NCBI RefSeq assembly: GCF_037042905.1
Contig: NC_087258.1
Coordinates: forward strand, 806,001-870,000
Direction of reading: 5' to 3'
Length of the DNA stretch: 64,000 nucleotides
From: Lytechinus pictus
Lineage: Eukaryota
Part shown: positions 1-64,000 of the stretch, in pieces
How the letters are laid out: each line of letters opens with the position of its first letter
How positions within the stretch are numbered: position 1 is the first letter of the stretch
Notes under the pieces: generated by a model
Databases searched by the model: none
Seen by the model: only the letters and a program-made list of their open reading frames with translations
What the model was told of the DNA's origin: nothing
Made by a program: the position numbers and the translations under genes

Positions 1-2
1 AC

Positions 3-3000
3 GATTGCATTTGACAGAGGAGGCATCGGGACTCCAGTTTCCATCCTCACAGAATGTTGTAGAGGTTCCTTCCAAAGTTCCAACTGAGCATGAAAAGTCC
101 AAGCCGCTGTTGTGCTCATAGACGCCATCGCTAGAAAAGTACTGCCCTGTTGTCAAGGTCACATCCACGTTGCTCCATGTGTCTTTGGGGCATGGAGCTA
201 GAGAGAATTTAATGAACATCGAAATAATAAGACCATACTTCAATTTAAAGAAGAAATATTTTTATTTATCTCAATTTCCATTTTAAAAACGATCGAAATG
301 TAGATTTCTTGCTTTCAATACATGGTTTGAATTAAAAAAATATTTTAAAAAGCATTCAAATCCTTACTTTGGTGAAAACGGTTACTACGAACCTACATAA
401 CGTGATTACTAAAACGAATGAACGGAGACGTAATGTCTGAAACAGTCTGATTTGAAGTTATTTGATTTTTTTTTACAAAGTGTTAGAAATAAAAGATGCA
501 TTAGATGCATAGGAATATCAAATGAAATCCAGGCATCTTTTGAAAATTCAAAACCCTACACACCATCAGTATTGACGGCCATTACCATTTCCATGCATTC
601 TAATTGTGAAAATCAGTAAATTGCTTAATTCTTAAACATTTAAATATTAATTCAATGGAATCTTTAATATATAAGGCAGATCAATTAAAGTGGATGAAAC
701 ACCTTGTAAATAAAAGTTGATGCCGTAGAAAAAAATCAGTTTCTGAATGAGAAATTCATTCTATGATCTCAGGGTACAATAATGATAAATTAGTAAGGAA
801 AACATGAATGACCTTATCTTTATTCAATCATTTTCTGCACGTAAACTGTTTTATTAACGTGATTCGGTGTGGGCTACATCAACTTATATTAGTATTTCGC
901 TTTGTTGATGTAAATGTTATGGGTGGGTGGTGTTTCTCACATAAGGGATTGCTTCTTTATTGATCTGTGTTGATCTTTGGTAGAAATTCATTTTACCGAG
1001 ACAATCGTAGTTCTCTGGTGAAGTTAACCAACCACTTGGCCCGTTGCACATGTTGAAGTCAGAGAGAGCATGCATGTATGTTGTTTGGCACGTAAAGAAG
1101 ACTGGTATAGAAGCAATATAAGGTCCTGATGGTAAGGCGCCATCAATCAGTAACATCGGGTCTAACGTAAGACCGATGATGTCACAGCCTGTAATACATG
1201 AAATAGATAAAGAAAATAAAGAAATTTAAATAGCCAATGTTTCAAAAACTAATCACATGAAAAAGTAAAGAAAAAAAAGGAGTTATTTTTTCTGCGTGTC
1301 ATTTGATTATTTTTTGTTAGGGCTATTTCACATCTTACATGCTTTTTTCCTAAAAAAAAAGAAATATCAAATAATTCAATTATTCTTTTAAAGAATTGTC
1401 GTTTGATATGTACATACAAAAGAGTTTTATTTCATGCATTTTCATGAACTATTAATAATAAAAAAATTCCCCTCGCTTTAAAGGCAAATTCAATGGCATT
1501 TGTTTGAGTTCTAAAATGCGAAAAGAAGTTCGTTCTGCCATTACCCAGAATGCAATATTTTTAAATATATTTCTTATTACATATGCCAAATGGATTTTTC
1601 AATGTCATTTTGCATTTAACACGTTGTTGAGGAGCAACTTGACCACGGATAATATCCTAACATTCCAATTCCCCAATAGAGGCCAAATGATTTTCCTGAT
1701 ATTCACAGTTCATTAGCAAAATATTCGTATCAAAATATTAGTTTCCAGCACAAGAACAAGAGTATAGAGATGTAAGGTGGTGACGTTTTCACCCACCAGT
1801 TTAGTTGAATATTATTTATCGGTGGAAAAAAAACACCCCAATTGGTTCATGTCTGGCCCCTGAGCATGTTAAAATTATTGTAAATTTGCCTGGTTTCGAA
1901 CAGTCGTTGTAAGGCCACCTTACATATATGGCTAATCAGGTATTCACGTGGCCATACGTTCGGCCACATAGAACTTAATAATATCGGGCTTATATACATG
2001 AATTTCTTTCTACTAAAATCAAATTATGTAAAAAAATGTTGAAATTAAGTCTTCAAAATGACATCAAACATTTTGTAGTTTGTTTGAATGTGTCTATATT
2101 TGGTAGTTGTTTTCCTTCCTCTTCAAAATTAAACCAAAATCAAACTTTCAAGATAAAGATCACTACGCAGCTTTTCAGTTGAAAAAGGTGAGAGAGATGG
2201 ATATTTACGGGAAAATAGGTGTCATAAATCGTAAGATTAGTTCTTACATTCGGAAAAAACGCCTTAAGGACGTTCCACAGTTATGTTTGTGCGCATTATG
2301 ATCTGCGCATAGTTTACACGCTGCGCGCTGACGTCACAATGGATGAACAGGTGATTAATTAGCTGCGGGTATGAGCTGATTTTTCTCATCTTCTGCACTT
2401 TAACTGCAGATCCGATGCGTCATTTCATGAAGCTAAAAAATGGAATTATTCCATGGACCATTCAAAAAAAAATTTCTACAATTGTAAAATACTTTACTCT
2501 GCATTGCTGCCAAGAATCACGAATATTACCCCGAGTTTGAATAAATGGTAGAGTGGTTTTGATTTTTTCTTCACATAGATACAAAGCATTCGGCGCATTT
2601 TTGGTGTTTTAAAAATCACATTTGCTCTAATAAAAATGCTGATAGTTTAAAAACAAGCACATGAACCCCTATTTTTCAATGTTTGTACCTCTTAGGTATA
2701 CCTTCCTCTACAATTCCGCAATTTTTGGTGAAAATGACATGGATTTTGAATAAAGTGCAGCATTTATTGTACGTTTGTAGTTTCTTACTGAAATTTTACA
2801 TTTTTGAGTTTAGGATTTTGTTATCGTTTACGCCTTTTTAAAAAACTGACAGTGCTGTTAAACTTAAAATTGCAAACAAATAGCACTATAAATAGATTCA
2901 CCATTCTAACGATACAATTATTAACTCTCTTGCGAAATTTGATGACTTTTTCATGTATTTTGACTGAGTAATAGAGGTTTAAACTCATTGTAGTAATCTT

Positions 3001-3366
3001 GGGCGGTCTAAAAATGCAAAATTCTTTTGAATGCGCAATTCTTAAGAACATCAATTTGGGTGAACTTTGAAGCTTTATAGCAAAAAATCAAGCACATGGA
3101 CCTATGTTAATTTTTGCATATTTCGAATATTAAGGTTCTAAAGTATCTATGTGCAAAGTTTGGTGAAAATGGCATGGATTTCACTTAACTGTGGAACGTC
3201 CTTAATAGAGCCATTTAAATGTTGCTCCAAGTTTTATTTATGAAATATAAATTACATTGTATTAAAACAAAATAAAGACCTTCAAATACTTACTCTGTCC
3301 TGAAGTTAATGAAGAACTGACACAAAATGTACAAACGAGTATATATCCAAAATAATTCCACCCCAT
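3..3366 (-). CDS. Secreted or membrane Sushi/CCP-domain protein, 5' three exons (runs off the window)
   Basis: Exons 3366-3294 (signal peptide MGWNYFGYILVCTFCVSSSLTSGQ), 1188-997 (CDIIGL...FFTC...MCNGPSGWLTSPENYDCL) and 197-3 (PCPKDT...FSCSVGTLEGTSTTFCEDGNWSPDASSVKCN). All junctions are GT-AG, phase 1, and each domain has the 4-Cys + Trp CCP pattern. Confidence 0.8.
2268..3201. mobile_element. Non-autonomous TTAA-targeting DNA transposon (Kolobok/T2-like MITE) in intron 1 of the CCP gene
   Basis: TIR GGACGTTCCACAGTTA...TAACTGTGGAACGTCC flanked by TTAA on both sides (2264-2267, 3202-3205). A related fragment occurs at about 6757-6905. Confidence 0.8.
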
Positions 3367-4195
3367 TGTTAGAGGTCTTCTGCTTAATTCCAATATGTAC
3401 AAAGCAATATGTATACTATATGTATATTTAAATTTTACCAACTGACACGTTGACGGTTGACTCACTGCATTTGCTGGAGTTAATAGCAATTCCACGCGCC
3501 CCCTGAAATCCAAACATATTTCTAATCAGCACTTTCTAAATTACTAAAATAGATTTGAATATTAGTCCTATTCATAATTCATATGTCTGGTCCTACTGCA
3601 CATAAGATATCAAGTACGATGGAAGTATTCCGGAAATAATGGGCTTCTTCATTGATGTGCATTGCATTTCAATGTGTTTGAACAATATGACAAACTTCTT
3701 GTGACGTCATAAGAGATGCACTGTTATCGTCTCTATCCCGTGGATAGATACTAGTGGTATACTGCGTGTAGAATCATTGATGGGGTCATTGCCATTGTTA
3801 TTTTAAACAAAGTCAATTTTTGAAAGACACAAATCTATATGGAATTATCATTTTTATTGCCCCCCCCCCCTTCTCTCTCGCTCTTCTTACCCTGTTTCTT
3901 TCTCCAATTATACATGGACTGACTTGACCAAGACGTATAGGCCTATATTACAAAAGGGAAGGATATATAATTTGAGAAAGAGAGGGAGAGAAGTGAAGTG
4001 AAGAAGACAGATAGGGAGAAGAAGGCAATACAGAGAACGGGATGATAATTCCATATAGATTTGTGTCTTTCGAGCATTGACAATTTGTATTTGATAACAG
4101 TGACCCCCATTATCTCTAATGCCTCCCCGGCCTCTCTCTCTCTCTCTCTGTCTTCATCGCCTCTCTGCTTAACATATCTCTTTCTCTAATTACAC

Positions 4196-4422
4196 ACACT
4201 TAAAATGTTGGGCAACGTACTGTCCACTGTGTTGGGTAATGTATGTTGGTGACGAAAAATACATATATATTTTGGGCAATTATTATCAATTGAGCAAATA
4301 TATTAACCAATTATTAGTTTTTATTACCAAATTTGGGGAGATTTTAACCAATAGTTATGTGGACAGTCGGTTGCCCAGGGTTGGTTAAAAGTTGGGCATT
4401 TTTGCCCAACTATTTTAAGTGT
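4196..4422. mobile_element. Short foldback/MITE
   Basis: Inverted ends ACACTTAAAATGTTGGGCAA...TTGCCCAACTATTTTAAGTGT with internal TTGGG/CCCAA subrepeats. Confidence 0.5.
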
Positions 4423-5589
4423 TCGTCCTTCCCTTTTGTAATATATGTGTCTTGGTCAAGCCAGGCCATGTATTAAGTTAAATAACTTGTTACTCTCAAT
4501 TAATTGTTTTCATAAAATGGCTCCATCTTCTCTCTCTGAGATATTTGTGTAAAATATGAAGAAAATCACTCCAGCAGGTCTTTCCTAACCAAGTTTTACG
4601 GTCAAAGGCGCCAGAAAGCTGAAAATTATAATGCCACCCACAATTCAAGGTAAGTTGATGCAGTTGAATAATTCAAAACTGCTTTCAAAACATATCTACT
4701 TTAACTGATATTGTCATCATAGCATATCCAATACCTTTTTTTTTCTTCAACCTTAGTTCTTAGATTTTCCTCCTGTGCATTAAGACTTTGTTTAAAGGTA
4801 AAATACACTATAAGCACACTTCTATTATTATCATTAAATTCTGTTTCATATTTTTACTTCTTTTATTACACATTTTATCCCACTTTTTCACATTTTCTCC
4901 TCGCCAGTCAATAAATATATATCGGAAATAAAATGCCACGTGACACCCCCGCCACCCCTGTGCTACGCCAAAAGGGCTAGACTCTTTCTCTCTCTCTCTA
5001 TTTCTCTAAAGGGCGTGTGATTCGCAAACAGCAGACAAACTTCTTTTTGTTTTCTTTGCGTTGTCTTGTCGAATCAAACAAAAGGGTGGTGGTCACTAAA
5101 CATAATTTCTACCACACGAGCACGATTTCATCCCAAGTCGCATAATTGAACTACACAACTTAAGTCATTTCACTATTGGACTATTTGCACGAACTTGGGG
5201 GAGGTAGGCTAATCCGAAAATCGAAAAAGGGATTTTCCCGACGTTGACGCCTAATTTCTCAATGCGAGAAATTAAGGGAAAATGACGTCATATTAAATGA
5301 ACATGTGATTAATCTGAACTGATTTTTTGTTCTCTCTCTTTTGTGATCGGCACTACCGTATGAGTAAAGAAAATATTGACACCTCGTAAATCCCTAATTT
5401 AAGGGAAAAAATACGTCATTTACAAAATATTATTATACATATGGCCTGAAATGTCCTCTCTCAAATAATTTGATACCATGACTGTGTAGTATATGTCTTA
5501 ACGTTTGGATAATAAAGAGGTATGTTTAACTGTGATGTAAAGTTAGATTTGCGACAAAGTTGTCCTTGAACAGAAAAAAACATACATTC

Positions 5590-6700
5590 AGAGTTGAAAA
5601 CTGCCCATGTTGTAGCTGCGCCCAAGAAAGGGAACATACAGGATCCATCGAACTACAGGCCCAGATCCCTGCTTTCGATTATCTCGAAAGTAATGAAGAG
5701 CATAAATGGCGACCAAATTCGAATACATCGTAAAAGTCACCAATTTCTTAGCGATACAAAATGTGGGTTCCGGGGAAAGAGATCAACAGTTGACATACTT
5801 TAATATATCCCTCAGTTGTGGAACGACTCTTTAGACTATCAACAGGAATTCAAGATCATAGCTCTAGACATCAAGAAAGCCTTTGATCGTGTTTGGCATC
5901 TCGGTCTTCTGTCAAAACTGTCATCTTTTGGCATACATGGTGATATAAAAGGATGGATTTATATTTTCTTAGCCAATAGACAGCAGGCTGTTGTTCTAGA
6001 TGGCTTCACTTCAACATCATGAACATCCAAGACCATCACTGCTGGTGTGCCACACGGAAGTGTGGTAGGGCGCCTACTATTTCTTATGTACATCGACGAT
6101 CTGACTTCCCAAGTAGAAAATGGTTTTCACCTGATGACTCAACCCTACATATTGTTATAAAAAATTCTTGCCACAGAACCATCTGTGCTGAGAGTCTTCA
6201 GCGTGACTTGTCGAAAATTGAGAAATGGGCAACAGATTGGTGTATCACCTGCAATGCAAGCAAGACAGAAGGGCTGATCATCAGCAGGGTGCGAAACCAG
6301 AACCACGTACTCCTCTTCACTTTATGAACTCAGCCCTAAAACCAACAAAGAGCATTACCCCACTTGGTGACATCATCGCCAACACTTGACCTGGGCTCCC
6401 TACGTCTCATGCCTTGCCAAAAAGGTTGCAAAAAGGTTATACATATTGAGCTGCTCGAGAGATCTCCTTCCAATCAAGGCAAGGGTCACAAACTACAAAG
6501 CTTATATTAGGAGTATGCATGTCCGATTTGGGCTGGAGCTGGTACTACTCACACTTCTTGAAAGGTTACAGCGGACAACACTCCGCCCCTTGAGAATTGA
6601 AGACCCTTCCAAGGTTGAACTTTTTTCACTCGAGCACCGGAGAAATGTTGTATCTCTCTGTATCTTCTACCGACACTTCTTCCTGAAACCATCCCTTGTA
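5590..6700 (+). pseudogene. Decayed non-LTR retrotransposon (CR1/L2-group LINE) reverse transcriptase fragment
   Basis: Frameshifted RT motifs across ORFs 5594, 5816, 6019 and 6386: KKG..DPSNYRP.SLLSIISKV, CGFR..RST, LDIKKAFDRVWH.GLL.KL, QRDL..IEKWA.DW, LEHRRNV.SLCIFYR. Confidence 0.9.
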
Positions 6701-8352
6701 GGCCCAACCTGGATATTGGAATATTTTCTTCACATAAACACAAAACTTTGAATTCCATTTTGGTGTTTTAAAAAGCACATTTACTCCCAGAAAAGTGCAT
6801 AGACTTCCATTTTAATGTTTAAACCTGTTAAGTATACATTACTCTACAACTTTACGTTTCGGTGAACATGACATGGGTTTTGAACAAAGTGTAACGTTCA
6901 TTGTACTTCAAAAATTTGTGTAGAAATTTCAAATTACATGTCTATAATATGAATACGGAATATGTCTTACTAATCAGCCAATTTGAACCTAATTATGTTG
7001 ATGTATTTATATGGTAATTCATACGAATAATCTCTCTAAAAATGATTGATTTTTAACTATCCTTCACTTCCCTTACAGTTCTACGTCCATGGATCACTCA
7101 ATTTGCAATGAATTTAGAGAGAACGATTGTTTCACCCTACTGCACTTTAAAAAGGGGTGAAATTTCGTCAACAAGTGAAAATAACTCTTAATCTAATCAT
7201 TTCACTCCCTACAATAAGTTAATTAGCACCCCCCCCCCCCTCACCCACCCCAAACAGGTAAATATGCTGAGGATATTCATGGGATTAAATCAAGGATGTC
7301 CACAACTTCAGTTTGAATGATATTTTCAATTACATTTCGTCCGGATCCCCGTCAAATGATTTCAGATAGTAATGTTTGATTACACCTATTGGGTAAATAT
7401 CCGGAAATATTCAATAGGCCTATAATATGTGTAAATATCTTAAGTGGGATAGGCCACAAAATAACCCTCTTCATCGTGTTTGTGAACGTGAATATTTTGC
7501 TTTCTCGGTAGGATCATCATCCAGATTGTCTGTCCCCGACAGTTAGTCTTGTCAAAAATTGATGTTAACTTTTTATTGCTAAAAAGCTACTTGAAAAATC
7601 CTTGCAAACGATTGGCCGAGAGCAATCTAGTAAATAAAAATCACCAATCAGTGATGGTTTGCTATGGCTTGCGATTAGAAACGAAGACGTACTTTGTGTC
7701 ATCGTGTTGCTTCGTTAAGATCTCTTTCGAGATCGGTCCACTTTGGCAAAAGCGCGATGAGGGACTACGCGCGACAATAAAACATGAACGATAAACTAAC
7801 GATTACCGAAATAATCGCAGCTGTTAGTTCAGAAGATGTACGAACCCAAAATCAGTTACCATTGAAAAGATTTGTTTAAAAATGCCTTTCTCCAGCCATC
7901 GTAAGGCATATTTACGGAAATTCGGTTAGGTGTGAGGGGGCCTTTAGGTGTGAGGGGCCTTAACATATATAACTTCTTGACCACCATGATTACTCTCAAT
8001 TAAAGGAATGCTCCGCGCTGAAAATATTTTTATCTCAATCAATAGAGCGAAATTCACAAAGCAAAATTCAGAAAATTTCATCAAACTTCGATCACAAAAA
8101 ACAAAGTTATTGAATTTTACAGTTTAGCAATATAAAAAAACAGTTATATGCACGTCGTCATGAACATTCATTAGATGGACTAATGATGTCTCATCCCCAC
8201 TTTCCTTTTTCGTTTGTTTTACATGATATCACATTTGTTTCATTTTTTCATTCATGTGTAAATGATGTGTCTCTCTTGTAATGAAGTACATTGCAGCAAT
8301 TAATATCTAATGCACTTAATCTCTTGTTATTCCAATATCCTTAGTTCTTTAA

Positions 8353-9107
8353 AGAACAAGTCCACCCCAGAAAAATGCTGATTTGAATAAATAGAGAAAA
8401 TTCAAACTAGTAAAACGCTGAAAATTTCATCAAAATCGGATTTAAAATAAGAAGGTTATGACATTTTAAAGTTTTGCTTATTTTTCACATAACAGTGATA
8501 TGCACAACTCAAATGAAACAGTCAATGATGTCCCTCACTCACTATTTCTTTTGTTTTTGTATTGTTTGAATTATACAATATTTCATTTTTTATAGATTTG
8601 ACAATAAGGGCCAACTTCACTGAATCATATAGGATTAAACAATGCTCATTCTACATGTTCAGGGAGAAATTAATCATTGTTTCACTTGACAATGAGGAGA
8701 CAAATAGAATATTCCCTATTTCATATAATAAAATACAAAATAAATAGTGGTTGGATGACGTCATCAGACTCCTCATTTGCATTCCCACCAGGGGACTGTT
8801 GCATAAAACTTTTTACCTGAGAAAACTCTGGTAAAAACTGAAAACTAAGGTTAGTCTGATATCTGCCATTGACTTTAACACAGGGCAAAAAACTCCGGTA
8901 AAGACAACCTGAGTTTTCTCAGGTAAAAAGTTTTATGCAACGGGCCCCAGGATGTGCATATGACTGTTTTTTTTTAATTAAGCAAAATTATAAAAGGTCA
9001 TAACTTTCTTATTATACATCCGATTTTGATGAAATTTTCAGTGTTCTGCTTGTTGGATTTTTCTCTTTTGATTCAAATCAACTTGTTGTTGGGGTAGACT
9101 TTGTCCT
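8353..9107. mobile_element. Kolobok/T2-like MITE, family AGG(T/A)CAAGTCCACCCC
   Basis: TTAA on both sides (8349-8352, 9108-9111). Long imperfect TIRs. Same family as copies at 23187-23773 and 38592/55572. Confidence 0.8.
8792..8947. mobile_element. PIF/Harbinger-like MITE
   Basis: TIR GGG.C.GTTGCATAAAACTTTT.ACCTGAGAAAACTC with 3-bp TSD CAG (8789-8791, 8948-8950). Absent from the other copies of the host MITE. Confidence 0.75.
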
Positions 9108-10374
9108 TTAAGGAAAAATTGGAATAAAGAAAATTTCTTATCATAAAATACATAAGAACAAGTGGGGATAAGACATCATCTGTTTTCTCATTAATTATTC
9201 ATGAAGACATGCCCACAACTGTTTCACGGGAATAATGCAAATCTTTAAAATGCTATAACTTTGTTATTCCTTGTCCGAATTTGATTTAAAAAATTCAGTG
9301 TTTTGTTTGTCTGATTTTTCTTACTCTCTTCAAGTCATATTATTTTCAGCCTTCAGTACCCCTTTACATCCCCGAAGTCTTTTCATTCCCATACCTCCAA
9401 GCACACACCATGTCACATAACGTTCAGCATACCCAACCATACACAAAACACGCACACCCCCACACTCACGCGCCTGTACATGTACCTCTTGAAGCTTGTG
9501 GAAACTTGCACGGGATTTTCAGGGGGAAAAAAGCAGAATGCCAAGCCCTAACCAAGATAGAGATTTCAATTAAATAAAATTTTATTTATTTGCTTAACCA
9601 TCAAATTAAACAAAACAATACAAATTGACGACAAACTTTTATACAAAATTCCAATCATGGTAAGGTGACCCCGGGGAGAGCAAAGCTTTGTAAAACTCGG
9701 CCACCAAATAACAAAAATATACAATTATTGACAATATAGAATGCAAAGGATATCAATAACTATCCCCTTATTTTCTTTCATTATTTTTACAAAATGTTTT
9801 TCATAAATCACTTAGTTATAAACATAGGCCCTATACTGGAAAATGAAATTCGAAAAGCAAACTTTAATCTGATGGGTGTATTAATATTTCTGTAGATAAA
9901 TCATTTCTAATCATACAGAATTTCAATATCTACAAATAGTTGACAATGCAATAGCAATGATATTAATATGAGTTAATCAAAACTACGATCAACGAACATG
10001 TCAAGATTAAAATCAATATGCTGTACAAAAATAAATTTGGTTGTCTGTGATTTGTGTATTCCCTCACCTCATTCATAAGTAATTTAAGCCGAAATATCCA
10101 CTGACGTGACCTTACGCTAAAGTAAACAATGCACGGGTGGTGGCCATTTATTTACACCCTTTGTACAGGAAATGTTTCTGAACATTTTCTAAAAGTTCGA
10201 TAGGGCTATTTTATATAGCCTGAAAGCTTTTAGTTCTTTTCTTGGAATTCCATCAACTTATTTTTCCCGTAATAATCATCAAAGGAAATCATCTAGGTTG
10301 CATTTTAATAATAATGACATTTATATAAACATGTATATATGTAGCCTATCCAGAAATAATTTATTCGGAGGCGT

Positions 10375-10560
10375 ACTATTATTGTTACCCAGGCCTTAGC
10401 TCGAGCTGCCTTTCAGCGTTCTGCACATTCGAGGAAGTAATCCTGCCGGGTACCCATCCACCTCACCTGGGTTGAGTGCAGCACAATGTGGATACATTTA
10501 TTGCTAAAGACATACCATGGCAGGGATTCACATCCACAACCCTCTGTTTGAAAGACGAGA
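10375..10560 (-). mobile_element. tRNA-derived SINE, degenerate copy
   Basis: Co-linear with the SINE at 58190-58468 (GCTCGAGCT..CCTG.CGGGTACCCAT.CA.CTCACCTGGGT.GAGTGCAGCACA.TGTGGATA). Confidence 0.75.
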
Positions 10561-11678
10561 TTGAGAAGAAAAATACGACCAGCTGGCCCTACAATTGTCC
10601 AAAGTTTGTCTTTACAAACATGTACATATTTCGAATAGCCCGATGGTTTCAAAAATAGATTTACGGGCAGGGTCATTTCCCAAACGTTTCTTAAGTGTAG
10701 ACATGATAGTAAACATATTTAAAGTCGAGACGAGCAATTTCCGAACGAATTCAAAGAGATTCGAGGCGGAGGGATTTTTTTATCCCAATCTTCCTCAATA
10801 CTTTAGAGAATTACTGGTCTATGAAGTGCTAAATCGATAGATAAAATTTCCTGATTTTTTTTCCAAAGTAACTGACTCATTTTCCATAAAGATTTCATCT
10901 ACACAATGAACATGTGTTTACAGAAATATTAACATTTTCATACATGAAATGGCTCAACATTAATTTGAACATAATCCAGATTTTCATCATAAAATAACCT
11001 TTAGGAACAGCCCTCCCCTCTCAAGTTGATAGACCTATTATACTACACAAACAGCTAGCAAAACTCCCATTTGTGCATCGATGTGGCACGGACGGGTAAC
11101 GACGCCAAGCATGCCGGTTATTCAGTTAAGGTATAGAACGTACTTAATTCGATAGCATTCGTTGATATTTCGTTTGCAGTTTTCAAACTCGAGGAGAGAT
11201 CTCAGATAAGATATCCGGTCAGGTGACAATTATGCTAATTAAAAGCTCTCGTGGTAGGTGTTTCACAAAGTTGTTATATTGGACATTGGACCCAACTGCC
11301 ATGTTCTTGAGTAAAAGAAGTAAAAGAACAAAAAAAATCCATCATTTTTATTCATTAGGTAAATCTATTATCCAGTTCAACCGAAACCCGGTCACTGGTC
11401 ACTGAAGGTGAGGCACCTCCAGATGCTCAAGTACTTTACATGTATCGCGAATCTTGGCGATATGTAGCATTCATCTCATTTAAAGCATTAAAAAAAGACA
11501 TTGATAAACCAATGTAAATTAAGAGACCCATTGTCTCTGTAATGTGTATTTTTTTTTCTTGTGCCCTTGCCATCACCTCTTCAAGTAGTATAAGATTTCA
11601 TATAACAGTTCATTAGATGATATTTACACATACTTTCCAAATTCATGGACCCTTCCATTAACTACGTTACTTCATGCT

Positions 11679-14600
11679 TCATGGCATCCACCAATAAGGC
11701 AGAGCCCTGAACTTCTTTGTTCTATATTGCCTCCTGTTTCGGCTCTCCGTCGGTACCTCGTCATTTGGGTTTGCTAGGCATTCAACTAGCGTCTTGTCCA
11801 TCCAGCCTTTGCAAAGCATATCCTCATCATCAATTTGATATTCTGTGGTATCATCGACCTTCACACCAATTTTGTCCTTGATGGGAGATTCAGCGATTTG
11901 TTCCTTGTTACATCCCAGACCAAGACGGGATCGTCCTATCATATCTCCACCCTGTCCTGCATCCCCTTCGTGTTCACGCTGACGCAATGTCATTGAATTC
12001 AGAATCTCCCTATCAAGACTCTCTTCGATGCATTTCAGTTGGGACGAGAGGAAGCAACGAATGTCCACAAGACGAGAAGACCCTTCGGATAATTCCTTTA
12101 CATCTGGGGCCTTTAAATCAGAATTAGCTTGTAGAGAAACGATAGCGTCATCAGATACATTTTCTGGACTTGAAAGAAAAGAGTGCTGGAAAAACTCCAA
12201 TCCCTTGGCACTTGTCAGGTGCGGACTCGAAATAAGGGAATTCAGGGAGGCTTCGCCTGGCCCATCTTTCGTCTCGAAACAGTGTCCATCCCGTTCTTCC
12301 GGTAATGGAATATCTGCAGCGGAGTTGGTAAATGTCGGATCCTTGGTTGAAAGTTGCTGATGGGCGTGGCCATCTTCAACTGGGTTTGTTCCAGTTGTGA
12401 CAAAATTCTCTATAACATATCTTGCATTTTCGTTGTCAAACGTGGTACATGGCACGGTACTCCCTTCTTCATTCTGAACTCCAGAGATGTTGCCCCAAGG
12501 GTCCTTTTCCATCAGTACGGCCAAAGTGGAACTCTTCCCAACCGATTCACTTCTTGACAATGAACTGATTTTCAGATCTGGGAAAAGGTAGCATCCGTAG
12601 CTTGTGAGAAGCTCCTTATTCTCTATGAGCTTGTAATCGTCAGCCATGGCTGCAAGTGTTGGGTGAGATACCACCTGATGCAGATGATTCAGTTGCGCAA
12701 ACACGTGCAGCTTTTCGTGGAAACGTTTCAACAGCGTCTTGTCCATATCTGTTTCGGGAAATCCAATCGATGTGGTCACCTCAAAGTCTTCTGTGGAATC
12801 TTCGGATGAATCAGATGAATCACTGTTGGACGATTCAGAACATCCTTCCGAGGTGGTATCATATTGATGAAAACTTGGTGTATAGTTGTATGCAAGTTGC
12901 CGAAGTACATTCAGGTGACCAGTTAATTCTTCGGGAAGGGCATCATGTTCAATTTTAGTCACAGGAAGAAAGCTGTCTTTCCTGTGAAATAGGAGACAGG
13001 GGAGAGGGTGATAAACTTCCCGCATTCTGGAAAATTGAGATTGAACGAGACTTGTTAAACCCATCCCCCTCCCCCCCCCCAAAAAAAAAAAAAAGACTGG
13101 GAGGGGCTGATTCAGCCCCCACCCCCTCGCCATTTTTCGCGATAAATCCGCCGCACAAAATTTGTTGACCGCGTCTGAATTTTTACTTTCAAGTCTCACG
13201 CAACTTTTGAGACCAAAATTGCGACCCACGGTTACGCGGTTCCAAAACTACGCAACATTTCGTAAGTACATGCAGACCCAAAATGCTCAAAAACGTTAAT
13301 TCGCGTACAAATCCAATGCTCGAAATAGCCCAGTCTTTTTAGTAATAAATCATATCGATCAATCAAGTCTCATATGCTTTCATTTAATCAACAAAGTAAC
13401 AATTAAGTTTGACGGTTATTGTTTCGTGTTGTGTTTTGGGAGCTGGGCAGGCACTAAAGCAGTTCTTTATCATCGAATATTCAAACATTACATTTTATTG
13501 CGGGATCAGAATTCTGTGTTGCATCGAGTCGGGAATAACAAAGAGCAGTCACAATTATTACATGTATAGCTCACCCTGAATACAGATCCTTTAGCTGCTT
13601 CATCACATATTCAATCACATCACCATACGTCAATTTCCTGTCCGCAGTAAGCTCTGGCTCATCCTTCATCGCATCGATACATTCAACTTGCTTTTTTTCC
13701 AGACAATCTGTATTAGGATTGTCTTTGGGTGAAAGAGATAATTTTATGCCATATTCCTGGATGTCGTGTTTGGTGATGTCTTGCTTATTTTCCTCCTTCT
13801 CTGCATTCGGTATTTCTTCAACAACTTTTACTTCCTTCATCTCCTTTTCCAATGTTGGATCGGTCTGGACACATTCAATCACCATCTGTATTGGTTCCTC
13901 CGTAGCAATTTCTTCTACCTTCTTGGTCTCTCTTGAAGGTGTGGTTTCTTCTGGACACATCACTTCTGTGTTTCCTTGCAATATTCTAGAATCTCCTGCA
14001 TCGGCTGTTTTATTAGTAGCCTTCTCCTCACAACGACTGCAAACAATATCATCAGTCTCGAAGCAGTCAGGAATACACATCGACTCCATCCCAGTGAGCT
14101 CCAGGCAACTGTCGTCTTCGCTCGCTCCTGCATCCTGACAATTGTTGTTTTGGTTGTCGCTTTTAAATACTGCGTTGGAATCTGTCAAGACAATCTCATT
14201 AGCATTAGAATCGACAGGTATTCTGTCTTTCATGTTGACATTTCCATCATTGCCGGAATCTACCATCTCATCATGTTTTGACTCGATGTCAGAATGAAGG
14301 ATCGCAATACTTTCGCGGGGCGTAGACATCTCCTTCTGGTCATTCTGGTTCGCTTCCATAATATTTGATTCCTGTTTCACAAGCACAGCATTCTGTTCTT
14401 GACTTTCTTTGTGTCTATATTTGCCCTGTTCTTTTATCCTCTTTCTTTTCAACGGTATCCTTTTACGAATAACACTATTGGTGTCGTTATCTTGAACCAA
14501 TTTTCTGGTAGATTCTATGTTTGTGCTCTTTTCACCACTGTCTAAGGCAGCCTTCTCATCGACAACGTGTTTCTCTGCAATCTGTTTTCCAGCTACAACA

Positions 14601-15550
14601 CTCTGGGATAACAAATTGATATTCACCAGCGCATCCAAATCTGTGGTTTCTTGGCCGCTTTCTGTGGTTTCCCGCATGTCTAAAGCACCCTGAAGGACTT
14701 CGTTGGCCTGGATATTGAAGTGATTTTCATGGGGATTGACATCGACTTCTCCTCCCGTTGGCTCAGCAGAAAGGAACATATGAGGGTCTTTAAAGCCAAT
14801 ATCTGAAGGAACGCCTGTGTATGATCCATTATCCAGATAACTGTTATTTGCTAGAACATCTGCTACAGGGTACCCATGGTCGACAACGTTCATTTGTGTA
14901 ACACCACCTTGCTCTACAGATGGGTCAAACAACGATGGGATTCTAGGATTGTTCATGATCATTGCATTTAGGGCCTGCATAACGTCTTCAGTAACGTCGT
15001 ACCCATTCGATTCATAGAAAGACTGGACATTAGCATAATGTTGCACTGGGGGAGATTGAATCGGGGCAACAGTTTCTTCATCAGCCTTCTGTAGGTCTGG
15101 AAACGTCTGGTCATACTCTTCGAAAGAATCAAACTTCCTTACAGTTGTGGTTGTGTCTTTTGTGGTCACATTTTCCCCGGCAGCAGCGCTTCTACAAGGT
15201 AGATTTGTCGTATCTTTCTTAGCCGGTGTCGTGGGAGGTATTGCAGATCGACCAATCTGGACATTCTTCAAGAGGACTCTTTTCTGCATCTCTGTGGACT
15301 CTGCTTTTTTCTTCGTAGCTTCTCTCCAATTCGTAGATGTTACCGGTTTCCTCCCTGCCGAGGGTGGATTACTTTGTTTGAGTGGACGTCGTGTTCCTGC
15401 AGACCCAACGGCCTTTATCCTTTTGGGGGCTACAGGTTTTTGGTCCATTTTAATCTTGTCTCTAGTCTTCTTGTTTTTGGAGACAGTTTCCCAAGCTCCA
15501 TCATCGTCGATGTCGTAGTCGCAATTGTTGGCCTCGTTCATTTTGAGCAT
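11679..15550 (-). CDS. Uncharacterised, largely acidic/disordered protein of about 1092 aa (two coding exons)
   Basis: Exon 15550-13575 has an acceptor at 15553 immediately before CC-ATG and donor GG|GTGAG. It joins in frame (phase 2) to exon 12981-11679 via acceptor CTATTTCACAG. These are two long stop-free ORFs in AT-rich DNA. No domain was recognised. Confidence 0.7.
13055..13320. mobile_element. DNA-transposon/MITE fragment inside the intron
   Basis: GC-rich palindromic GGGGCTGATTCAGCCCC block with homopolymer runs, lying between the splice sites. Confidence 0.4.
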
Positions 15551-17022
15551 GGCTGCAATAAAATAGTAATACATTTCTTAGCAAACATCCAATATATATG
15601 AAAAGACATCCAACATAATTTTTTTAAGTGTATCATAATACAATTGTGAGGCTAATCATATGGCAGACACATTCAACTACGGAAGCAGAAAAAAGTAACA
15701 GATACGTATAGATTGGGAGACACGCCCCGCAATGCAATTTCCCCCATCGACTTTGTGCAACAGTCTGAGGTGAAGGGTCGTTCCCCTATCCCCTAGATGG
15801 ACTAAATATAACAAGAAATCGCCGCCTATATAGAAAGGTGATGTCATGACATACATGTAACTTTACGCTTGACCGTCTTTTTAGATATTTTACGTTACAC
15901 GCAACATTTCGCAAACCATGCCAATGAAGCCGTAGTAAGAGAAAATATGAAACCACAAAAAGATAGCTCAGTCCACGTTTAATATTCCTATCCTGCAAGT
16001 CTATAATTCAGGTTGTGAGATAACACAAGATCCACCTTGAAAGTGCTAGCATGAATACAAGCTATTTTTATTTAAAAGGGGCGAGAAGGGGGTTAATTCG
16101 CGGGGGATTTAAGATGGGCATCTTTTGACACTAAGGGAAAGTATATGATAGTTTAAGGGATGAATTTAAAACCAATAAGTGGAAATTCCCTTCTCCATAT
16201 TGGATACTGAATTTTCGTTTCGTTTGCACAAAGCCTTCTTGTCAAATCGCGATCATACTCTGTGAACTTCTCAAAAATTAATAAACCATCACAAAGTGTA
16301 AACATATTTTATCGAGCTGATACAAGCTATTTGTAAGAGGTACAGGTCACTGACTTTAAGGATACGTTTCTGACGAAACAATTGCTCCGTATGAGCTCTA
16401 AAGAACGTATTGCATATTATTCTCGGTACTTTGTTTCTGAAGTAGCAAGACTTTGTTTGAGTCTCGTTTGAGAGGCATTTCCCCATGCAATATCTCAGCG
16501 AAATTTGAAAGAAATATATGATTTTCTTGGAAAACACCTCGGGCAGTCGTTTTCAGATTGAACCAAGAAATGGTACCCCATGTCTGCGCACCCATTCACT
16601 TTGCATGCAATTCGGGGATTTTGGTGAAAAGGCTGCATTTTGAGGCCGTCACATGAAATGCCCCAAATTCATTATTTTTCCACCATTTTGAGTCGGATTT
16701 TTTCACGAATATCTTTCTTCAATGTATCGCATCTGTCAAGTCTGTGGTCGTCGCGTATCGTGTTTTACTAGAATCGCGCAGATACGGGGAATTGCGTAGA
16801 CTTGGGGGAACTTGCCATAAATCTTCCCGACTAAAATCTTCTTCTTCAGAAATTGACCCTAAATGTATACCTCTTAACTTTGACATTTTATGTTGCATCG
16901 ATTCGTGCGTTTCACATAATTTTCTGTGTAATTTAAGGGATTGCTCGCCATCATTACTTGAAGTCAACACCTGATCACAGTATTTCTCCTTCAAAATTAT
17001 TTCGAACCTCAATAATAATACC

Positions 17023-17254
17023 CATTGGCGGCGGAAGTCAAAAAATTTAGGGGGGACGACCAAAAAATTTTGACAAGCCAAAACAAAAAAAAGGTTATCA
17101 ACCAAAATTTTAGGGGGGACCGACAACATTTATTGACAAGCAACAACAACAAAAAAAATTCTCAGCAAACAATTTAGGGGGGATCGTCCCTCCCACCTCA
17201 AATTTAGGGGGGACAGGTCCCCCCGTCCCCCCCCCCCCCCCCCCGCCGCCTATG
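17023..17254. mobile_element. hAT-like MITE with internal tandem repeats
   Basis: TIR CATTGGCGGCGG...CCGCCGCCTATG and a repeated AAATTTAGGGGGGA unit. Confidence 0.6.
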
Positions 17255-17612
17255 AAACACCACACCTATTCTCGGATCTTTTTAGTTCAAGATCTAATAT
17301 GGATTTATTCATTCTCATATTTCCCGACGCCTGGGATTCTACGTTCAGTCCAAAAAATAATAATAATGATATAACGTTATATCTAAAGCTACTTCTTGAA
17401 TTCTAAATAGCGGCCCGCGCTAGCTATCTAAGAAAGACCAACAGATCTAGATCTAAGTTAGACTTAGATGGTGGCGCGTGTATTATGAAATGCACGAGGG
17501 TTAGATCTACGCTTGAGGTAGGCCCTGTCACAAAAATTGCATGTTTTTAATAGATCAACACAGGTAGGGCCTACATTATTATTATTCTTTTATCAAATCC
17601 ATATCCCAAGGG

Positions 17613-18247
17613 TATGGTTGGAACTACCCCTTATCGACCACCTAATCTTCTAAGCATCATATCTGCGAAAATATTCATCAATTTTACCCAGTTTTCGTCT
17701 CATTTGTGCAGAAAATTGAGCAGATCAGATTCCCATGTTTCGCTCGGCGACTCCGATTCAATTTGCGTATATATCGACGATCAACGAATGCGACGATTTT
17801 CCATTTGCTCATTTGCACCCGTCTTTTGAAACCGACCACCCGCGGTACACTAAGTTTACGGCCGATTCTTGTCGCGGTGGCGAAATATTTTTACTCTTTC
17901 AAATCAGTTCTATGACGTCAACATGCTAAATGATCGCCTCACTACTTCCACTGCGAGCTCCGACGCATGATTCGACGATTGACGACGGATATTTGTTCTA
18001 AAGCCGTTTCCTATCGGATTTCTTGGTTTTTCAGCGGGTTTTGGGTTTGGTCAATACAATTTTGATTAATTCTACTAAATCTTTACTGTTTGTTGCTTCT
18101 TTTTTTCTCGTAAAATCGATTCTTACCGTTTCTATGGACACTGCGCCTACTCTCCCGCGCGTATCGTTTGTAATACGCAATAATTTTAACGCGCGCAAGG
18201 TGGTCGGTTTCAAAAGAGGTGGTCGATATGTGGTGGTCTTACCATAT
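17613..18247. mobile_element. Degenerate foldback / non-autonomous DNA transposon
   Basis: Perfect inverted pair TCTTTTGAAACCGACCACC (17822-17840) / GGTGGTCGGTTTCAAAAGA (18199-18217), plus an outer pair TATCGACCACCT / AGGTGGTCGATA. Confidence 0.5.
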
Positions 18248-18547
18248 AGGCCTACACTGCAGTAAATCTAATTAAGGCTCAGAACTTATAATTAGGATCT
18301 AACGTTAGATCGGGCAGCAAGAGGTGATCGGAAAAGACGGCGGGATTTTCGTTTTGAATTTTGTGCCATTTCTTTCTTCGGTTAATATGATATCTGAATT
18401 GGAATAGATCTAATTAGGCCTAGAGTCTACTAAAAAAAGAGATTGTCAGTCTTTCCAAACATTCAATTTGTCATAACTTTGATCGTTTGTGAAGTTTGAG
18501 CGATAACACCCCTCCCCCCCCCCCCCCATTCCCACGTTCTGGCGACG

Positions 18548-18812
18548 CACACTGGGCGATTTCAAGGTCAGTGCTTGACCTTTTGGTGTTGGTGTTAGCC
18601 TAGGTCAATTTTAACACGAGTATAACACCAAACGTAAAATGAAGATGGTCCTGAAAAGTCACTCAATACATGTAGGCCTACCGGTAGTTGTTGAAATGTC
18701 AATAGTGTGATCTAAACCAGTTTTACAAACTCGGAATAAGTTTTTGGAGCTAGAGGAAGCAATCCAAATTCCAACACCAATGCCAACACCGTACTTGAAA
18801 TCACCCACTGTG
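18548..18812. mobile_element. Short MITE
   Basis: Inverted ends CACACTGGGCGATTTCAAG / CTTGAAATCACCCACTGTG, with GGTGTTGG / CCAACACC inside. Confidence 0.5.
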
Positions 18813-20617
18813 TAAGATGCTACTTACTTCGTTTGGGCGAAAATTTCACTGAAAATGCGTCGATTTTCCGTGAATATCTTGTTTTCAAATGTATTCCTCC
18901 TTTCCATTCATGAAGATTGTTTTCTCCTTATTTCAGACTGCAAGGTATTCATCGAAAAGAAGATTCTCCGAACATTGAACAGTGCACATGCACGTCATGT
19001 CAAAGCAGTATAGTGGGAGTCTTATTTATTGCGCGCCAAATGTTGCACTAGCAACGCTCGGACGCGCATGCGCGTTACCATAGCCTATTGTTACGTATTC
19101 TAGGGAACCCTCTCAGCAATCACAAAAAATAGGGTGAAGTGGGTAAATATTAGAGACAACCACCCCCGGCCCCACCCACACACACATTTTCTCCTCCCTT
19201 TCTCTCGCTCTCTTTATCTTCCTAACTATCTTTAATTGTTCTTCTCGAGCGTTATCCCCAGATTAAAATAAAAAGAAACTACATTGGAATGGCCGATTAA
19301 ATTGAATCTCATTCACCTTTTTTTCTCACCTTACTTATTTCTTCACTTTCACTTTCACGTGTCGATCTTACATTCTAATTCTTTCACTGGAAAAAATGAC
19401 CATTTGGTGACAAATTGAAATAATAGAAAATACTTTGATTTACATTTCAATTTATTATTTCAAGGATAACATCACAAAGTTCCTTCTATATCAAAAATAA
19501 TCTCAGTGAATTCACGATACTTGAAAAACCCCTTTTCGTATATAGAGTATCATTTTGGCACATAAATTTATACAGAAGAATATACTTTCAAAAAAATAGA
19601 ACAGGCCAAACTCAAATATAAACTGGATAACATGCAATGGGACACTGTCTTTCAATTTTGAAACTCATTTAATCTCAATCGCAACTTTTCGTCAGATGTT
19701 GTACGATACCAAGCGTCTATCCGCAAAGGCCATTCTTCATTATGTCAGGAAATGACCTTCATTACGTTGCAACCCTTTGATTATGTTCTACGATCTCAAA
19801 ATATTCATTGAACCGCAACCGCCTAAAACACATTTGAAATGAATAGATATAGCGAGACTAACAATTTTCCAATGGGGGTCATCACACCCCTTGCTCGACA
19901 TTCGTGAATCCGAACTTTTCACATCTACTACGGAGACGCTCTCTACAACGCACATATTCGTTTTAAAATGCAAATCAACGTCCAGATAAAATACCCTCAC
20001 ATTAAAGAACGTGCAATAATTGTAATTCAGGAAGGGTTGGGGATGAGTATCACACGATAATAGAATGTAATGTACACACAACTGAAAGGGTGGTGTTTTT
20101 TGACAAAATAGCTGAAATGTATAAACAGTTTAAGAACGATGAAGACAAATTTATATTCATAATGAAACTTGATAATGAAAACATAATTGATAATTTGTGT
20201 AAGTTCTTCAAAGCGATTATAAATAAGAGGGTGAGTTTTAACGTCAATTACATTTTTTCTTTTTAAATTTCATTCAAAATATCTAAAATCCACCAAAGCC
20301 ACCATTACCAAAGATATATCTTTAGCGTTATACATTTATTTACTTCCTGATTTGTATTCGATAATTAGATAACTTATGTATATTGCATTATGCTACACCT
20401 TCTTTATGTTAAATTTCAATTCGTCATTTCTCTTTGTATATATAGATGTATATCTTTATAATAATTGGAAATATATGTATTGATGTATTACTGATTTATA
20501 CGACATACATGTACAGTTATGAATGTTTTTGTTTATGTTATCATTGTATATATGTTAAAACAAAATATTCATGCCATATGAATGAAGTTTGTTAATAAAT
20601 TCAAATCACAATGGAGC

Positions 20618-20762
20618 GCTGAGAGGTTTTTGTCGAAAGTTGGTGGACCAGTGCATCGAAATCTCTTGACTTTGGACGAAATATTTGCAATTTTTGGTCT
20701 GGTGCGAATCTTCGGATGATCTGCTGCCCCTATCTACCAACTTTCGACAAAAGCCTGTCAGC
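20618..20762. repeat. Short foldback, probably a MITE, in the presumed 3' region of the mucin gene
   Basis: GCTGAGAGGTTTTTGTCGAAAGTTGGT ... ACCAACTTTCGACAAAAGCCTGTCAGC. Confidence 0.5.
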
Positions 20763-22360
20763 TTTCCATTGTAATTTAAAGTGCATTGTCAAAGGAATCG
20801 ATGGGTTGTAGAGAGTGTCTCCGTAGTAAATGCGAAATCTCCTTATTGGCGTACGAACATCCGACGCTGTAACATGCCGTATGATCCGGTAACATGATCT
20901 GGGTGAAATACTTTCAGATTGCAACGAAATTTTAATCCGTTATTCCACAAGCGGTATCCTGGGTACATTCACTGGGTGAATCGTGTCCCCTTCAAAGATA
21001 CGTCTGCGGTAATGAGTCCAGCTGAGTAGTAGAAAATAACAACAAAAATACAAAAACTAAAGAGAACAGACCACACAGATGATGTCCTTTTACGGATCCA
21101 TAACACTAACAATTTATTAACATTTTCTCTTTTTTCGACTCATTAAGAGGCATGTGTACAGGTTTCGTGTGACCATAACTAACTTTCGACTCCAGCAAAT
21201 GAAATTAAGAGCTTTGTGGTGCACATCATTTAATGAATTATCGCTGGCTGCATGTAATATTGCAAGGTAAGCGCTACAGAGGGGTAGAGGCAACAACCCC
21301 TTTAGGTTTTCAAGTAGTGATAAAAAAATGAGACACAATTCAATTCAAGGTTTATTAAAAACATGATGGATGACAATTAAAAAAGAGGTCTTAGTCGTGT
21401 AGATTCATTATCCGTTATTCTATATGAGACGGGACAAAATGGCGTGGCATTAGGGTTTCTTCGCAATCCCCTAACCAAATACACTGGCGCCATCTTTGGA
21501 TAAGTGTACAAAAACGTCAAATATTAAATAGTAATTGTGAATGGCAATGATGCTAAAAAGACTAGCTAGTTATTGTCGCAAATAATTACTTGTCCTTAAT
21601 GATATTGTTCAGCTTCCGTATTTGGTTAAAACCTGCTAATTGAAAACTCCCAAGATGATACCTTAAAAAAAAAACATCCTTGATAGCAAGATTTTTTTTC
21701 AAATATGAAAGGGGTTCTTCATTAATCCGAGCATTTGTGGCATTTCAAAGGTTCGGTAATCCGGAAGTAAAATGAGGACTGTTATTTCGAGAAGTTTTTA
21801 ATCCGAAAATGCAATGAATTTTTTTTTCTTATTTTCTGAAGGCTCAGTATATTCTTAAAATTAAACGTGATTCGAAACCGTTAGTACAAAACATTTAATG
21901 AACTACACGAGCTTTACTTCCTTGCGGTCTATCTGGGGAGCATTAATTTTGAAATTCATGAAAGAGCATGTCAGAATTTTTATCTCGCAAGTTCTGTCTT
22001 ATCTGATAGTTCTAATAGTAACAGTGCTTCTCAGCCAATCAAAACCAAGAAAAGTTGTCAGATCTAACAACAAAAAATATATATATTTTTAAATCGATAA
22101 AATGTTCCCCAAACACAAAATATGTGTATTTCTGTAGGCCTATTGGACGTAGGAACCTTCGAAAAACGAAACCTTATTTCATTTTCGGAATATCAAACCG
22201 TCGGATTATCGAACCTTCAACAGTTCAAAGTATTCGAACCTCCGGAATTTAGAATCTTTTGGAATCAATAACACGCCGTAAACCGTGTAACGGACCAGTC
22301 CATAAAACTTATATGAAACCTATTCTCCCATTTTTGCATTAAAATTTCGAATTAACTTAC

Positions 22361-25300
22361 AAATTCTTCTGTTGGCTGTTCTGCAGATCGCCTTCTTTGG
22401 TTTAAGGGAATCGTCGGAGCTTCGGGAATATACATTAGCGAATAATCAATTCTGGCGCCAAGTGAATCCTAAAATGGATGAAAATTGTAATATTTAACAT
22501 AGATACGATATGGACAAAGCATATTTATTCGTTACTATATCGCATTTCATTATTCTTTGAGAAATAGTTCGAATGCCGACAAATGATACAACCACAATCA
22601 AAACGGAAGATACTAGATAAGAAGACGCACTCTAAAATTACGAGAAAATCATTCAAAGGGTATCTTCGTGCTCATTCAGTAATTATTTCTGTTTTCCTCA
22701 GCGCTCCATGCAAGTCTTCCTTTTTATCATTGGTGAATGCTCTTAAGCTTGAACCCGTTTTATGAAAGGAGATATAAACACATGCTTGTTTGATGTTCTT
22801 TCCGATTAAAATGACGAACCATCGTGCTGGAAATATATACAAGGGACTGTTAAAGTAATTATTAATATTTAATAATGGATTATGAAAAAATTTGATTAGT
22901 CAAACTAGAATGTAAATAAATTTGAAAAATTTGATGAATAAAGGAATGAAAAAGATAAATTAACAAATAAATGAAATAGATTTAAAGAAGAGGCGGAGAT
23001 TGACTAAATGTATGGAAAAATATGGTCATGCAAAGATTAAACTTAAGGGCCTTATGTAATGTCAATACCAATAATGATCATGCGAACATTTCATTTAAGT
23101 TTTGTATTTGTATTTATTTAGACAAGTAAAACATACAAAGTAAAACATGTCAAAAAGGTTTGAAAAACCCGTACAAGTCCAAGTCAAGGTCAAGTCCACC
23201 CCAGAAAAACGTTGACTTGAATAAAAAGAGAAATTCAAACTAGCATAGTGCTGAAAATCTCATCAAAATCGGATGTAAAATAAGAAAGTTATGACATTTT
23301 ATAGTTTCGCTTATTTTTCACAAAACAGCGATATGCACAACTAGGTGAGTCAGTCGATGATGTCCATCACTCACTATGCCTATATCTTTTGTTTTTTTAT
23401 TGTTTATATTTCATTTTTTATAGCTTTGACAATAAGAACCAACTTGACTGAAACATATAGTATTAAACAATGCTTATTCCACATGTTCAGGTAGGAATTA
23501 ATCGTTGTATCACTTGACAATGAGGAGAAAATTAGAATATTTCATATTTCATATAATAAAATACAAAAGAAATAGTGAGTGGATGGCGTCATTGTCTCCT
23601 CATTTGCATACCAGCCAGGATGTGCATGTAACTCTTTTGTGATATTAAGCGAAACTTTAAAATGTCATCACTTTCTTATTTTACATCCGATTTTCATGAA
23701 ATTTTCAGTGTTATGCTTGTTGGATTTTTCTCTTTTTATGCAAATCAACTTTTTGTTGGGGTGGACTTGTCCTTTAAAGACTTCAATGTTTATTTTTCAC
23801 AGAAATGCATGACCATTCACAATCAATTTGGAAAAAAAAGAGAGAAGAAATAACACAAGGGAAAATCTTAGGATATAAATAATTTCCATGAACATATTGA
23901 ACTTACATTCAATGGAGCAGAGTGTTTCAGAAATCGACCAATATTGTCCATCCTCGCTTGCAATTCTGTGTCCATCTCCTTCGATACGAGAACCTCCTCG
24001 CATTCATACGGCCGGATACCCGTCCGAATGACCCCAGAGTCCGTTTGAGATCGAGGAGATTCGGTCATTTCTTCTTCATGATGGACCTCAACCAAAGATG
24101 CTTCTGAAGACGAATAAAAAGTAACCAATAATGAAACGTAGTTGATGACGATTTAATTTGAATACTGCATCAATCTGTAACAGCAGCCATTGGAGTACGT
24201 ATACGGGAATTTTGCATCGGCTAATATTTCTTTTTATTGTAATCAATAACTACATGCATTTTCTTCCATACATTTTCGTTTTGGGGTGTCTATTTGTTTT
24301 AGGGGATTCGCTTTTGAGGAAATACATGTTTAGATGACGTAATTTTCATACTTCACACCTTACGATTACCTTCATTTTCTATGTATGCGTAATTCGAAGT
24401 CCATTAGTCAAAACAGATCTTTTATTATTTATCTTTTTTTTCTGTATAGATATTAGATTAACAAGATGAATAGGAACAATATAATATGCATATACTTCAT
24501 TAGCCATTCATTTTTTTTATGATATTTACATTGTTTTATTATATGATCATTCGATTGTAAAATGTAAATTATTGTTCGTGTTTCTCATAATGATGACCCA
24601 CCTCTTTTCTCCAGGGTGCTATGACGACTAATGTAAGAAATACCTTCCACGTCGTTCGTCTTGCGATAACCGTATCCTAGCAACGTGGTAGACCCCGCCT
24701 CTGAGTGTCCAGCGGTGTAATCTTCAGATCGCCTTCCTCTCATCCTTCTCCCCATCGTGCATAGGGCGAGGAGAACGATGAAGATGATGATGACGATGGT
24801 TCCAAGGATGATAACGACTTTGACCCAAGTTGCTTTGAAAATGAGAGAACAAATAAAGGGATTAAAGGGAAAGAGCCTAGTCGATCTGGCGCTGCACAAT
24901 AAAATAAATATGGATTTTCAAACAAAGATGTACTCATAACTGAATACAAAAGCCTTAAAGAGAGGGGGGGGGTAGGTCTACCTAGGATGGCAATGAAAGT
25001 CCAAATTTAGTTCTGATAAATCGTAACACTATGGATTGCAGTGTTTGCATTCATGATATGATGAGAAAAGTGAAAACATTATTGAGAGAAGGCACGACAT
25101 CACAATTAACGTGACAAATTCGTGTAAAACTTTTCTTTTTTTTATTACCGACATATTGATTACTATGGGGACCCGAGACGTGCTTCCGGAAATGGCGGTG
25201 ACCTCATTAATAAAGACGCCCCCCCCCCCCTCTATATTTCTCTACGATAAGTGCATCTGATGTATTGATGGAACCTCAATTAATAAAAACAATGCAAAAA

Positions 25301-28300
25301 AAAATCAGTTTCTGCATTAATCAACTTACCAAGCATATATGGTGGAAGATGCGTAACTGCAAGATGGAGGGGAGATAAAGATGATGTAATATTTATATTT
25401 TTAAGTGCGATTGCAATATGGAATATGAATCAGAAGGCCTAGATTATCCCCACAGCATTTGTGAGTTTATACAAGAAATATGGTAATCACTTTATAGACA
25501 GCTTAACACCTAGATATTACAGTCCGAATACCAGCTTTTGTCTGTCTCCAGTGCTGCCGTTTGAAGTATAGGCTGAAAGACTCGAAATGACGGGTATTCA
25601 AAAGCAATTTCGGCGAATTCCGAAAACTTGCCAATTCAATTTCATCGAAAATGATAAAACTTGAGGGAGGTTTTATATAATATACTTTCAAACCATTGTA
25701 TCTATAGCTTTAGACCCGACAAATTCGATACGGTGAATTTAGTATCTGACGATAAAAAATACCTCTGACAAAACACTTTAAACAAATCGAGATTTTTCTG
25801 ATTGCGAAAAAAAAACAATCCATACCACTGCAATAGCGACCCGGAAGCTGTTTCTCATAGAGGTCATCGTAGCCAGAAGAACATCTACAGGTAAATTTTG
25901 CTGATCCTCTATCGATGCATTTGGCTGCTGGATCACAGTCGGATAAGTTAAGGAGACATTCATTGGCGGCTAAATGGTAAAATATAAACAGATATACAAA
26001 AACTATTTGAAATAGTTCAACTTTATAGAAATACTATAAGCAGAAGCAGGAGCAGCAGCCTTGATATGGTCATTATGGTATTACAGCAGGGTTCATGGTA
26101 GACTGACATTTCTACCATCCCCCCCCCCCCCCTCCTCTGTTTCTATTCGGTGAGAATTTACTCATAAATGTGCTGCACTAGATCCAAGTGATGTGAATAA
26201 GTAGGCCGACCTGGTGGAAATATTTCATTGAATGCACCCAACTCGGTAATCAATAGATAGTTCGCACCAAAGCCGGGTGAATAATAGTTGCGTTTGTATC
26301 ATCTAGAAAGCGTGCCTTGTTATTACAAGTATTATCATTATTATTTTGATCATTATCAATTATCATTATTATTATCAATTATTAATATTATAATTATCAT
26401 CATTATTATTGTTAGTATTACTATCATTTTCATTGTTATTAATCTCTTCATCAGTATCACTACTAACACTATCACTACTATTACTATTACCATTACTACT
26501 ATCAATACTTCTACTCCTACCCTCAGGAAATTATTGTCCTCAGAGCTCCACCCCCTCTACCGCGACCACCAGCACAAAATAAAGCAACACCTTCACCATC
26601 ATTAGCATCAACTGTAAAACAAGCTCAACTTACGTCCATATTCTACGATAGATGATGCAAGACTTATCTCTCGAGGAAATGTCCCGTTATTATTTACCAA
26701 GTAAACCAATGTCTCGTTCATAAGCATTGCCTCGTTGACGGAAGGTGACGTAAAGCTAACCATATATTCCACGATTATACTTCCGGGTCGGAAGTTAATG
26801 ATGTCACAATGGTAGAATGACGATGTATATTCAATGTATGTTTTATACGTAAGTTCCATCTGAAAAAAAAAGTGAGACATAACCATTCAGTAGTTTAAGC
26901 CAACATTGTTTTGTTAATCAACAGGCCTATCTACATTCTGCTCGTCTTACAATATAACAAAATATTACGTTAACTGGCTCACTACTGTAAGTTATTCAGA
27001 ACTCAGTCCTATACAAATTTGTTTTGGAACTCTTCCTAATTTCCTGACAAAATGTTTAAAAAGTTTGTACGGATGCTAAAAGGCCTGGGGAAAAAAAATC
27101 TAGCGTTAAACAAATAAAGAAGGTTCAATAACAACGTATGCCATCGGCATAAGCCTACACTAAATTCTTCGATATGCCCGGGAATTTTTTTTTAAAGGAA
27201 TCTATCCGCACCACATCAATATATGAAAATCTCCATAGCTTCAGCGATTGACGTTTCTTATTTCCTGTCAATAAAATGTATATGTAAAGATCTCGTTTAG
27301 CAATGACAAAAATGATATGGATGTATGATTAAGATGATACAGATGAAATCGTATGCATTGAGTCATATCTTTAGTTTTGGTTCTAGAAAAGATACAGGTG
27401 TTACTTTACATACCGCTTTACAAAATTCTGTCTCGAGCTCCTTGAAGTAAGTCGATGATGAGATGGTTAGTTCTGGTGTAAATATGGCCTCCCTTCCCTT
27501 AATCAAGACTATCTTAACGTCAGCCTTGAATGTGTATACCTCTTAGAGTAAGAAATAGAAGAATAAACATGAACACGAAATCTGTGTTGTTTTAGTTATA
27601 AAGAAAAATTATCGATAAATGTGGTTAAAAAACATTAATTTCTTCATCGGGTCTTGCCATTAGATATATTTTCCACTCTAAATCGATTTCTGCAAAACAA
27701 CACACTCATTATAATATTTTCTTTATTACCTAAGACTAGAAGATTTTTCACAAATATGTCATATTCTTCCAAATCTCCTATTGTCATGTTACTACTTTGT
27801 TTGATCAATGTTATTTTGGCCATTTCAAATAGCACATATTAACCAATCGCCGCGTTCTAAAACACAAAAATCCTGATCGTCATTAGTTCTTTTCAAAATA
27901 GATTTCATCAGTAACATCGAGCACAGAGAAACTTCATTAAATTATGTCAATAATGAAAAGAATACAATCTTTTTGTTATGAAACTCTTGATTTTATATCA
28001 AATTTAAAGTAATCATATACGACAATTCAAATATAGTTGAACTGTACCAAAGAAGCCTATTATGTCTTATAGGGACGCATAATGATTTCTTAAAAACTGG
28101 CGTCTAGAGAAAACCGTATTGCTTACACTACTTGGGAAGTCTCCAAAATTAATAAGATTTCTATTCTTGTTTTGTGTTGTTTCTTTGTTTTAACAGAAAA
28201 GATAAATAAGCCCAAAGACTACATGACCATCACTAACATGACTAATCTACGCACAGCATGAGTTAGCACGACACATAAAGCAAAGCAAAGGTAACAGCAC

Positions 28301-28429
28301 TGTATATTCGCTTACCACTGCAGACGTCATCCACCCGTTCATGGCCATCAATACATCTACAGGAGTAGCCTTCATCAGAATATATGCAAATTTCATTCGC
28401 TCCTTGGCATTTCACATCACACCAAGATT
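22361..28429 (-). CDS. Transmembrane mucin gene, 3' exons: EGF - SEA - EGF - TM - cytoplasmic tail
   Basis: Phase-consistent GT-AG exons: 28429-28316 (EGF, WCDVKCQGANEICIYSDEGYSCRCIDGHERVDDVCS); 27541-27414 and 26859-26634 (SEA with FRPG|SIIV); 25969-25826 (EGF, NECLLNLSDCDPAAKCID...TCRCSSGY...PGRYC); 25356-25330 (27-nt microexon); 24832-24644 or 24602 (TM VVIILGTIVIIIFIVLLALC then RRMRGRR); 24103-23907; 22468-22361. The terminal exon is unresolved. Confidence 0.85.
23187..23773. mobile_element. Kolobok/T2-like MITE (uninterrupted copy of the family that hosts the Polinton)
   Basis: AGGTCAAGTCCACCCC...GGGGTGGACTTGTCCT-TTAA with long imperfect TIRs. Confidence 0.8.
26325..26520. repeat. Degenerate (ATT/ATC/ACT)n microsatellite, probably a SINE tail
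   Basis: Trinucleotide runs following a SINE-like segment at about 26150-26325. Confidence 0.7.
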
Positions 28430-28763
28430 CTACAGAATTGCAAATTTTATACGATTAATTACAAAATGTCATATTACCAATATTATGAATTACAGAAAAT
28501 GCATATATTTAAACTTAAATTGAGCATTGAATATCAATTGAGCATATCTGTTCATACCCTATAGAAGCAGTAAAGGAGATCATCAATGTGGCCATAGTCA
28601 TGTCTACATTTTTCATCGCTTCGATCTTATTCTTCATCTATCCAAAAAATACGTGTTTATGCTTGAAAATTCTTCATCATAATTCTGCAGTATCTTGTTT
28701 TTGTATCAGATGTGCATGATAAAAAAAAACTACGAGAAACTAAAAAATAGAAAAAGAACTTAC

Positions 28764-31700
28764 TTCTGGTAATTGTGGGTGAATCGGATTTCAGATCAGT
28801 TGGCGCAAATGAAGTATCTCTAGTGGAAGGTAGTCTTGAAGGTGCAGTCGTGGTGGTTTTGAAGCCTGCTTCCGTTGTACTTCCAGACGGTGTGGTTGTA
28901 TAAAATCCAAAGGCAGGTGATGTTGAAACGGGTCTTGTTGTCGCTGGAAATTTCGGGGAGGATGTAGACATTACAGTCGTTGATGCATATGTGCTTGCTT
29001 CGACTGTGGTAATTCTTTGAGGTTTTACTGTATCTTCACTCACGGTGTGTATTTCTTGAGTAATTGGGGCAACAGTTATACCCTCAGTGGATAATGTATT
29101 CGGATATGTTCTAGCTTCTGGTGTGGATGTACTTGTTGCCTCCTCGTCACCGCTGGGTTTATCGGTGCGGACCTCGGATGTGTGAACAACAGGAGTTTCC
29201 TGAGATGAAGATATTTCAGCTCTCGTTGGTGTCGTAGTAAGAGGAGCCATTATATTAGTGGGCGTTGTGTTAATTGAAGAAGCTGTCATAATATCCTCAG
29301 TTGAAATAATCACGGTTGTCACCCCTTCTGTTATTTCTTCTTTTACAATACGGGTTATAATATCAGATACATCAGAAAATGAAGGAATCGCTCTTCCTTC
29401 CGTTAGGGTGAATGGATTCTCCGTGGGTGCTGCTGTGGTAATTTCAATGCCATGCCAAGATTCTATAGTTATGTCCTCGCCACTATCGTATGTGATGTCC
29501 CCTGTAGCTGTGTCTATTGTAGGCCTAACAGATATTAATTCATCTGAAACAGACAGACTAAGAATAGTTGGTGACTGTGGCGTAACTGAAACAGCTGTAC
29601 TTCCTTGTGTTGGAGCGGTGGATTCGGTTTTGGTGACGATAGTTTCCGCTTCAGAAAGTGCTGAAGTCGTTTTCCCATCTGTTTTTTCCTCAGTTGTTCG
29701 CAATGTGGAGAATGGATTATCAGTGTGTGTCGCTAAAGTAATGCCAGTGCCATGCCACGATTCTGTAGTCATTTCGTCACCTAAATCGTCGATGATGTGC
29801 CCTGTTATGTCTAACGTAACAGATATTAATTCATCTGAAACAGACGGACTAAAAATAGTTGGAGACTGTGGCGTAACTGGATCTGTTGAACTTCGTTGTG
29901 TTGGATCGGTGGGCTCGGTTTTAATGACGACGGTTTCCGCTTGAGAAAACATTGGAGTCGTTTTTCCTTCTGCAAATTCTGCAGTTGAATGTAAATTCTC
30001 ACCAGAAGTCGGTGGTCTGGTTTTAAACATCGTACTATATGAACTGGCAAAGTCTGAAATAAGACCTTCGGGTGCTTGATCTGTACTCATTGTTTCTGGT
30101 GTGTCCTTCCCTATTGTGGCAAGTGTAGAGGGACTTTGTGGATAAACAATGGTAGTCATGAAATCGGTTCTACCCAATTCAGGTTTGAATGTCGTGTCAA
30201 ATTCAAATGTTGTTTCTACTGTCTCAGACGATACAATAAAAGGGTCGTTAGCGGTTACTTCCCGAGACGTAATTCTATCAATTTTTTTGGTTACCCTGTC
30301 TGACTGACGAACCATTCTTGTTGTTGATATTTCTTTCTGTAGCATATCAGGGTCTTCTAGGGTCACTATAGCCGTTTCAAATTCAATAGTGACTGTTGAA
30401 TCAATAAGATTTGTTGAGGCGTTTGATATCGGCTCTGTATCACCCCTTTCTGTAAGTAAAATGTCTGTTCTAGAGTCATCCTCGGAAATAGTGGTTACAT
30501 CGTAAGTTGGGCGAGTTGATTTTAACATACGTTCACTTACCATACTAGCATTTGTCGAAATGCTTGGTGCCTCGCTTAAAATGCTAGACACAAGTTCTGA
30601 TATAACAATAGTTCCTGTTCCCTTTTGGGAAATATCCGTGGTCTCTGGATGATGTTCAGTGATTCCGGAAGTCGACTTCTGCTCATAGGTCACTTCTATG
30701 TCATCGTATTCTTTGTAAGTCGGTGTTCTGACTTCATCTGTTACTATTCGCACAGATGTTGCATCATCCACGAGTGCAGAAAACTCAGAAACATCAGATG
30801 TTATTGCATCCATTGAGTCAATGACGGTGACATCTTCTGTCGCCATCGATGATGTTGCTTCAGCTGCGTCTTCACTTCTGATTTTTCCAGTTAAAGTAGT
30901 CTGATCTGTCTCTAGCGTGAATGTGATACTATCCTTTCTATCTAAAGCCGTCGAATCATCATGTGCAGTGAGTATAAACTGCTTATCAGTGGCTACAACA
31001 GTTGTGTCTGTCTCTGTTGGAGCTGGTGTTTGGCCTATGTCCCTCGACGATTCTTTTCCTTCAATACTGTACGTAATGGTTTCAGTGTACCACTCGTCTT
31101 CTGTTACGCTTCTGTCGGTAGGCGTTCCAATTGGGAAGGTATGTTCAGGATATTGTTTCTTGGTATGTCCTACTGTTCTCTCTAAAATAGAAGCCAAATC
31201 GTGTGTGATAGAGAGGGTAGAGTATGTTGTATCAGTCATCTCAAATGGCTTGTATGTGGCTGTGCTTTCAAAGTCCATATCTTGGGAAATTTCTTTTTCC
31301 GTTTCAGTTATTTCGAGACTGTCACTGACAATATCTGACTTTTCCGTAACTACCGACTCGAATTTAAATGTGGGTAAATCAATACCCGTGTTTGTAGATG
31401 ATTTGGAGGGCAAAGGCGTTGTTGTATCCCATGGATTTAAGCCATCTGATTCGCGTGTCATGATGATCTGGGTAGAGATACCTGTTATGATTTCAGTAGT
31501 TAAGTCTCCATCTCCCTCCAATGTTGGTGTATCGGAGATTTCTGTCAATATCCCCTCTGTCTTAGCGCCAGGTTTTCCCTTAGTAGTAGGCATTGATACA
31601 GGTGTTTCTGTTCCTAGAAAACTAGATTTCATATCAGAGGATTGGTCAGTGCTCTTCGGATATCCGTCGATTGCAGTTGAAATGCTTTCAGTTGGGATTT

Positions 31701-34700
31701 CCGTTTCCACTCCGACAGTAATCATATCGATGGATTCTTTTACTTGTTGTCTCGTATCATTAAAAGTTATTCTAGTAGTCATTAAGTCTGTGACAATGTC
31801 AGAAAGTTTTGTGCCTTGCATTATTATTGATCCATCCGTAGTTCGTTGCTGGATATCTAATTCAGTCGATATATAGGTTGGTCCGTCAGAGCCAATGACA
31901 ACATCTGTTGCTTCCTGTACTCTTCCGGTTATTGTAGAGGAAGGCATATCCATCCCAGTCTGCGTTGGTGATTTAGAAAGGGGTGTTGTTGGGTCGACGA
32001 CTTCAGTGTTTTTTACAATATCACCTATTATTGTGATATCAGATCTACTGGAAGATAAAATATGTGTCGAAAAACCAGTTACAAAGGTTGTGACTATTTC
32101 TGTTCTTACTGTATCATCTTTCTGGGTGGTTGCTTTCTCTGTCTTTGTGTTTTGATATTCCTCACTACGAATTATTGTGGTAGCTTGTTCTGTTCTTAGA
32201 AATTGGGATGTCCCTTCTTGGGATTGGTCGGTGCTCCTCGGATCACCAACGATTGCAGTGGACGTAATTTTAGTTGTAGGTAATGTGGAAGATGGTGTAA
32301 GGGATTGGACTTCCGTTACAATAAATGTTTGATATTCAGTGTCCCAATCAGTTCCAAGACTCAATTCGCTTTCTGTTTTACTTTGAATTGTTGTCCCCCT
32401 TTCCCCTATATTATCTCTGATGGTACCATCAACTGAATCTTTGGTTGGTTGACTAGTTTGATCTAAAACAACGCTCACAAACTCAGTGACAACGTCAGTA
32501 GGAAGAGTGATTTCTTGTATTCCCAATGCCTCATCTGTAGTTGTTTGTTGCGAGTCCATTTCAGTCGATAAGAGTTCTTGAATATGAGTTGCTCTGGCAA
32601 CATCAGTGACAATGGTTTTAGGTGATGTGGAAGATGGCTTTGGAGATTGGACGTCTGTTACACTATATGTTTGCAATTCAGTGTCCCATTCAGTCCCTAG
32701 ACTTAATTCGCTTTCTGTTTTACTTTGGATAGTTGTCCCACTTTGTCCTATATTATCTCCGATGGTACCATCAACTGGTGAATCTTTAGTCGGTTGACTA
32801 GTTTGAACTAAAACAATGCTCAAAAACTCAGTGACAACGTCAGTAGGAAATGTGATGTCTTGTATTCCCAATGCATCATCTGTATTTATTTGTTGCGAGT
32901 CCATTTCAGTCGATAAGAGTTCTTGAATATGAGTTGCTCTGGCAACATCAGTGACAATGGTTTTAGGTAATGTGGAAGATGGCTTTGGAGATTGGACGTC
33001 TGTTACAGTATATGTTTGATATTCAGTGTCCCAATCAGTCCTTAGACTTAATTCGCTTTCTGTTTTACTATGGATAGTTGTCCCCTTTTCTGCTATACTA
33101 TCTCCGATGGTACCATCAAATGGTGAATCTTTGGTCGGTTGACTAGTTTGATCTAAAACAATGCTCACAAACTCAGTGACAACGTCAGTAGGAAGTGTGA
33201 TGTCTTTTATTCCGAATGCGTCATCTGTAGTTATTTGTTGTGAGTCCATTTCAGTCGATACGAGTTCTTGAATATGAGTTGGTCTGGCAATATCATTGAC
33301 AACGGTTTTAGGTGATGTGGAAGATGGCTTTGGAGATTGGACGTCTGTTACAGTATATGTTTGATATTCAGTGTCCCAATTAGTTCCAAGACTCAATTCG
33401 CTTTCTGTTTTACTTTGAATTGTTGTCCCCCTTTCCCCTATATTATGTCCGATGGTACCATCAACTGGTGAATCTTTGGTTGGTTGACTAGTTTGATCTG
33501 AAACAGCGCTCACAAACTCAGTGACAACGTCAGTAGGAAGATTGATGTCTTGTATTCCCAATGCCTCATCTGTAGTTGTTTGTTGCGAGTCCATTTCAGT
33601 CGATAAGAGTTCTTGAATATGAGTTGCTCTGGCAACATCAGTGACAATGGTTTTAGGTGATGTGGAAGATGGCTTTGGAGATTGGACGTCTGTTACAGTA
33701 TATGTTTGATATTCAGTGTCCCAATCAGTTCCAAGACTCAATTTGCTTTCTGTTTTACTTTGAATTGTTGTCCCCCTTTCCCCTATATTATGTCCGATGG
33801 TACCATCAACTGAATCTTTGGTTGGTTGACTAGTTTGATCTGAAACAACGCTCACAACCTCAGTGACAACGTCAGTAGGAAGAGTGATGTCTTGTATTCC
33901 CAATGCCTCATCTGTAGTTGTTTGTTGCGAGTCCATTTCAGTCGATAAGAGTTCTTGAATATGAGTTGCTCTGGCAACATCAGTGACAATGGTTTTAGGT
34001 GATGTGGAAGATGACTTTGGAGATTGGACGTCTGTTACAGTATATGTTTGATATTCAGTATCCCAATCAGTTCCCAGACTTAATTTGCTTTCTGTTTTAC
34101 TATGGATAGTTGTCCCCCTTTCTGCTTTAATATATCCGATGGTACCATGAACTGAATCTTCGGTCGGTTGACTAGTTTGATCTGAAACAATGCTCACAAA
34201 CTCAGTGACAACGTCAGTAGGAACTGTGATGTCTTGTATTCCCAGTGCTTCATCTGTATTTATTTGTTGTGAGTCCATTTCAGTCGATATGAATTCTTGA
34301 ATATAAGTTCGTCTTGTAATTTCTGTGACGATATCTGTCGTCCCTCGTATTGATCCAATTGGTATAGATGATGACCGTTCCGGCCAAACTCCCGTTGTTA
34401 ATTCAGAAATGAAAGCCGTTTTTTCATCAAATTCTACGTCTGTCACTTTAATATCCACCGAGCTTGAATCATCTGATATGCTCGACATCAGAATATGGGT
34501 TGAGACGCCAGTACAATTTTCGGTGGCTAAAGTCGTATGAGGTCCCGATCTAAGTGTAATTTGTGGTACAGTCGCTACCTGTTGTGCATTAGCTCTTACA
34601 CCATCCTCACTATTAAGCATCTCAGTAGCTTGTTCTGTTCTTAGAAATGAAGATAAAAGATCTAGGGATTGGTCAGTGCTCCTCAGATCACCATCGGTTG

Positions 34701-35300
34701 CAGTGGACATGATTTTTGATGTAGGTGATGTGGAAGATGGTGTTTGGGATTGGACTTCCATTACAGTATATGTTTGATATTCAGTGTCCCAATCAGTTCC
34801 AAGACTTAATTCGCTTTCTGTTTTACTTTGGATAGTTGTCCCTCTTTCTCCTATATTATCTCCGATGGTACCATCAACTGATGAATCTTTGGTTGGTTGA
34901 CTAGTTTGATCTGAAACAATGCTCACAAACTTAGTGACAACGTCAGTAGGATGTGCGGTGTCTTGTATTCCCAATGATTCACGTGTGGTTATTTGTTGCG
35001 AGTCCATTTCAGTCGATAAGACTTCTTGAATATGAGTTGATCTGGCAATATCAGTGACGATAGTTGTAGGTGATGTGGAAGGTCTCGTTTGAGAATGGAC
35101 TTCTGTTACAGTATATGTTTGAAATCCAGTATTCAATTCAGTTTCTAGACTTGATTCACCTTTTGTGTTACTTGGTATAGTTGTCCCCCTTTCTGCTTTC
35201 ATAACTCCGATGGTACCATGAACTGAATCTTTGGTTGGTTGACTAGTTTGATCTGAAACAATGCTCACAAACTCAGTGACAATGTCAGTTTGTTCTTCTT
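28764..35300 (-). CDS. Transmembrane mucin gene, giant 6537-nt Thr/Ser/Glu/Asp-rich repeat exon
   Basis: Stop-free ORF of 2238 aa. Acceptor TTTTTTGCAG at 35301 and donor A|GTAAGT at 28763, both phase 1. Eight copies of a 114-115-aa repeat (342-345-nt spacing). Confidence 0.9.
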
Positions 35301-36234
35301 CTGCAAAAAAATCAAATGAATAAACTGTTTCAGTACTCGTGGTACACGTAAACGGGGATACGATAAATACCAATAAAGATTCAGTGCTCCTGTTTAATAA
35401 TGAACATTACCATTGGCAAGTCAGTTAATAACATGAAATCAATTATTTTTATTATTGAGATGGAAGATAATTGTCGGTGCGTCTCTAATTTTAATTGATG
35501 ACATCTTCCCAAATTGTACGAGATTCAGGAAATCAAATCCTGAATCTGATTGTGAGGTTTATCAAACTTTTGCTCCCGAAATGATTTATTTTTTTCTTCT
35601 TCTTTTTTGCAAAGTACAGTACATTCGAATCGCGGAGAATCGGAAGATATTTGATTTTTGTAAGGGGATATGATTAATCAAATCACAACAGCAGAATATC
35701 AGCCATATTAAAAATAGGGTTTGAGCGGCGGCATATACTAAATTATCCTTGGGTTGGAAATAATAATGACAACTTTCAAAGAGTTTACAGGTTTGTTATT
35801 TTCTTGAAGATGTTATACCTTGCTTACAGATTGACAATCCAGCGGTTGTCTTTTTTTTAATCATATTTGCCTGACCCCATGCCGATGCAAAAATAAAATC
35901 CCATGCCACTTCAAATCACGCAGAGCCCGATTCGCAATTTCCGTTGTTAAATGACTGAAAATCAAATCTCTGTTATTATCATACTTCTTTGTCCTACAAA
36001 CTATCCCTTCTTTGCCCCTCCCCCTTCTCTCTCTCTCTCTCTCTCTCTTTCTCTTTCATTCTGCTCTGCAGTCTTAAATGTCACTTCTGTTTCATTATTA
36101 CATGATTCATGCACTTCCTTTCAAATGATTTCTAAATTAAAATGAGAAAAGCTCTTGCGAGTTTTATCATTAGTTCTTTTTTTACAGCGCACTTAAAGAT
36201 GATGAACATGCAATACAAAAATTGAAATTCCTAC

Positions 36235-36387
36235 CGAAGCATTCAAAAGAAGGTTCCCATGTTCCATCGCGGCATGTGGCGGTTTCTAGTGGAGGTTGTG
36301 TGGTTTGGTTTGTGCAGTAGAAAGTTACATTATCCCCATCACTGTAGTTCCCCAATGGTGTGGCAAGATGCGGAGATGAACAGCCAG
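36235..36387 (-). CDS. Transmembrane mucin gene, Sushi/CCP exon
   Basis: GCSSPHLATPLGNYSDGDNVTFYCTNQTTQPPLETATCRDGTWEPSFECF, 153 nt, with phase 1-1 GT-AG boundaries. Confidence 0.85.
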
Positions 36388-36635
36388 CTGGCAGGATAAA
36401 ATAATGATCATTTGATGAAGACATATTGTGATTCACAAAATCAAATTTACATATTCATCACTTAAGATAAATCCTAATTACTCATTCTGAATATTAAAAA
36501 TATGAAGATGGAGTGCGTTTATGTTTACCTGCTCATGTATGTACAAGGGGCCATTAATTATTTTTCCTCTGGTCGATTTATTCACCATGGAAAATCATTT
36601 CATCGACTTGATAATTAGTTTACCATTATTTGGAA

Positions 36636-36796
36636 CTCAGTCACATTTACTCTACGGCGGCCGTATGGCGAGTTGAAAACAGCCGTTTTATTCATTTATA
36701 TTCAAACCACCTACATTTGTTTCTGGTACAAAAAAAAAGATTAAAACGGCTGATTTTTACTCGCCGTATGGCCACCGTAGAGCAAATTTGACTGAG
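36636..36796. mobile_element. Short palindromic MITE
   Basis: CTCAGTCACATTTACTCTACGGCGGCC.TA.GGCGAGT ... ACTCGCCGTATGGCCACCGTAGAGCAAATTTGACTGAG. Confidence 0.65.
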
Positions 36797-37737
36797 GTAT
36801 AACTCAAATCTATTCGATCTTTCTAGGTTAGGAGGAAACTTAATCTGCTTTGTAGGTATACCTCAGACATCCAGTTGTGACGGGACACAATAGATTTCAC
36901 CTTTAGCCTGGAAAATCTCAATAGGACCCTGTTTTTACAATAACATTTCAATCGTCCTTCAATCAAGCCAAAGTGTCGTAGTCTCTTTCTGCTAAAGCAT
37001 CTCACAATACAATTTTGTGGCAGAGTACAGATGTCGATTCAAACATTACTTTCCTTCATCCGATATGATGAAGCTTATATAAAGTAATGAATAAGCCTCC
37101 AAAGTTCACTAAAAAAACTATGAAATTTACAAACCACCGTATATGTTTAAATATTTCATTTCTTTCTATTTAGCATGCATAGACAACCATGTATATATTT
37201 TAATTACTTTTTTTTAGATTTTGATTTATCAATATTTGTTAATTGAATATTGTTTGAATTGTTACTTCCAATTTGAAAGTGTATGCTTGATTAATTTGTA
37301 TATTGATTTATGTAATTTTTCTTGTATTCAAATTTTATATTTGTATGTAAAAAAAGTGAATATATGAATTGAAATAAATAAAATTCAATTAAAAAACCAC
37401 ATCGTCAACAAATCAGTGAAACTGTGGTGATGTTTTTGATTGTTTATATTTTCGGCCCGGCAAACAGGCTACATTATGTATATTATTTTAGATTTCGGCA
37501 TAAATGTATAATTAAAAAATTTTGGGGAAAGCAAATTTGGCTAATATTATTGAAAGTTGAAAAATTATTAATAAACAAAATAACAATCCATTGTCCATGA
37601 AGACTCATCGAGACGAATGACATTTAATCAGCAATTATGTTTAGAATATGTTTAGAGTCATTTAATATATCGTAAAACCATAATAATTTCCTTGCAAATT
37701 CAAAACTATCGCTTAAAACGATACCCCTCGTTATTAT

Positions 37738-37975
37738 TCGGTGTGTTGGCTCACAACCCCCCTCACAACCGGGGGGTCGGTGGTTCAAACCCCGGCCGCG
37801 TCATACCAAAAGAAGTTAAAAGATGGGAGTTGCTGCTACCCTGTTTGACGTTCAATGATTTAAGGGATAGAGCAACGTCGATCTGGAGCTGCACATTGGC
37901 TGCCAGGCCCATGATCAATTGGACAAAAAGAATTTAAGGTATTTCTATTTCAGAATTTATTTCGAACAATAAAAC
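37738..37975 (+). mobile_element. tRNA-derived SINE
   Basis: B-box-like GGTTCAAACCC head followed by a non-tRNA body (GGCCGCGTCATACCAAAAGA...). Confidence 0.55.
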
Positions 37976-38107
37976 ATGGATAAGCTTTGACGTTAACTTG
38001 AACTTGTAGCAATAATGGTAATTTAGATTTATGTGCTCAATCGATTTATGCATTAGAATGCAAGCTAGCCAGTGTAGCGAAAATATTTAGTTAGTTTAAA
38101 CTACACT

Positions 38108-38495
38108 ATTATTATTAGTAGTAGTAGTAGTAGTATTTGTTTGTCGTCACCTGTGCCTGGAAGGCGAAAAGCGAACTGAATCACTATGACCCGCAGGTCT
38201 CTCCTCCCGATATAACTCATTGGGGGAGTGCAGGTGGACAACTACACCGGGGTTTCCCCCTACTCTTATACGAATAGTGCAGTGGGTTCTTAACGTGCAA
38301 AGGTGGTGACTCTCCTCTACACGGGGCCTCCATTTAACGTCCTATCCGAGGGACGGAGTGTTTTCCACTGTAACATAGCCTGCATGTATGAAACATGGGA
38401 GAGACGTTTAAACACAACGCACTGGCTTCAGTCATCCGCCCGGGGTGGACTCGAACCCACGATCTTTGGTTACCGACTGAGCCAACAACGCTCTC
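38108..38495 (-). mobile_element. tRNA-derived SINE with a MetaSINE-like core and (TAC)n tail
   Basis: Minus strand: B box GGTTCGAGTCC, core CCCTCGGATAGGACGTTAAA.GGAGGCCCCGT...CGTTAAGAACCCACTGCACTATTCGTATAAGAGTAGGGG, then a trinucleotide tail. The MetaSINE assignment is from recall. Confidence 0.7.
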
Positions 38496-38591
38496 GACCT
38501 TCAAAATGTAGCTTCATCCCATCATCCCGACCACCCCCAGCCCCTTCTCGCTACGGATATAAACCACTTTATTGAGTGTTATGTAACGTAA

Positions 38592-38870
38592 AGGTCAAGT
38601 CCACCCCGAAAAAATGTTGATCTGAATAGATAAATCAAACTAGCATAACGCTGAAAATTTCATTGAAATCGGATGTAAAATAAGAAATTTATGACATTCT
38701 AAAGTTTCGCTTATTTTTCACAAAACAGTGATATGCACGATTCAGTGACATGCAAATGAGAGAGTCGATGATGTCCTTCACTCACTTTTTATTTAGTTTT
38801 TTATTGTTTGAATTATACAATATTTCATTTTTAACATATTTGACAATAAGGACCAACTTGATTGAACCAT
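38592..38870. mobile_element. Left half of the Kolobok/T2-like MITE interrupted by the Polinton
   Basis: AGGTCAAGTCCACCCC start, co-linear with 23187-23460 up to GACAATAAGGACCAACTTGATTGAACCAT. Confidence 0.85.
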
Positions 38871-39401
38871 AGAGAAAGAGGAAGTCCAAGTAAGTGCACA
38901 ATGGGCAAATTAGCATAACAATGGAATATGACGTAATAGTTAATTTGCATAACAATGGAGGGTATGAATGGCAAGATGACATCACACGATGAATATTCAT
39001 GAGTAGAACAAAAGAAGGGTATCGTGGATAAACAAAGGGAACAATGGGAGACCTCCTAGTCCAAGTAGGTGCACAATAGAGGTTTTAATGAATATGCATG
39101 AGCAGTCGAAAATCAAAGTAAGTGCACAATAGAGGGTCTCATGAATATGCATGAGCGGTCGAAAATCAAAGTAAGTGCACAATAGAGGGTCTAATGAATA
39201 TGCATGCGACAGGGTTGGTGACATGTCCAGGGTATGTTTCCTAGCAACAAGATAAACAAAAACCCAGCAACAAGGTAAACAAAATTGATTGGATGTATTT
39301 TTAACCCATTTCTATTGTTTGAAGGTTAAAATTAGAAACGGGGACGGATGAAACAATAAGAAAACTTGAATAGTAGCCTGAGAACGGAAAAACATAGCAA
39401 C
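38871..39401 (+). repeat. Left terminal inverted repeat (531 bp)
   Basis: Starts AGAGAAAGAGGAAGTCCAAG and is the reverse complement of 54635-55271. Contains about 2.6 copies of a 53-bp unit (GTGCAC at 39069, 39122, 39175). Confidence 0.95.
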
Positions 39402-39736
39402 AACTTAAAAATATGTAAAAGTTGCCCCTATTCTTACATTACTGGTACCTACATAGTCCAATAGATAAGAAAGTCTGGTTATGAACTGTATCCTTTCATG
39501 CTTGCAGCAAACAGTACTTCAAGAGAGGGGTCGATGATGTTGAGATGACTCTGTATTGACCAAAGAGATTATTTCCGCCCATCAATATTTTTGTATTCGG
39601 AGTTCACTCTGTATTGATCGAATAGATTAGTTCCCTCCATTCATACATGGGCGAAGGGAAATGACCGTAACCAATCTTCTCTTACATGTATAACATGTAT
39701 TTCAATCATTGCAATGTAAGTTGTTTGATATTTGTC

Positions 39737-39948
39737 AAGGGGGTCCAGTGCCTAGTAACAAGGGCTGTGTATTGACGATGGTTCAGTCGAGAAGCTGTTT
39801 GTTAGTTGCCAAGGGGGTCAACTGCCTAGTAACAGGGGCTATATATTGTCGAGGCATTACTCGAGATAGTCACATTCTTCAGGATAACTGTAGAGACAAG
39901 TGAGCTCCATCTATCGTATCAAGCCGTATCTACTTTTTGACACTTGCA
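39737..39948 (+). promoter_or_regulatory. Putative pPolB promoter and 5' non-coding exon
   Basis: Two 30-bp direct repeats (39737-39766, 39811-39840) directly followed by TATATATT (39840-39847). Donor GCA|GTAAGT at 39949 pairs with acceptor CTATTTCAG at 40184, 6 nt before ACC-ATG-G. Confidence 0.45.
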
Positions 39949-40190
39949 GTAAGTAGGAAATTTACTTTTCTATCTTAAATTACCGATTACTATTTGAAAC
40001 AAACTATTTAGAGTCGATTTATTATATGACACTGTTTTAAATATTCTATGCATAACATGATTTAACCCGAGAAGATGGAATTCTGTAAATGGATGTTACT
40101 TGTATCGATATGTTATTCATAAATGTTTAGGCCATGTCATCTGCATTTCTAAATTCTAAAACAAAATATATATGTCTATTTCAGAAGACC

Positions 40191-43100
40191 ATGGCTAGTC
40201 AGTGGACATCTCAGGATGAACATCAATATATTCAAGCTAGGCAAGTACTTGCCAGCTTGGAGGAGCGACGCAAACGACACCAGGCAAGGAGGGCCAATGA
40301 AAGGGCGGAATTGCTAGATGCAAGACGCGGAATTTCATCCGTTCGGTCCTCGCCTTCTTTGACCACGGAGGAGTATCCCGTTATCCCTGAAACTCCCGAT
40401 GACGAGGAGGAATATCCTGTCATTCCTGAAACCCCTTCTGAAATGGTAAGTTTATCATCTTTTAATATTTGAGTCAGTGTATATAGGAACAGAAAAAGAT
40501 AAAGCTTGAACAATAAACACAAGTGTTGATGTAACCAGTCTGACTTGTATGTTGTTATTTTTTCTTTACTTCTACGTTACAGATGGTGTCTGAAAGCCCT
40601 ACAAGGGATGAAGAGGAACGCATGGAATCCGAAATAGATCCCTCAGATTCTGAAATGGTACGTCCCTATCCTTGCTATTGTATACCCGTTTTTTTAAACT
40701 ATTTTGGGAAAAAAATATTTTAAAAATGTATGCAATAGATATGTAAGCTTTATCATTATAATCTAATAGCGTTTTATTCTTTTTTCATTTATACAATTTA
40801 GATTTTGCCAGATAGTAGTCGGGATCTGTTTGACTCTCAGAAAAGCAGCGCTCTCGATTCGAATACTCTCGAAAGTGAAAACAGCAAAGCCCCTGAATCG
40901 GATAACGTGGCCTCCGAAGAAGTAAGTAATTTCAATCTTTAAATATGACGTTACCTAATGAAGCAATGCTGGAGAATATCAAATGACTTAAAATAAGAGT
41001 ATCTAATATGCTTACTCTAATTCCACTTTCTTCTTTTTTTTGTGTGTGTATGCATATCCACAGGTAAACATGGAACATTTTTACGATGTTGTGGAGGAGC
41101 AAGAAAGAGATGCACCCCGCTTCGGAGGACGCGTGACGGATTTTAACATCGTCGTGAGGCCGTTGCATCGGCTTGTTGAGGAGATGGGCTCCCTCGAAGT
41201 TATAGGTAGATTATTTTCTAGCATTATTTCACGTCTAACCGAGGGTTTCTTGAACGGTGATCTTGTAGGTTTCATTCTGTCAGGTTCCAATTTACGTCAG
41301 GATGTAGGCATTCCTCTGACTCGATATGATCAACTATCAGTCGATCGAATTTTAGCTTTGTTGGAGCAAATTTTACAATCCAACGAAGATTTTAACATCT
41401 CGGAAGGATTCAAAATACGTTTAGTTCATATTCGTATGCCGCAAGGAGGTAAGGGATCGGAAAATATGATTCCCCTTGACAAATTCATTCGCAAAAAGGG
41501 TAGATTTATCCAAATTACAAACAAAGATGAGCTTTGCCTAGGTAGAGCACTGGTAGTAGCCATGGCACATGCTCATAAAGAGGAGGATCCTGCTAATTTT
41601 CATCAAATCACTCACCCTAAAAAATACACGACCCAATTTGATGCGGCAAAACAACTCTTTATAGACTCTAACGTACCGGAGGGTGTTTGTGGAATCCCAG
41701 AAATAGAAAAATTTCAAAATATCCTGACAGAGCGAGGGTACCAGATTGCCGTCTATGTCAATGGTGGAGCCCACGGCAGGATATATGCCGGACCACCCAA
41801 TAGGCATTTTCTTTCTTTATTCTATCACAACAATCACTTCGATGTCATCACTAAGATGCCAGCATTTCTTCGCAAATCATATTTCTGTAATACCTGTCTA
41901 AAGGGATACGATATGAAGGCCAAGCATAAGTGCAAAGATACATGCAGTGCCTGTAAGAGTGAGACAAATTGTGTATTGATTAAAAGAACAATGTGTGAAC
42001 GATGTGGGCGTGTGTTCAAAAGTCAAGAATGTTTCGACAACCATCTTAAACAGGTAAGTGGTAATAAGAGTGTATGTCGGTTATTCTTCAAATGTAAACA
42101 GTGCAATGTAATGTTAGATAGCACCCGCGGCAGTGACAAGACCCATGATTGTAGGTTCGGGTATTGTGAACGATGTCGTACTACAGTATCAAAGGAGGGT
42201 CATCAATGCTTTATGATTCCTCTGCCCAAGAAAAAGAAGAACAAAGCAAAAAATCAGGAAGAGAGGAAGAAAGGAGACGATACCCAAAAGTTTATTTTCT
42301 ACGACTTTGAATGTCGTCAAGATGACAAAGTCGATGAAAATGATCACGGTTCAGTCTTTAAACATGTACCCAATCTTTGTGTAGCAATAAGAGTGTGCGG
42401 GCAGTGTTTTGACAAACAAGATGCATGCCCTGATTGTGGGGTACGTGAACATGTTTTTAGGGGGAAAGACACGTTGGACAAGTTTGGGGAATGGTTATTT
42501 GGCATAGAGGAAGATCACAGGGGGGTCATTGCCATTGCTCACAATGCTCGATCCTACGATTCACAATTCATTCAGGAGTATTGTCTAAAGTCGGGGGTGG
42601 TACCTCAAGTCATCATGAGTGGTGCTAAAATTCTATCACTCACTTTAAATGATGTAAAATGTATAGACTCACTTAGTTTTCTTGCCATGCCATTGTCTTC
42701 TTTTCCTTCAACCTTTCAACTGAAGGAATTGAAAAAAGGGTTCTTTCCTCACTTTTTCAATACCCTCGAAAACCAAGATCATGACGGACCGACCTTGCCA
42801 CCTAAAAAATATTACGATCCAGATGGGATGTCAACAGAAAAACGCGACGAGTTTGATGTTTGGTATGCGCACCATCAAAACGACAATTTTAACCTTCAAA
42901 GAGAATTACTAGAGTATTGTCGTTCTGATGTCCAAATTCTGATGGAAGGTTGCATGGCTTTCAGACGTCTCTTTATGAGCGTCACGGATAACATCGACCC
43001 CTTCCATAACATAACGATTGCCTCAGCCTGCAATACTGTATTTCGGACGCAATTTTTGAAGCGAAATTCCATAGGTCTCATCCCTGTCCAAGGATACAGA

Positions 43101-44897
43101 CATAAAGATCGACACTCAATCATTGCCTTGAAATGGCTCGAATGGGTTAGTCATAACGAGGGAATTCAAATAGAGCATGCGCGTAACGGTGGTGAACATC
43201 GAATCGGCAACTACAAAGTGGATGGTTACGATTCAGCAACGCGGACTTGTTATGAATTTTTAGGGGATATTTGGCATGGGTGTCCACGCTGCTACAAAAG
43301 GCGTGATTTGCTTGTTCCTGGTTCCAGTACCACCGTTCAGGAGGTATACGACCAGACAATGTATAGAATAAATGCATTGAAGAAACAGGGATATCGCGTC
43401 ATCACGATGTGGGAGTGTGACTTTGCAAAATTAAGACGCGAAAACAAGACGCTACAGACGTTTTTGGAAAAACTACAGTTTCGGGATCCTCTCAATCCTC
43501 GGCATGCTTTTTACGGAGGGAGGACAAACGCGGTGAAATTGAGTCATAGAATTCAGGGTAATGAGAGAATCAAATATGTAGATGTTTGTAGTCTTTATCC
43601 TTGGGTTTGCAAGTACGGTAAATATCCCCTGGGTCATCCCGACATTATCACAAAGGATTTCGAGGATATTCAGCGCTATTTTGGATTGGTGAAATGTAAA
43701 GTCTACCCACCTCGACAACTATTTCACCCTGTTCTCCCATACAGGAATGAGGAGAATAAGCTTCTCTTTCCTTTGTGTCGCACATGCGCCAACGAAAAGC
43801 AAACTTCAAAATGTACGCATAGCGACGAGGAAAGGGCCCTTGAATCTACGTGGGTTACGGAGGAAGTAAAGAAGGCAATAGAATTGGGGTACAAGGTTGT
43901 AGAACTGTTCGAAGTGTGGCATTATCCTCACTTTGACCAATACAATCCTCGAACCCAGGAAGGAGGACTCTTCAGGGATTACATAGATCTGTTTTTGAAA
44001 GTCAAACAGGAATCAAGCGGATGGCCCTCCGAATGTCATTCCCATGACGACGAGGTGTCCGCCGATATACAAAAAAAGCGCGCAAATTATGTGAGACAAT
44101 ATCATGAAAGAGAAGGTGTGCTCTTAGACCCTTTAAAAATCAAAGCCAATAAAGGACTTAGGGCTGTGAGCAAGATTTGTCTTAACAGCTTTTGGGGCAA
44201 GTTTGGGCAGCGGAATAATCTTCCAAAGACAGTCTATACGGTGGAACCTGAAGAATTCTTCTCACTGGTGTCGGACCCCAAATTGATCATTAAATATGTC
44301 GACTTCCCTACTTCGTATATGGCGCACGTGCAATATGTTGAGGAGGATGACTTTTTAGAAGTCCTCCCCAACACAAATGTGGTAGTGGCTGCCTTCACCA
44401 CGTGTTGGGCTCGTCTGAAGCTCTATTCGTACCTCGAAGAGCTTCAGAAGAATGTGCTGTATTTTGATACAGATTCTATCATATACCTCAAGAATGATGA
44501 AGTAGAAGATGTCCCCACTGGGAATTTCTTGGGTGATATGACGGATGAATTAGAAAAAGATTTTGGGGTGGGTAGTTATATTACGGAACTTCAGGCCTTG
44601 GGACCAAAAAACTACAGCTACCAGGTTTTCTCAACCAAGCATGGAAAAGAAATGCCCGGAGCTTGCAAAGTACGTGGTATCACGCTAAATTATAGAAATG
44701 CAAAGCTGGTCAATTTCGACACACTCAACGAGCTCGTGCATGGTGAACGCACTCACACCACCGTTACAAATGCGCATAGAATCGCGAGGATGCGTACCCA
44801 CAATATTGTATCCCGCGTGGAAAATAAAATCCATCGTATGGTATATGATAAGAGGGTACGTCTATCCGATTTTAACACTGTTCCATATGGGTATTAA
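40191..44897 (+). CDS. polB: Protein-primed family B DNA polymerase (pPolB), spliced, about 1427 aa, with vOTU-like protease, Zn fingers, 3'-5' exonuclease and a Vsr-like insertion
   Basis: Motifs FYDFEC (ExoI), AHNARSYD (ExoII), YCRSDV (ExoIII), YVDVCSLYP (A), KICLNSFWGKFGQ (B), YFDTDS (C). Exons 40191-40445, 40583-40657, 40802-40921 and 41064-44897 are joined by phase-0 GT-AG introns. The identity is secure, while the upstream exons are predicted. Confidence 0.95.
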
Positions 44898-45732
44898 GAT
44901 ACATATGTTGTATTTCTACCATTGATACTCTTTACCTTCTAACATTCTATATTTGCATTGTATCTCACCTCCAAATTTTCCTATGTTATATTTAATTCAC
45001 GCGCTACAAAGAATACTTTATAAATCAAATATTTTTATGCCAAATTTTGTGTCATATTATTGCAAGCACTCGGTGCTACCTGATGATTGATGTAGTGTAT
45101 AAACGATAATATTTCAGTGTATGATAATTGCTCTTTGTTTACTTAGTTATGTAAAGGATTTCAGAATGGTGCAATATATATATATACTAAGAAAATTCTT
45201 GCCATTTAATTTGTTCGTACTTCTGCGAGTGTGTGTGTGTGTTTGCATGTTTAGAACGAGAGAGAGAGAGGGTTTTTCAATCGTATCCCTTATTCGCCTT
45301 CGGTTAGACGTGAACTATTGTAGGGAAAATAATCCACCACCCTCAATTTGAACGACGATGTATATGTATATTGTTATATGTAATCAAGATATATATTTTT
45401 TATATCCTGTGCTTATACATTATATATTTGACTTTTCAAAATGTCTGAAAATAAATACGAAAACAAATCACATTCATTGTTATCGATCGTCTCTTTTTAT
45501 TGTAATGTGTGCATAAAAAGGAGTGTGTATGACACGATAAGCGAGAGAGCATGAGGGAGGTCTTTTCGCCGATGTTTGATAAGCAATAAGTATGTTATAG
45601 GTAAATGCTATAAAACAAAAATAAAAAAAAATAAAAAGTACGAGATGTATAAAAGAACCGCAAAAAATCAGAGAGACTGAATGTACATGTATAAAGGAGA
45701 GTGATTCTGACAAGTTGGAGGCATTTGGTGGG

Positions 45733-46371
45733 ATGGACGTTCGCCTGAAACATCCATTTACAGCTCTCATAGCAGGACCGACGGGGTGCGGTAAAACTCA
45801 ATTTGTGAGGAAACTCCTCAAACATCATGAAAAATTGGTGGATAAACCTTTTGATAAAGTCATTTGGTGTTATGGGGAATATCAGGTGGGTTATGCTGAT
45901 ATGGCGAGGGATATGCCATTCATTGAATTTCAGGAAGGTATTCCCTCGGATTTGGAAGGGATATTTGACCGCAGGAACTCTAATCTAATCGTTCTGGATG
46001 ATTTAATGTCCCAGGCAAATCAGGATCAAAGGGTGTCGCACCTTTTCACTAAAGGTAGTCATCATCGCAACCTTTCCGTTATTTTAATAAGCCAGAACCT
46101 ATTTCATCAGGGAAAAGAAAGTAGAACCATCAGTCTCAATGCCCACTACATGATCTTGTTCAAAAATCCACGCGACTCTTCTCAGATTGTCCACTTGGCA
46201 AAACAAATTTACCCGCAAAATGGAAAATTTCTGCAAGAAGCCTATAAAGATGCAACGGGTCGACCTCATGGCTATCTCCTCGTAGACCTCAAACCAGACA
46301 CGGATGAAAAATTACGGTTAAGAAGTAATATTTTCCCTGGAGAAAGAAATGTGGTGTATGTCATGAAATAA
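45733..46371 (+). CDS. A32/FtsK-like DNA packaging ATPase
   Basis: Walker A GPTGCGKT, Walker B LIVLDD, and GSHHRNLSVILISQNLF. TATAAA boxes at 45648 and 45690. Confidence 0.95.
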   Translation: MDVRLKHPFTALIAGPTGCGKTQFVRKLLKHHEKLVDKPFDKVIWCYGEYQVGYADMARDMPFIEFQEGIPSDLEGIFDRRNSNLIVLDDLMSQANQDQRVSHLFTKGSHHRNLSVILISQNLFHQGKESRTISLNAHYMILFKNPRDSSQIVHLAKQIYPQNGKFLQEAYKDATGRPHGYLLVDLKPDTDEKLRLRSNIFPGERNVVYVMK

Positions 46372-46464
46372 CTGTGTTTGCCCTATAAAGAGGTTGGGCA
46401 AAATGGAATGGTCATCAGTTGACATATAAATACATTTGCGAAAGCAACAACAGACTCATTCGGC

Positions 46465-46785
46465 ATGTCTCGCCGTGTAAAGAGCAACATTCCATACCTG
46501 CGCGTCTTGGCTAGGGGAACCCCGGCACAAAGAAAAGGTGTACTGCAAGGTGCTAAAAAGGATTTGATTGAAACAATTTGTGAATGCGCACTTAATATCC
46601 TTCACGGCACTGTTCCTTTGTCTGTTGTGGAAAAAAATAAACTTCGTCAGCATAAGCACAAGTTGAGAAGCCTTTGTAATAAAAAGATCTCTCTTCAAAA
46701 AAAGAAAAAGAAGCTGGTAAACCAGAGAGGTGGATTTTTACCATTTTTGATTGCCCCAATCCTGGCTAAAATATTCAGATCGTAG
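46465..46785 (+). CDS. Small basic Polinton virion/core protein with an adenovirus pX-like C-terminus
   Basis: ICECALNILHGTVPL block, Lys run, then QRGG|FLPFLIAPILAKIF (protease-site-like motif plus amphipathic helix). Lies in the structural gene block. Confidence 0.8.
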   Translation: MSRRVKSNIPYLRVLARGTPAQRKGVLQGAKKDLIETICECALNILHGTVPLSVVEKNKLRQHKHKLRSLCNKKISLQKKKKKLVNQRGGFLPFLIAPILAKIFRS

Positions 46786-46805
46786 AAAAAAGGATAGCGA
46801 CCACC

Positions 46806-47594
46806 ATGCAGTACGCCAAAAAAATGGTGCTGGTACCCCACGAAACCGTTCAGCATGTTAACGCTTCGCACGAGCATGGAGTAGCTCCTACCTTTAAAGG
46901 TCTTGCCGGATTAGACGAGCAAATGCAGACTATTTTACGCAGGCAGGACATTCCAGAGGATGAAAGAGTGAAACTCTATCAGCAAGCCCTCATGGGGTAC
47001 ATCAACCTACATCACAAACTCAATGAACCGATAGCCCTACAGGTGGAGAATGTACCGGGGAATAATCTTCCTGCGATCACGTCTGCAAAGTCAAACGAAA
47101 AGGCAACGCTTCATACCGCTCCTTCCACCTCCCCCTGGATGCAGCGTGTCAAAGAGAGTGTCCCTAAAACACTGGTCCAGAAAGCAGGGCAAATCATGCA
47201 TCTCCTTCAATCTGCACCTGATCATCGCATAGCTATCAATGACAAGGGAGAAATTTTGTTGGATGGCAAGGCGCTAGAAGGAACGCACATTGTCGACCTA
47301 GTCAATGATATGTTGAGAAAGAGGAAGAGTTTTTCTCCAAAAGGATGGCAAGAATTTGCACGGGTGATGGCTACTCTGCATCCCCCGAGGGAGCTCGTGG
47401 GAAACCAAGATAGATGGAACTTCATGCAACGACAAATTTCTACCGAATCCTTACTTCCCCGAACTACAGAATTTCAAGATCACAAACCAGACAACTTGAA
47501 TACCGTGGAGGTGTTTGCTAGAGCGGATCACCTTCCTGCAACGAAAAGAGGTCGACCCAAGAGACAGTCCTCCCCAGACTGGATCCAGTATTGA
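46806..47594 (+). CDS. Conserved Polinton protein (PZ-like), function unknown
   Basis: Blocks AKKMVLVP, LDEQMQTIL...KLYQQAL and NDKGEI..DG...GTHIVDLV...PKGWQEF, recalled from animal Mavericks. Kozak-like CCACCATG. Confidence 0.75.
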   Translation: MQYAKKMVLVPHETVQHVNASHEHGVAPTFKGLAGLDEQMQTILRRQDIPEDERVKLYQQALMGYINLHHKLNEPIALQVENVPGNNLPAITSAKSNEKATLHTAPSTSPWMQRVKESVPKTLVQKAGQIMHLLQSAPDHRIAINDKGEILLDGKALEGTHIVDLVNDMLRKRKSFSPKGWQEFARVMATLHPPRELVGNQDRWNFMQRQISTESLLPRTTEFQDHKPDNLNTVEVFARADHLPATKRGRPKRQSSPDWIQY

Positions 47595-47748
47595 TAAACA
47601 TCGGTATTCAACTTTCTTATTCATTTCATGACACTTCTGTTCTCGAGCAACATGGGATGTTGGCCTCCGTCACTGAGGCTACAGTTGGAACGTGTCCGAT
47701 GTGCCTTGGCTTGCTGCAAAGGAAACATCAATATACACGAATCATCCG

Positions 47749-48819
47749 ATGGAGGACATCCTAAAAAAGGTGTATTACGATCCGGAAAACCCTGCCGGTT
47801 TTGGTGGTGTAGATGCTGTTTACCACGAGCTAAGGAAACAAAACAAAAATATAAAGAGGTCGGACATAAAGGAATGGTTGACAGAACAATCGACTTACAC
47901 ACTTCACAAACCCCTACGGAGAAGGTTTAAACGAAACAGAGTCATCGTCTATGGCATAGATCATCAGTGGCAAGTGGACCTGGTTGATATGCAGGCTCTC
48001 TCGCGACAAAATAAAGGATTCAAATATCTCCTGACCTGTATTGACATATTCTCCAAATATGCTTGGGTTTTACCCCTCAAAGACAAGAAAGCGGCGACCC
48101 TTGTTGAGGGCTTTCAGAAAATCTTGAAAGAAGGCCGAAAGCCATACAAACTACAATCTGATAAAGGAGGGGAATTTATCAACAAACCCTTTCAGCGCAT
48201 GTTGAAAGAAGAAGACATCGTATTCTTTACTACTCAGAACGAAACAAAAGCTAGCGTAGTAGAAAGATTCAACCGAACCCTCAAAGAGAAGATGTTCAAG
48301 TACTTCACCAGTCACAACACACGCAAATACACGAATGTACTGCAAAAGTTTGTTTCGGCTTACAATCGTCGCAAGCACTCGAGTATCGGCCGCCCACCCT
48401 CGGAGGTTAAGGCAACGAATGAGAAGGATGTATGGATGACGTTGTACGCTGACCTACCTAAAAAGGGTTCCAAGGAGGCAAAGTTTCGAATGGGAGATCA
48501 CGTGAGGCTTTCCATAGCAACGCAGGTTTTCAGGAAAGGGTATCTTCCCAAGTGGACGGAAGAGATATTCTCCATCAGCCGACTTATTGGAAGGACACCC
48601 ATCGTCTACAAAGTCAAGGACGCCGGTGGAGAAGAAATTGATGGCACCTTCTACGAACAGGAATTACAAAAAGTCGTCCCTCCGCGAGATGATTTTTACA
48701 AAATAGAAAAAATTCTGCATACTAGGAAGCGAGGAGGTGTGAAAGAATATTTCGTCAAATGGTGGGGCTATCCCGACAAGTTCAACAGTTACGTTACCGA
48801 CCTTAAAACTATTCCATAA
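47749..48819 (+). CDS. int: Retroviral-like (rve) DDE integrase with C-terminal chromodomain
   Basis: WQVDLVD, LQSDKGGEF and VVERFNRTLK form the catalytic triad. YKIEKIL...EYFVKWWGYPDKFNSYV is the chromodomain. Consistent with the 6-bp TSD. Confidence 0.96.
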   Translation: MEDILKKVYYDPENPAGFGGVDAVYHELRKQNKNIKRSDIKEWLTEQSTYTLHKPLRRRFKRNRVIVYGIDHQWQVDLVDMQALSRQNKGFKYLLTCIDIFSKYAWVLPLKDKKAATLVEGFQKILKEGRKPYKLQSDKGGEFINKPFQRMLKEEDIVFFTTQNETKASVVERFNRTLKEKMFKYFTSHNTRKYTNVLQKFVSAYNRRKHSSIGRPPSEVKATNEKDVWMTLYADLPKKGSKEAKFRMGDHVRLSIATQVFRKGYLPKWTEEIFSISRLIGRTPIVYKVKDAGGEEIDGTFYEQELQKVVPPRDDFYKIEKILHTRKRGGVKEYFVKWWGYPDKFNSYVTDLKTIP

Positions 48820-48859
48820 AAGAGATCAACCGAAGGCAACGGGTGTTATTTCACTCACC

Positions 48860-49624
48860 ATGGCTAAGACAACAGCATCCTCGTTTTATGTGACTCTGCC
48901 TAGCAACAGTTCACTCGATGTATTCCCTAGGAATACCCTCTCTTCGTTCAAAGTGAGACTACCTCATACCGTCATACTCGAGGGAATCTGGGAAATGGCG
49001 ATGGTAGAGCTGCACTACCCGAACAGATGGTTTAATTATCATTCTTCCCACTTGAACTCCGGAATTCTATACTCAGGCGATGGTGGAATAAGCTGGGACG
49101 AACATCGCATCCCAAATGGTTACTATGACAACATCAAAGAGCTTCTGATCCTAATTGTCCCGACAGATTTACGTCGTACCATTGAGTTTACATTCAACGA
49201 TTATTCTAGCAAAGTGACCTTTGTCACGCGAGATCCCTTTTACAGGGTAAAAATGACGGGAGGGTTGGCTACCATGTTGGGTTTTGAGGATGGGTCTTCC
49301 ATGGCGGGGCCATTAGAAGCTCCATTACCAGTCGATATGATGTTGTTTCATGGATTATATGTGTATACAGACCTCATTGAACATCAGCTTGTGGGCGATA
49401 CAAGGGCCCCTCTCTTACGAGTTGTGACAGTAAAGGACAGACATGGCAAAGACGTAACTGTCAATTTCGAGGCCCCGCACTATCTACCTATGAACCAGAA
49501 GCTCTTCAATACGATCGAAGTCCATATAAAGGATGACATGGGTCGTAGTATTCCATTCCAGCGTGGGAGAGTCGTTGTTAAACTACATCTGAGGAAGAGA
49601 TCGCCTTCTTTGATTCACGGATAA
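48860..49624 (+). CDS. Minor capsid (penton, single jelly-roll) protein
   Basis: FYVTLPSNSS...NTLSSFKVRLP at the N-terminus and YVYTDLIE.QLVGD..APLLR...IPF..G.V.VKLHLRK at the C-terminus, typical of Polinton pentons. Confidence 0.88.
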   Translation: MAKTTASSFYVTLPSNSSLDVFPRNTLSSFKVRLPHTVILEGIWEMAMVELHYPNRWFNYHSSHLNSGILYSGDGGISWDEHRIPNGYYDNIKELLILIVPTDLRRTIEFTFNDYSSKVTFVTRDPFYRVKMTGGLATMLGFEDGSSMAGPLEAPLPVDMMLFHGLYVYTDLIEHQLVGDTRAPLLRVVTVKDRHGKDVTVNFEAPHYLPMNQKLFNTIEVHIKDDMGRSIPFQRGRVVVKLHLRKRSPSLIHG

Positions 49625-49652
49625 GAGTGTATTTTTACAAGAAAAATTAAAC

Positions 49653-50108
49653 ATGGCGAGCACTGGTTATCTCTCGCCTCAAGTCTACACAGATTATTAC
49701 ACTAGCCAAGTAGGGAATGGTGTACCTGTATTCTCCGGAGGAGTGATGCAACAAGGTTTTGGTATTGGAGGTTTACTAGCCAGAGGACTGCGGGCAGCTA
49801 TGCCCCTTTTGAGAAGAGGAACGCAAGCCGTGGTTAAAAAGCTTGCCTTTAGAAAAGGGGGCAATTCATTGGCTCAGAGAGCTGTCAATGCCGGAATCAA
49901 CTTTGCAGCTGGGGCTTTGTCAGATCATCTTGATAAAAAGATCGGTGTTAGGAGGGCTCCCAAAAGAAAACGCGCTACCCGTCGACGACAGGCAACTGTC
50001 AAGAAAAGGCGAGTTGGGTCTAATAAAAAGGGGAAACGTCCAAAAGCATCCAACAGTCGTCCTGGAGTCGCTGCGAAGGCAAGAGCTCGAGATATTTTTG
50101 ACGCCTGA
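49653..50108 (+). CDS. Small basic core / membrane-active virion protein
   Basis: YTDYYTSQVGNG...MQQGFGIGGLLARGLRAAMPLL followed by an Arg/Lys-rich tail and C-terminal DIF. Located between penton and MCP. Confidence 0.8.
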   Translation: MASTGYLSPQVYTDYYTSQVGNGVPVFSGGVMQQGFGIGGLLARGLRAAMPLLRRGTQAVVKKLAFRKGGNSLAQRAVNAGINFAAGALSDHLDKKIGVRRAPKRKRATRRRQATVKKRRVGSNKKGKRPKASNSRPGVAAKARARDIFDA

Positions 50109-50135
50109 GAATAATCGGGAGAAAATCAAAGTACA

Positions 50136-51470
50136 ATGGCCTTTGTCCATAACGATTCGTGCGAGTGTGTCAAATCAGAGTTGGACCTCTTCAGTATTCC
50201 ACCTACTCAAACCAGTATTGAACAAGGGCAATGGATAGAATACCACCCCCTGGCTCAATTTTCAGACGGAGGACCCATCGAGTTTCACATTTCTGGTTCA
50301 GGAAGCGAATACCTAGATCTCACTCAGACACAGGTCTATGTAAAAGCAAAAGTGGTCCATCAGGATGGTACCAATCTTGTGGACGGAGATCAAGTTGGAC
50401 CGGTAAATCTGTTTCTGCACTCCCTCTTCTCACAAGTGGATGTCAGTTTAAACGATCGAGTGATCACGCCTTCTACACCAACCTACCCCTACAGGGCTAT
50501 GATTGAATCATTGCTTCAATATGGGTCAGAAGCCAAGGAGACCCAGCTGACCTCGGCTCTCTTCTACAAAGATACCGCTGGCTGTATGGATAATCCCAAC
50601 CCTCTAGATAATACCGGAGATGCCAACCAAGGTTTGAAGAAGAGACACGGTTACATCAGATCATCCAACAGTTTTGAGATGACGGGGCCGCTTCACTGCG
50701 ATCTATTCTTTCAACCCAAACACCTATTAAATGGTGTAGATGTACGAGTTAAAATGATCAGAAGCAAGGAAGAATTCTCCCTCATGTCTGCAACACCCGA
50801 TGCTCCCTACAAAGTTGTCATTCAAGATTGCTCCCTCTTTGTTCGGAAGGTTAAAGTTTCCCCCTCTGTGATGATAGGGCATGCAAGAGCGCTGGAAAAG
50901 GGAACAGCTAAATATCCAGTCCGACGTGTGATGTGCAAGGTTCTCTCTGTCCCTCGTGGGGAAATGACGTTACAGCAGGACCATCTTTTCCTGGGACAGA
51001 TTCCACAGCGTCTCGTTGTGGGATGTGTAGATAACAATGCTTTCAGTGGCAGTTATGTTCACAATCCGTTCAACTTTCAACACTTTGACGTCAATTACAT
51101 GTCCCTCTACGTAGATGGAACACAAGTTCCATCCAAACCATTAACTCCTGATTACGGACGTATCGCTGGATCGGCTTCAATCAGAGCTTATCATACCCTC
51201 TTTTCAGGAACGGATAAAATGTTCAGGGATTCTGGAAACGATATCAGTAGGGAGGACTACGATCGTGGATACGCACTCTATGCCTTTGACCTCTCCCCTG
51301 ACTTATCATCGGGTCAGCATTTCAACTTGAAAAAGCAAGGAAATCTGCGCTTGGAGATACATTTCAGGAAGAATCTACCACAGGGAGTGAACATTGTTGT
51401 CTATGCAGAATTTGACAACATCCTAGAAATTGACCGAGCCCGCAACGTCCTGTTTGATTATTCTGTGTAA
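50136..51470 (+). CDS. Double jelly-roll major capsid protein
   Basis: 444 aa. ECVKSELDLF.IPPTQTSI, PIEF.ISG....YLDL, LHSLFSQVDV.LN, YPYRA.IE.LL, NPFNFQHF and LYAFDLSPD motifs of the Polinton MCP. Confidence 0.95.
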   Translation: MAFVHNDSCECVKSELDLFSIPPTQTSIEQGQWIEYHPLAQFSDGGPIEFHISGSGSEYLDLTQTQVYVKAKVVHQDGTNLVDGDQVGPVNLFLHSLFSQVDVSLNDRVITPSTPTYPYRAMIESLLQYGSEAKETQLTSALFYKDTAGCMDNPNPLDNTGDANQGLKKRHGYIRSSNSFEMTGPLHCDLFFQPKHLLNGVDVRVKMIRSKEEFSLMSATPDAPYKVVIQDCSLFVRKVKVSPSVMIGHARALEKGTAKYPVRRVMCKVLSVPRGEMTLQQDHLFLGQIPQRLVVGCVDNNAFSGSYVHNPFNFQHFDVNYMSLYVDGTQVPSKPLTPDYGRIAGSASIRAYHTLFSGTDKMFRDSGNDISREDYDRGYALYAFDLSPDLSSGQHFNLKKQGNLRLEIHFRKNLPQGVNIVVYAEFDNILEIDRARNVLFDYSV

Positions 51471-51472
51471 AT

Positions 51473-52000
51473 ATGTATGCTTCCGATATTGATCGCATCA
51501 TGAGGAATGATACAGCAGTGGGAGGAATCTACGAGGGCGTTTATCCCTCCGATCGATTGATCATGGAAGCAGTGCCCCGACCTTCAGCTTATGTTGTTAA
51601 CCTAGACCCAGCCCATAAACCTGGAAGCCATTGGATCGGTATATTCATGGATAGCTCTGGAAATTCAGATTATTTTGACTCTTATGGAATCCCCCCACCC
51701 CCTGGAAAAATTCGGAAATTCTTACGTCAACATACGGATGGTCGAACCGGATGGAACCGCTTCAAGCTTCAGGGAGACTATTCCACAGTCTGCGGACAGT
51801 ATGTGATATTCTTCTTAACCCAACGTGCCAGGGGTAGAAATATGGATTCTGTCATTCGCAAATTTTCTTTGGATACGGATTTGAACGATCATCTTATCCG
51901 AGATTTTGTCCGAACTAACTATGGTTATGATCAACCGGTACATCAAACACACTTTCTGGATGACCAACTATCAAAGGCTGTTTATCCTTTGTTTCTTTGA
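51473..52000 (+). CDS. Adenain-like (Ulp1/C5 family) cysteine maturation protease
   Basis: VNLDP..KPGSHW (His), YFDSYG (Asp), LQ...STVCGQY (Gln/Cys). Confidence 0.93.
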   Translation: MYASDIDRIMRNDTAVGGIYEGVYPSDRLIMEAVPRPSAYVVNLDPAHKPGSHWIGIFMDSSGNSDYFDSYGIPPPPGKIRKFLRQHTDGRTGWNRFKLQGDYSTVCGQYVIFFLTQRARGRNMDSVIRKFSLDTDLNDHLIRDFVRTNYGYDQPVHQTHFLDDQLSKAVYPLFL

Positions 52001-52053
52001 TTTGTCATACGTATATAACATGTAAATATTGTTGTTTTGCTGTGATGAAAAAA

Positions 52054-52549
52054 AATAAAAATAAAGATGTAAATAGTATTTTCTTTGCTTCCCATGTCTC
52101 CTTATTTTAGTCATCAAAGTGTCTCGTTCTCCGATTTAACGTATACATTGCATACACACAGCCATACTGATACAGCCCAACAAATATTTGCAAACCTTTC
52201 TCGTGTACAAGAAAAGTTTTACAACCTCTTTTTCTTTTAAGCAAAACTTTTTTTCTCTCTCCCCCTCTCTTCTTTTTTATTCTCTCTTACCTCTCTCTCC
52301 TTTCCTCTTTATCCCCCCACCCTCTCTTCATCTTTTTTCATTAGATAAATACAATCCACGCCTAAGAAGTAAGACAAAGACCTTGCTTTACACTTCAATA
52401 ATAACTTTATTACATGTATTTACTCTATTTACATGAATCTTTCAAATAGGCCATTCGCATTTCCATACGATTATCTTACAACATGAATGCATGATAGTCA
52501 AACACTTGCCATAAATATGATCTAGAGATTGAAGATTTTACAGTTTATT
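52054..52549. terminator. Convergent polyadenylation region between the structural block and the right-arm genes
   Basis: Tandem AATAAA on + (52054-52065) followed by a T-rich tract. AATAAA on - at 52549-52544, just past the stop of ORF 52555-53139. Confidence 0.5.
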
Positions 52550-52554
52550 TACAT

Positions 52555-53139
52555 CTAAAAATCAAGACGCTGAGGGGATATAGTATATTCTTCTTCCCCT
52601 TCCTCTTCCTCGGATGTTTCAGAATCATCGTCTAATTTATCGATATACATCTCACGAATATCATCATCAAATGAAGGGGATTCAAATTTCCTATCCTTAA
52701 CATTGTACAGATCTACAATATCCTGGTGCCTAACGCAATCAAAACCGGGGGTTTTCTCATACCATTGCTCATAGGTATTTAGGAAATAGTCCACATCATC
52801 AACATATTTGACAAGGAGTTCCCTTACAAGTGTATTCCACGTACCAGTTGGACAGAGAAAGACATCACTCTGATCTGTTACAATGTGGGCATAAAATACT
52901 TTCCATTCCTTTAACAGTTTTCCTTTATCAATTTTCCTGAATACCTTTACAACCCCTGGTTCAATAAGTTCAGAGATCGTTATATTGTTCCAGTGATAAG
53001 GCATTTTGTAGTTTAGACATGCGTGGTAGGACGATGGATAGTGATGGAGGCAACCGTCGCAATCTGCCTGGCTCGGTATCATCAAGCTGGAGATCTTTCG
53101 GAATAGCTCTACTACTACGAACCCCTCCAGTATCTTCAT
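52555..53139 (-). CDS. Polinton accessory protein with a CxGC-x4-PS-x2-HxC putative metal-binding motif and acidic tail
   Basis: 194-aa ORF containing QADCDGCLHHYPSSYHACL and DDDSETSEEEEGEEE. Splice acceptor TATTCCATTTTAG at 53157 with the frame open to the ATG. Confidence 0.7.
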   Translation of the reverse strand: MKILEGFVVVELFRKISSLMIPSQADCDGCLHHYPSSYHACLNYKMPYHWNNITISELIEPGVVKVFRKIDKGKLLKEWKVFYAHIVTDQSDVFLCPTGTWNTLVRELLVKYVDDVDYFLNTYEQWYEKTPGFDCVRHQDIVDLYNVKDRKFESPSFDDDIREMYIDKLDDDSETSEEEEGEEEYTISPQRLDF

Positions 53140-53266
53140 GAATCGCTTGCCATTTTCTAAAATGGAATAAATATAGAAAGAACATACGCATAGCTATGTG
53201 GGACATGTTACTATAAAGCAATATTGTACGACTACAATATCAAGGATGTGTATGATGGATCAGCGT

Positions 53267-54382
53267 CTAAGATTTATTGTTTTGTAACAGCTGAAATCTC
53301 TTCCTATCAATGGCTTTGTGGATGCCCGGTACGGCTGCTGCCAGGTTGAGCCAATTCTCCCTGGTTAGATTTATGCCCTTCCGTCCAGCCATCATGCGGG
53401 TCCCATGGTGACCAATATTATAGTACTCTCTCACGTTCACGTAGATCTCCTTGTTAAACGTTTTCACCACAGCAAAACGCTTACCCCCTAGAGGAACGGC
53501 GTGGACGTCTTCCGGGAATCCTTCAACTTTTCCGTCGTCATCGACTTTTTTCCTCGGGGCTTCTGAGATACTGGCTGGGATCTCTAGCTTCAGCTGCTTC
53601 CTTGCCTTCTTTGCTGCAGCGTGGTCTTTCTCCGCGATCTCAACGGACTGGAAGGTCAATGAAACGAAAATACAAAATTATGGATATAAAATATAAAAAC
53701 AATAATAGAAAAAATGAATGACCGACCACCCGATTAAACCAAGGTAGCAACTGAAACTCGTTTCCAAGTGAATTCTGTATAACAAAACTCAAATTTCATG
53801 AAACAGACTCTCTATCCTTAATGAACATGTCCGGTTAATATTTGTAATACATGCAGATTAAATATTAAACAATTATAATTTTTGCATGCATACTACCATC
53901 TGGTATATCAACATTATACGTACACCCTCATGGACATATGCATGAGTACAAATATAGTAAATACGACCTTTTTCACACAAACATCATGGCATTACACTTA
54001 CCGTGGATGCTTTCCTCTTATCCGGTGTGGAGACTGGCGTGGGTGTCCCTTCGGGGAAGCGGAAGATGTCTTTAGTGTGGTGGGCAGCTACTGGAGTTGG
54101 GGGTGGGTGCAGACCTGCTGGCATAGAAGGCAGTATAGGTCTCTGCTCCATAGATGGAGGGTGTTGAGACAATCTTGTCACCGTGCTACTGTCTTTGTCT
54201 GATTCCTCTTCTATTGCTGGGGACGGACTTTCCCACTGCGTAACACCCGTCGAAGTGTTAAAATAATATGCCTTGTTCTCTCGCGAACTAAACCCCACCT
54301 GCCATCCCTCTTGCAATTCTTTGGAGGCCAACTTGAGTTCGGCTTCGAATACGCTTCCACAGGCATTTGAAATATCCGTCAT
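53267..54382 (-). CDS. Spliced WW-domain + PC4-like ssDNA-binding fusion protein (about 253 aa)
   Basis: Exon 54382-54002 carries WW (LQEGWQVGFSSRENKAYYFNTSTGVTQWESP) and donor ACG|GTAAGT. Exon 53647-53267 has acceptor TGACCTTCCAG and PC4 (LGGKRFAVVKTFNKEIYVNVREYY...GRKGINLTRENWLNL). Phase 0, in frame. Confidence 0.85.
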
Positions 54383-54472
54383 GGTAGGGTATGATAGAAA
54401 CTGTAACAGAAATCTGGTGACAGCTGCGATACGTGCGGTTGTACAGGTGGTGTGTCGTAAAATGAGGAGAAT

Positions 54473-54612
54473 TTCAAATTTCCCGCTTATATGACTTACT
54501 TCGCGTTGCTACGCAGAGGATCACGTGTTTGACACGACCAATGGGATTGTAAGCATAAGCAACGTCATAAACATTTCCACCAATCGTGTGGAAGAAAACT
54601 GTGGAGCACGTG
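54473..54612 (-). promoter_or_regulatory. Putative promoter of the WW-PC4 gene: TATA + E2F/CDE-CHR, CCAAT and E-boxes
   Basis: Minus strand TATAA-GCGG-GAAA-TTTGAA (54491-54473). CACGTG at 54522 and 54607, CCAAT at 54538 and 54580. Confidence 0.5.
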
Positions 54613-54634
54613 CTTTGCTGTTTGACCAAACAAC

Positions 54635-55271
54635 GTTGCTATGTTTTCCCGTTCTTAAGCAACTATTCAAGTTTTCTTATTGTTTCATCCGTCCCCGTTT
54701 CTAATTTTAACCTTCAAACAATAGAAATGGGTTAAAAATACATCCAATCAATTTTGTTTACCTTGTTGCTGGGTTTTTGTTTATCTTGTTGCTAGGAAAC
54801 ATACCCTGGACATGTCACCAACCCTGTCGCATGCATATTTATTAGACCCTCTATTGTGCACTTACTTTGATTTTCGACCGCTCATGCGTATTCATGAGAC
54901 CCTCTATTGTGCACTTACTTTCATTTTCGACTGCTCATGCATATTCATTAGACCCTCTATTGTGCACTTACTTTCATTTTCGACCGCTCATGCATATTCA
55001 TGAGACCCTCTATTGTGCACTTACTTTGATTTTCGACTGCTCATGCATATTCATTAAAACCTCTATTGTGCACCTACTTGGACTAGGAGGTCTCCCATTG
55101 TTCCCTTTGTTTATCCACGATACCCTTCTTTTGTTCTACTCATGAATATTCATCGTGTGATGTCATCTTGCCATTCATATCCTCCATTGTTATGCAAATT
55201 AACTATTACGTCATATTCCATTGTTATGCTAATTTGCCCATTGTGCACTTACTTGGACTTCCTCTTTCTCT
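54635..55271 (-). repeat. Right terminal inverted repeat (637 bp)
   Basis: Reverse complement of the left TIR plus two extra 53-bp units (106 bp). Ends CTTGGACTTCCTCTTTCTCT. Confidence 0.95.
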
Positions 55272-55572
55272 AACCATAAAGTACTAAATGCTAATTGCAG
55301 AAGTTCAGGGAGGAATTAATCATTGATTCACTCGAAAATAAGAATATTTCATATAATAAAATACACAAGAAATATTGTGAGTGGATGCGTCATCAGTCTC
55401 ATTTGCATACCAACCAGGATGTGCATATAACTGTTTTGTGAAATTAAGCAGAAACTTTCAAATGTAGCTTTCTTATTCTTAAATCCGATTTTGATGAAAT
55501 TCTCAGTTTTAATCTTGTTGGATTTTTTCTCTTTTTATTCAAATCAACTTTTTGTTGGAGTGAACATGTCCT
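55272..55572. mobile_element. Right half of the interrupted Kolobok/T2-like MITE
   Basis: Resumes exactly where the left half stopped (compare 23455-23773) and ends ...TGTCCT-TTAA. Confidence 0.85.
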
Positions 55573-57619
55573 TTAATTTACAAATGTCAAGTGTGTTCGA
55601 AACCAACTATTGTAGGCCTACATGTACTACTCTACAACTAAGTAGACTGAATTTGGTTTTAGCAATAAATCAGTGCCATAACTTAATGACAGAACATATT
55701 TATCCGATTTTTGTATATTTCTTCTAAAAGAAGAGTTTCTTAAAGGCTAATCTTTCGAATTCAAATCATGAACAAAAATACAACATATAGGCCTATATCA
55801 CAGGGAATTTCATCAAAATGGGTTGTATAATAATGGATATGGCATTTTATAGACAAGCAAAGTTTCAGCAAAAGTGGTGAAAATCGGGAGCCGGTCCCGG
55901 GGAGCCAGTTAAGACCAACGCGATCTTTTTCATTAGCATTTAATTATACAAAATTTAGAATAATCAGGGATTTATATTAAAATGATATAAATTATGTGCC
56001 GGACATTGGTTTCTTACACATTTGCATACCAACACCGTTAAGCATCTGCTCATTTACACACAAGGGAGTTTCGTATTCTAAATACGCTATAGAAAATGTT
56101 AGAATGAGTTACTTTATAAGACAATGCCTTTAATTGGACAATAAACATTAAAATATGCCAACCCCAAACATATTTTGACCTAGGGGTATGTAAGCCGTAA
56201 ATCATGTTCCATCAACCAACCTGTTCAACCCTTCCTCCTTCCTAATAAACACAGCAACCTACATACAGCGTCCCAATACCATGGCAACGGGCATGGCGGG
56301 GTCATTGGCATGTACCAGTTACCGTGCGTCTACAAACCCCCACGGGTTAACGCAACGGCTCAGGCACGTTCCAAAGATTAGGAATTAAAGGATTTGTAAA
56401 TCCCTAGCTAGGGTATAGGATCGACAATAAATCGAGAGCAATCGTAGATCAACTGAATTCATCCTGATTTCGTCTGGAAATCCCCATGATAAAGAAAATA
56501 TAATTTTGTGTATGCTATTTTGCAAACATAACCAATTACCTGAATAATGTGTTTCATGAATTACGTCTAATATCTTATACTGTTATAGCACGATTAATTA
56601 AGCATGATCATCGTTTGGTAATTGGCCTATATACATCTACCTCTACAAGTAACCATTCTAAATCAATGTCTGGCTCGGAAAGAGGATGATAATATCCATG
56701 TAAATATGGTAGAATATCCCTGAAAATATGATAAAGTATAAAGCTTTCTTTACAAGCGTTCATCCCGGGACACATGCAGAGCAAAAATGCTAAACGTAAT
56801 AATAATTTCGCTTGCATCTAAAGGTTTATTGCAATATACATTAAAGCATGATAAATTCATATATAAATTGTCTTCACTGCAAATTTGATTAATAGACATC
56901 AAAATATACAGGAGCAGATCGAGATGTAGGTAAAATGAGCGAAACATTTTGAGGGGACAGAACATGGCGTACATGTATATGCATGGGGCAACATGAATAC
57001 TTCAAAGGTCATGTGGGAACAAACGTTTTGACCTTCTAAAATGAAATTCTGATTTTGTGATAGATTTTTCGATAACCCTTTTCTTACTTTGGTCTGGAAG
57101 ATTTTGGGAGCAAATGCCACCCCCCCCCCCCCCCCCAAAAAAAAAAAAAAAAATTAATAACAAACAATATCTTTACGGTAATTCACTGGAAGAAATACTT
57201 TAAATTCTTTAAAAAGTATAAATGAAGTAAAAAAAAAAATCATAGGGTTAATAAGTCATAAAAATGTTCATAAAAGTACTGCTGGAAATTCGGACATGAA
57301 AATGAGCCTTCTATCGTCCCGTATTCAAAGAAAGCAATAGGAAATCTCAAATTGTTTGCTCTAGAACGTCAAAAGTCAAACAAGGCACACATTTTAGGCA
57401 AAATGAATGGGGTAGCCACACCTATAGGAGACCTATTCCCGATAGCACCAAACGATTTCCTTTTTCCGAACTTTGAGGTATCGGAAAGAATGGGGTAGGT
57501 GTAGCTGGTGTGACTGCTTCGCCAGAGTTACAGCAGGGAGTAACTGCAACTCCCTGGTTACAGTAACCATGACCAAAATTCGACGGGGTTCATGCAAGGC
57601 ATCAACTGGACCATAACAG

Positions 57620-57658
57620 CTGACTCTCTCCCCCTCCCCCTCGCTTTACCTCTCTCTC

Positions 57659-57697
<39 letters not shown>
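57620..57697. repeat. (CT)n microsatellite
   Basis: Direct reading. Confidence 0.8.
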
Positions 57698-57700
<3 letters not shown>

Positions 57701-58189
57701 AGTGGTAATAACCTTGCCCTCCTCCTCCCCTATCCTCTTGGCGCCTTCCTAAGTATGATGGATGGAGCGTGGGCAAGATTAACATTTACCCCGCCAAGAA
57801 TTGCAATCATTTTGGTCTCATTTTTGTATGATTTCGAGAACCCGCAAGTGACACAAGGTTCGTTTTATACAGCATGGTTGGAATCAGGCAAGCCATGGTG
57901 TCATGGACGTGATGGCCGAGCAAAAGTAAAGATTAAAAATTCAAATGCAAGCAAATATTTGAACCACTGATTCGAAGATAGTCATGAGTTAAAAATGTTA
58001 AAAGAGCACATAATTTTTTCATGCTGTAATACCTGTATATAATTAATATTATGAATATTTATAATGATCTCATTATATAGTATTTTTATGGCTTGCAGAT
58101 CATTTACCTCTGTCAATGTATCAAGATAAGTCCCATCCACACATCCCATGTATGTACTCACTCCACTCCCTGGGGAGCAGGAAGGCGTT

Positions 58190-58468
58190 ATATAATAATA
58201 ATAATAATAGCTGGATCTATAAAGCCCTTTTGGCCTGAGGATATAAAGCGCTGCTATCATTACCCCGGCTTTAGCTCGAGCTACCATCACCGGCGCTCAG
58301 TGCATGCAAGGAATTACTCCTGCTGGGTACCCATTCAGCTCACCTGGGTCGAGTGCAGCACAGTGTGGATAAATTTCTTGCTGAAGGAAAACACGCCATG
58401 GCTAGGATTCGAACCCACGACCCTCTGTTTCAAAGGCGAAAGTCAGAACCACTAGACCACGATGCACT
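58190..58468 (-). mobile_element. tRNA-derived SINE with (ATT)n tail
   Basis: Minus strand: A box GTGGTCTAGTGG, B box GGTTCGAATCC, a body shared with 10375-10560, and a TTA-repeat tail. Confidence 0.85.
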
Positions 58469-59497
58469 AATACTTGAAAATCATATATTTAGCACCGGAC
58501 TTAATAATTGAAGGAAAGGTCGGGCGGTACGTAGGCCTATAGGTGATGTCACGAAATTATAAGCATTCTTAAGACAAACTCGTTTTACAAGCTTGAATCC
58601 TAGATCAGTTGTGGCTGTGTCTGTCTGCAGAGAAGTCACGCATATACTGTATGAAATTTCCCTATTGTACGTTTAGTTTGAGCAGAGAATAGTCAAAACA
58701 CCTATTCTAATAAGGCCTTTGAAGTAATACACAAAAAAAATATTATTAACCCTCGTTTTGGGCTTTTCTCATTGTGATGAGAGGATAAAAAATAATACCT
58801 CCAAGAAAAACCTGAAAACAAAAGGAAGTAAATCATGAAACGTATTTTATTTCATTTTCGAATCTTTATATTCATATTCAGTTTCGTTTCTTCTCACATT
58901 GTTGTGTTATATCCATGTGAGTACGATATGTGCGTTCCAATTGTCTATTCCATTGTCTATTTTCATTGTCTATATTTCTTATATCAAGTCACCTATGCAT
59001 TTTACGAACCACTTTGAGCTGCTTCCCTAAATCTCATAAGAAATATAATCTCTTTGTCAAATAGATTATCAGCACACTGGATCTTTTGGACAAATTTGAA
59101 CACCATTTTCTTGCAAAATGTTTGCATTTCGAAACTTATCCTGACCGGCACCTGTTCGCCGGACGGTCACTTTCATGTTTTTAGGCTTACTTGGTCCGCT
59201 GTCTTTCACTTTATTTTTAAACTTATTCTGTTTTACTACCTCTTCCGGTTTTTTTTTGGGGGGTAGGGGGGGATGGCCCTTTTTATTTTGTTTCTGCCCT
59301 TCATTTGTCTATATTGCTTCATCTTATTTTCTCATATTTTGCATTCTTCTCTTCCTCCCCTTTCTTCTCCTGCTTATTCTCCTTCTTTTTCTTCTTTTTC
59401 TTGTTTTCGTCGTTTTTTTCGTCTTCTACCACTTTCATCTTTCTATCACTCGTTTCTGTTTCCCTTTTCTTCTCATTATTTCTTTATATTTATGTAT

Positions 59498-59654
59498 NNN
59501 NNNNNNNNNNNNNNNNNNNNNNNNNNNNNNNNNNNNNNNNNNNNNNNNNNNNNNNNNNNNNNNNNNNNNNNNNNNNNNNNNNNNNNNNNNNNNNNNNNNN
59601 NNNNNNNNNNNNNNNNNNNNNNNNNNNNNNNNNNNNNNNNNNNNNNNNNNNNNN
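59498..59654. other. Assembly gap (157 N)
   Basis: Run of N. Confidence 1.
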
Positions 59655-60046
59655 TTTCGTAGTTCTTATGATCTTTTTGCGACGTTCGTACGGCGTCTTT
59701 CTGGCGATGGTTTCGTACGACGTCAAAAACTTCTTGGACAAGACCATCGACCGAGCTTCGAACTTACGGTCTACGAACGCTGGTTTCGTACTGCCTTCTT
59801 GAGAAGATCATATGAAATGGTCTAAAAATTGTTCGTACGGCGTTCGTAACCGTTCTAAATGGTATTTGTGACCGAGCCATCTCACTGGTTGTAATTTTAA
59901 CTTCACCCCCTGAACGTGTGAGAATGGAGATAAATTTTATATTAATATTTTATATTCATTTATTTCAAATTTACATAAAAAACTAATACATTTGCAAAGG
60001 CACCAATTTCAAACCAGGAAAATATTCATGACCACTTTTTTTTTAC

Positions 60047-60122
60047 CTTGTTCAGTTGGGGACGACATCAAAAGCAAGACAATCGCACCAAGTATCCATC
60101 TGAAGATTTCATGGTGATACAT
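60047..60122 (-). CDS. Probable signal-peptide exon of the transmembrane mucin gene
   Basis: MYHHEIFRWILGAIVLLLMSSPTEQ with donor CAAG|GTAAAA (phase 1), compatible with the phase-1 CCP exon at 36387. An upstream in-frame ATG lies at 60230. Confidence 0.6.
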
Positions 60123-60668
60123 CGGTTTCCATAGTACTTGAGAACTTGAAAACTGTATGAGAACACCTCGCCATCGATGCGTCCTTCTATCAACAACCTT
60201 ATCTCCTAGTTTGCCGTCTCCTTGTTCCATGCTGTGATTTGATTCTGCACCAACTCAAGTAAATCTCGTGATTTTCTTCGTTTCTAATAATGATCCACGT
60301 TATTGTTGCCTCACGCCAGCAGAAAACTAGACCGCGGCAGAAAGATATAATGGTTTTTCAGTTGTGTGAAAATTTCTAGGTTTTAAATATAAAGCCAATA
60401 TTTTGCTTCCTTGAAAGAAATATTTGTGTTTGTGTGGGTTTTTTTTTTTTTTTTTTTACTGTTCAGGTACCTGTTTAGATCAGAGGGTGAAACAAAAGTA
60501 TAATAGTACTACATATTTTACATCGCATCTTAATCAGTTCTTTTCAGTATTAATCAGTTCCAGACGTTTTCCACCTTTTTAGAGGGGACTACTGGGGGGC
60601 TAGAATCATAAAGATAATCAATAAATCACATATAGGGAGAGGGGGTACCTCTAATTCCGAAATGACGT

Positions 60669-61403
60669 TAGGGGAGATTGGGGTAGTTGGAACGCGGGGT
60701 TAGTTGGAACGCGGGGTAAGTTGAAACATTGCAATTTTATTTAACGGCTATAAATAAATTTATGCAATACTGCCCTCGATTTATCGCCATTATAAACAGC
60801 CATCCACCATATTACAGACAACACATGTGCAACAAGCCTGGTGAAGTTAGAAAGGGATTCTAGGTTTTTTTTACCTTTTGAGTAATTTTTTTCTTTCAGA
60901 AAAAATGTCTCAGAGAAGTTTATAGATCAAGTTGGCTAGATGGGGGGTAGAATAGACACTTGTACCAAGGTACAAAATAATTTCTACTACATAATATGTA
61001 GTAGAGCGGCTTGCGTGAGTGGCTGCATAATAGAAAACAAACTAGTTTAACAAATCAGAATACACACCATCAATATTTTGAACTTGAAACAATAAAACCA
61101 ATAGGCTAAAATCATGTGGTATTACAGTTGTAAGTAGTTTAAGTATAATTCTTAATTGACCATGAAGTGTTCCAACCTGCCCCAAACCATGTTCCAACTT
61201 ACCCCGTATATGGGGTAAGTTGGAACGCTTGCGATGGACTTGTTCAAGGTGCTTTTTCAGTAACCATGAATATGGGGTACATCTGGAGCACTTAGACATA
61301 TGTATGCTTTAAGCTGATATATTGATTGTTTCTCTAATAAAATGAATTTGGATTTTACAGCCATTTTTGTCAAAAATGTTCCAACTAACCCCAATCTCCC
61401 CTA
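60669..61403. mobile_element. Non-autonomous DNA transposon with subterminal repeats
   Basis: TIR TAGGGGAGATTGGGG(T)TAGTTGGAAC / GTTCCAACTAACCCCAATCTCCCCTA and repeated GGGGTAAGTTGGAAC motifs. Confidence 0.75.
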
Positions 61404-63013
61404 CCGATTCAATTGATTGCTTTAGCAGAGCAAGAGAAGAAAAACATACCCACCCGTCATCCTCTATTCCTACTAAATCAGACATAATTCATTTAACAGG
61501 GAAGTTCAGTTAACTCCCACTACCCTACATATGCCATCCTGATTATAGAGTATTTCATGATTATGCAGAACAATGATAATGAATATAAAAAAAATATTTG
61601 ATAATCATATTAAAGTATTTACTAAATTCGATTGGGGAGAGCTAAGAACAACGTCATGTATTAGCCATCCGATTTAAGCCTAGAACTAAATGTGCATGGG
61701 CATCGGAAAATGGGAAGAGGGGGCTTGGTGCCCCAAATTCAGCCTTGAACGAACACGGTTAATAGCAAAACTTTATCTTCTCTCATAAAAATATACATTT
61801 AAACTTAGGGAATTAAAAATCAATATGTAATTAAGTAGGACCACTTACCTCTCACGTTTTCAACTTTCCTTCGAACTATGACACAAAGAAGTACCAAGTG
61901 AAACCAAATTCAAGCTTTTCTCTCAATTCTAAGTTTGGGTCTTTTAGCAGCAATTTCTAGAAAAAGAATCGTCCTAGTATCTGAAGAATCAAGGGCTTCT
62001 TAATCGCGGTCTCTCCGCTAAGGCGTTTTTTACTTATCAGCATCTCGAGCACCGCGAAGTCGAACCCCAGCTTGGCGAGGAAGGTGCGCGCGTTTTTAGC
62101 TCACATAGGTTTGAACTACAAAATGAACTCTGACCCTCTGACGTCGAAATTCAAGAAATATTATCATACCTGAAGTTTTAATTTTCCATGATATATATGA
62201 TGTTTGTTATGGTATCAGGTTTAAATTGCGTGTCAGCACCATCTTGGTTCCTATGGTAATTCCATGATAGACATTCAAAATAATCACCTCTTAACATGCT
62301 TGAAGTACTAAAATGCATAGCTTTAAAGGAGACAGATGATTTGTGTTTTTCATTCTTTCTGACATGATTATGTTAACAAGATCACTGGCTTGATCTGGCG
62401 CTTGGGGAGCATGGCTCCCAAAAAAAGGTTTCATGACCGTATAAAAAAATAAAGAGGAAGAAAGGGAAGAGGAGTGAAACATTACGTCAAAATCTTTCCC
62501 CCCAAAATAGATTTTAGGCAAAAAAAAAATAGGTCAAATATTCTGCTTGCTCGTTTCCCTCGCTCGCATCTTTTAGAAATTTCGCTCCATCTGCCATGTT
62601 CTTGCCCCCTAAAAATTGTTGGCTCATGTCGCCACTGAACATGATAAAGCCTGCATGTTTGCAACACGTACAACATTCTTTAATCCCCATGAGTTTTAAC
62701 ACGGTACATTCGGTTACAGTCGGCAGCAGATATATTTAATGAATCTACAAGTTTTCATTTTCTCTGCCCTTTTCAAATTACAATGCTATTGAAAGGGAAA
62801 CGATTTATATTTCGAATAGGAATTATCACAAAGAAATAGCTACTAAATCAGACAAAAGGGCGAATGGGAATGATACCAAAAAAGGGGGGAAGTGAAAAAT
62901 GGTGAGAGAAAATTCGGGGGAAAAATAGTGGGACTATGAAGACTTTGGGCAAATCCCTCCCACCCCTTCCCCATCAACGACAAGTGTTAAACGATCTAGC
63001 ATGCTGGGATGGG

Positions 63014-63434
63014 CAGCGGCGTAACAGGGGTCGGTGGCCAGGGGGGGGGGGGGGGGTTGGGCAAGAGCCAAAAATTTCCCGGTCATATCATGGTATGAAC
63101 AGGCGTAATGGTGTAATGAGGCGACGATTTGAGAAGGCCAGATATTGCGTATCGGGCAGAATTTATCTTTTTAAAAAAAGTTGCGAGCGAGCAAAATTTT
63201 TAACATTTTAATACAAAAATCAAATTTTTTGATAGATTTTGACATGATATCCAGAGAAGAATGTATTTTAATCTTCTCTCTTTCCGTTCCTTTTTTGTGG
63301 TCTGTATATACGGCACTGTGAACAGGATTCTTTGCGGCAGTACCGTGAAGAGTACCAAAAAAACGAGGGGCGCGGTCAGTATGGCGCATGTGCTAAAAAG
63401 CTAAAAACCTGCCCCCGCCCCTGTTACGCCACTG
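63014..63434. mobile_element. hAT-superfamily MITE
   Basis: TIR CAG(C/T)GGCGTAACAGGG with perfect 8-bp TSD GGGATGGG (63006-63013, 63435-63442). Confidence 0.85.
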
Positions 63435-64000
63435 GGGATGGGTAGATATGGAAAGCCGTTAGCCTGTAAAGGAGTTCTATGTTAGTCAAGAGCAATAACA
63501 TGATACATGCAGGGCGCCACTAAAAGGGGGGCAGGGGTAACCACCCCCTATTCTTTTCAAGAAGAGAAAGAGGAGAAAATGGCCCAGGAAAAGGGAAGAA
63601 AAAGACGAAAACCAGGACAGAGAGTAGAACATAAAAAGGGGGATATTGGTCGTGTAACTCTATATTACCCCTGCAATTCAATTGAAGAAAAAATAGATCA
63701 CCGTTACCCTTACCCCCCCCCCTTTACCCCCCCCCCTCCCCCCCCCCCCCCCCCTCCCCCCCTCTTAAAAGATCCAACCACCCCTGGACATAAGTATGTT
63801 TTATCAGGGGAAAAAATGCCAACATTCATCTTTCGAAAATTAACGGAGAATTATCTACAAATATGTCTACCATTGATTTTCTCAACTTTGTTTTGGGTTA
63901 TAGTTTCTATGGTGACTAGGGACGCTACCACAGGGGAATAGAGTACATTATGGAATGCTCGTCGATTGATATATATGCCAACATGGTGAAGAGTATTCAT

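Follow-up and report, generated by a model that had tools for sequence, protein, structure and literature searches.

A coding-intact Polinton/Maverick of Lytechinus pictus with predicted spliced units at both ends

A complete Polinton/Maverick of 16,401 bp is found at positions 38871-55271 of the window, that is, of the whole 64,000-nt stretch of Lytechinus pictus DNA that was analysed. It is probably a recently integrated, coding-intact element of the adintovirus type, with spliced units reading inward from both ends and a PC4/WW protein that aids replication or transcription. Its features are listed in Table 1.

Table 1. Features of the element and of its insertion site, in window coordinates
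Feature	Position	Strand	Remarks
Host MITE, left part (insertion target)	38587..38864	.	Co-linear with copies 8347-9112 and 23186-23779
Left target-site duplication (TSD), AACCAT	38865..38870	+	
Left terminal inverted repeat (TIR), ~531 bp	38871..39401	+	2.7 copies of 53-bp unit at 39063-39206
74-bp tandem duplication	39718..39866	.	Putative left promoter region
pPolB upstream coding exon 1, 85 aa	40185..40445	+	Acidic/basic low complexity; ATG 40191
pPolB upstream coding exon 2, 25 aa	40583..40657	+	
pPolB upstream coding exon 3, 40 aa	40802..40921	+	
pPolB main exon	41064..44897	+	Putative terminal-protein region, vOTU-like, Cys-rich, exonuclease, polymerase domains
Packaging ATPase (A32/IVa2-like)	45733..46371	+	PF04665 E=5e-7, PF02456 E=4e-5; Walker A/B kept
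PM-position gene, 106 aa	46465..46785	+	Homologue in 36/80 loci; named by position after PMC8097293
PZ-position gene, 262 aa	46806..47594	+	Homologue in 17/80 loci; named by position
rve integrase with C-terminal chromodomain	47749..48819	+	PF00665, PF00385; D77, D138, E172 kept
Minor capsid protein (penton)	48860..49624	+	Model pLDDT 86.5
PW-position basic core-like protein, 151 aa	49653..50108	+	Homologue in 58/80 loci; C-terminus Arg/Lys-rich
Major capsid protein (MCP), double jelly-roll	50136..51470	+	Model pLDDT 88.3
Adenain/Ulp1-like cysteine protease	51473..52000	+	ASFV pS273R match E=1.7e-4; H53, D69, Q100, C107 kept
Right-end gene, exon 3: Cys/His motif, acidic tail	52555..53156	-	Last exon of 381-aa isoform
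Right-end gene, exon 2: PC4/Sub1-like ssDNA-binding domain (predicted)	53268..53647	-	Internal alternative donor 53484
Right-end gene, exon 1 (coding): WW domain	54002..54382	-	Pin1/PCIF1-length loop; Pro/Ser/Thr-rich linker
Right TIR, ~637 bp	54635..55271	-	4.7 copies of 53-bp unit
Right TSD, AACCAT	55272..55277	+	
Host MITE, right part	55278..55577	.	

Ends, insertion site and core genes

The element has the long TIRs, AG...CT ends, 6-bp TSD and size (13-25 kb) of a Polinton/Maverick. Its termini are AGAGAAAGAG...CTCTTTCTCT, and it contains 0 N letters, the sole gap of the window being at 59498-59654. A sequence-only reading had given the span as 38871..55277; the left end stands, but 55277 takes in the right TSD. 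The TSD is perfect, as that reading had it, and a 6-mer match is expected by chance at about 3e-4. The TIRs are near-identical, again as described: the outer 504 bp hold 2 substitutions, one within the 53-bp array, and the left-right distance is 0.4% (95% CI 0.05-1.4%). The right array has two extra units, and the inner ~30 bp hold 3 more substitutions. At 8/8 checked core-TIR positions where the contigs of organism A differ, the left and right TIRs of the window agree with each other, which suggests TIR homogenisation. Protein priming at the TIR ends would prevent the left and right TIR from diverging within a lineage. CpG o/e (0.80 in the element, 0.83 and 0.74 in the host flanks) is uninformative and does not separate element from host.

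The insertion split an older MITE. Taking out the element and one TSD restores a MITE that is co-linear with the copies at ~8347-9112 (84.7% identity) and ~23186-23779 (86.3%), which are 87.4% identical to each other. Of the "provable empty site" claimed earlier, the reconstruction from these paralogous MITEs holds, but an empty allele was seen in no individual. A reading of the loose ends at 38871 as such an allele was rejected, because their letters match other MITE copies and not the sequence from 55278 onward. The read-contig comparison covered 36100-54630, which ends before the right TIR and right flank, so that a direct skip joint could not appear in it. No long flank contig of high identity is among those listed, and the DNA runs represent a lineage 2-6% different, perhaps another species.

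Nine core ORFs are all open, have homologue-like lengths and keep their catalytic residues, as expected from the earlier claim of intact genes. The gene set then proposed is confirmed as well: pPolB, an A32-like ATPase, an integrase with rve and chromodomain, an adenain-like protease, a double jelly-roll MCP and a penton. What the earlier ORF picture overlooked is that genes are spliced and that a WW/PC4 gene is present. Among 80 metagenome loci, the longest repeat the order ATPase-PM-PZ-INT-penton-PW-MCP-PRO (the 30 longest are listed). A search of a viral contig collection with the MCP found no relative.

The integrase (PF00665, E=7e-12) matches PFV and Ty integrases and is of the rve type, and both a packaging ATPase and a cysteine maturation protease are present. 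The model of the MCP, a double jelly-roll, matches iridovirus, Sputnik, PBCV-1 and mavirus MCPs with E down to 9e-18 and a TM of about 0.6 to the first three. For the penton, predicted as a single jelly-roll, the best Foldseek matches are the mavirus penton (E=3e-10, TM 0.49) and then Sputnik and adenovirus pentons. Compared with distant homologues, the protease departs from 9/34 conserved columns and the penton from 8/47. These are probably lineage differences; a harmful effect is also conceivable.

pPolB is a protein-primed family B polymerase (PF03175, E=1e-40) and keeps 204/205 conserved columns against 48 homologues. It has exonuclease and polymerase motifs, which we take to have the corresponding roles. 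Two of its residues that at least 90% of the 48 homologues share, C156 and H256, presumably belong to a vOTU domain, judging by the motif. This motif-based prediction is supported also by PMC11071308. An N-terminal OTU-like PolB domain together with an integrase chromodomain (PF00385) points to an adintovirus. Searched by sequence against the PDB, pPolB had no meaningful match.

The pPolB introns are predicted from gene models and splice signals. Exon 1 has GT-AG signals in phase 0 and is an exact substring of RefSeq model P0275; the apparent small ORF 40134-40472 is an exon of a spliced gene, and the RefSeq model of pPolB has the predicted length of 1427 aa. The left unit would thus encode pPolB with an N-terminal extension of ~150 aa. 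A transcription unit of this kind, reading inward and with its introns removed by the host spliceosome, would be driven from each end of the element. Because of these spliced exons, pPolB comes out too short in an annotation by ORFs alone, and an accessory gene is lost entirely.

Relatives, transcripts and age

A relative of the element is present in two DNA runs, X1 and X2, where all 30 bins of the element are covered. It differs by 2.2-2.9% in coding stretches and by 5.6-5.9% in the intron-rich stretch. The 10 indels listed within the element are all in introns or intergenic DNA (29 further rows are outside this list), and a 3,095-nt pPolB piece has no gap. That the insertion is young, as had been proposed, is upheld by the TIRs, which are 0.4% apart against the 5.6-5.9% intron-region divergence from this sister lineage. 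In the run search the highest share of sampled words was 0.41 and none reached half, therefore the reads did not show this very copy; no RNA run was among the matches listed.

Further copies are found on other contigs in two Lytechinus species. Six RefSeq models annotated as uncharacterized host genes (XP_063965780, XP_041483336, XP_041483314, XP_054752689, XP_041453371, and XP_041478871) belong to this copy, to copies 96-99% identical to it, or to a sister family. The exon structures are already present in them; their viral nature went unrecognised. Two other annotated copies of the family are truncated (340 and 1171 aa). Horizontal transfer between the two Lytechinus species is not claimed, as protein identity of 96-99% and intron divergence of about 5.7% are compatible with plain inheritance. 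Since it separated from the sister lineage, the family has probably remained mobile. As for dN/dS, a crude pPolB pN/pS of about 0.18 was obtained from nucleotide counts of X1 combined with amino-acid counts of P0398. This is far weaker than the values of cyprinid Mavericks, 0.001-0.0001 (PMC8097293).

It is possible, if rather unlikely, that the element is a productive endogenous virus, whose particles reinfect the germ line, whose insertion segregates, and whose spliced ends are early units like adenovirus E1/E2 and E4. The complete morphogenesis set with proper predicted folds and the TIR homogenisation fit this reading. So does the depth of the relative's long, unbranched contigs, 100-145 in X1 and about 300 in X2 compared with about 50 for short flank pieces, depth not being the same as copy number. 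The RNA-like run X14 has MCP, penton/core, and pPolB contigs; its ATPase bins are of near-zero depth, which argues against even DNA carry-over. However, the MCP contigs in X14 are intronless and could be DNA. The raw RNA run X22 covers 40-49 kb thinly, at a depth of 1-6. Its reads there are mostly first-mate-plus, which would mean antisense in a stranded library of the usual type, and none fall on the core, MCP, protease or right-end exons. Neither particles nor free ends nor an empty allele were seen, and contigs cannot show ends. PMC8097293 states that no virions of animal Mavericks have been observed, and treats their formation by animal Polintons/Mavericks as an open question. The earlier suggestion of a potentially active and likely polymorphic virus is unproven.

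Doubtful, too, is a silent and already fixed relic, too young for decay, with transcripts coming from host read-through or other copies. The two TIR substitutions and the two-unit array difference indicate some residence time; an earlier RefSeq model with the same gene id, P0399, differs at 6 tallied residues and could represent another allele of this insertion; and the X22 reads are low and antisense-looking. Yet the nine core ORFs and the splice signals of all seven predicted introns are intact, a sense-type spliced contig exists for the family, and the TIR distance is 0.4% (95% CI 0.05-1.4%).

How a recently integrated, coding-intact element would arise follows from the known model for Polintons. 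The rve integrase would insert a linear copy by a 6-bp staggered cut, here into an old MITE, and pPolB, primed by a protein at the TIR ends, would replicate the element. For packaging, the element would retain ATPase, MCP, penton, core protein, and protease.

The right-end gene

The WW exon (PF00397, E=9e-10) aligns without gaps to Pin1-type and PCIF1 WW domains. The PC4 exon belongs to the PC4/Sub1 family, with a Pfam domain (PF02229, E=2e-10) at 40.4 bits against a cut-off of 25, and its PDB matches are PC4 and MoSub1. It has no ATG of its own and would therefore be missed by an ORF list. The apparent small ORFs 52555-53139 and 53984-54382 are exons of spliced genes.

WW is spliced to PC4 in a close relative. 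In a relative that is 97% identical, contig 13 of X14, an RNA contig, links 54002 directly to 53647; what it skips is exactly the intron predicted, with the WW exon donor (54001) and the PC4 exon acceptor in use. The DNA contig X2-19 reads straight through and retains this intron. An alternative isoform is predicted from gene models and splice signals: the right unit would give WW+PC4 (253 aa) or, via the internal donor, WW+Cys/His-acidic protein (381 aa), and RefSeq models have exactly both lengths. Exon 3 is identical to RefSeq model P0273 at 195/199 aa, and its junction is the same in the sister-family model P0131. A search of the ESM Atlas with exon 3 gave nothing above thresholds, and its match to P0151 (E=1e-6) is confined to a Cys/His stretch of 22 aa.

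It is reported in PMC7549692 that PC4 dimers bind ssDNA and that a phage T5 homologue acts in replication. By analogy, WW+PC4 is most likely a dimeric ssDNA binder, i.e., a replication/transcription helper. It would bind melted or displaced viral ssDNA as a dimer, and the WW domain would serve as its tether to partners with phospho-Ser/Thr-Pro, for instance the Pol II tail. Note that the standard Polinton gene list is without such a protein, making the PC4-like gene a candidate for an ssDNA-binding or trans-activating function.

That WW/PC4 is instead a captured host gene outside the element's life cycle, neutral cargo or serving the host, is improbable: both domains are common in cellular proteins, Mavericks bear cargo genes in accessory regions (PMC8097293), and four other WW+PC4 proteins have an unplaced genomic context, but PC4-like ORFs occur in 14/80 related, distant metagenome loci (in 8 of the 11 listed of these 14 the ORF lies downstream of MCP and on the other strand, which is also the arrangement here), and the WW gene with this alternative junction is retained, at 42% identity, in the sister family (MCP 85%).

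An alignment search of the viral contig collection with WW+PC4 found no relative. Among the open-access papers listed (a set without Kapitonov and Jurka 2006 and Repbase entries), none deals with PC4 in Polintons, and none reports spliced animal Polinton genes by its title and abstract opening.

Comparison with known systems

Intact animal Polintons are already known. Intact vertebrate Mavericks have TIRs of 46-1,447 bp, a mean size of 16.9 kb and no introns observed in their genes (Barreat and Katzourakis 2021, PMC8097293). The Lytechinus element shares with them the nine genes (pPolB, ATPase, PM, PZ, INT, minor capsid, PW, MCP, and protease), a TIR length in this range, a size near the mean, the 6-bp TSD, AG-repeat-like ends, and accessory regions at both ends. 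Unlike most of them, it has both modules on one strand, which PMC8097293 reports only for Xenopus tropicalis. Its end motif is AGAGAA in place of (AG)3, it carries the WW/PC4 accessory gene, and it has seven predicted GT-AG introns, one of which was seen spliced. "Intact" in PMC8097293 implies intronless conserved ORFs, a definition that the element falls outside, with eight single-exon core ORFs and a pPolB that is spliced in RefSeq models.

With adintoviruses (Starrett et al. 2021, PMC8502044; Buck et al. 2024, PMC11071296), whose maps include a Strongylocentrotus contig, the element shares the OTU-like pPolB, the rve integrase with chromodomain, the FtsK-type ATPase, hexon, penton, and adenain. 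Neither splicing nor PC4 is mentioned in the main texts of these papers and the available part of one supplement. The terms PC4, WW, intron, and splicing are absent from the text on stony-coral polintoviruses (PMC11131425). Lytechinus knockouts and cell lines are reported (PMC9245184, PMC12521550); a young, intact, and transcribed family in this genus therefore makes observational tests easy.

On an otherwise well-known element type, the distinguishing features here are the predicted spliced terminal units and the WW/PC4 gene. Adenoviruses have spliced units directed inward from both inverted ends, a spliced message for polymerase and terminal protein, and an ssDNA binder that is needed for strand-displacement replication. 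It is a speculative and unlikely proposal that animal Polintons are generally adenovirus-like in having spliced units at both ends, that strand-displacement replication in them relies on the widespread PC4-like protein as its hitherto overlooked ssDNA binder (in this element joined to a WW domain of the Pol II-tail type and exchanged, by alternative splicing, for a second regulator), and that the Lytechinus family still forms particles, in an animal amenable to laboratory work. By analogy only, the Lytechinus element resembles adenovirus in its spliced inward end units, its spliced polymerase message, and its presumed need for an ssDNA binder.

Boundaries, insertion site and core genes

The Polinton is 16,401 bp long and is flanked on both sides by AACCAT, a 6-bp TSD whose match by chance has a probability of about 3e-4. 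Its termini are AGAGAAAGAG and CTCTTTCTCT. The left TIR is ~531 bp long and the right one ~637 bp, with two additional 53-bp units. The outer 504 bp differ by 2 substitutions (0.4%; 95% CI 0.05-1.4%) and the inner 30 bp by 3. The element contains no N; the only gap noted in the window is 157 N at 59498-59654.

Without the element and one TSD, the flanking sequences join into a MITE that is co-linear with the copies near 8350 and 23190 (84.7% and 86.3% identity, respectively). As read from the sequence, this reconstruction pins the insertion point and rests on paralogous copies. Thus, of the "provable empty site" of the sequence-only reading, the insertion point stands, while the empty site is a paralogous reconstruction and not an observed empty allele. 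Loose ends at 38871 were rejected as an empty allele because their letters resemble other MITE copies. The MITE copy at 8347-9112 holds a nested ~170-bp insertion (8788-8951) with its own 45-bp inverted repeats. A very high-copy SINE-like repeat with tRNA-like loose ends (~37760-38470) abuts the MITE on the left and is deeply covered in X22, a raw RNA run from organism B.

On the minus strand, 28660-35406 is a Ser/Thr-rich open frame of 2,249 codons with 345-bp tandem repeats, a mucin-like exon, and a downstream exon at ~24588-24917 resembles a transmembrane segment with a cytoplasmic tail. This mucin-like gene may have the Polinton upstream of it or in one of its introns. Two further minus-strand host ORFs (11682-13247 and 13574-15577; 522 and 668 codons) have no Pfam match above the cut-off.

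Nine plus-strand ORFs are all open and of normal length. They encode pPolB (PF03175), an A32-like ATPase, the PM- and PZ-position proteins (named after Maverick maps), an rve integrase (INT) with chromodomain, penton, a basic PW-position protein, MCP, and protease (PRO). The order ATPase-PM-(PZ)-INT-penton-PW-MCP-PRO is found in most of the 30 longest among 80 related metagenome loci. The predicted MCP structure (pLDDT 88.3) resembles the double jelly-roll capsids of iridovirus, Sputnik, PBCV-1, and mavirus, and the predicted penton (pLDDT 86.5) those of mavirus, Sputnik, and adenovirus. Of the columns conserved in at least 90% of homologues, pPolB retains 204/205 (48 homologues), ATPase 66/72, INT 91/99, MCP 150/166, penton 39/47, protease 25/34, PM 21/25, PZ 16/20, and PW 16/22. 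Because the homologues of all but pPolB are only 25-59% identical, lineage divergence probably accounts for the departures. The integrase D-D-E, protease H-D-Q-C, and Walker A/B motifs are complete, as are the vOTU Cys/His and the exonuclease and polymerase aspartates in pPolB; we take these to be the catalytic residues. The element shows every Polinton/Maverick trait tested. The intact, young Polinton of the sequence-only reading is confirmed in its position (the end at 55277 given there includes the right TSD), perfect TSD, near-identical TIRs, and open virion and integration gene set. The interpretation in that reading is supported in part, an active virus that is polymorphic in the population being one possibility.

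Spliced units at both ends

GT-AG introns are present at both element ends; these intron-containing units had been overlooked.

Positions of the element, its inner TIR edges, and its terminal exons
Feature	Position	Strand	Basis or remark
Polinton/Maverick	38871-55271		
Inner TIR edge, left	39375-39401		three left/right differences
Inner TIR edge, right	54635-54661		three left/right differences
pPolB upstream coding exons	40185-40445, 40583-40657, 40802-40921	+	GT-AG signals, RefSeq model
WW exon	54382-54002	-	PF00397; gapless alignment to Pin1-type and PCIF1 WW domains
PC4 exon	53647-53268	-	PF02229

Gene models and splice signals predict that three upstream exons join the pPolB exon at 41064 in phase 0, giving a product of 1427 aa. 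The pPolB exons are letter-for-letter substrings of a Lytechinus pictus RefSeq protein, and an L. variegatus model is likewise 1427 aa. The gene id of the L. pictus protein also has an earlier RefSeq model; this one shows 6 tallied residue differences and could represent a second allele or a separate copy.

At the right end, the WW and PC4 exons give a predicted protein of 253 aa, to which a 253-aa RefSeq model is identical at 251/253 residues. Contig 13 of X14, an RNA-like run, omits exactly 53648-54001, which the DNA contig X2-19 keeps. An internal donor (53484) with an acceptor at 53157 gives a predicted 381-aa isoform, in which the PC4 core is dropped and a Cys/His acidic exon gained. RefSeq also holds a 381-aa model, and the same alternative junction is found in a sister family at 42% identity. 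A third RefSeq model (P0123, XP_054761054) runs from WW through a piece of the PC4 exon into a different frame of exon 3, the Cys/His acidic exon; it may be a mis-model or come from a degraded copy.

A profile from 12 PC4-like proteins matched 15 ORFs in 14 of the 80 metagenome loci, only 22 of which attain 7 kb. Of 12 of these ORFs checked against Pfam, 10 match PC4, 7 above its cut-off. Among the matches listed, 8 of 11 lie downstream of MCP on the opposite strand, as in the window. WW is also joined to PC4 in four unnamed proteins among 153, one carrying the same Cys/His motif at its end. Multi-PC4 or PC4-like ORFs at L035:290-1258 and L072:6264-7304 lie on the same strand as, and upstream of, ATPase or integrase; in L072, pPolB is on the opposite strand and the module order is rearranged.

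Relatives, age and expression

Another L. pictus contig carries the same family (a truncated 340-aa pPolB model, 5 differences), as do two L. variegatus contigs, with pPolB models of 1427 aa (50 differences) and 1171 aa (truncated). The MCPs of L. variegatus and of the window agree at 439/444 residues. The sister family (MCP 84-85%) occurs in both species.

No sequencing run contained half of the sequence words sampled for the search; four of 24 listed runs were compared with 36100-54630. DNA runs X1 and X2, from organism A (possibly not the host species), contain a relative across all 30 bins, which diverges by 2.2-2.9% in coding sequence and by 5.6-5.9% in the intron-rich stretch. Among the rows listed, 10 indels lie inside the element, all outside coding exons. 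One X2 contig extends into a right TIR. The TIR comparison covers 11 positions among the 40 rows listed. Where A differs within the core TIR, the left and right TIRs of the window carry the same letter at 8/8 positions checked; at three inner positions A has the window's right-TIR letter. The inner-edge differences are therefore old and show how far TIR homogenisation extends, and the 8/8 agreement suggests that each lineage homogenised its own TIR pairs, as replication after the split would be expected to do. We infer that the window insertion postdates the split from the lineage of A.

For the dN/dS check proposed earlier, a crude pN/pS of 0.18 (X1 and the related protein record P0398 assumed to be one lineage) indicates purifying selection on pPolB, the constraint being far weaker than values published for fish Mavericks. 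MCP expression, another proposed check, has intronless MCP contigs in X14, which could be DNA, in its favor and zero X22 reads over MCP against it. X14 contigs cover pPolB, penton/core, MCP, and the right end, with almost none over ATPase. In the 6% of X22 read, depth is 1-6 across 40-49 kb, mostly first-mate-plus, with no reads over MCP or right-end exons; X22 thus gives no support for a complete copy being expressed in organism B. Its low coverage (40400-49077) stops abruptly inside the penton gene, which a read-through transcript entering a truncated copy of that animal could explain.

Proposed mechanism and comparison with known systems

In the known model, which fits this anatomy, the rve integrase would insert the element through a 6-bp staggered cut, replication would be protein-primed from the TIR ends, with vOTU freeing the terminal protein (as modelled in the accessible part of PMC11071308), and ATPase, MCP, penton, core, and protease would package the genome. 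Newly proposed here, the host spliceosome would handle two inward transcription units. By analogy with PC4 properties and a phage T5 replication homologue (described in the accessible part of PMC7549692), WW+PC4 is most likely a dimeric binder of melted or displaced ssDNA that docks on phospho-Ser/Thr-Pro partners, a putative helper in replication or transcription. The splice switch would exchange the DNA-binding half for a different putative regulator.

As far as the accessible text of each source goes, 134 intact Mavericks are reported in 17 vertebrate species (PMC8097293), many expressed intact polintoviruses in corals (PMC11131425), and a sea-urchin contig among adintoviruses (PMC8502044). 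Neither spliced Polinton genes nor a WW/PC4 gene are described in the accessible text of PMC11071296, PMC10748475, 10.64898/2026.10.13.758929, or 10.1101/2021.04.08.439009. Searches of an open-access library turned up no account of Polinton introns or WW/PC4; Repbase, uncut supplements, and subscription papers may contain one. While no introns were seen in intact vertebrate elements in the accessible text of PMC8097293, the window element has introns and a WW/PC4 gene. An intact young Polinton is of an already known sort; this one stands apart through its PC4/WW gene and the splicing of its terminal units.

What the first reader, a model, noticed from the sequence alone, without database searches (positions are those of the whole stretch)
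38909..38957. Two canonical Sox-Oct composite elements within 90 bp of each terminus
Seen: CATTGTTATGCAAAT (55185-55199) and CATTGTTATGCTAAT (55219-55233), mirrored at 38943-38957 and 38909-38923. A CRE-like TTACGTCA lies between them, and further ACAATGG/AACAAAG HMG-box sites are nearby. Known: CATTGTNATGCAAAT is the canonical SoxB-POU composite motif. Adenovirus ITRs use an Oct-1 site about 40-50 nt from the end to recruit pTP-polymerase, and here the first octamer is at nt 39-46, in the opposite orientation. Inference: the TIR is an origin or enhancer licensed by host SoxB + POU factors, which would confine replication or transcription to oocyte, early embryo or stem cells. Two 15-mer matches this close together are unlikely by chance.
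Basis: partly seen in the sequence, partly recalled or inferred. Interest (0 to 1): 0.78.

Follow-up and report, generated by a model that had tools for sequence, protein, structure and literature searches.

The report
Sox/POU site cluster in Polinton ends
Both ends of an apparently intact 16.4-kb virus-like Polinton element in a sea-urchin-type genome are packed, far beyond chance, with DNA words that match binding sites of the host's early-embryo regulators (Sox, POU/Oct and a bZIP-type site), which suggests but does not prove that the element is switched on by those host factors.

Summary
CATTGTTATGCAAAT and CATTGTTATGCTAAT lie at nt 73-87 and 39-53 from each end of a 16,401-bp Polinton/Maverick element (38871-55271; 6-bp target duplication AACCAT; arms 525/531 identical). 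The first is an exact match, the second a one-mismatch match, to a published SoxOct search string. The finding understates the pattern: each arm also holds 4-6 matches to the published POU-homodimer (MORE) string, 5 same-orientation Sox cores and two bZIP-like words. These are the only stretches of the window with all three site types. In 20,000 shuffles of the non-redundant arm none had both a SoxOct (one mismatch allowed) and an exact MORE match. The two composite sites share only the motif (14/15 identical; flanks 8/30), so they are not a plain duplication. The host is echinoid-like, and in sea urchins maternal SoxB1, Oct1/2 and a bZIP factor jointly switch on nodal at about the 32-cell stage. 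No element protein shows an HMG, POU or bZIP domain. My best reading is that the arms are host-factor-dependent enhancer/promoter regions for two inward-facing gene blocks. An adenovirus-like replication role is possible but untested.

The parts
38865..38870 (.). Left copy of the 6-bp target-site duplication AACCAT
38871..55271 (+). Whole Polinton/Maverick-type element, 16,401 bp, starts AGAGAA and ends with its complement; GC 41.5%
55272..55277 (.). Right copy of the target-site duplication AACCAT
38871..39401 (+). Left terminal inverted repeat, 531 nt
   Evidence: 525/531 identical to the right arm
54635..55271 (-). Right terminal inverted repeat, 637 nt (two extra 53-bp units)
38888..38904 (+). 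Terminal copy of 'box A' (AAGTAAGTGCACAATGG, nt 18-34). The same word opens every 53-bp unit. It holds a Sox-like core and a GTAAGT splice-donor-like word
38909..38923 (-). SoxOct composite site 1 (CATTGTTATGCTAAT), nt 39-53, one mismatch to the published string
38929..38936 (+). bZIP/CRE-like word TGACGTAA between the two composite sites
   Evidence: consensus letters not verified from a held paper
38943..38957 (-). SoxOct composite site 2 (CATTGTTATGCAAAT), nt 73-87, exact match to the published string
38977..38984 (+). Second bZIP/AP-1-like word TGACATCA
38989..39000 (.). MORE-type POU-dimer string (ATGAATATTCAT), exact match, nt 119-130
39063..39206 (+). 53-bp subterminal tandem repeat, 2.7 copies. 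Each unit is box A + 8 nt + an exact MORE string (39088-39099, 39141-39152, 39194-39205)
54830..55079 (-). 53-bp subterminal tandem repeat of the right arm, 4.7 copies. MORE strings are exact at 54937, 54990 and 55043, and have one mismatch at 54831 and 54884
55142..55153 (.). MORE-type string, mirror of 38989-39000
55185..55199 (+). SoxOct composite site 2, right arm (exact)
55206..55213 (+). TTACGTCA, mirror of the bZIP/CRE-like word
55219..55233 (+). SoxOct composite site 1, right arm (one mismatch)
39840..39846 (+). TATA-like word inside the 74-bp tandem repeat (39718-39866), followed by GTAAGT at 39949-39954. Possible core promoter and leader exon of the plus-strand gene block (inferred)
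54486..54491 (-). TATA-like word about 109 nt upstream of the first minus-strand ATG and about 144 nt inside the right arm (inferred core promoter)
41040..44897 (+). Protein-primed type-B DNA polymerase, uninterrupted frame (first ATG 41070)
   Evidence: (PF03175, E 1.2e-40)
45715..46371 (+). A32/IVa2-like packaging ATPase
   Evidence: Pox_A32 29.7 bits, Adeno_IVa2 23.1 bits, both above cut-off
47692..48819 (+). rve integrase with C-terminal chromodomain
50136..51470 (+). Double-jelly-roll major capsid protein, 444 aa, full length against relatives
51473..52000 (+). Possible adenovirus-type protease (weak, below cut-off)
   Evidence: Peptidase_C5 E 0.11
53267..53659 (-). PC4/Sub1-like single-strand-DNA-binding / coactivator domain. 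There is no ATG ahead of the domain in this frame, so it is a downstream exon or an incomplete gene
53984..54382 (-). WW-domain protein, first gene inside the right arm
   Evidence: PF00397, E 8.9e-10
46806..50108 (+). Three unannotated uninterrupted frames (46806-47594, 48860-49624, 49653-50108) interleaved with the integrase. Candidates for the minor capsid and other conserved Polinton proteins
   Evidence: no significant match

Best explanation
The two 15-mers belong to a dense, oriented cluster of host transcription-factor recognition words that fills the outer ~340 nt of both terminal inverted repeats of a young, apparently intact Polinton/Maverick element in an echinoid-type genome. Each arm has two zero-spacing Sox+octamer composites, four to six POU-homodimer (MORE) strings, five or more Sox cores in one orientation, and two bZIP-like words. 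I think each arm most likely works as an upstream enhancer/promoter region for the gene block that begins just inside it: the plus-strand block from the left arm and the minus-strand block from the right arm. It would be read by host POU (Oct1/2-type), SoxB and bZIP factors. In sea urchins these are broadly distributed maternal and early activators, so the element would be expressed in oocytes and early embryos, where new copies can be inherited. Shown here: the sequence matches, their non-random concentration, the gene geometry, the host lineage, and the lack of any matching DNA-binding domain in the element's own proteins. Inferred: binding by host factors, enhancer activity and stage specificity.
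For: The strings are literature-defined and were not tuned here: SoxOct CWTTSTHATGCAAAT and MORE ATGMATATKCAT, with the half-sites and zero spacing described. SoxOct is exact at 38943/55185 and has one mismatch at 38909/55219. All 8 exact MORE matches in the 64-kb window lie in the arms. The arms take the 12 top places of about 1,270 windows for Sox + octamer + MORE words and are the only windows holding all three. In 20,000 shuffles of the non-redundant arm, SoxOct was exact in 2, MORE exact in 6, and a SoxOct match (one mismatch allowed) together with an exact MORE in 0. The two composites are 14/15 identical in the core and 8/30 in the flanks, so the motif itself is what is kept. The Sox cores all point the same way. 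The two gene blocks converge and each starts at an arm, with TATA-like words 144 nt (right) and about 440 nt (left) inside the arms. Host lineage: the capsid protein's nearest named relatives are echinoids at 84-85% identity, falling off through other echinoderms; a flanking protein's only named relative is from S. purpuratus. Sea-urchin nodal is activated at about the 32-cell stage by broadly distributed SoxB1, bZIP and Oct1/2. [quoted passage not shown] The related mavirus provirophage is documented to be silent until a trans factor recognises a promoter motif it carries. No HMG, POU, homeodomain or bZIP domain was found in any element frame.
Against: There is no binding, accessibility or transcript evidence. 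Conservation in related elements was not examined, so a lineage-specific accident kept by arm homogenisation is not excluded. The arm copies and the 53-bp units are not independent; effectively there are two SoxOct sites and two MORE types. The search strings come from mammalian ChIP-seq, and echinoids lack a class-V POU. MORE and octamer sites are also used by ubiquitous somatic POU factors, so stage restriction does not follow. The first plus-strand ATG frame lies about 730 nt inside the left arm, and the TATA-like words are only consensus-level matches. Four element proteins remain unannotated and could bind DNA.
Confidence: 0.5

Rival explanations
1. The cluster is chiefly an auxiliary replication origin. 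Host POU (and Sox/bZIP) proteins bound within the first ~130 nt would help to position the element's protein-primed polymerase at the terminus, as NFI and NFIII/Oct-1 do in the adenovirus inverted terminal repeat.
For: The element encodes a protein-primed type-B polymerase. It ends in a short reiterated AG unit like the (AG)3-type end motifs of vertebrate Mavericks. An octamer lies at nt 39-46. Human adenoviruses use host NF-I and NF-III/Oct-1 as part of the replication complex, and reference titles say that ITR elements also promote bidirectional transcription, so the two roles need not exclude each other. The PC4-like protein could act as a single-strand-DNA-binding protein.
Against: No replication intermediates or free ends were observed. 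The positional parallel with adenovirus rests on recollection and was not verified (fetching barred). A composite with Sox plus an array of MORE sites out to nt ~335 (nt ~440 in the longer right arm) extends well beyond the short terminal stretch that, from my own knowledge, adenovirus origins occupy.
Confidence: 0.15
2. The repeated words are binding sites for the element's own proteins (integrase, terminal/priming protein, packaging ATPase or an unannotated protein). They would serve as integration, replication or packaging signals, and their likeness to POU and Sox sites would be incidental.
For: Box A recurs at nt 18 and at the head of every 53-bp unit in one orientation, like the subterminal binding-site arrays of many transposons. 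The 53-bp units lie at nt ~190-350 next to the terminus, a place where, from my own knowledge, adenovirus carries repeated packaging signals, and the element has an IVa2/A32-like ATPase. Four frames are unannotated.
Against: This reading does not explain an exact and a near-exact match to a 15-nt composite of two unrelated host-factor sites plus exact 12-nt MORE matches (none of 20,000 shuffles had a SoxOct match, one mismatch allowed, together with an exact MORE). No sequence-specific DNA-binding domain was detected in the element's proteins. From established knowledge, rve integrases recognise only the extreme ends.
Confidence: 0.2
3. The motifs have no function. They are chance products of an AT-rich, internally repeated arm, multiplied by tandem duplication and arm homogenisation.
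Against: The shuffle tests on the non-redundant arm, the window-wide ranking, motif-only similarity between the two composites and uniform Sox orientation all argue against it.
Confidence: 0.05

Closest known systems
Adenovirus inverted terminal repeat with host NFI and NFIII/Oct-1 sites
   Same: A linear-type dsDNA element with a protein-primed polymerase, inverted terminal repeats and a host POU-factor site close to the terminus. The ITR is reported to serve both replication and bidirectional transcription.
   Different: Here the octamers are fused to Sox half-sites and followed by an array of POU-dimer strings. The element is integrated, carries an integrase and has 531-637-nt arms. No replication evidence exists, and position and orientation were not compared because that virus could not be fetched.
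Terminal repeats of mammalian endogenous retroviruses that carry OCT4/SOX2 sites (Kunarso et al. 2010, cited in PMC8097293; details from my own knowledge)
   Same: A mobile element's terminal repeat carries sites for early-embryo Sox/POU factors, which favours expression where new copies are heritable.
   Different: Those are retroelements in mammals that use a class-V POU. This is a DNA virus-like element in an echinoderm-type host, which has only other POU classes.
Integrated mavirus virophage
   Same: A relative of Polintons with long, near-identical TIRs (615/616 bp, 99.7%) and 5-6-bp TSDs. Its genes are silent until a trans factor recognises a motif carried by the element.
   Different: The mavirus motif sits in individual gene promoters and is read by a giant-virus factor. 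Here the words are concentrated in the arms and match host-factor sites.
Sea-urchin nodal proximal (R2) cis-regulatory module
   Same: It combines Sox, Oct and bZIP sites and is read by broadly distributed maternal SoxB1, Oct1/2 and a bZIP factor from about the 32-cell stage.
   Different: It is a host developmental gene module, and its site letters and spacing were not available to compare.
Intact Mavericks of vertebrates
   Same: 6-bp TSD, AG-type end motif, about 16-17 kb, TIRs of hundreds of bp, and the same core genes. The zebrafish class is enriched in pre-ZGA and zygotic transcripts.
   Different: No transcription-factor content of their arms is described in the papers I could read. This element adds PC4-like and WW-domain genes.

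Membership tests
Polinton/Maverick element | Protein-primed type-B DNA polymerase | tested here: met
   PF03175, E 1.2e-40, in a 1285-aa uninterrupted frame
Polinton/Maverick element | Retrovirus-like (rve) integrase | tested here: met
   PF00665 E 8e-12, plus a chromodomain
Polinton/Maverick element | Double-jelly-roll major capsid protein | tested here: met
   model pTM 0.72; best fold matches are the Sputnik, PBCV-1, iridovirus and mavirus major capsid proteins, E down to 2.7e-15. Sequence search of the PDB was blank
Polinton/Maverick element | A32/FtsK-type packaging ATPase | tested here: met
   Pox_A32 29.7 bits (cut-off 22.8); Adeno_IVa2 23.1 bits (cut-off 21)
Polinton/Maverick element | Adenovirus-type cysteine protease | tested here: inconclusive
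   Peptidase_C5 E 0.11, 12.6 bits, below the 21.3 cut-off
Polinton/Maverick element | Minor (penton) capsid protein | tested here: inconclusive
   candidate frames have no significant match; no fold test was run
Polinton/Maverick element | Terminal inverted repeats, 6-bp target-site duplication, AG-type ends, 15-20 kb | tested here: met
   reference values
Canonical SoxOct composite element | Sox half-site directly abutting an octamer in the canonical order (published search string) | tested here: met
   exact at 38943/55185, one mismatch at 38909/55219
Canonical SoxOct composite element | Cooperative binding by a SoxB-type HMG domain and a POU domain | not testable with these tools
   No binding data. 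The literature shows only that a SoxB/POU3 partnership on this element may be old in animals
Canonical SoxOct composite element | Host expresses the two factors together at a relevant stage | not testable with these tools
   Literature for sea urchins in general: maternal, broadly distributed SoxB1 and Oct1/2. The host species of this window was not identified
Canonical SoxOct composite element | Conserved in related elements | not tested
   The step was left out: DNA of related animal virus-like elements was not fetched
MORE (palindromic POU homodimer site) | Match to the published 12-nt string | tested here: met
   8 exact matches, all in the arms; 1.71 expected in the whole window at up to 1 mismatch
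MORE (palindromic POU homodimer site) | POU homodimer binding | not testable with these tools
   none
Adenovirus-type origin with host-factor auxiliary region | Protein-primed polymerase and short reiterated unit at the very ends | tested here: met
   family end motifs
Adenovirus-type origin with host-factor auxiliary region | Octamer at the same distance and orientation as in adenovirus | not tested
   The window site at nt 39-46 is shown. The comparator could not be fetched and the papers were not held
Adenovirus-type origin with host-factor auxiliary region | Covalently attached terminal protein, free linear genomes, stimulation of initiation by the host factor | not testable with these tools
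   none

The most novel reading that the evidence does not exclude
Animal Polintons use the ancient SoxB-POU partnership as a licence. A composite Sox+octamer module and POU-dimer array in the terminal repeats would act both as an early-embryo/germline enhancer and as the host-factor part of a protein-primed origin. In that case the Oct-1 dependence of adenovirus origins would be an inherited Polinton-type trait and not a separate invention.
Probability: 0.12. Interest if true: 0.8.

Novelty: new variant of a known kind. Interest (0 to 1): 0.55.

Why it matters
How Polintons/Mavericks are expressed and where they replicate in animals is essentially unknown. A terminal repeat built from recognition words of maternal and early-zygotic host factors would give a concrete mechanism for germline-directed activity, checkable in public data. 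It would extend a principle known from mammalian retroviral LTRs to a DNA virus-like element in an invertebrate deuterostome. It would also offer a possible evolutionary link to the host-factor sites in adenovirus terminal repeats. Sea urchins already have stage-resolved transcript and chromatin-accessibility resources, so the idea can be checked by description alone.

Tried and rejected
Chance was rejected by shuffles and by the window-wide ranking. A plain local duplication of the two composites was rejected because their flanks are at chance identity. An element-encoded HMG/POU/bZIP factor was not found by Pfam at lax thresholds or by PDB sequence searches. An Rfam scan of the window found nothing. 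A PDB sequence search with a capsid profile was blank; the fold search then resolved it. Column variation among the eight 53-bp units is too low, and the copies too dependent, to show constraint. Papers with the nodal site letters and the adenovirus origin positions were not held, so the CRE consensus and the adenovirus position stay unverified. One literature query failed on syntax. Literature searches found no paper linking Polinton/Maverick arms with POU or Sox sites, but the library is limited. The inverted symmetry of the flanks is not a longer TIR: it is a separate interspersed repeat family.

Full report
WHAT IS THERE. The finding's letters and coordinates are all correct. They lie in the terminal inverted repeats of a 16,401-bp element at 38871-55271. 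The element begins AGAGAA, ends with the complement, and is flanked by a perfect 6-bp target-site duplication, AACCAT (38865-38870 and 55272-55277). The left arm is 531 nt and the right arm 637 nt. They are identical at 525 of 531 aligned positions, and the right arm carries two extra copies of a 53-bp subterminal repeat.

THE ELEMENT. It encodes a protein-primed type-B polymerase (PF03175, E 1.2e-40), an A32/IVa2-like packaging ATPase and an rve integrase with a chromodomain. It also encodes a 444-aa protein whose model (pTM 0.72) matches double-jelly-roll major capsid proteins of Sputnik, PBCV-1, an iridovirus and mavirus, with E down to 2.7e-15. There is a weak protease candidate, a WW-domain protein and a PC4/Sub1-like protein. 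All thirteen frames I examined are uninterrupted: I counted no stops or frameshifts. The exception is that the PC4-like frame has no ATG ahead of its domain, so it is either a downstream exon or incomplete. I searched that frame and the upstream WW frame separately by reference and left out the joined step. By its defining features this is a Polinton/Maverick (reference values), and it is young, given the near-identical arms and intact duplication.

HOST. The capsid protein's nearest named relatives are in Lytechinus (84-85% identity). After those come Diadema, sea cucumbers, a starfish, crinoids, a hemichordate and corals. A flanking frame outside the element has only one named relative, from Strongylocentrotus purpuratus. 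The host is therefore echinoid-like, and the element counts as a virus-like element of an animal.

THE MOTIFS, TESTED AGAINST PUBLISHED STRINGS. PMC11564870 describes the canonical SoxOct element as a Sox half-site abutting the octamer ATGCAAAT, and it also uses ATGCTAAT as a consensus octamer. [quoted passage not shown] The inner site (nt 73-87) matches SoxOct exactly and the outer site (nt 39-53) has one mismatch. The finding missed that the arms also hold every exact MORE match in the window. These are at nt 119-130 and once in each 53-bp unit, giving four on the left, and four exact plus two one-mismatch on the right. Five strict Sox cores in the left arm all point the same way, as do seven ACAATRG words. 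TGACGTAA lies between the two composites and TGACATCA follows them. I could not verify the CRE consensus from a held paper.

IS IT MORE THAN CHANCE? Yes. The arms take the top twelve of about 1,270 overlapping 300-nt windows for Sox, octamer and MORE words, and they are the only windows with all three. I collapsed the tandem units and made 20,000 dinucleotide-preserving shuffles. An exact SoxOct string appeared in 2, a match with up to one mismatch in 38, an exact MORE in 6, and a SoxOct match (one mismatch allowed) together with an exact MORE in none. The mirror copies are automatic and the 53-bp units are not independent. The independent evidence is therefore two SoxOct sites and two MORE types. 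The two composites are identical at 14 of 15 positions but only 8 of 30 in the adjoining 15 nt on each side. What they share is the motif, not a duplicated block.

HOW IT MOST LIKELY WORKS. The genes form two converging blocks: plus strand from about 40134 to 52000, and minus strand from 54382 to 52555. Each block starts at an arm. TATA-like words lie 144 nt inside the right arm, about 109 nt before the first ATG, and about 440 nt inside the left arm, followed by a splice-donor-like GTAAGT. No element protein shows an HMG, POU, homeodomain or bZIP domain. In sea urchins nodal is switched on at about the 32-cell stage by broadly distributed SoxB1, a bZIP factor and Oct1/2, and its proximal module holds Sox, Oct and bZIP sites. 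Zebrafish Mavericks/Polintons are enriched in pre-ZGA and zygotic transcripts. The related mavirus provirophage stays silent until a trans factor recognises a motif it carries. I therefore commit, at about 0.5, to the arms being host-factor-dependent enhancer/promoter regions. The sequence facts, geometry and host lineage are shown; binding, activity and stage specificity are inferred.

RIVALS. (a) An adenovirus-like auxiliary origin (0.15). The polymerase, the reiterated AG end and the octamer at nt 39-46 fit, and adenoviruses do use NF-I and NF-III/Oct-1. The positional parallel is unverified, however, and the array seems to reach further in than an origin would need. (b) Sites for the element's own proteins, for example packaging or replication iterons (0.2). 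Box A at nt 18 and at the head of each unit looks like such an array, but this does not explain the exact matches to host composite strings. (c) No function (0.05).

WHAT I LEFT OUT, AND A SLIP. I therefore fetched no DNA of related elements, adintoviruses or adenovirus.

NOVELTY. The element is an ordinary new member of the Polintons. The Sox/POU/bZIP architecture of its arms is a new variant of known principles: host-factor sites in viral terminal repeats, and early-embryo factor sites in retroviral LTRs. I found no paper that describes it for Polintons, within a limited library.

Noticed in passing
38582-38825 and 55336-55582; also 8350-8583 / 9110-8954 and 23183-23405 / 23776-23536: The element sits near the centre of two inverted copies (189/233 identical) of a ~245-bp interspersed repeat. 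In this window the repeat family tends to occur as inverted pairs (a foldback-type element), and each copy carries its own ATGCAAAT octamer.
   Followed up: partly
38888-38904, 39116-39130, 39169-39183 and mirrors: Box A (AAGTAAGTGCACAAT) contains a consensus-looking 5' splice-donor word GTAAGT pointing inward. The same word recurs just inside both arms (39949-39954; near 54494-54499 on the minus strand). It might mark leader exons or capture of read-through host transcripts.
   Followed up: no
39063-39206 vs 54830-55079: The 53-bp unit is present in three copies on the left and five on the right, so the arms differ by an exact 106-nt copy-number change despite about 99% identity elsewhere.
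   Followed up: yes
53267-53659 (-) and 53984-54382 (-): There are two accessory genes next to the right arm: a WW-domain protein and a PC4/Sub1-like protein. The PC4-like frame has no ATG before its domain, so the two may be exons of one spliced gene. They were searched separately only.
   Followed up: partly
39718-39866: A 74-bp tandem repeat (2 copies, 80% matches) between the left arm and the first gene. Its second copy contains a TATA-like word; the first has a variant.
   Followed up: no
28657-35373 (-): A single uninterrupted 2,238-aa frame with only a sub-threshold DUF7610 match. It may be a very large host exon or an unclassified mobile element.
   Followed up: no
11679-13229 (-) and 13571-15574 (-): Two adjacent long frames without Pfam domains. 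The second has only three relatives in 5.8 billion proteins, about 40% identical, one from S. purpuratus.
   Followed up: partly
36636-36702 / 36730-36796: A 67-nt inverted repeat, 82% complementary, with a 27-nt loop: a hairpin-like small element upstream of the insertion.
   Followed up: no
59498-59654: A run of N (assembly gap or masked). It was left as it is.
   Followed up: no

Follow-up and report, generated by a model that had tools for sequence, protein, structure and literature searches.

The gene for the family B, protein-primed DNA polymerase (pPolB) of a Polinton element in Lytechinus pictus is probably a five-exon gene spliced by the host, with a 150-aa leader that likely serves as a nuclear-targeting or docking tail on the terminal-protein domain. 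We are most confident of the gene structure itself, as the division of pPolB into upstream exons is close to certain. It is a real but modest variant of the Polinton polymerase genes, which are usually described as intron-free. Positions refer to the window, the whole 64,000-nt stretch of DNA that was analysed.

Exon-intron structure of the pPolB gene

The core of pPolB is exon 4 (41064–44897, plus strand), which is predicted to encode terminal-protein and OTU-like domains, a Cys-rich region, an exonuclease and a polymerase. Upstream on the same strand lie coding exon 1 (40185–40445, 85 aa from ATG 40191), exon 2 (40583–40657, a 25-aa acidic spacer) and exon 3 (40802–40921, a 40-aa spacer rich in Ser and acidic residues). 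They are separated by intron 1 (40446–40582, 137 nt, GTAAGT..CAG, GC 0.29), intron 2 (40658–40801, 144 nt, GTACGT..TAG, GC 0.24) and intron 3 (40922–41063, 142 nt, GTAAGT..CAG, GC 0.30), all on the plus strand and in phase 0. Intron 1 has a counterpart in a sister family and is present in a RefSeq model, and intron 3 lies at the start of the predicted terminal-protein domain. Counted from ATG 40191, the upstream exons have coding lengths of 255, 75 and 120 nt, are free of stops and have GC contents of 0.51, 0.45 and 0.47; in every one of the three introns, all reading frames are closed by stops. The long open reading frame is joined in frame at base 41064, giving 85 + 25 + 40 + 1277 = 1427 aa. 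These three introns had been proposed in an earlier note on the same DNA, and every coordinate, length, phase and splice dinucleotide given there was confirmed.

By simple consensus scoring of 39870–41100, donors 40446 and 40922 were joint first among 61 GT sites and acceptors 40582 and 40801 first and second among 74 AG sites, while donor 40658 and acceptor 41063 were tied with several other sites. The earlier note had described the listed start of the long frame as only a TTG. The in-frame TTG is indeed found at 41040, but an in-frame ATG in good context (AAC ATG G) at 41070, six bases past the last acceptor, had been overlooked. Because of this ATG, splicing needed demonstration and could not be assumed.

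The count of three introns is correct for the coding region but probably misses one in the 5′ UTR. ATG 40191 sits 6 nt past an acceptor at 40184, and we therefore place a fourth, non-coding intron in front of it (intron 0, 39949–40184, plus strand, 236 nt, GTAAGT...TTTCAG, GC 0.27), as indicated by one contig with 29 nt on the short side. All four introns have a GT donor, a pyrimidine tract and a YAG acceptor, which is the U2 spliceosomal pattern, and an ATG lies within 0–6 nt of the acceptor in each of exons 1, 2 and 4. The likely non-coding first exon (39869–39948, plus strand) has a presumed start and a 3′ end taken from the loose end of a contig from run X8; a scan found no ATG inside it. 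A predicted core promoter (39840–39873, plus strand) has TATATA at 39840 and a 13-nt word at 39861–39873 that is identical in the sister family and that we take to be an initiator. The seven extra N-terminal codons of a RefSeq model match a stretch of the terminal repeat at 39045–39066, which is followed by GT, and an alternative first exon inside the repeat is possible.

The suggestion that exons 1 and 2 arose by duplication is weak. The two exons share their last 10 bases, an end-anchored match with a chance probability of about 4e-6, and their peptides resemble each other (E-[TS]-P..DEEE..SEM). The likeness does not extend to the wider DNA, as their local alignment was no better than shuffles (50 of 300 reached the score).

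The gene lies in a Polinton

The pPolB gene is part of an element of 16,401 bp (38871–55271, no strand assigned) with AG...CT ends, flanked on both sides by a 6-bp target duplication, AACCAT (38865–38870 and 55272–55277). The left terminal inverted repeat (38871–39401) contains 53-bp repeats and pairs with ~54635–55271, the arms being 97–99% complementary. Pfam matches on the element include the polymerase family PF03175 (E = 1.2e-40), rve (E = 8e-12) and Pox_A32 (E = 7.5e-7), as well as PC4 and WW domains; a match to Peptidase_C5 (adenain) is weak (E = 0.11), and the Pfam search returned no match for the ORFs of 444 and 254 aa. The best Foldseek match of the pPolB model is phi29 polymerase (E = 1.4e-6). 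With inverted repeats, a 6-bp duplication, a protein-primed family B polymerase, a retroviral-type integrase and a packaging ATPase, the element is a Polinton. The common description of such elements as having intronless core genes, which is not a strict criterion, fails here.

A DNA search of genome G000 found one further copy of the pPolB 5′ region, on C17, which is 98% identical to the window. Everything upstream of 39904 is missing from this copy, which a one-base deletion in exon 1 and more indels have disrupted. The exon and intron substitutions between the two copies are few, below the number needed for a selection test. Another broken pPolB lies directly before the copy on C17.

Splice junctions in sequencing runs

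Eight of 17 candidate runs were aligned, namely the contig runs X5, X7 and X8 of organism B, a related species, and X1, X11, X15, X16 and X17 of organism A. Contigs of X5 and X8 (two of the three organism B runs) carry the exact 40921>41064 GT..AG joint of intron 3, the shorter flank being 60 and 44 bases long; the two runs belong to one study and are RNA by the tool's guess only. The X8 contig starts at 40185 with 29 loose bases, which equal 39921–39948 bar one substitution and one extra T and end just before the GTAAGT donor, suggesting removal of the 236-nt 5′ UTR intron (39949–40184). No joint of introns 1 and 2 was seen in any of the eight runs; exon 2 is without coverage in the organism B contigs, and the 3′ end of intron 2 is still present, unspliced, in one X7 contig. 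The alignment of RNA that had been put forward as a check hence bears out the junction of intron 3, in runs that are presumed to be RNA, but not those of introns 1 and 2. An intron-less DNA copy in organism B may also be the source of the joined form.

The five organism A runs gave no splice joint. X15 and X16, which are confirmed RNA, yielded 85 and 69 reads and X17 yielded 23, about 6% of each run having been read. The X1 and X11 contigs are unspliced and may represent DNA or RNA of a host intron. Since X1, X11, X15 and X16 carry variants of the broken C17 copy, expression of the window's own copy is putative. In X15 and X16 the first mate lies mostly on the plus strand, which is antisense if the library is of the dUTP type. 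At the truncated and frameshifted C17 copy (L029, ~3655) we noted low-level transcription that is mostly antisense and perhaps lies within a host intron.

Relatives, RefSeq models and intron turnover

A protein search of G000 gave 23 matches, of which the 5′ ends of 13 were inspected, the remainder being fragments or uninspected. Leader introns were found in nine of these 13 pPolB 5′ ends and a long in-frame leader in four. A single predicted phase-1 intron occurs in each of L005–L007, L009–L010 and L011, and long open leaders are present in L013, L014, L015 and L017. Phase 0 is not a general design, as other families use phase-1 introns or none.

The sister family on C8 has the gene order of the window and an amino acid identity of 47–68%, depending on the pPolB segment. 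Its exons of 210, 105 and 210 nt come with three phase-0 introns of 212, 125 and 131 nt, the last of which is five residues before an F-Y shared with the window and hence at the same codon position. A comparison of this kind, of intron positions among related Polintons, had been put forward as a check in the earlier note. Exons 2 and 3 of the two families do not align. In the C8 family the TAG of the acceptor is an in-frame stop, and the first Met is residue 58 of exon 4; splicing is therefore required for an intact terminal-protein domain with its first strands.

The long ORF has a RefSeq counterpart from Lytechinus pictus with 100% identity, modelled as an uncharacterized protein. The RefSeq protein P0001 has the four exon translations adjacent and in order, and P0077 (C8) and P0078 (L007) agree with our exon calls. 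Models of these exons exist in two Lytechinus species, and one L. variegatus model is exactly 1427 aa long; RefSeq models are automatic predictions, and their starts vary (1436 versus 1446 aa). The intron-3 joint in X5 and X8, the C8 layout and these models uphold the 150-aa leader and the protein of about 1427 aa proposed in the earlier note. Its statement that annotation based on ORFs would miss the exons is true of ORF calling but not of RefSeq, whose models contain them.

In cluster 2 of Logan, a form of 1384 aa has a homologous leader, and forms of 1294 aa depart from it only before the same junction residue; judged by the proteins alone, these would be spliced and unspliced forms. In a quick tree of 33 rows, which has SH-aLRT support only and leaves out L006 and L011 for short or missing pieces, the window, C8 and these relatives fall in a 7-row clade (94) within a 10-row clade (98). 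In the latter, an apparently intron-less relative (P0009/P0090) and a one-intron family pair as sisters. Judged from these sequences, leader introns come and go, and the three-intron layout appears to be inherited within the 7-row clade.

Compared with the L. variegatus models, the window shows no loss of frame and differs at 1–2 of 85 residues in exon 1 and at 7 of 270 and 26–27 of 680 residues in the core. Exons 2 and 3 differ at 3–4 of 25 and 6 of 40 residues (12–16%), about fourfold faster than the core. A profile of exon 1 had seven matches among 1.84 billion proteins, of which P0082 was set aside as spurious because it is repetitive. The matches that have names or continue into a longer protein lead into pPolB. 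A search with the longer protein returned two matches only, both own-species models, and a single-protein query found no related DNA in viral or metagenome contigs.

Structure and conservation of the leader

In the AlphaFold model of the L. variegatus protein, a helix spans residues 7–47 (pLDDT ~36–60), confidence is low from ~42 to 149, where the acidic tail is predicted to be disordered, and a folded alpha/beta domain begins at ~153, which is the start of exon 4. The first 269 residues of exon 4 (pLDDT 88) are predicted to have an alpha/beta outline matching a terminal-protein domain, followed by an OTU-like domain. The latter gives weak Foldseek matches to OTUD1 and OTUD3 (E of 5e-3 to 1e-2), with its Cys and His in helix and strand contexts. 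Residues 1–47 of the leader have a net charge of +3 and residues 48–150 of −24. GGKRK or KRK patches occur in several leaders of other pPolB families of G000; the window leader has no GGKRK patch, and its only comparable stretch is RRKRH, within the helix.

Exon 1 starts with W-[ST]-x-x-D-E, which is present in all eight aligned leaders (chosen by similarity), and the helix with this start is kept across the 10-row clade and in independent contigs. The exon also contains a twin YPVIPETP (40374–40436, plus strand; copies at 40374–40397 and 40413–40436). The two copies differ by five synonymous changes and no replacement (p ~0.001–0.002), which is independent evidence that exon 1 is translated.

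There are four Ser-Pro or Thr-Pro dipeptides in the leader and none in the 1277-aa core (41064–44894). Two V-I-P-E-T-P sites, at leader residues 64 and 77, fit the rule for binding to TOPBP1 BRCT1. Among shuffles, 0.14% contain two or more matches to the rule, but the choice of this motif was post hoc and the two copies represent one duplication. Among 19 proteins scanned, only three Lytechinus models of the window's family have a motif of this type in the leader, and docking of TOPBP1 through YPVIPETP is a lead only. A four-site array that adds MVSESP and ILPDS was rejected, as both are altered in L. variegatus. A NUSAP identity was also rejected: the Pfam match (E = 0.002) is below the cutoff and of coiled-coil type, and we read it as a generic charged helix. 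A leader query of the ESM Atlas returned no usable match and is given no weight either way.

Alternative explanations

The gene might produce regulated isoforms, in which exon 2 or 3 is skipped, or the non-coding exon is joined to exon 2 or 4 (ATG 40583 or 41070), so that long and short polymerases would serve different tasks or tissues. The shared phase 0 of the coding introns and the ATGs close to the acceptors would suit this, and RefSeq has two isoforms of the C17 copy (P0036 and P0037), told apart by a single Met at the N-terminus. Among introns, phase 0 is the most frequent anyway, the C8 family lacks an ATG near the acceptor of exon 4, and other families have a single phase-1 intron or none. 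No skip junction was found in the eight runs, in which coverage of the leader is thin; tuning of the leader by exon skipping, as proposed in the earlier note, would be permitted by phase but is hypothetical. We regard regulated isoforms as rather unlikely and constitutive use of all exons as quite likely the main form.

Somewhat less probable again is that the leader is a dispensable by-product of neutral intron gains in an unstructured region, the enzyme starting at ATG 41070 or needing any upstream start. The rapid divergence of exons 2 and 3, which cannot be aligned between families, and an intron number that ranges from 0 to 3, down to the apparently intron-less P0009/P0090, are what such a history would leave. 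It fits poorly with exon 1, which is as well conserved as the core, with the W-[ST]-x-x-D-E helix and with the absence of replacement changes between the YPVIPETP copies. It is very improbable that the exons before pPolB were captured from the host or form a small gene of their own. Nematode Mavericks do have intron-bearing cargo genes beside the left terminal repeat (available text of 10.1101/2022.07.12.499685), but the 40921>41064 joint, which connects exon 3 directly to exon 4 in two runs, largely refutes this reading. Moreover, only two places in G000 matched the region in the DNA search, both of them Polinton copies, and the exon-1 profile leads into pPolB. An origin of the introns as introners was rejected, as pairs of introns align no better than shuffles (122, 78 and 27 of 300) and the region occurs at two places in G000.

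Proposed mechanism

For a host-spliced five-exon pPolB gene we envisage the following. RNA polymerase II would transcribe the gene from the TATA-type promoter at ~39840–39873, starting near 39869. The host spliceosome would then likely remove all introns, of which intron 3 was seen joined, the 5′ UTR intron is indicated by one contig, and introns 1 and 2 are predicted. Introns would persist because Polintons copy DNA to DNA. Translation would begin at ATG 40191, the first ATG of the spliced mRNA, and give a predicted product of 1427 aa with the order leader-TP-OTU-EXO-PALM, in which exon 1 would supply a basic, charged helix and the conserved repeat, and exons 2 and 3 fast-evolving spacers. 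Following the model of PMC11071308, cleavage by the OTU domain would take place after the terminal-protein domain and leave the leader on the piece bound to the 5′ ends of the genome. There it could take the role of the DNA-binding or localising N-terminal domains of phage terminal proteins. Because of this analogy and the GGKRK/KRK patches in the leaders of other families, nuclear targeting or docking is in our opinion the most likely role of the leader, though one that we hold with evenly divided confidence.

It is conceivable, if doubtful, that a spliced module, hidden at the N-terminus, is common among animal Polinton polymerases and corresponds to the helical extensions that their terminal-protein domains supposedly lack, and that the twin CDK-type sites of this family dock TOPBP1 onto the covalently capped ends, coupling replication or integration to the cell cycle and DNA repair.

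Comparison with known systems

The comparisons in this section follow those parts of the cited papers that were available. Like the Polintons/Mavericks (adintoviruses, eupolintoviruses) that have an Alpha-type OTU and a PF03175 polymerase (PMC8502044; PMC8097293), the element has inverted repeats, a 6-bp duplication, pPolB, rve, an A32-type ATPase, a weak adenain match and a predicted OTU-like domain with Cys and His in the expected structural elements. The core genes of intact vertebrate Mavericks are described as intronless (PMC8097293), and in nematode elements introns are tied to cargo genes, the core of one element being described as intronless (10.1101/2022.07.12.499685). Here, in contrast, three introns split the coding part of pPolB and a further one likely lies in its UTR, and a gene with WW and PC4 domains is also predicted to be spliced. 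The architecture TP-vOTU-EXO-PALM, in which the vOTU is suggested to cleave after the terminal protein (Krupovic et al. 2024, PMC11071308), is matched by exon 4, where a predicted alpha/beta domain is likewise followed by an OTU-like domain. The terminal proteins of PRD1 and adenovirids have N- and C-terminal helical extensions, described as absent from Polinton D1 domains (PMC11071308). In our gene a spliced exon provides a predicted N-terminal helix that is lost to ORF calling; its likeness to the PRD1 and adenovirid extensions is by description only.

In adenoviruses, a related virus lineage, the E2B region likewise yields the terminal protein (pTP) and the polymerase (AdPol) by way of Pol II transcripts that are spliced (PMC9499273; PMC7851563). 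Adenovirus introns are mostly outside coding regions, however, and pTP is a separate protein, whereas in this gene short introns of cellular style split 150 coding residues of one fused protein. In the terminal protein of phage phi29, the priming domain is preceded by a basic, helical N-terminal domain that binds DNA and localises the genome, and nuclear localisation signals are reported in several phage terminal proteins (PMC4974454). The phi29 fold is unrelated to that of the Polinton terminal protein, and the analogy is functional only. The BRCT1 phospho-ligands of TOPBP1, such as RAD9, Treslin and RHNO1 (PMC6175577), follow a rule that V-I-P-E-T-P fits: its positions −4/−3 are hydrophobic, its proline at −5 is tolerated, −1 is acidic and +1 is a proline. 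In the window this is a fit of sequence only, and the leaders of sister families were scanned and lack the motif. Dinoflagellate eupolintoviral elements carry introners, that is, spliceosomal introns in Polinton-like elements, mostly gained after integration (PMC12166617). Unlike these, the introns described here are inherited across diverged families and are mutually dissimilar.

In their available text, PMC8502044, 10.1101/2023.08.22.554363 and PMC12220804 make no mention of a spliced pPolB. We found no paper describing a spliced pPolB leader in a literature search whose scope ended short of Kapitonov & Jurka 2006, Pritham 2007, Repbase, subscription papers and supplements.

As far as their available text goes, surveys have defined intact Mavericks by intronless ORFs and modelled pPolB from ORF calls (PMC8097293; 10.1101/2022.07.12.499685; PMC11071308). 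If many animal families start pPolB upstream, published sequences are without the true N-terminus, intact elements have perhaps been miscounted, and claims about features absent from the terminal-protein domain should be revisited. A gene that depends on the host spliceosome also speaks for an adenovirus-like life cycle in the nucleus, with transcription by Pol II. The importance is moderate, as RefSeq already contains the exons, under an unnamed protein, and the function of the leader is putative.

Further observations on the element and its surroundings

A repeat resembling a MITE, with long inverted ends, has copies at 8345–9112, 23180–23780, 38590–38870 and 55278–55578, one of which was apparently the insertion site of the Polinton. 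Outside the element, a host-like open frame of 2249 aa (28657–35406, minus strand) contains about seven tandem repeats of 114–115 aa and has a weak match to DUF7610 only. On C8 of G000 (34646000–34676000, L026–L028), pieces of at least three Polinton copies from different families lie side by side. In L005–L007, a GC-richer island in the pPolB intron of 856–874 nt codes for a short, hydrophobic, Trp-rich peptide; a related peptide frame is present upstream of exon 1, and P0092 begins with a similar stretch.

The second predicted spliced gene (54382–53267, minus strand) consists of a WW exon (ATG 54382, donor 54001, phase 0) and a PC4 exon (acceptor 53648), and the C8 family (L027, 8400–7520, minus strand) has a phase-0 intron at the matching place. 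Upstream of this gene, at 54495–54470 (minus strand) in the window and ~8492–8468 (minus strand) in L027, both have CATATAA followed by CG[GC]GAAATTTGAAA, together with CACGTG and TGACGT words. These resemble TATA, E2F and CHR elements of cell-cycle promoters, an arrangement reminiscent of the adenovirus E2 promoter. Ahead of a 194-aa ORF (52555–53139), both families have a pyrimidine tract and a phase-1 AG (window 53157 and L027 ~7420, both minus strand); a partner exon for this ORF was not found. The terminal repeat and the region upstream of pPolB contain repeated C[CA]TAG[CT]AAC / GTTGC words, at 39240, 39393, 39751, 39805 and 39825, which resemble RFX half-sites, and two similar words occur in the upstream region of the C8 family.

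Follow-up and report, generated by a model that had tools for sequence, protein, structure and literature searches.

A spliced WW-PC4 fusion gene adjoining the terminal repeat of an intact Polinton in the sea urchin Lytechinus pictus

In a 64,000-nucleotide stretch of the Lytechinus pictus genome (contig NC_087258.1, positions 806,001 to 870,000; hereafter the window), an intact 16.4-kb Polinton was found to carry, adjoining its right terminal inverted repeat (TIR), a spliced gene for a 253-aa protein with a WW domain, a Pro-rich linker and a PC4 domain. Our preferred reading, held tentatively and rated a little below an even chance, is that this is an expressed Polinton gene combining PC4 with a WW domain likely taken from PCIF1, whose product docks on RNA polymerase II (Pol II) with a Ser5-phosphorylated C-terminal domain (pSer5-CTD), holds melted DNA and aids transcription of the element. 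The gene comprises the following features:

54002..54382, minus strand: coding exon 1, 127 codons (helix, WW domain, Pro-rich linker, basic end)
53648..54001, minus strand: phase-0 GT-AG intron, 354 nt (sequence, run contigs, RefSeq model, C8 copy)
53267..53647, minus strand: coding exon 2, 126 codons plus stop (basic cluster, then PC4 domain)
54224..54316, minus strand: WW domain, PCIF1-like (PF00397, E 8e-10; long loop 1, Ser at W+5, Leu at W-9)
53339..53494, minus strand: PC4/Sub1 domain (PF02229, E 2e-10; PDB alignment; Foldseek)

Exon 1 opens with the ATG at 54382. The initial annotation had joined two separately listed ORFs through this intron into a product of about 253 aa, and its coordinates, frames and splice sites were as claimed, with both Pfam matches exceeding the curated cut-off. 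The donor reads ACG/GTAAGT and the acceptor ...TTGACCTTCCAG/TCC, with a pyrimidine tract and CAG ahead of exon 2; the intron has a GC content of 31%, versus 50-51% in the exons, and 5-9 stops per frame. Of 96 GT/AG pairs able to join both ORFs in frame, a simple strength filter leaves two that share one donor, and the 53648-54001 intron is one of them. In NCBI nr, the spliced 253-aa product corresponds to XP_054752689.1, 'uncharacterized protein LOC129258441 [Lytechinus pictus]', which differs from the window exons in two residues; the gene is thus not 'hidden', as had been stated, since RefSeq already models it. No near-identical intronless DNA copy was found in the genome search.

Four runs (X1, X2, X15 and X18) were mapped on the element interior, X1 and X2 being RNA by guess only. 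The exact 53647-54002 joint (a skip of 354 with CT..AC ends on the plus strand), which the initial annotation had named as a check, is present in contigs of two of the four runs, X1 (study P1, depth 48) and X2 (study P2, depth 9.8). One X15 contig retains the intron, and the joint was not listed in X18, a set of raw reads with only 78 reads over 15 kb. The X1 and X2 contigs differ from the window in about 3% of letters (about 97% identity) and may derive from an allele or sibling copy of the window gene. Given this divergence and the presumed RNA nature of both runs, the transcript data represent expression of the WW-PC4 family, not of the exact window insertion.

The AATAAA noted over the last codons is indeed present within the coding end (53273-53278), but one X1 contig (52751-54572) that spans the WW-PC4 gene continues past it and ends inside the next ORF, so that this AATAAA need not be the polyadenylation signal in use. 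A further AATAAA lies at 52544-52549, just past the stop of that downstream ORF. Since the X1 contig enters the ORF and this second AATAAA follows its stop, a two-gene transcript is possible. The flanks of the gene contain:

52555..53139, minus strand: downstream ORF, 194 aa, frame open from 53193, with a CxGC-x4-PS-x2-H-x-C motif
54460..54546, minus strand: conserved upstream block, aligned with the C8 copy

The downstream Cys/His ORF matched no Pfam family and no fold (best Foldseek E 0.98, best Z 5.8), its structure model is weak (pLDDT 60), and the ESM Atlas returned only matches scoring 0.80 or less. It follows PC4 genes in the window, in C8, at C5:36.88M and C18:5.54M and in L090, is fused in P0032 as WW-PC4-PC4-Cys/His, and is joined to the WW-linker in the L. 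variegatus model P0012. A GTAAGC donor inside exon 2 (53484) could also be joined in phase to an acceptor before the downstream ORF (53157, minus strand), and RefSeq models such a splice in L. variegatus (XP_041478871.1, WW-linker-Cys/His without PC4). This joint was not listed in X1, X2, X15 or X18, and the C8 copy lacks the donor GT; from the sequence, in-frame alternative splicing into the downstream ORF is possible. An adintovirus map places a gene labelled 'MAEL' between hexon and MOSUB (parts of Starrett et al. 2021, PMC8502044), and equating the Cys/His ORF with it is a positional guess.

The element in which the gene resides is delimited and composed as follows:

38871..55271, no strand assigned: whole Polinton, 16,401 bp between AACCAT target-site duplications
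38865-38870 and 55272-55277: the 6-bp AACCAT target-site duplications
38871..39401, plus strand: left TIR, including 53-bp tandem units
54635..55271, minus strand: right TIR
41070..44897, plus strand: protein-primed DNA polymerase B ORF (PF03175), with spliced 5' exons from 40191
45733..52000, plus strand: core module

The two TIRs differ by 17 mismatches and an unequal number of 53-bp units. The core module encodes a packaging ATPase, a pX-like protein, a 262-aa ORF, an integrase-chromo protein, a putative minor capsid protein, a basic ORF, a putative major capsid protein and a putative protease, and all core ORFs are open. The polymerase (PF03175), integrase (PF00665) and packaging ATPase (PF04665) are all above the Pfam cut-off. 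The putative capsid and protease ORFs had no Pfam match; we take them to be such from sequence features and position, and their size and position fit and they are conserved in sister elements. Copies of a small, MITE-like inverted-repeat element are located at 8346-9112, 23181-23780, 38589-38738 and 55413-55578, including on both outer flanks of the Polinton.

The WW-PC4 gene is not the only spliced gene of the element. In the region upstream of polB (39915-41069, plus strand), where the first exon is probably non-coding, coding exons at 40191-40445, 40583-40657 and 40802-40921 join in phase 0 and read into the polB ORF in the same frame; they lengthen the protein by about 150 acidic residues, including two VIPETP repeats. 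Two of the leader joints are present in run contigs (X15 and X1), and a loose end in X1 matches the upstream exon; in the C8 element, a comparable first exon lacks the VIPETP repeats. No introns were seen in intact vertebrate elements (parts of Barreat and Katzourakis, PMC8097293), and the window Polinton departs from this intronless tendency in both its WW-PC4 gene and its polB leader.

Comparison with the Polinton on C8 provides the evidence for selection. In that element the polB, ATPase and 262-aa frames are split or shifted, while the WW and PC4 exons are intact and separated by a GT-AG intron of 163 nt at the same phase-0 position. The two introns are unalignable (305 of 500 shuffles score as high) and synonymous sites are saturated (pS 0.77-0.89), whereas WW has a dN of 0.37, PC4 one of 0.32 and the alignable segment of the linker one of 0.30 (overall range 0.30-0.50). 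The WW-PC4 gene is under purifying selection between these copies. Furthermore, about 90 nt upstream of the two genes align with a score of 68, against a shuffle maximum of 27 (0 of 500 shuffles as high), and a 19-nt pattern of this block has two genomic occurrences, one ahead of each intact WW-PC4 gene. The block contains, in order, CACGTG, a TATA-like element, GCGGGAAA-TTTGAA and an initiator-like TCATTT, and is likely the promoter of the gene. We take GCGGGAAA-TTTGAA to be E2F/CHR-like elements.

Three more genome copies (C5, C18 and C22) are broken by stops, shifts or deletions. The L. pictus protein P0004 (LOC129267365) is 89% identical to P0003, but its PC4 stops after about 190 residues; this sibling was not found in searches of assembly GCF_037042905.1. 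Adjoining the C8 element on the opposite strand is a second, differently related Polinton core with protease, capsid and integrase (L022-L024, G000:C8:34.66-34.68M). The proposal that the gene is a chance juxtaposition or a functionless passenger, to which the broken genome copies and P0004 would lend some colour, is largely refuted by the junction reads, the low dN at saturated pS, the conserved promoter and the dozens of single-ORF fusions described below, and hardly merits further weight.

A search for relatives of the fused protein uncovered a WW-PC4 family rather than a one-off fusion. The profile search returned 93 proteins, 28 of which carry both Pfam domains, mostly in a single ORF; our own profiles found WW and PC4 together in 39 proteins, some of them near-duplicates, and a full-library search gave exon-wise relatives as well as single-ORF fusions. 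Named members come from Lytechinus pictus, Amphiura filiformis, Asterias amurensis and Holothuria leucospilota, those of sea urchin and brittle star being called by Pfam and those of sea star (Asterias) and sea cucumber (Holothuria) by our own profiles; most other members are unnamed assembly gene calls. In one gene model, P0192 (a Holothuria leucospilota record), a Bcl-2 domain is joined to WW-PC4, which may reflect a merge of neighbouring Polinton genes. Among metagenomes, a scan gave 37 loci, of which three have WW plus PC4, all on contigs shorter than 5 kb, and most others are unrelated PC4s; one of the three contigs has the same Cys/His ORF directly downstream. IMG/VR viral contigs contained no relative of P0003 or of the family alignments, and the ESM Atlas no usable match for P0003. 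Polinton context was seen for the window and C8 fusions, the others being on short contigs or at unseen loci.

In a PC4 tree built by a quick method (90 PC4 domains, 72 columns), all 35 WW-bearing rows fall in one branch of 64 rows (SH-aLRT 96), outside which lie 11 cellular PC4s and several other Polinton PC4s. Because all WW-bearing rows are on this one branch, the simplest reading of the tree would be a single old fusion in an echinoderm Polinton lineage. Many of the WW-less rows within the branch are probably partial gene calls. A WW-less subclade (P0094, P0184 and kin) with a different N-terminus also sits inside the branch, and for this reason WW appears dispensable in some lineages. Across the genome there are 24 PF02229 matches, and 11 of the 14 other PC4 loci whose flanks were examined are within 10 kb of Polinton core genes, none of the 14 having a WW beside PC4; the PC4 gene of L092 is likewise beside core genes.

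The notion that PC4 genes occur in Polintons is thus borne out by these loci, and also by an adintovirus map, which labels a 'MOSUB' gene by an ITR (parts of Starrett et al. 2021, PMC8502044, Suppl. Fig. S2). MOSUB of a Branchiostoma lancelet adintovirus (A0A5H3CIS2, 203 aa, BFVD) gave a Foldseek match over 89 columns at 21% identity. Like the window gene, MOSUB is PC4/MoSub1-like and borders the right inverted repeat in an element of Polinton type; unlike it, MOSUB is a map label on which the main text is silent, and the part of the supplement covered has no 'WW domain' (PMC8502044). PC4 in Polintons is therefore already known, as a label.

The PC4 domain itself retains the DNA-contact residues of known PC4 proteins. 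Its fold matches MoSub1 and human PC4 (Foldseek, TM 0.72-0.88 on target). The PC4 homodimer contacts DNA through R70, R86, R100, K101, F77 and W89, the last being Tyr in many orthologues (parts of PMC4350104). Human R70, F77, R86, W89, R100 and K101 correspond to R184, F191, R200, Y203, R216 and K217 of the window protein, and in the fusions these are kept as R184 in 30 of 31, F/Y191 in 31 of 31, R200 in 30, Y203 in 28, K/R216 in 29 and K/R217 in 30. By analogy with the PC4 structures (PMC4350104), the WW-PC4 protein is predicted to be a homodimer that binds ssDNA. Cellular PC4/SUB1 proteins (human PC4, MoSub1, yeast Sub1) share this fold and these contact residues, but form a separate branch without WW, whereas WW-PC4 has the WW and Pro-rich linker as its N-terminus.

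The WW domain is of the long-loop type, and the resemblance to Pin1 and PCIF1 proposed in the initial annotation was confirmed, with PCIF1 as the best match when family profiles are used. The single window WW scored 27.1 bits against PCIF1 and 26.9 against Pin1, a near tie. A 31-member family profile gave 42.7 bits for PCIF1 and 34.7 for the best Pin1 chain, in a comparison limited to single-WW PDB chains; multi-WW chains outscore PCIF1 through summed domains. Among 21 host WW domains (a set without host Pin1), PCIF1 ranked first for four of five subgroup profiles and fifth for one; the host PCIF1 gene, identified by its downstream exons, is located elsewhere than the Polinton. PCIF1 (2jx8) was the top fold match, a weak one (E 0.054). 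As in PCIF1, all 31 fusions have L, I or V at W-9, where the model places a short helix, and the loop Ser at W+5 is kept in 30. WW-PC4 and PCIF1/CAPAM are alike in having an N-terminal WW with a helical lead-in, long loop and Ser at W+5, followed by a linker, but WW-PC4 has only 253 aa, has no helical or methyltransferase domain and has lost the basic residue after the Ser. The WW domains of Pin1/Ess1 and SWT1-like proteins share the long loop 1 with Ser but score below PCIF1 with family profiles, and WW-PC4 has no PPIase or PIN domain.

In a weak WW tree (47 columns, built without host Pin1, whose WW is split by an intron), PCIF1 nests among the fusions (83/73), the window subfamily joins a long-branch host WW-PIN gene (98/90), and one-clade tests with or without PCIF1 rejected neither arrangement (p-AU 0.29 and 0.25). 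This host gene on G000:C15 (L084:7325-7519, L086:3101-3322) carries a long-loop WW at its N-terminus and a PIN exon further downstream, is the second-best host match to the window WW subfamily and is, we presume, SWT1-like. CMTR1 was rejected as the source of host WW L076, which has no FtsJ match nearby and a PIN exon downstream. On these sequence comparisons, the WW was likely captured from host PCIF1, with SWT1 as the rival source.

Whether the domain still reads phosphate is a separate matter. The residue after the loop Ser is R in human PCIF1 and K in that of this host; in the fusions it is basic in one of 31 and A, S, L, E, T or D in the other 30 (Ser in the window), with Arg/Lys found one residue further on in the window subfamily. 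In Pin1, the basic residue right after the loop Ser is a phosphate contact. The PCIF1 WW specifically binds pSer5-CTD (parts of PMC10544176), and S54H is a WW mutant that abolishes the PCIF1 effect (parts of PMC12549845), S54 probably being the W+5 loop Ser. Phosphate reading by the WW-PC4 WW is likely but not assured, chiefly because the post-Ser residue is basic in only one fusion. The idea of a captured phospho-reader thus agrees with the long loop and the conserved Ser, but not with the adjacent residue.

The linker motifs pointed out earlier (TPTP..TPDKRK, RKQLKLE and PRKKV) are all present in the window protein, but are poorly shared: in the closest subfamily the full CDK site and PRKK each occur in one of seven exon-1 sequences and an RxL-type motif in four of seven exon-2 sequences, and the full CDK site is found in two of 34 fusions. 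A Pro-rich block, G-L-x-PPP-x-P-x-A-x-x-T-K-D-I/V (ending T/V-K-D-I/V), is in all seven exon-1 sequences of this one subfamily. Since basic clusters flank the exon junction on both sides, a bipartite NLS created by splicing is plausible; by eye, the basic linker has no visible match in the host PCIF1 exons.

In our preferred reading, a PC4 dimer would display two WW domains, permitting avid binding of the repeated CTD despite the basic residue missing from each WW. The two domains would dock on pSer5-CTD as the PCIF1 WW does, this ligand being proposed from PCIF1 biology, and so an ssDNA binder would be placed at newly opened transcription bubbles, where it would hold melted DNA. That the element's own transcription would benefit, and that the E2F/CHR-like promoter would give S/G2 timing, are guesses. 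Sub1/PC4 contacts Pol II and Spt5, according to the parts of the literature covered. A bolder version, which we consider rather doubtful, holds that a PCIF1-type CTD reader was captured once and long ago, and that the protein is a bivalent pSer5-CTD reader clamping melted DNA, switched on in S/G2 and working with the Cys/His protein. If true, this would be an undescribed class of viral transcription factor and the first candidate gene-regulation switch of animal Polintons.

The strongest alternative, to which we give about the same low weight as to that bolder version, is a replication SSB, in which the PC4 dimer coats the strand displaced by the protein-primed PolB, and CDK-phosphorylated S/T-P sites, on PolB or on proteins of host repair, allow the WW to bring the dimer in or set its timing. 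Adenovirus DBP and phi29 SSB coat displaced strands in this way. PC4 is near-universal in the Polinton families of this genome (11 of 14 loci, and L092), and WW-less PC4 genes beside core genes accord with a general part in replication more than with one at Pol II. Also in keeping with an SSB are the two VIPETP repeats in the spliced PolB leader, the presumably E2F/CHR-like promoter and the phage T5 PC4 homolog (PDB 4bg7), a viral PC4 that its entry title implicates in DNA replication, though it is prokaryotic, 18% identical to WW-PC4 and without WW. Against it, the PCIF1-type WW points to Pol II, and intact vertebrate Mavericks have eight core ORFs, with PC4 absent from the main text in the parts covered (PMC8097293). 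No IPETP-type motif stands upstream of polB in the C8 WW-PC4 element or in six other elements, and for want of such conservation we set aside the idea that the WW recognizes IPETP sites on the PolB encoded by the element itself.

Another, distinctly unlikely reading starts from the basic residue beside the loop Ser, which 30 of 31 fusions have lost: the WW would have drifted away from phosphate reading and would bind a Pro-rich peptide instead, be it in its own linker, in the Cys/His protein or in some host factor, leaving PC4 alone to act on ssDNA. The Pro-rich block and the fusions of the Cys/His ORF to WW-PC4-PC4 (P0032) and WW-linker (P0012) would suit such a change, but the block is confined to one subfamily, and very divergent lineages still have the loop Ser (30 of 31 fusions) and, for most rows, the long loop. 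Less probable still is a decoy that competes with host PCIF1 or Pin1 for pSer5-CTD, dampening cap m6Am or host defence transcription. The gene is transcribed, and endogenous PCIF1 bound less Pol II in human cells given a free PCIF1 WW domain (parts of PMC12549845), yet a decoy leaves the strict conservation of the PC4 DNA-binding surface unexplained.

In line with the initial annotation, no description of a WW-PC4 fusion came to light in the literature searched, with subscription journals and Repbase reports outside its scope; figures, supplements and subscription papers could hold one. The main texts of PMC11131425 and PMC11161782 do not mention PC4, a review of PC4-like proteins mentions neither fusion nor transposon in the parts covered (PMC7549692), and in searches for Polintons with PC4, PC4 appeared only as a table label in a LINE table. 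Automated pipelines already annotate WW and PC4 together and the parts themselves are known; the new points are the WW-PC4 family, PCIF1 as the likely source of its WW and its residence in Polintons.

To our knowledge, animal Polintons encode no RNA polymerase. WW-PC4 is a concrete, expressed and conserved candidate through which a predicted ssDNA binder would be coupled to the phosphorylation code of host Pol II, and it bears on gene activation in animal Polintons and on their handling of displaced single strands; Lytechinus pictus embryos are suited to knock-down and ChIP. Moreover, spliced genes can occur in an intact Polinton, contrary to the intronless elements described from vertebrates, and because both the WW-PC4 gene and the polB leader are spliced, annotation based on ORFs alone misses accessory proteins of these elements.
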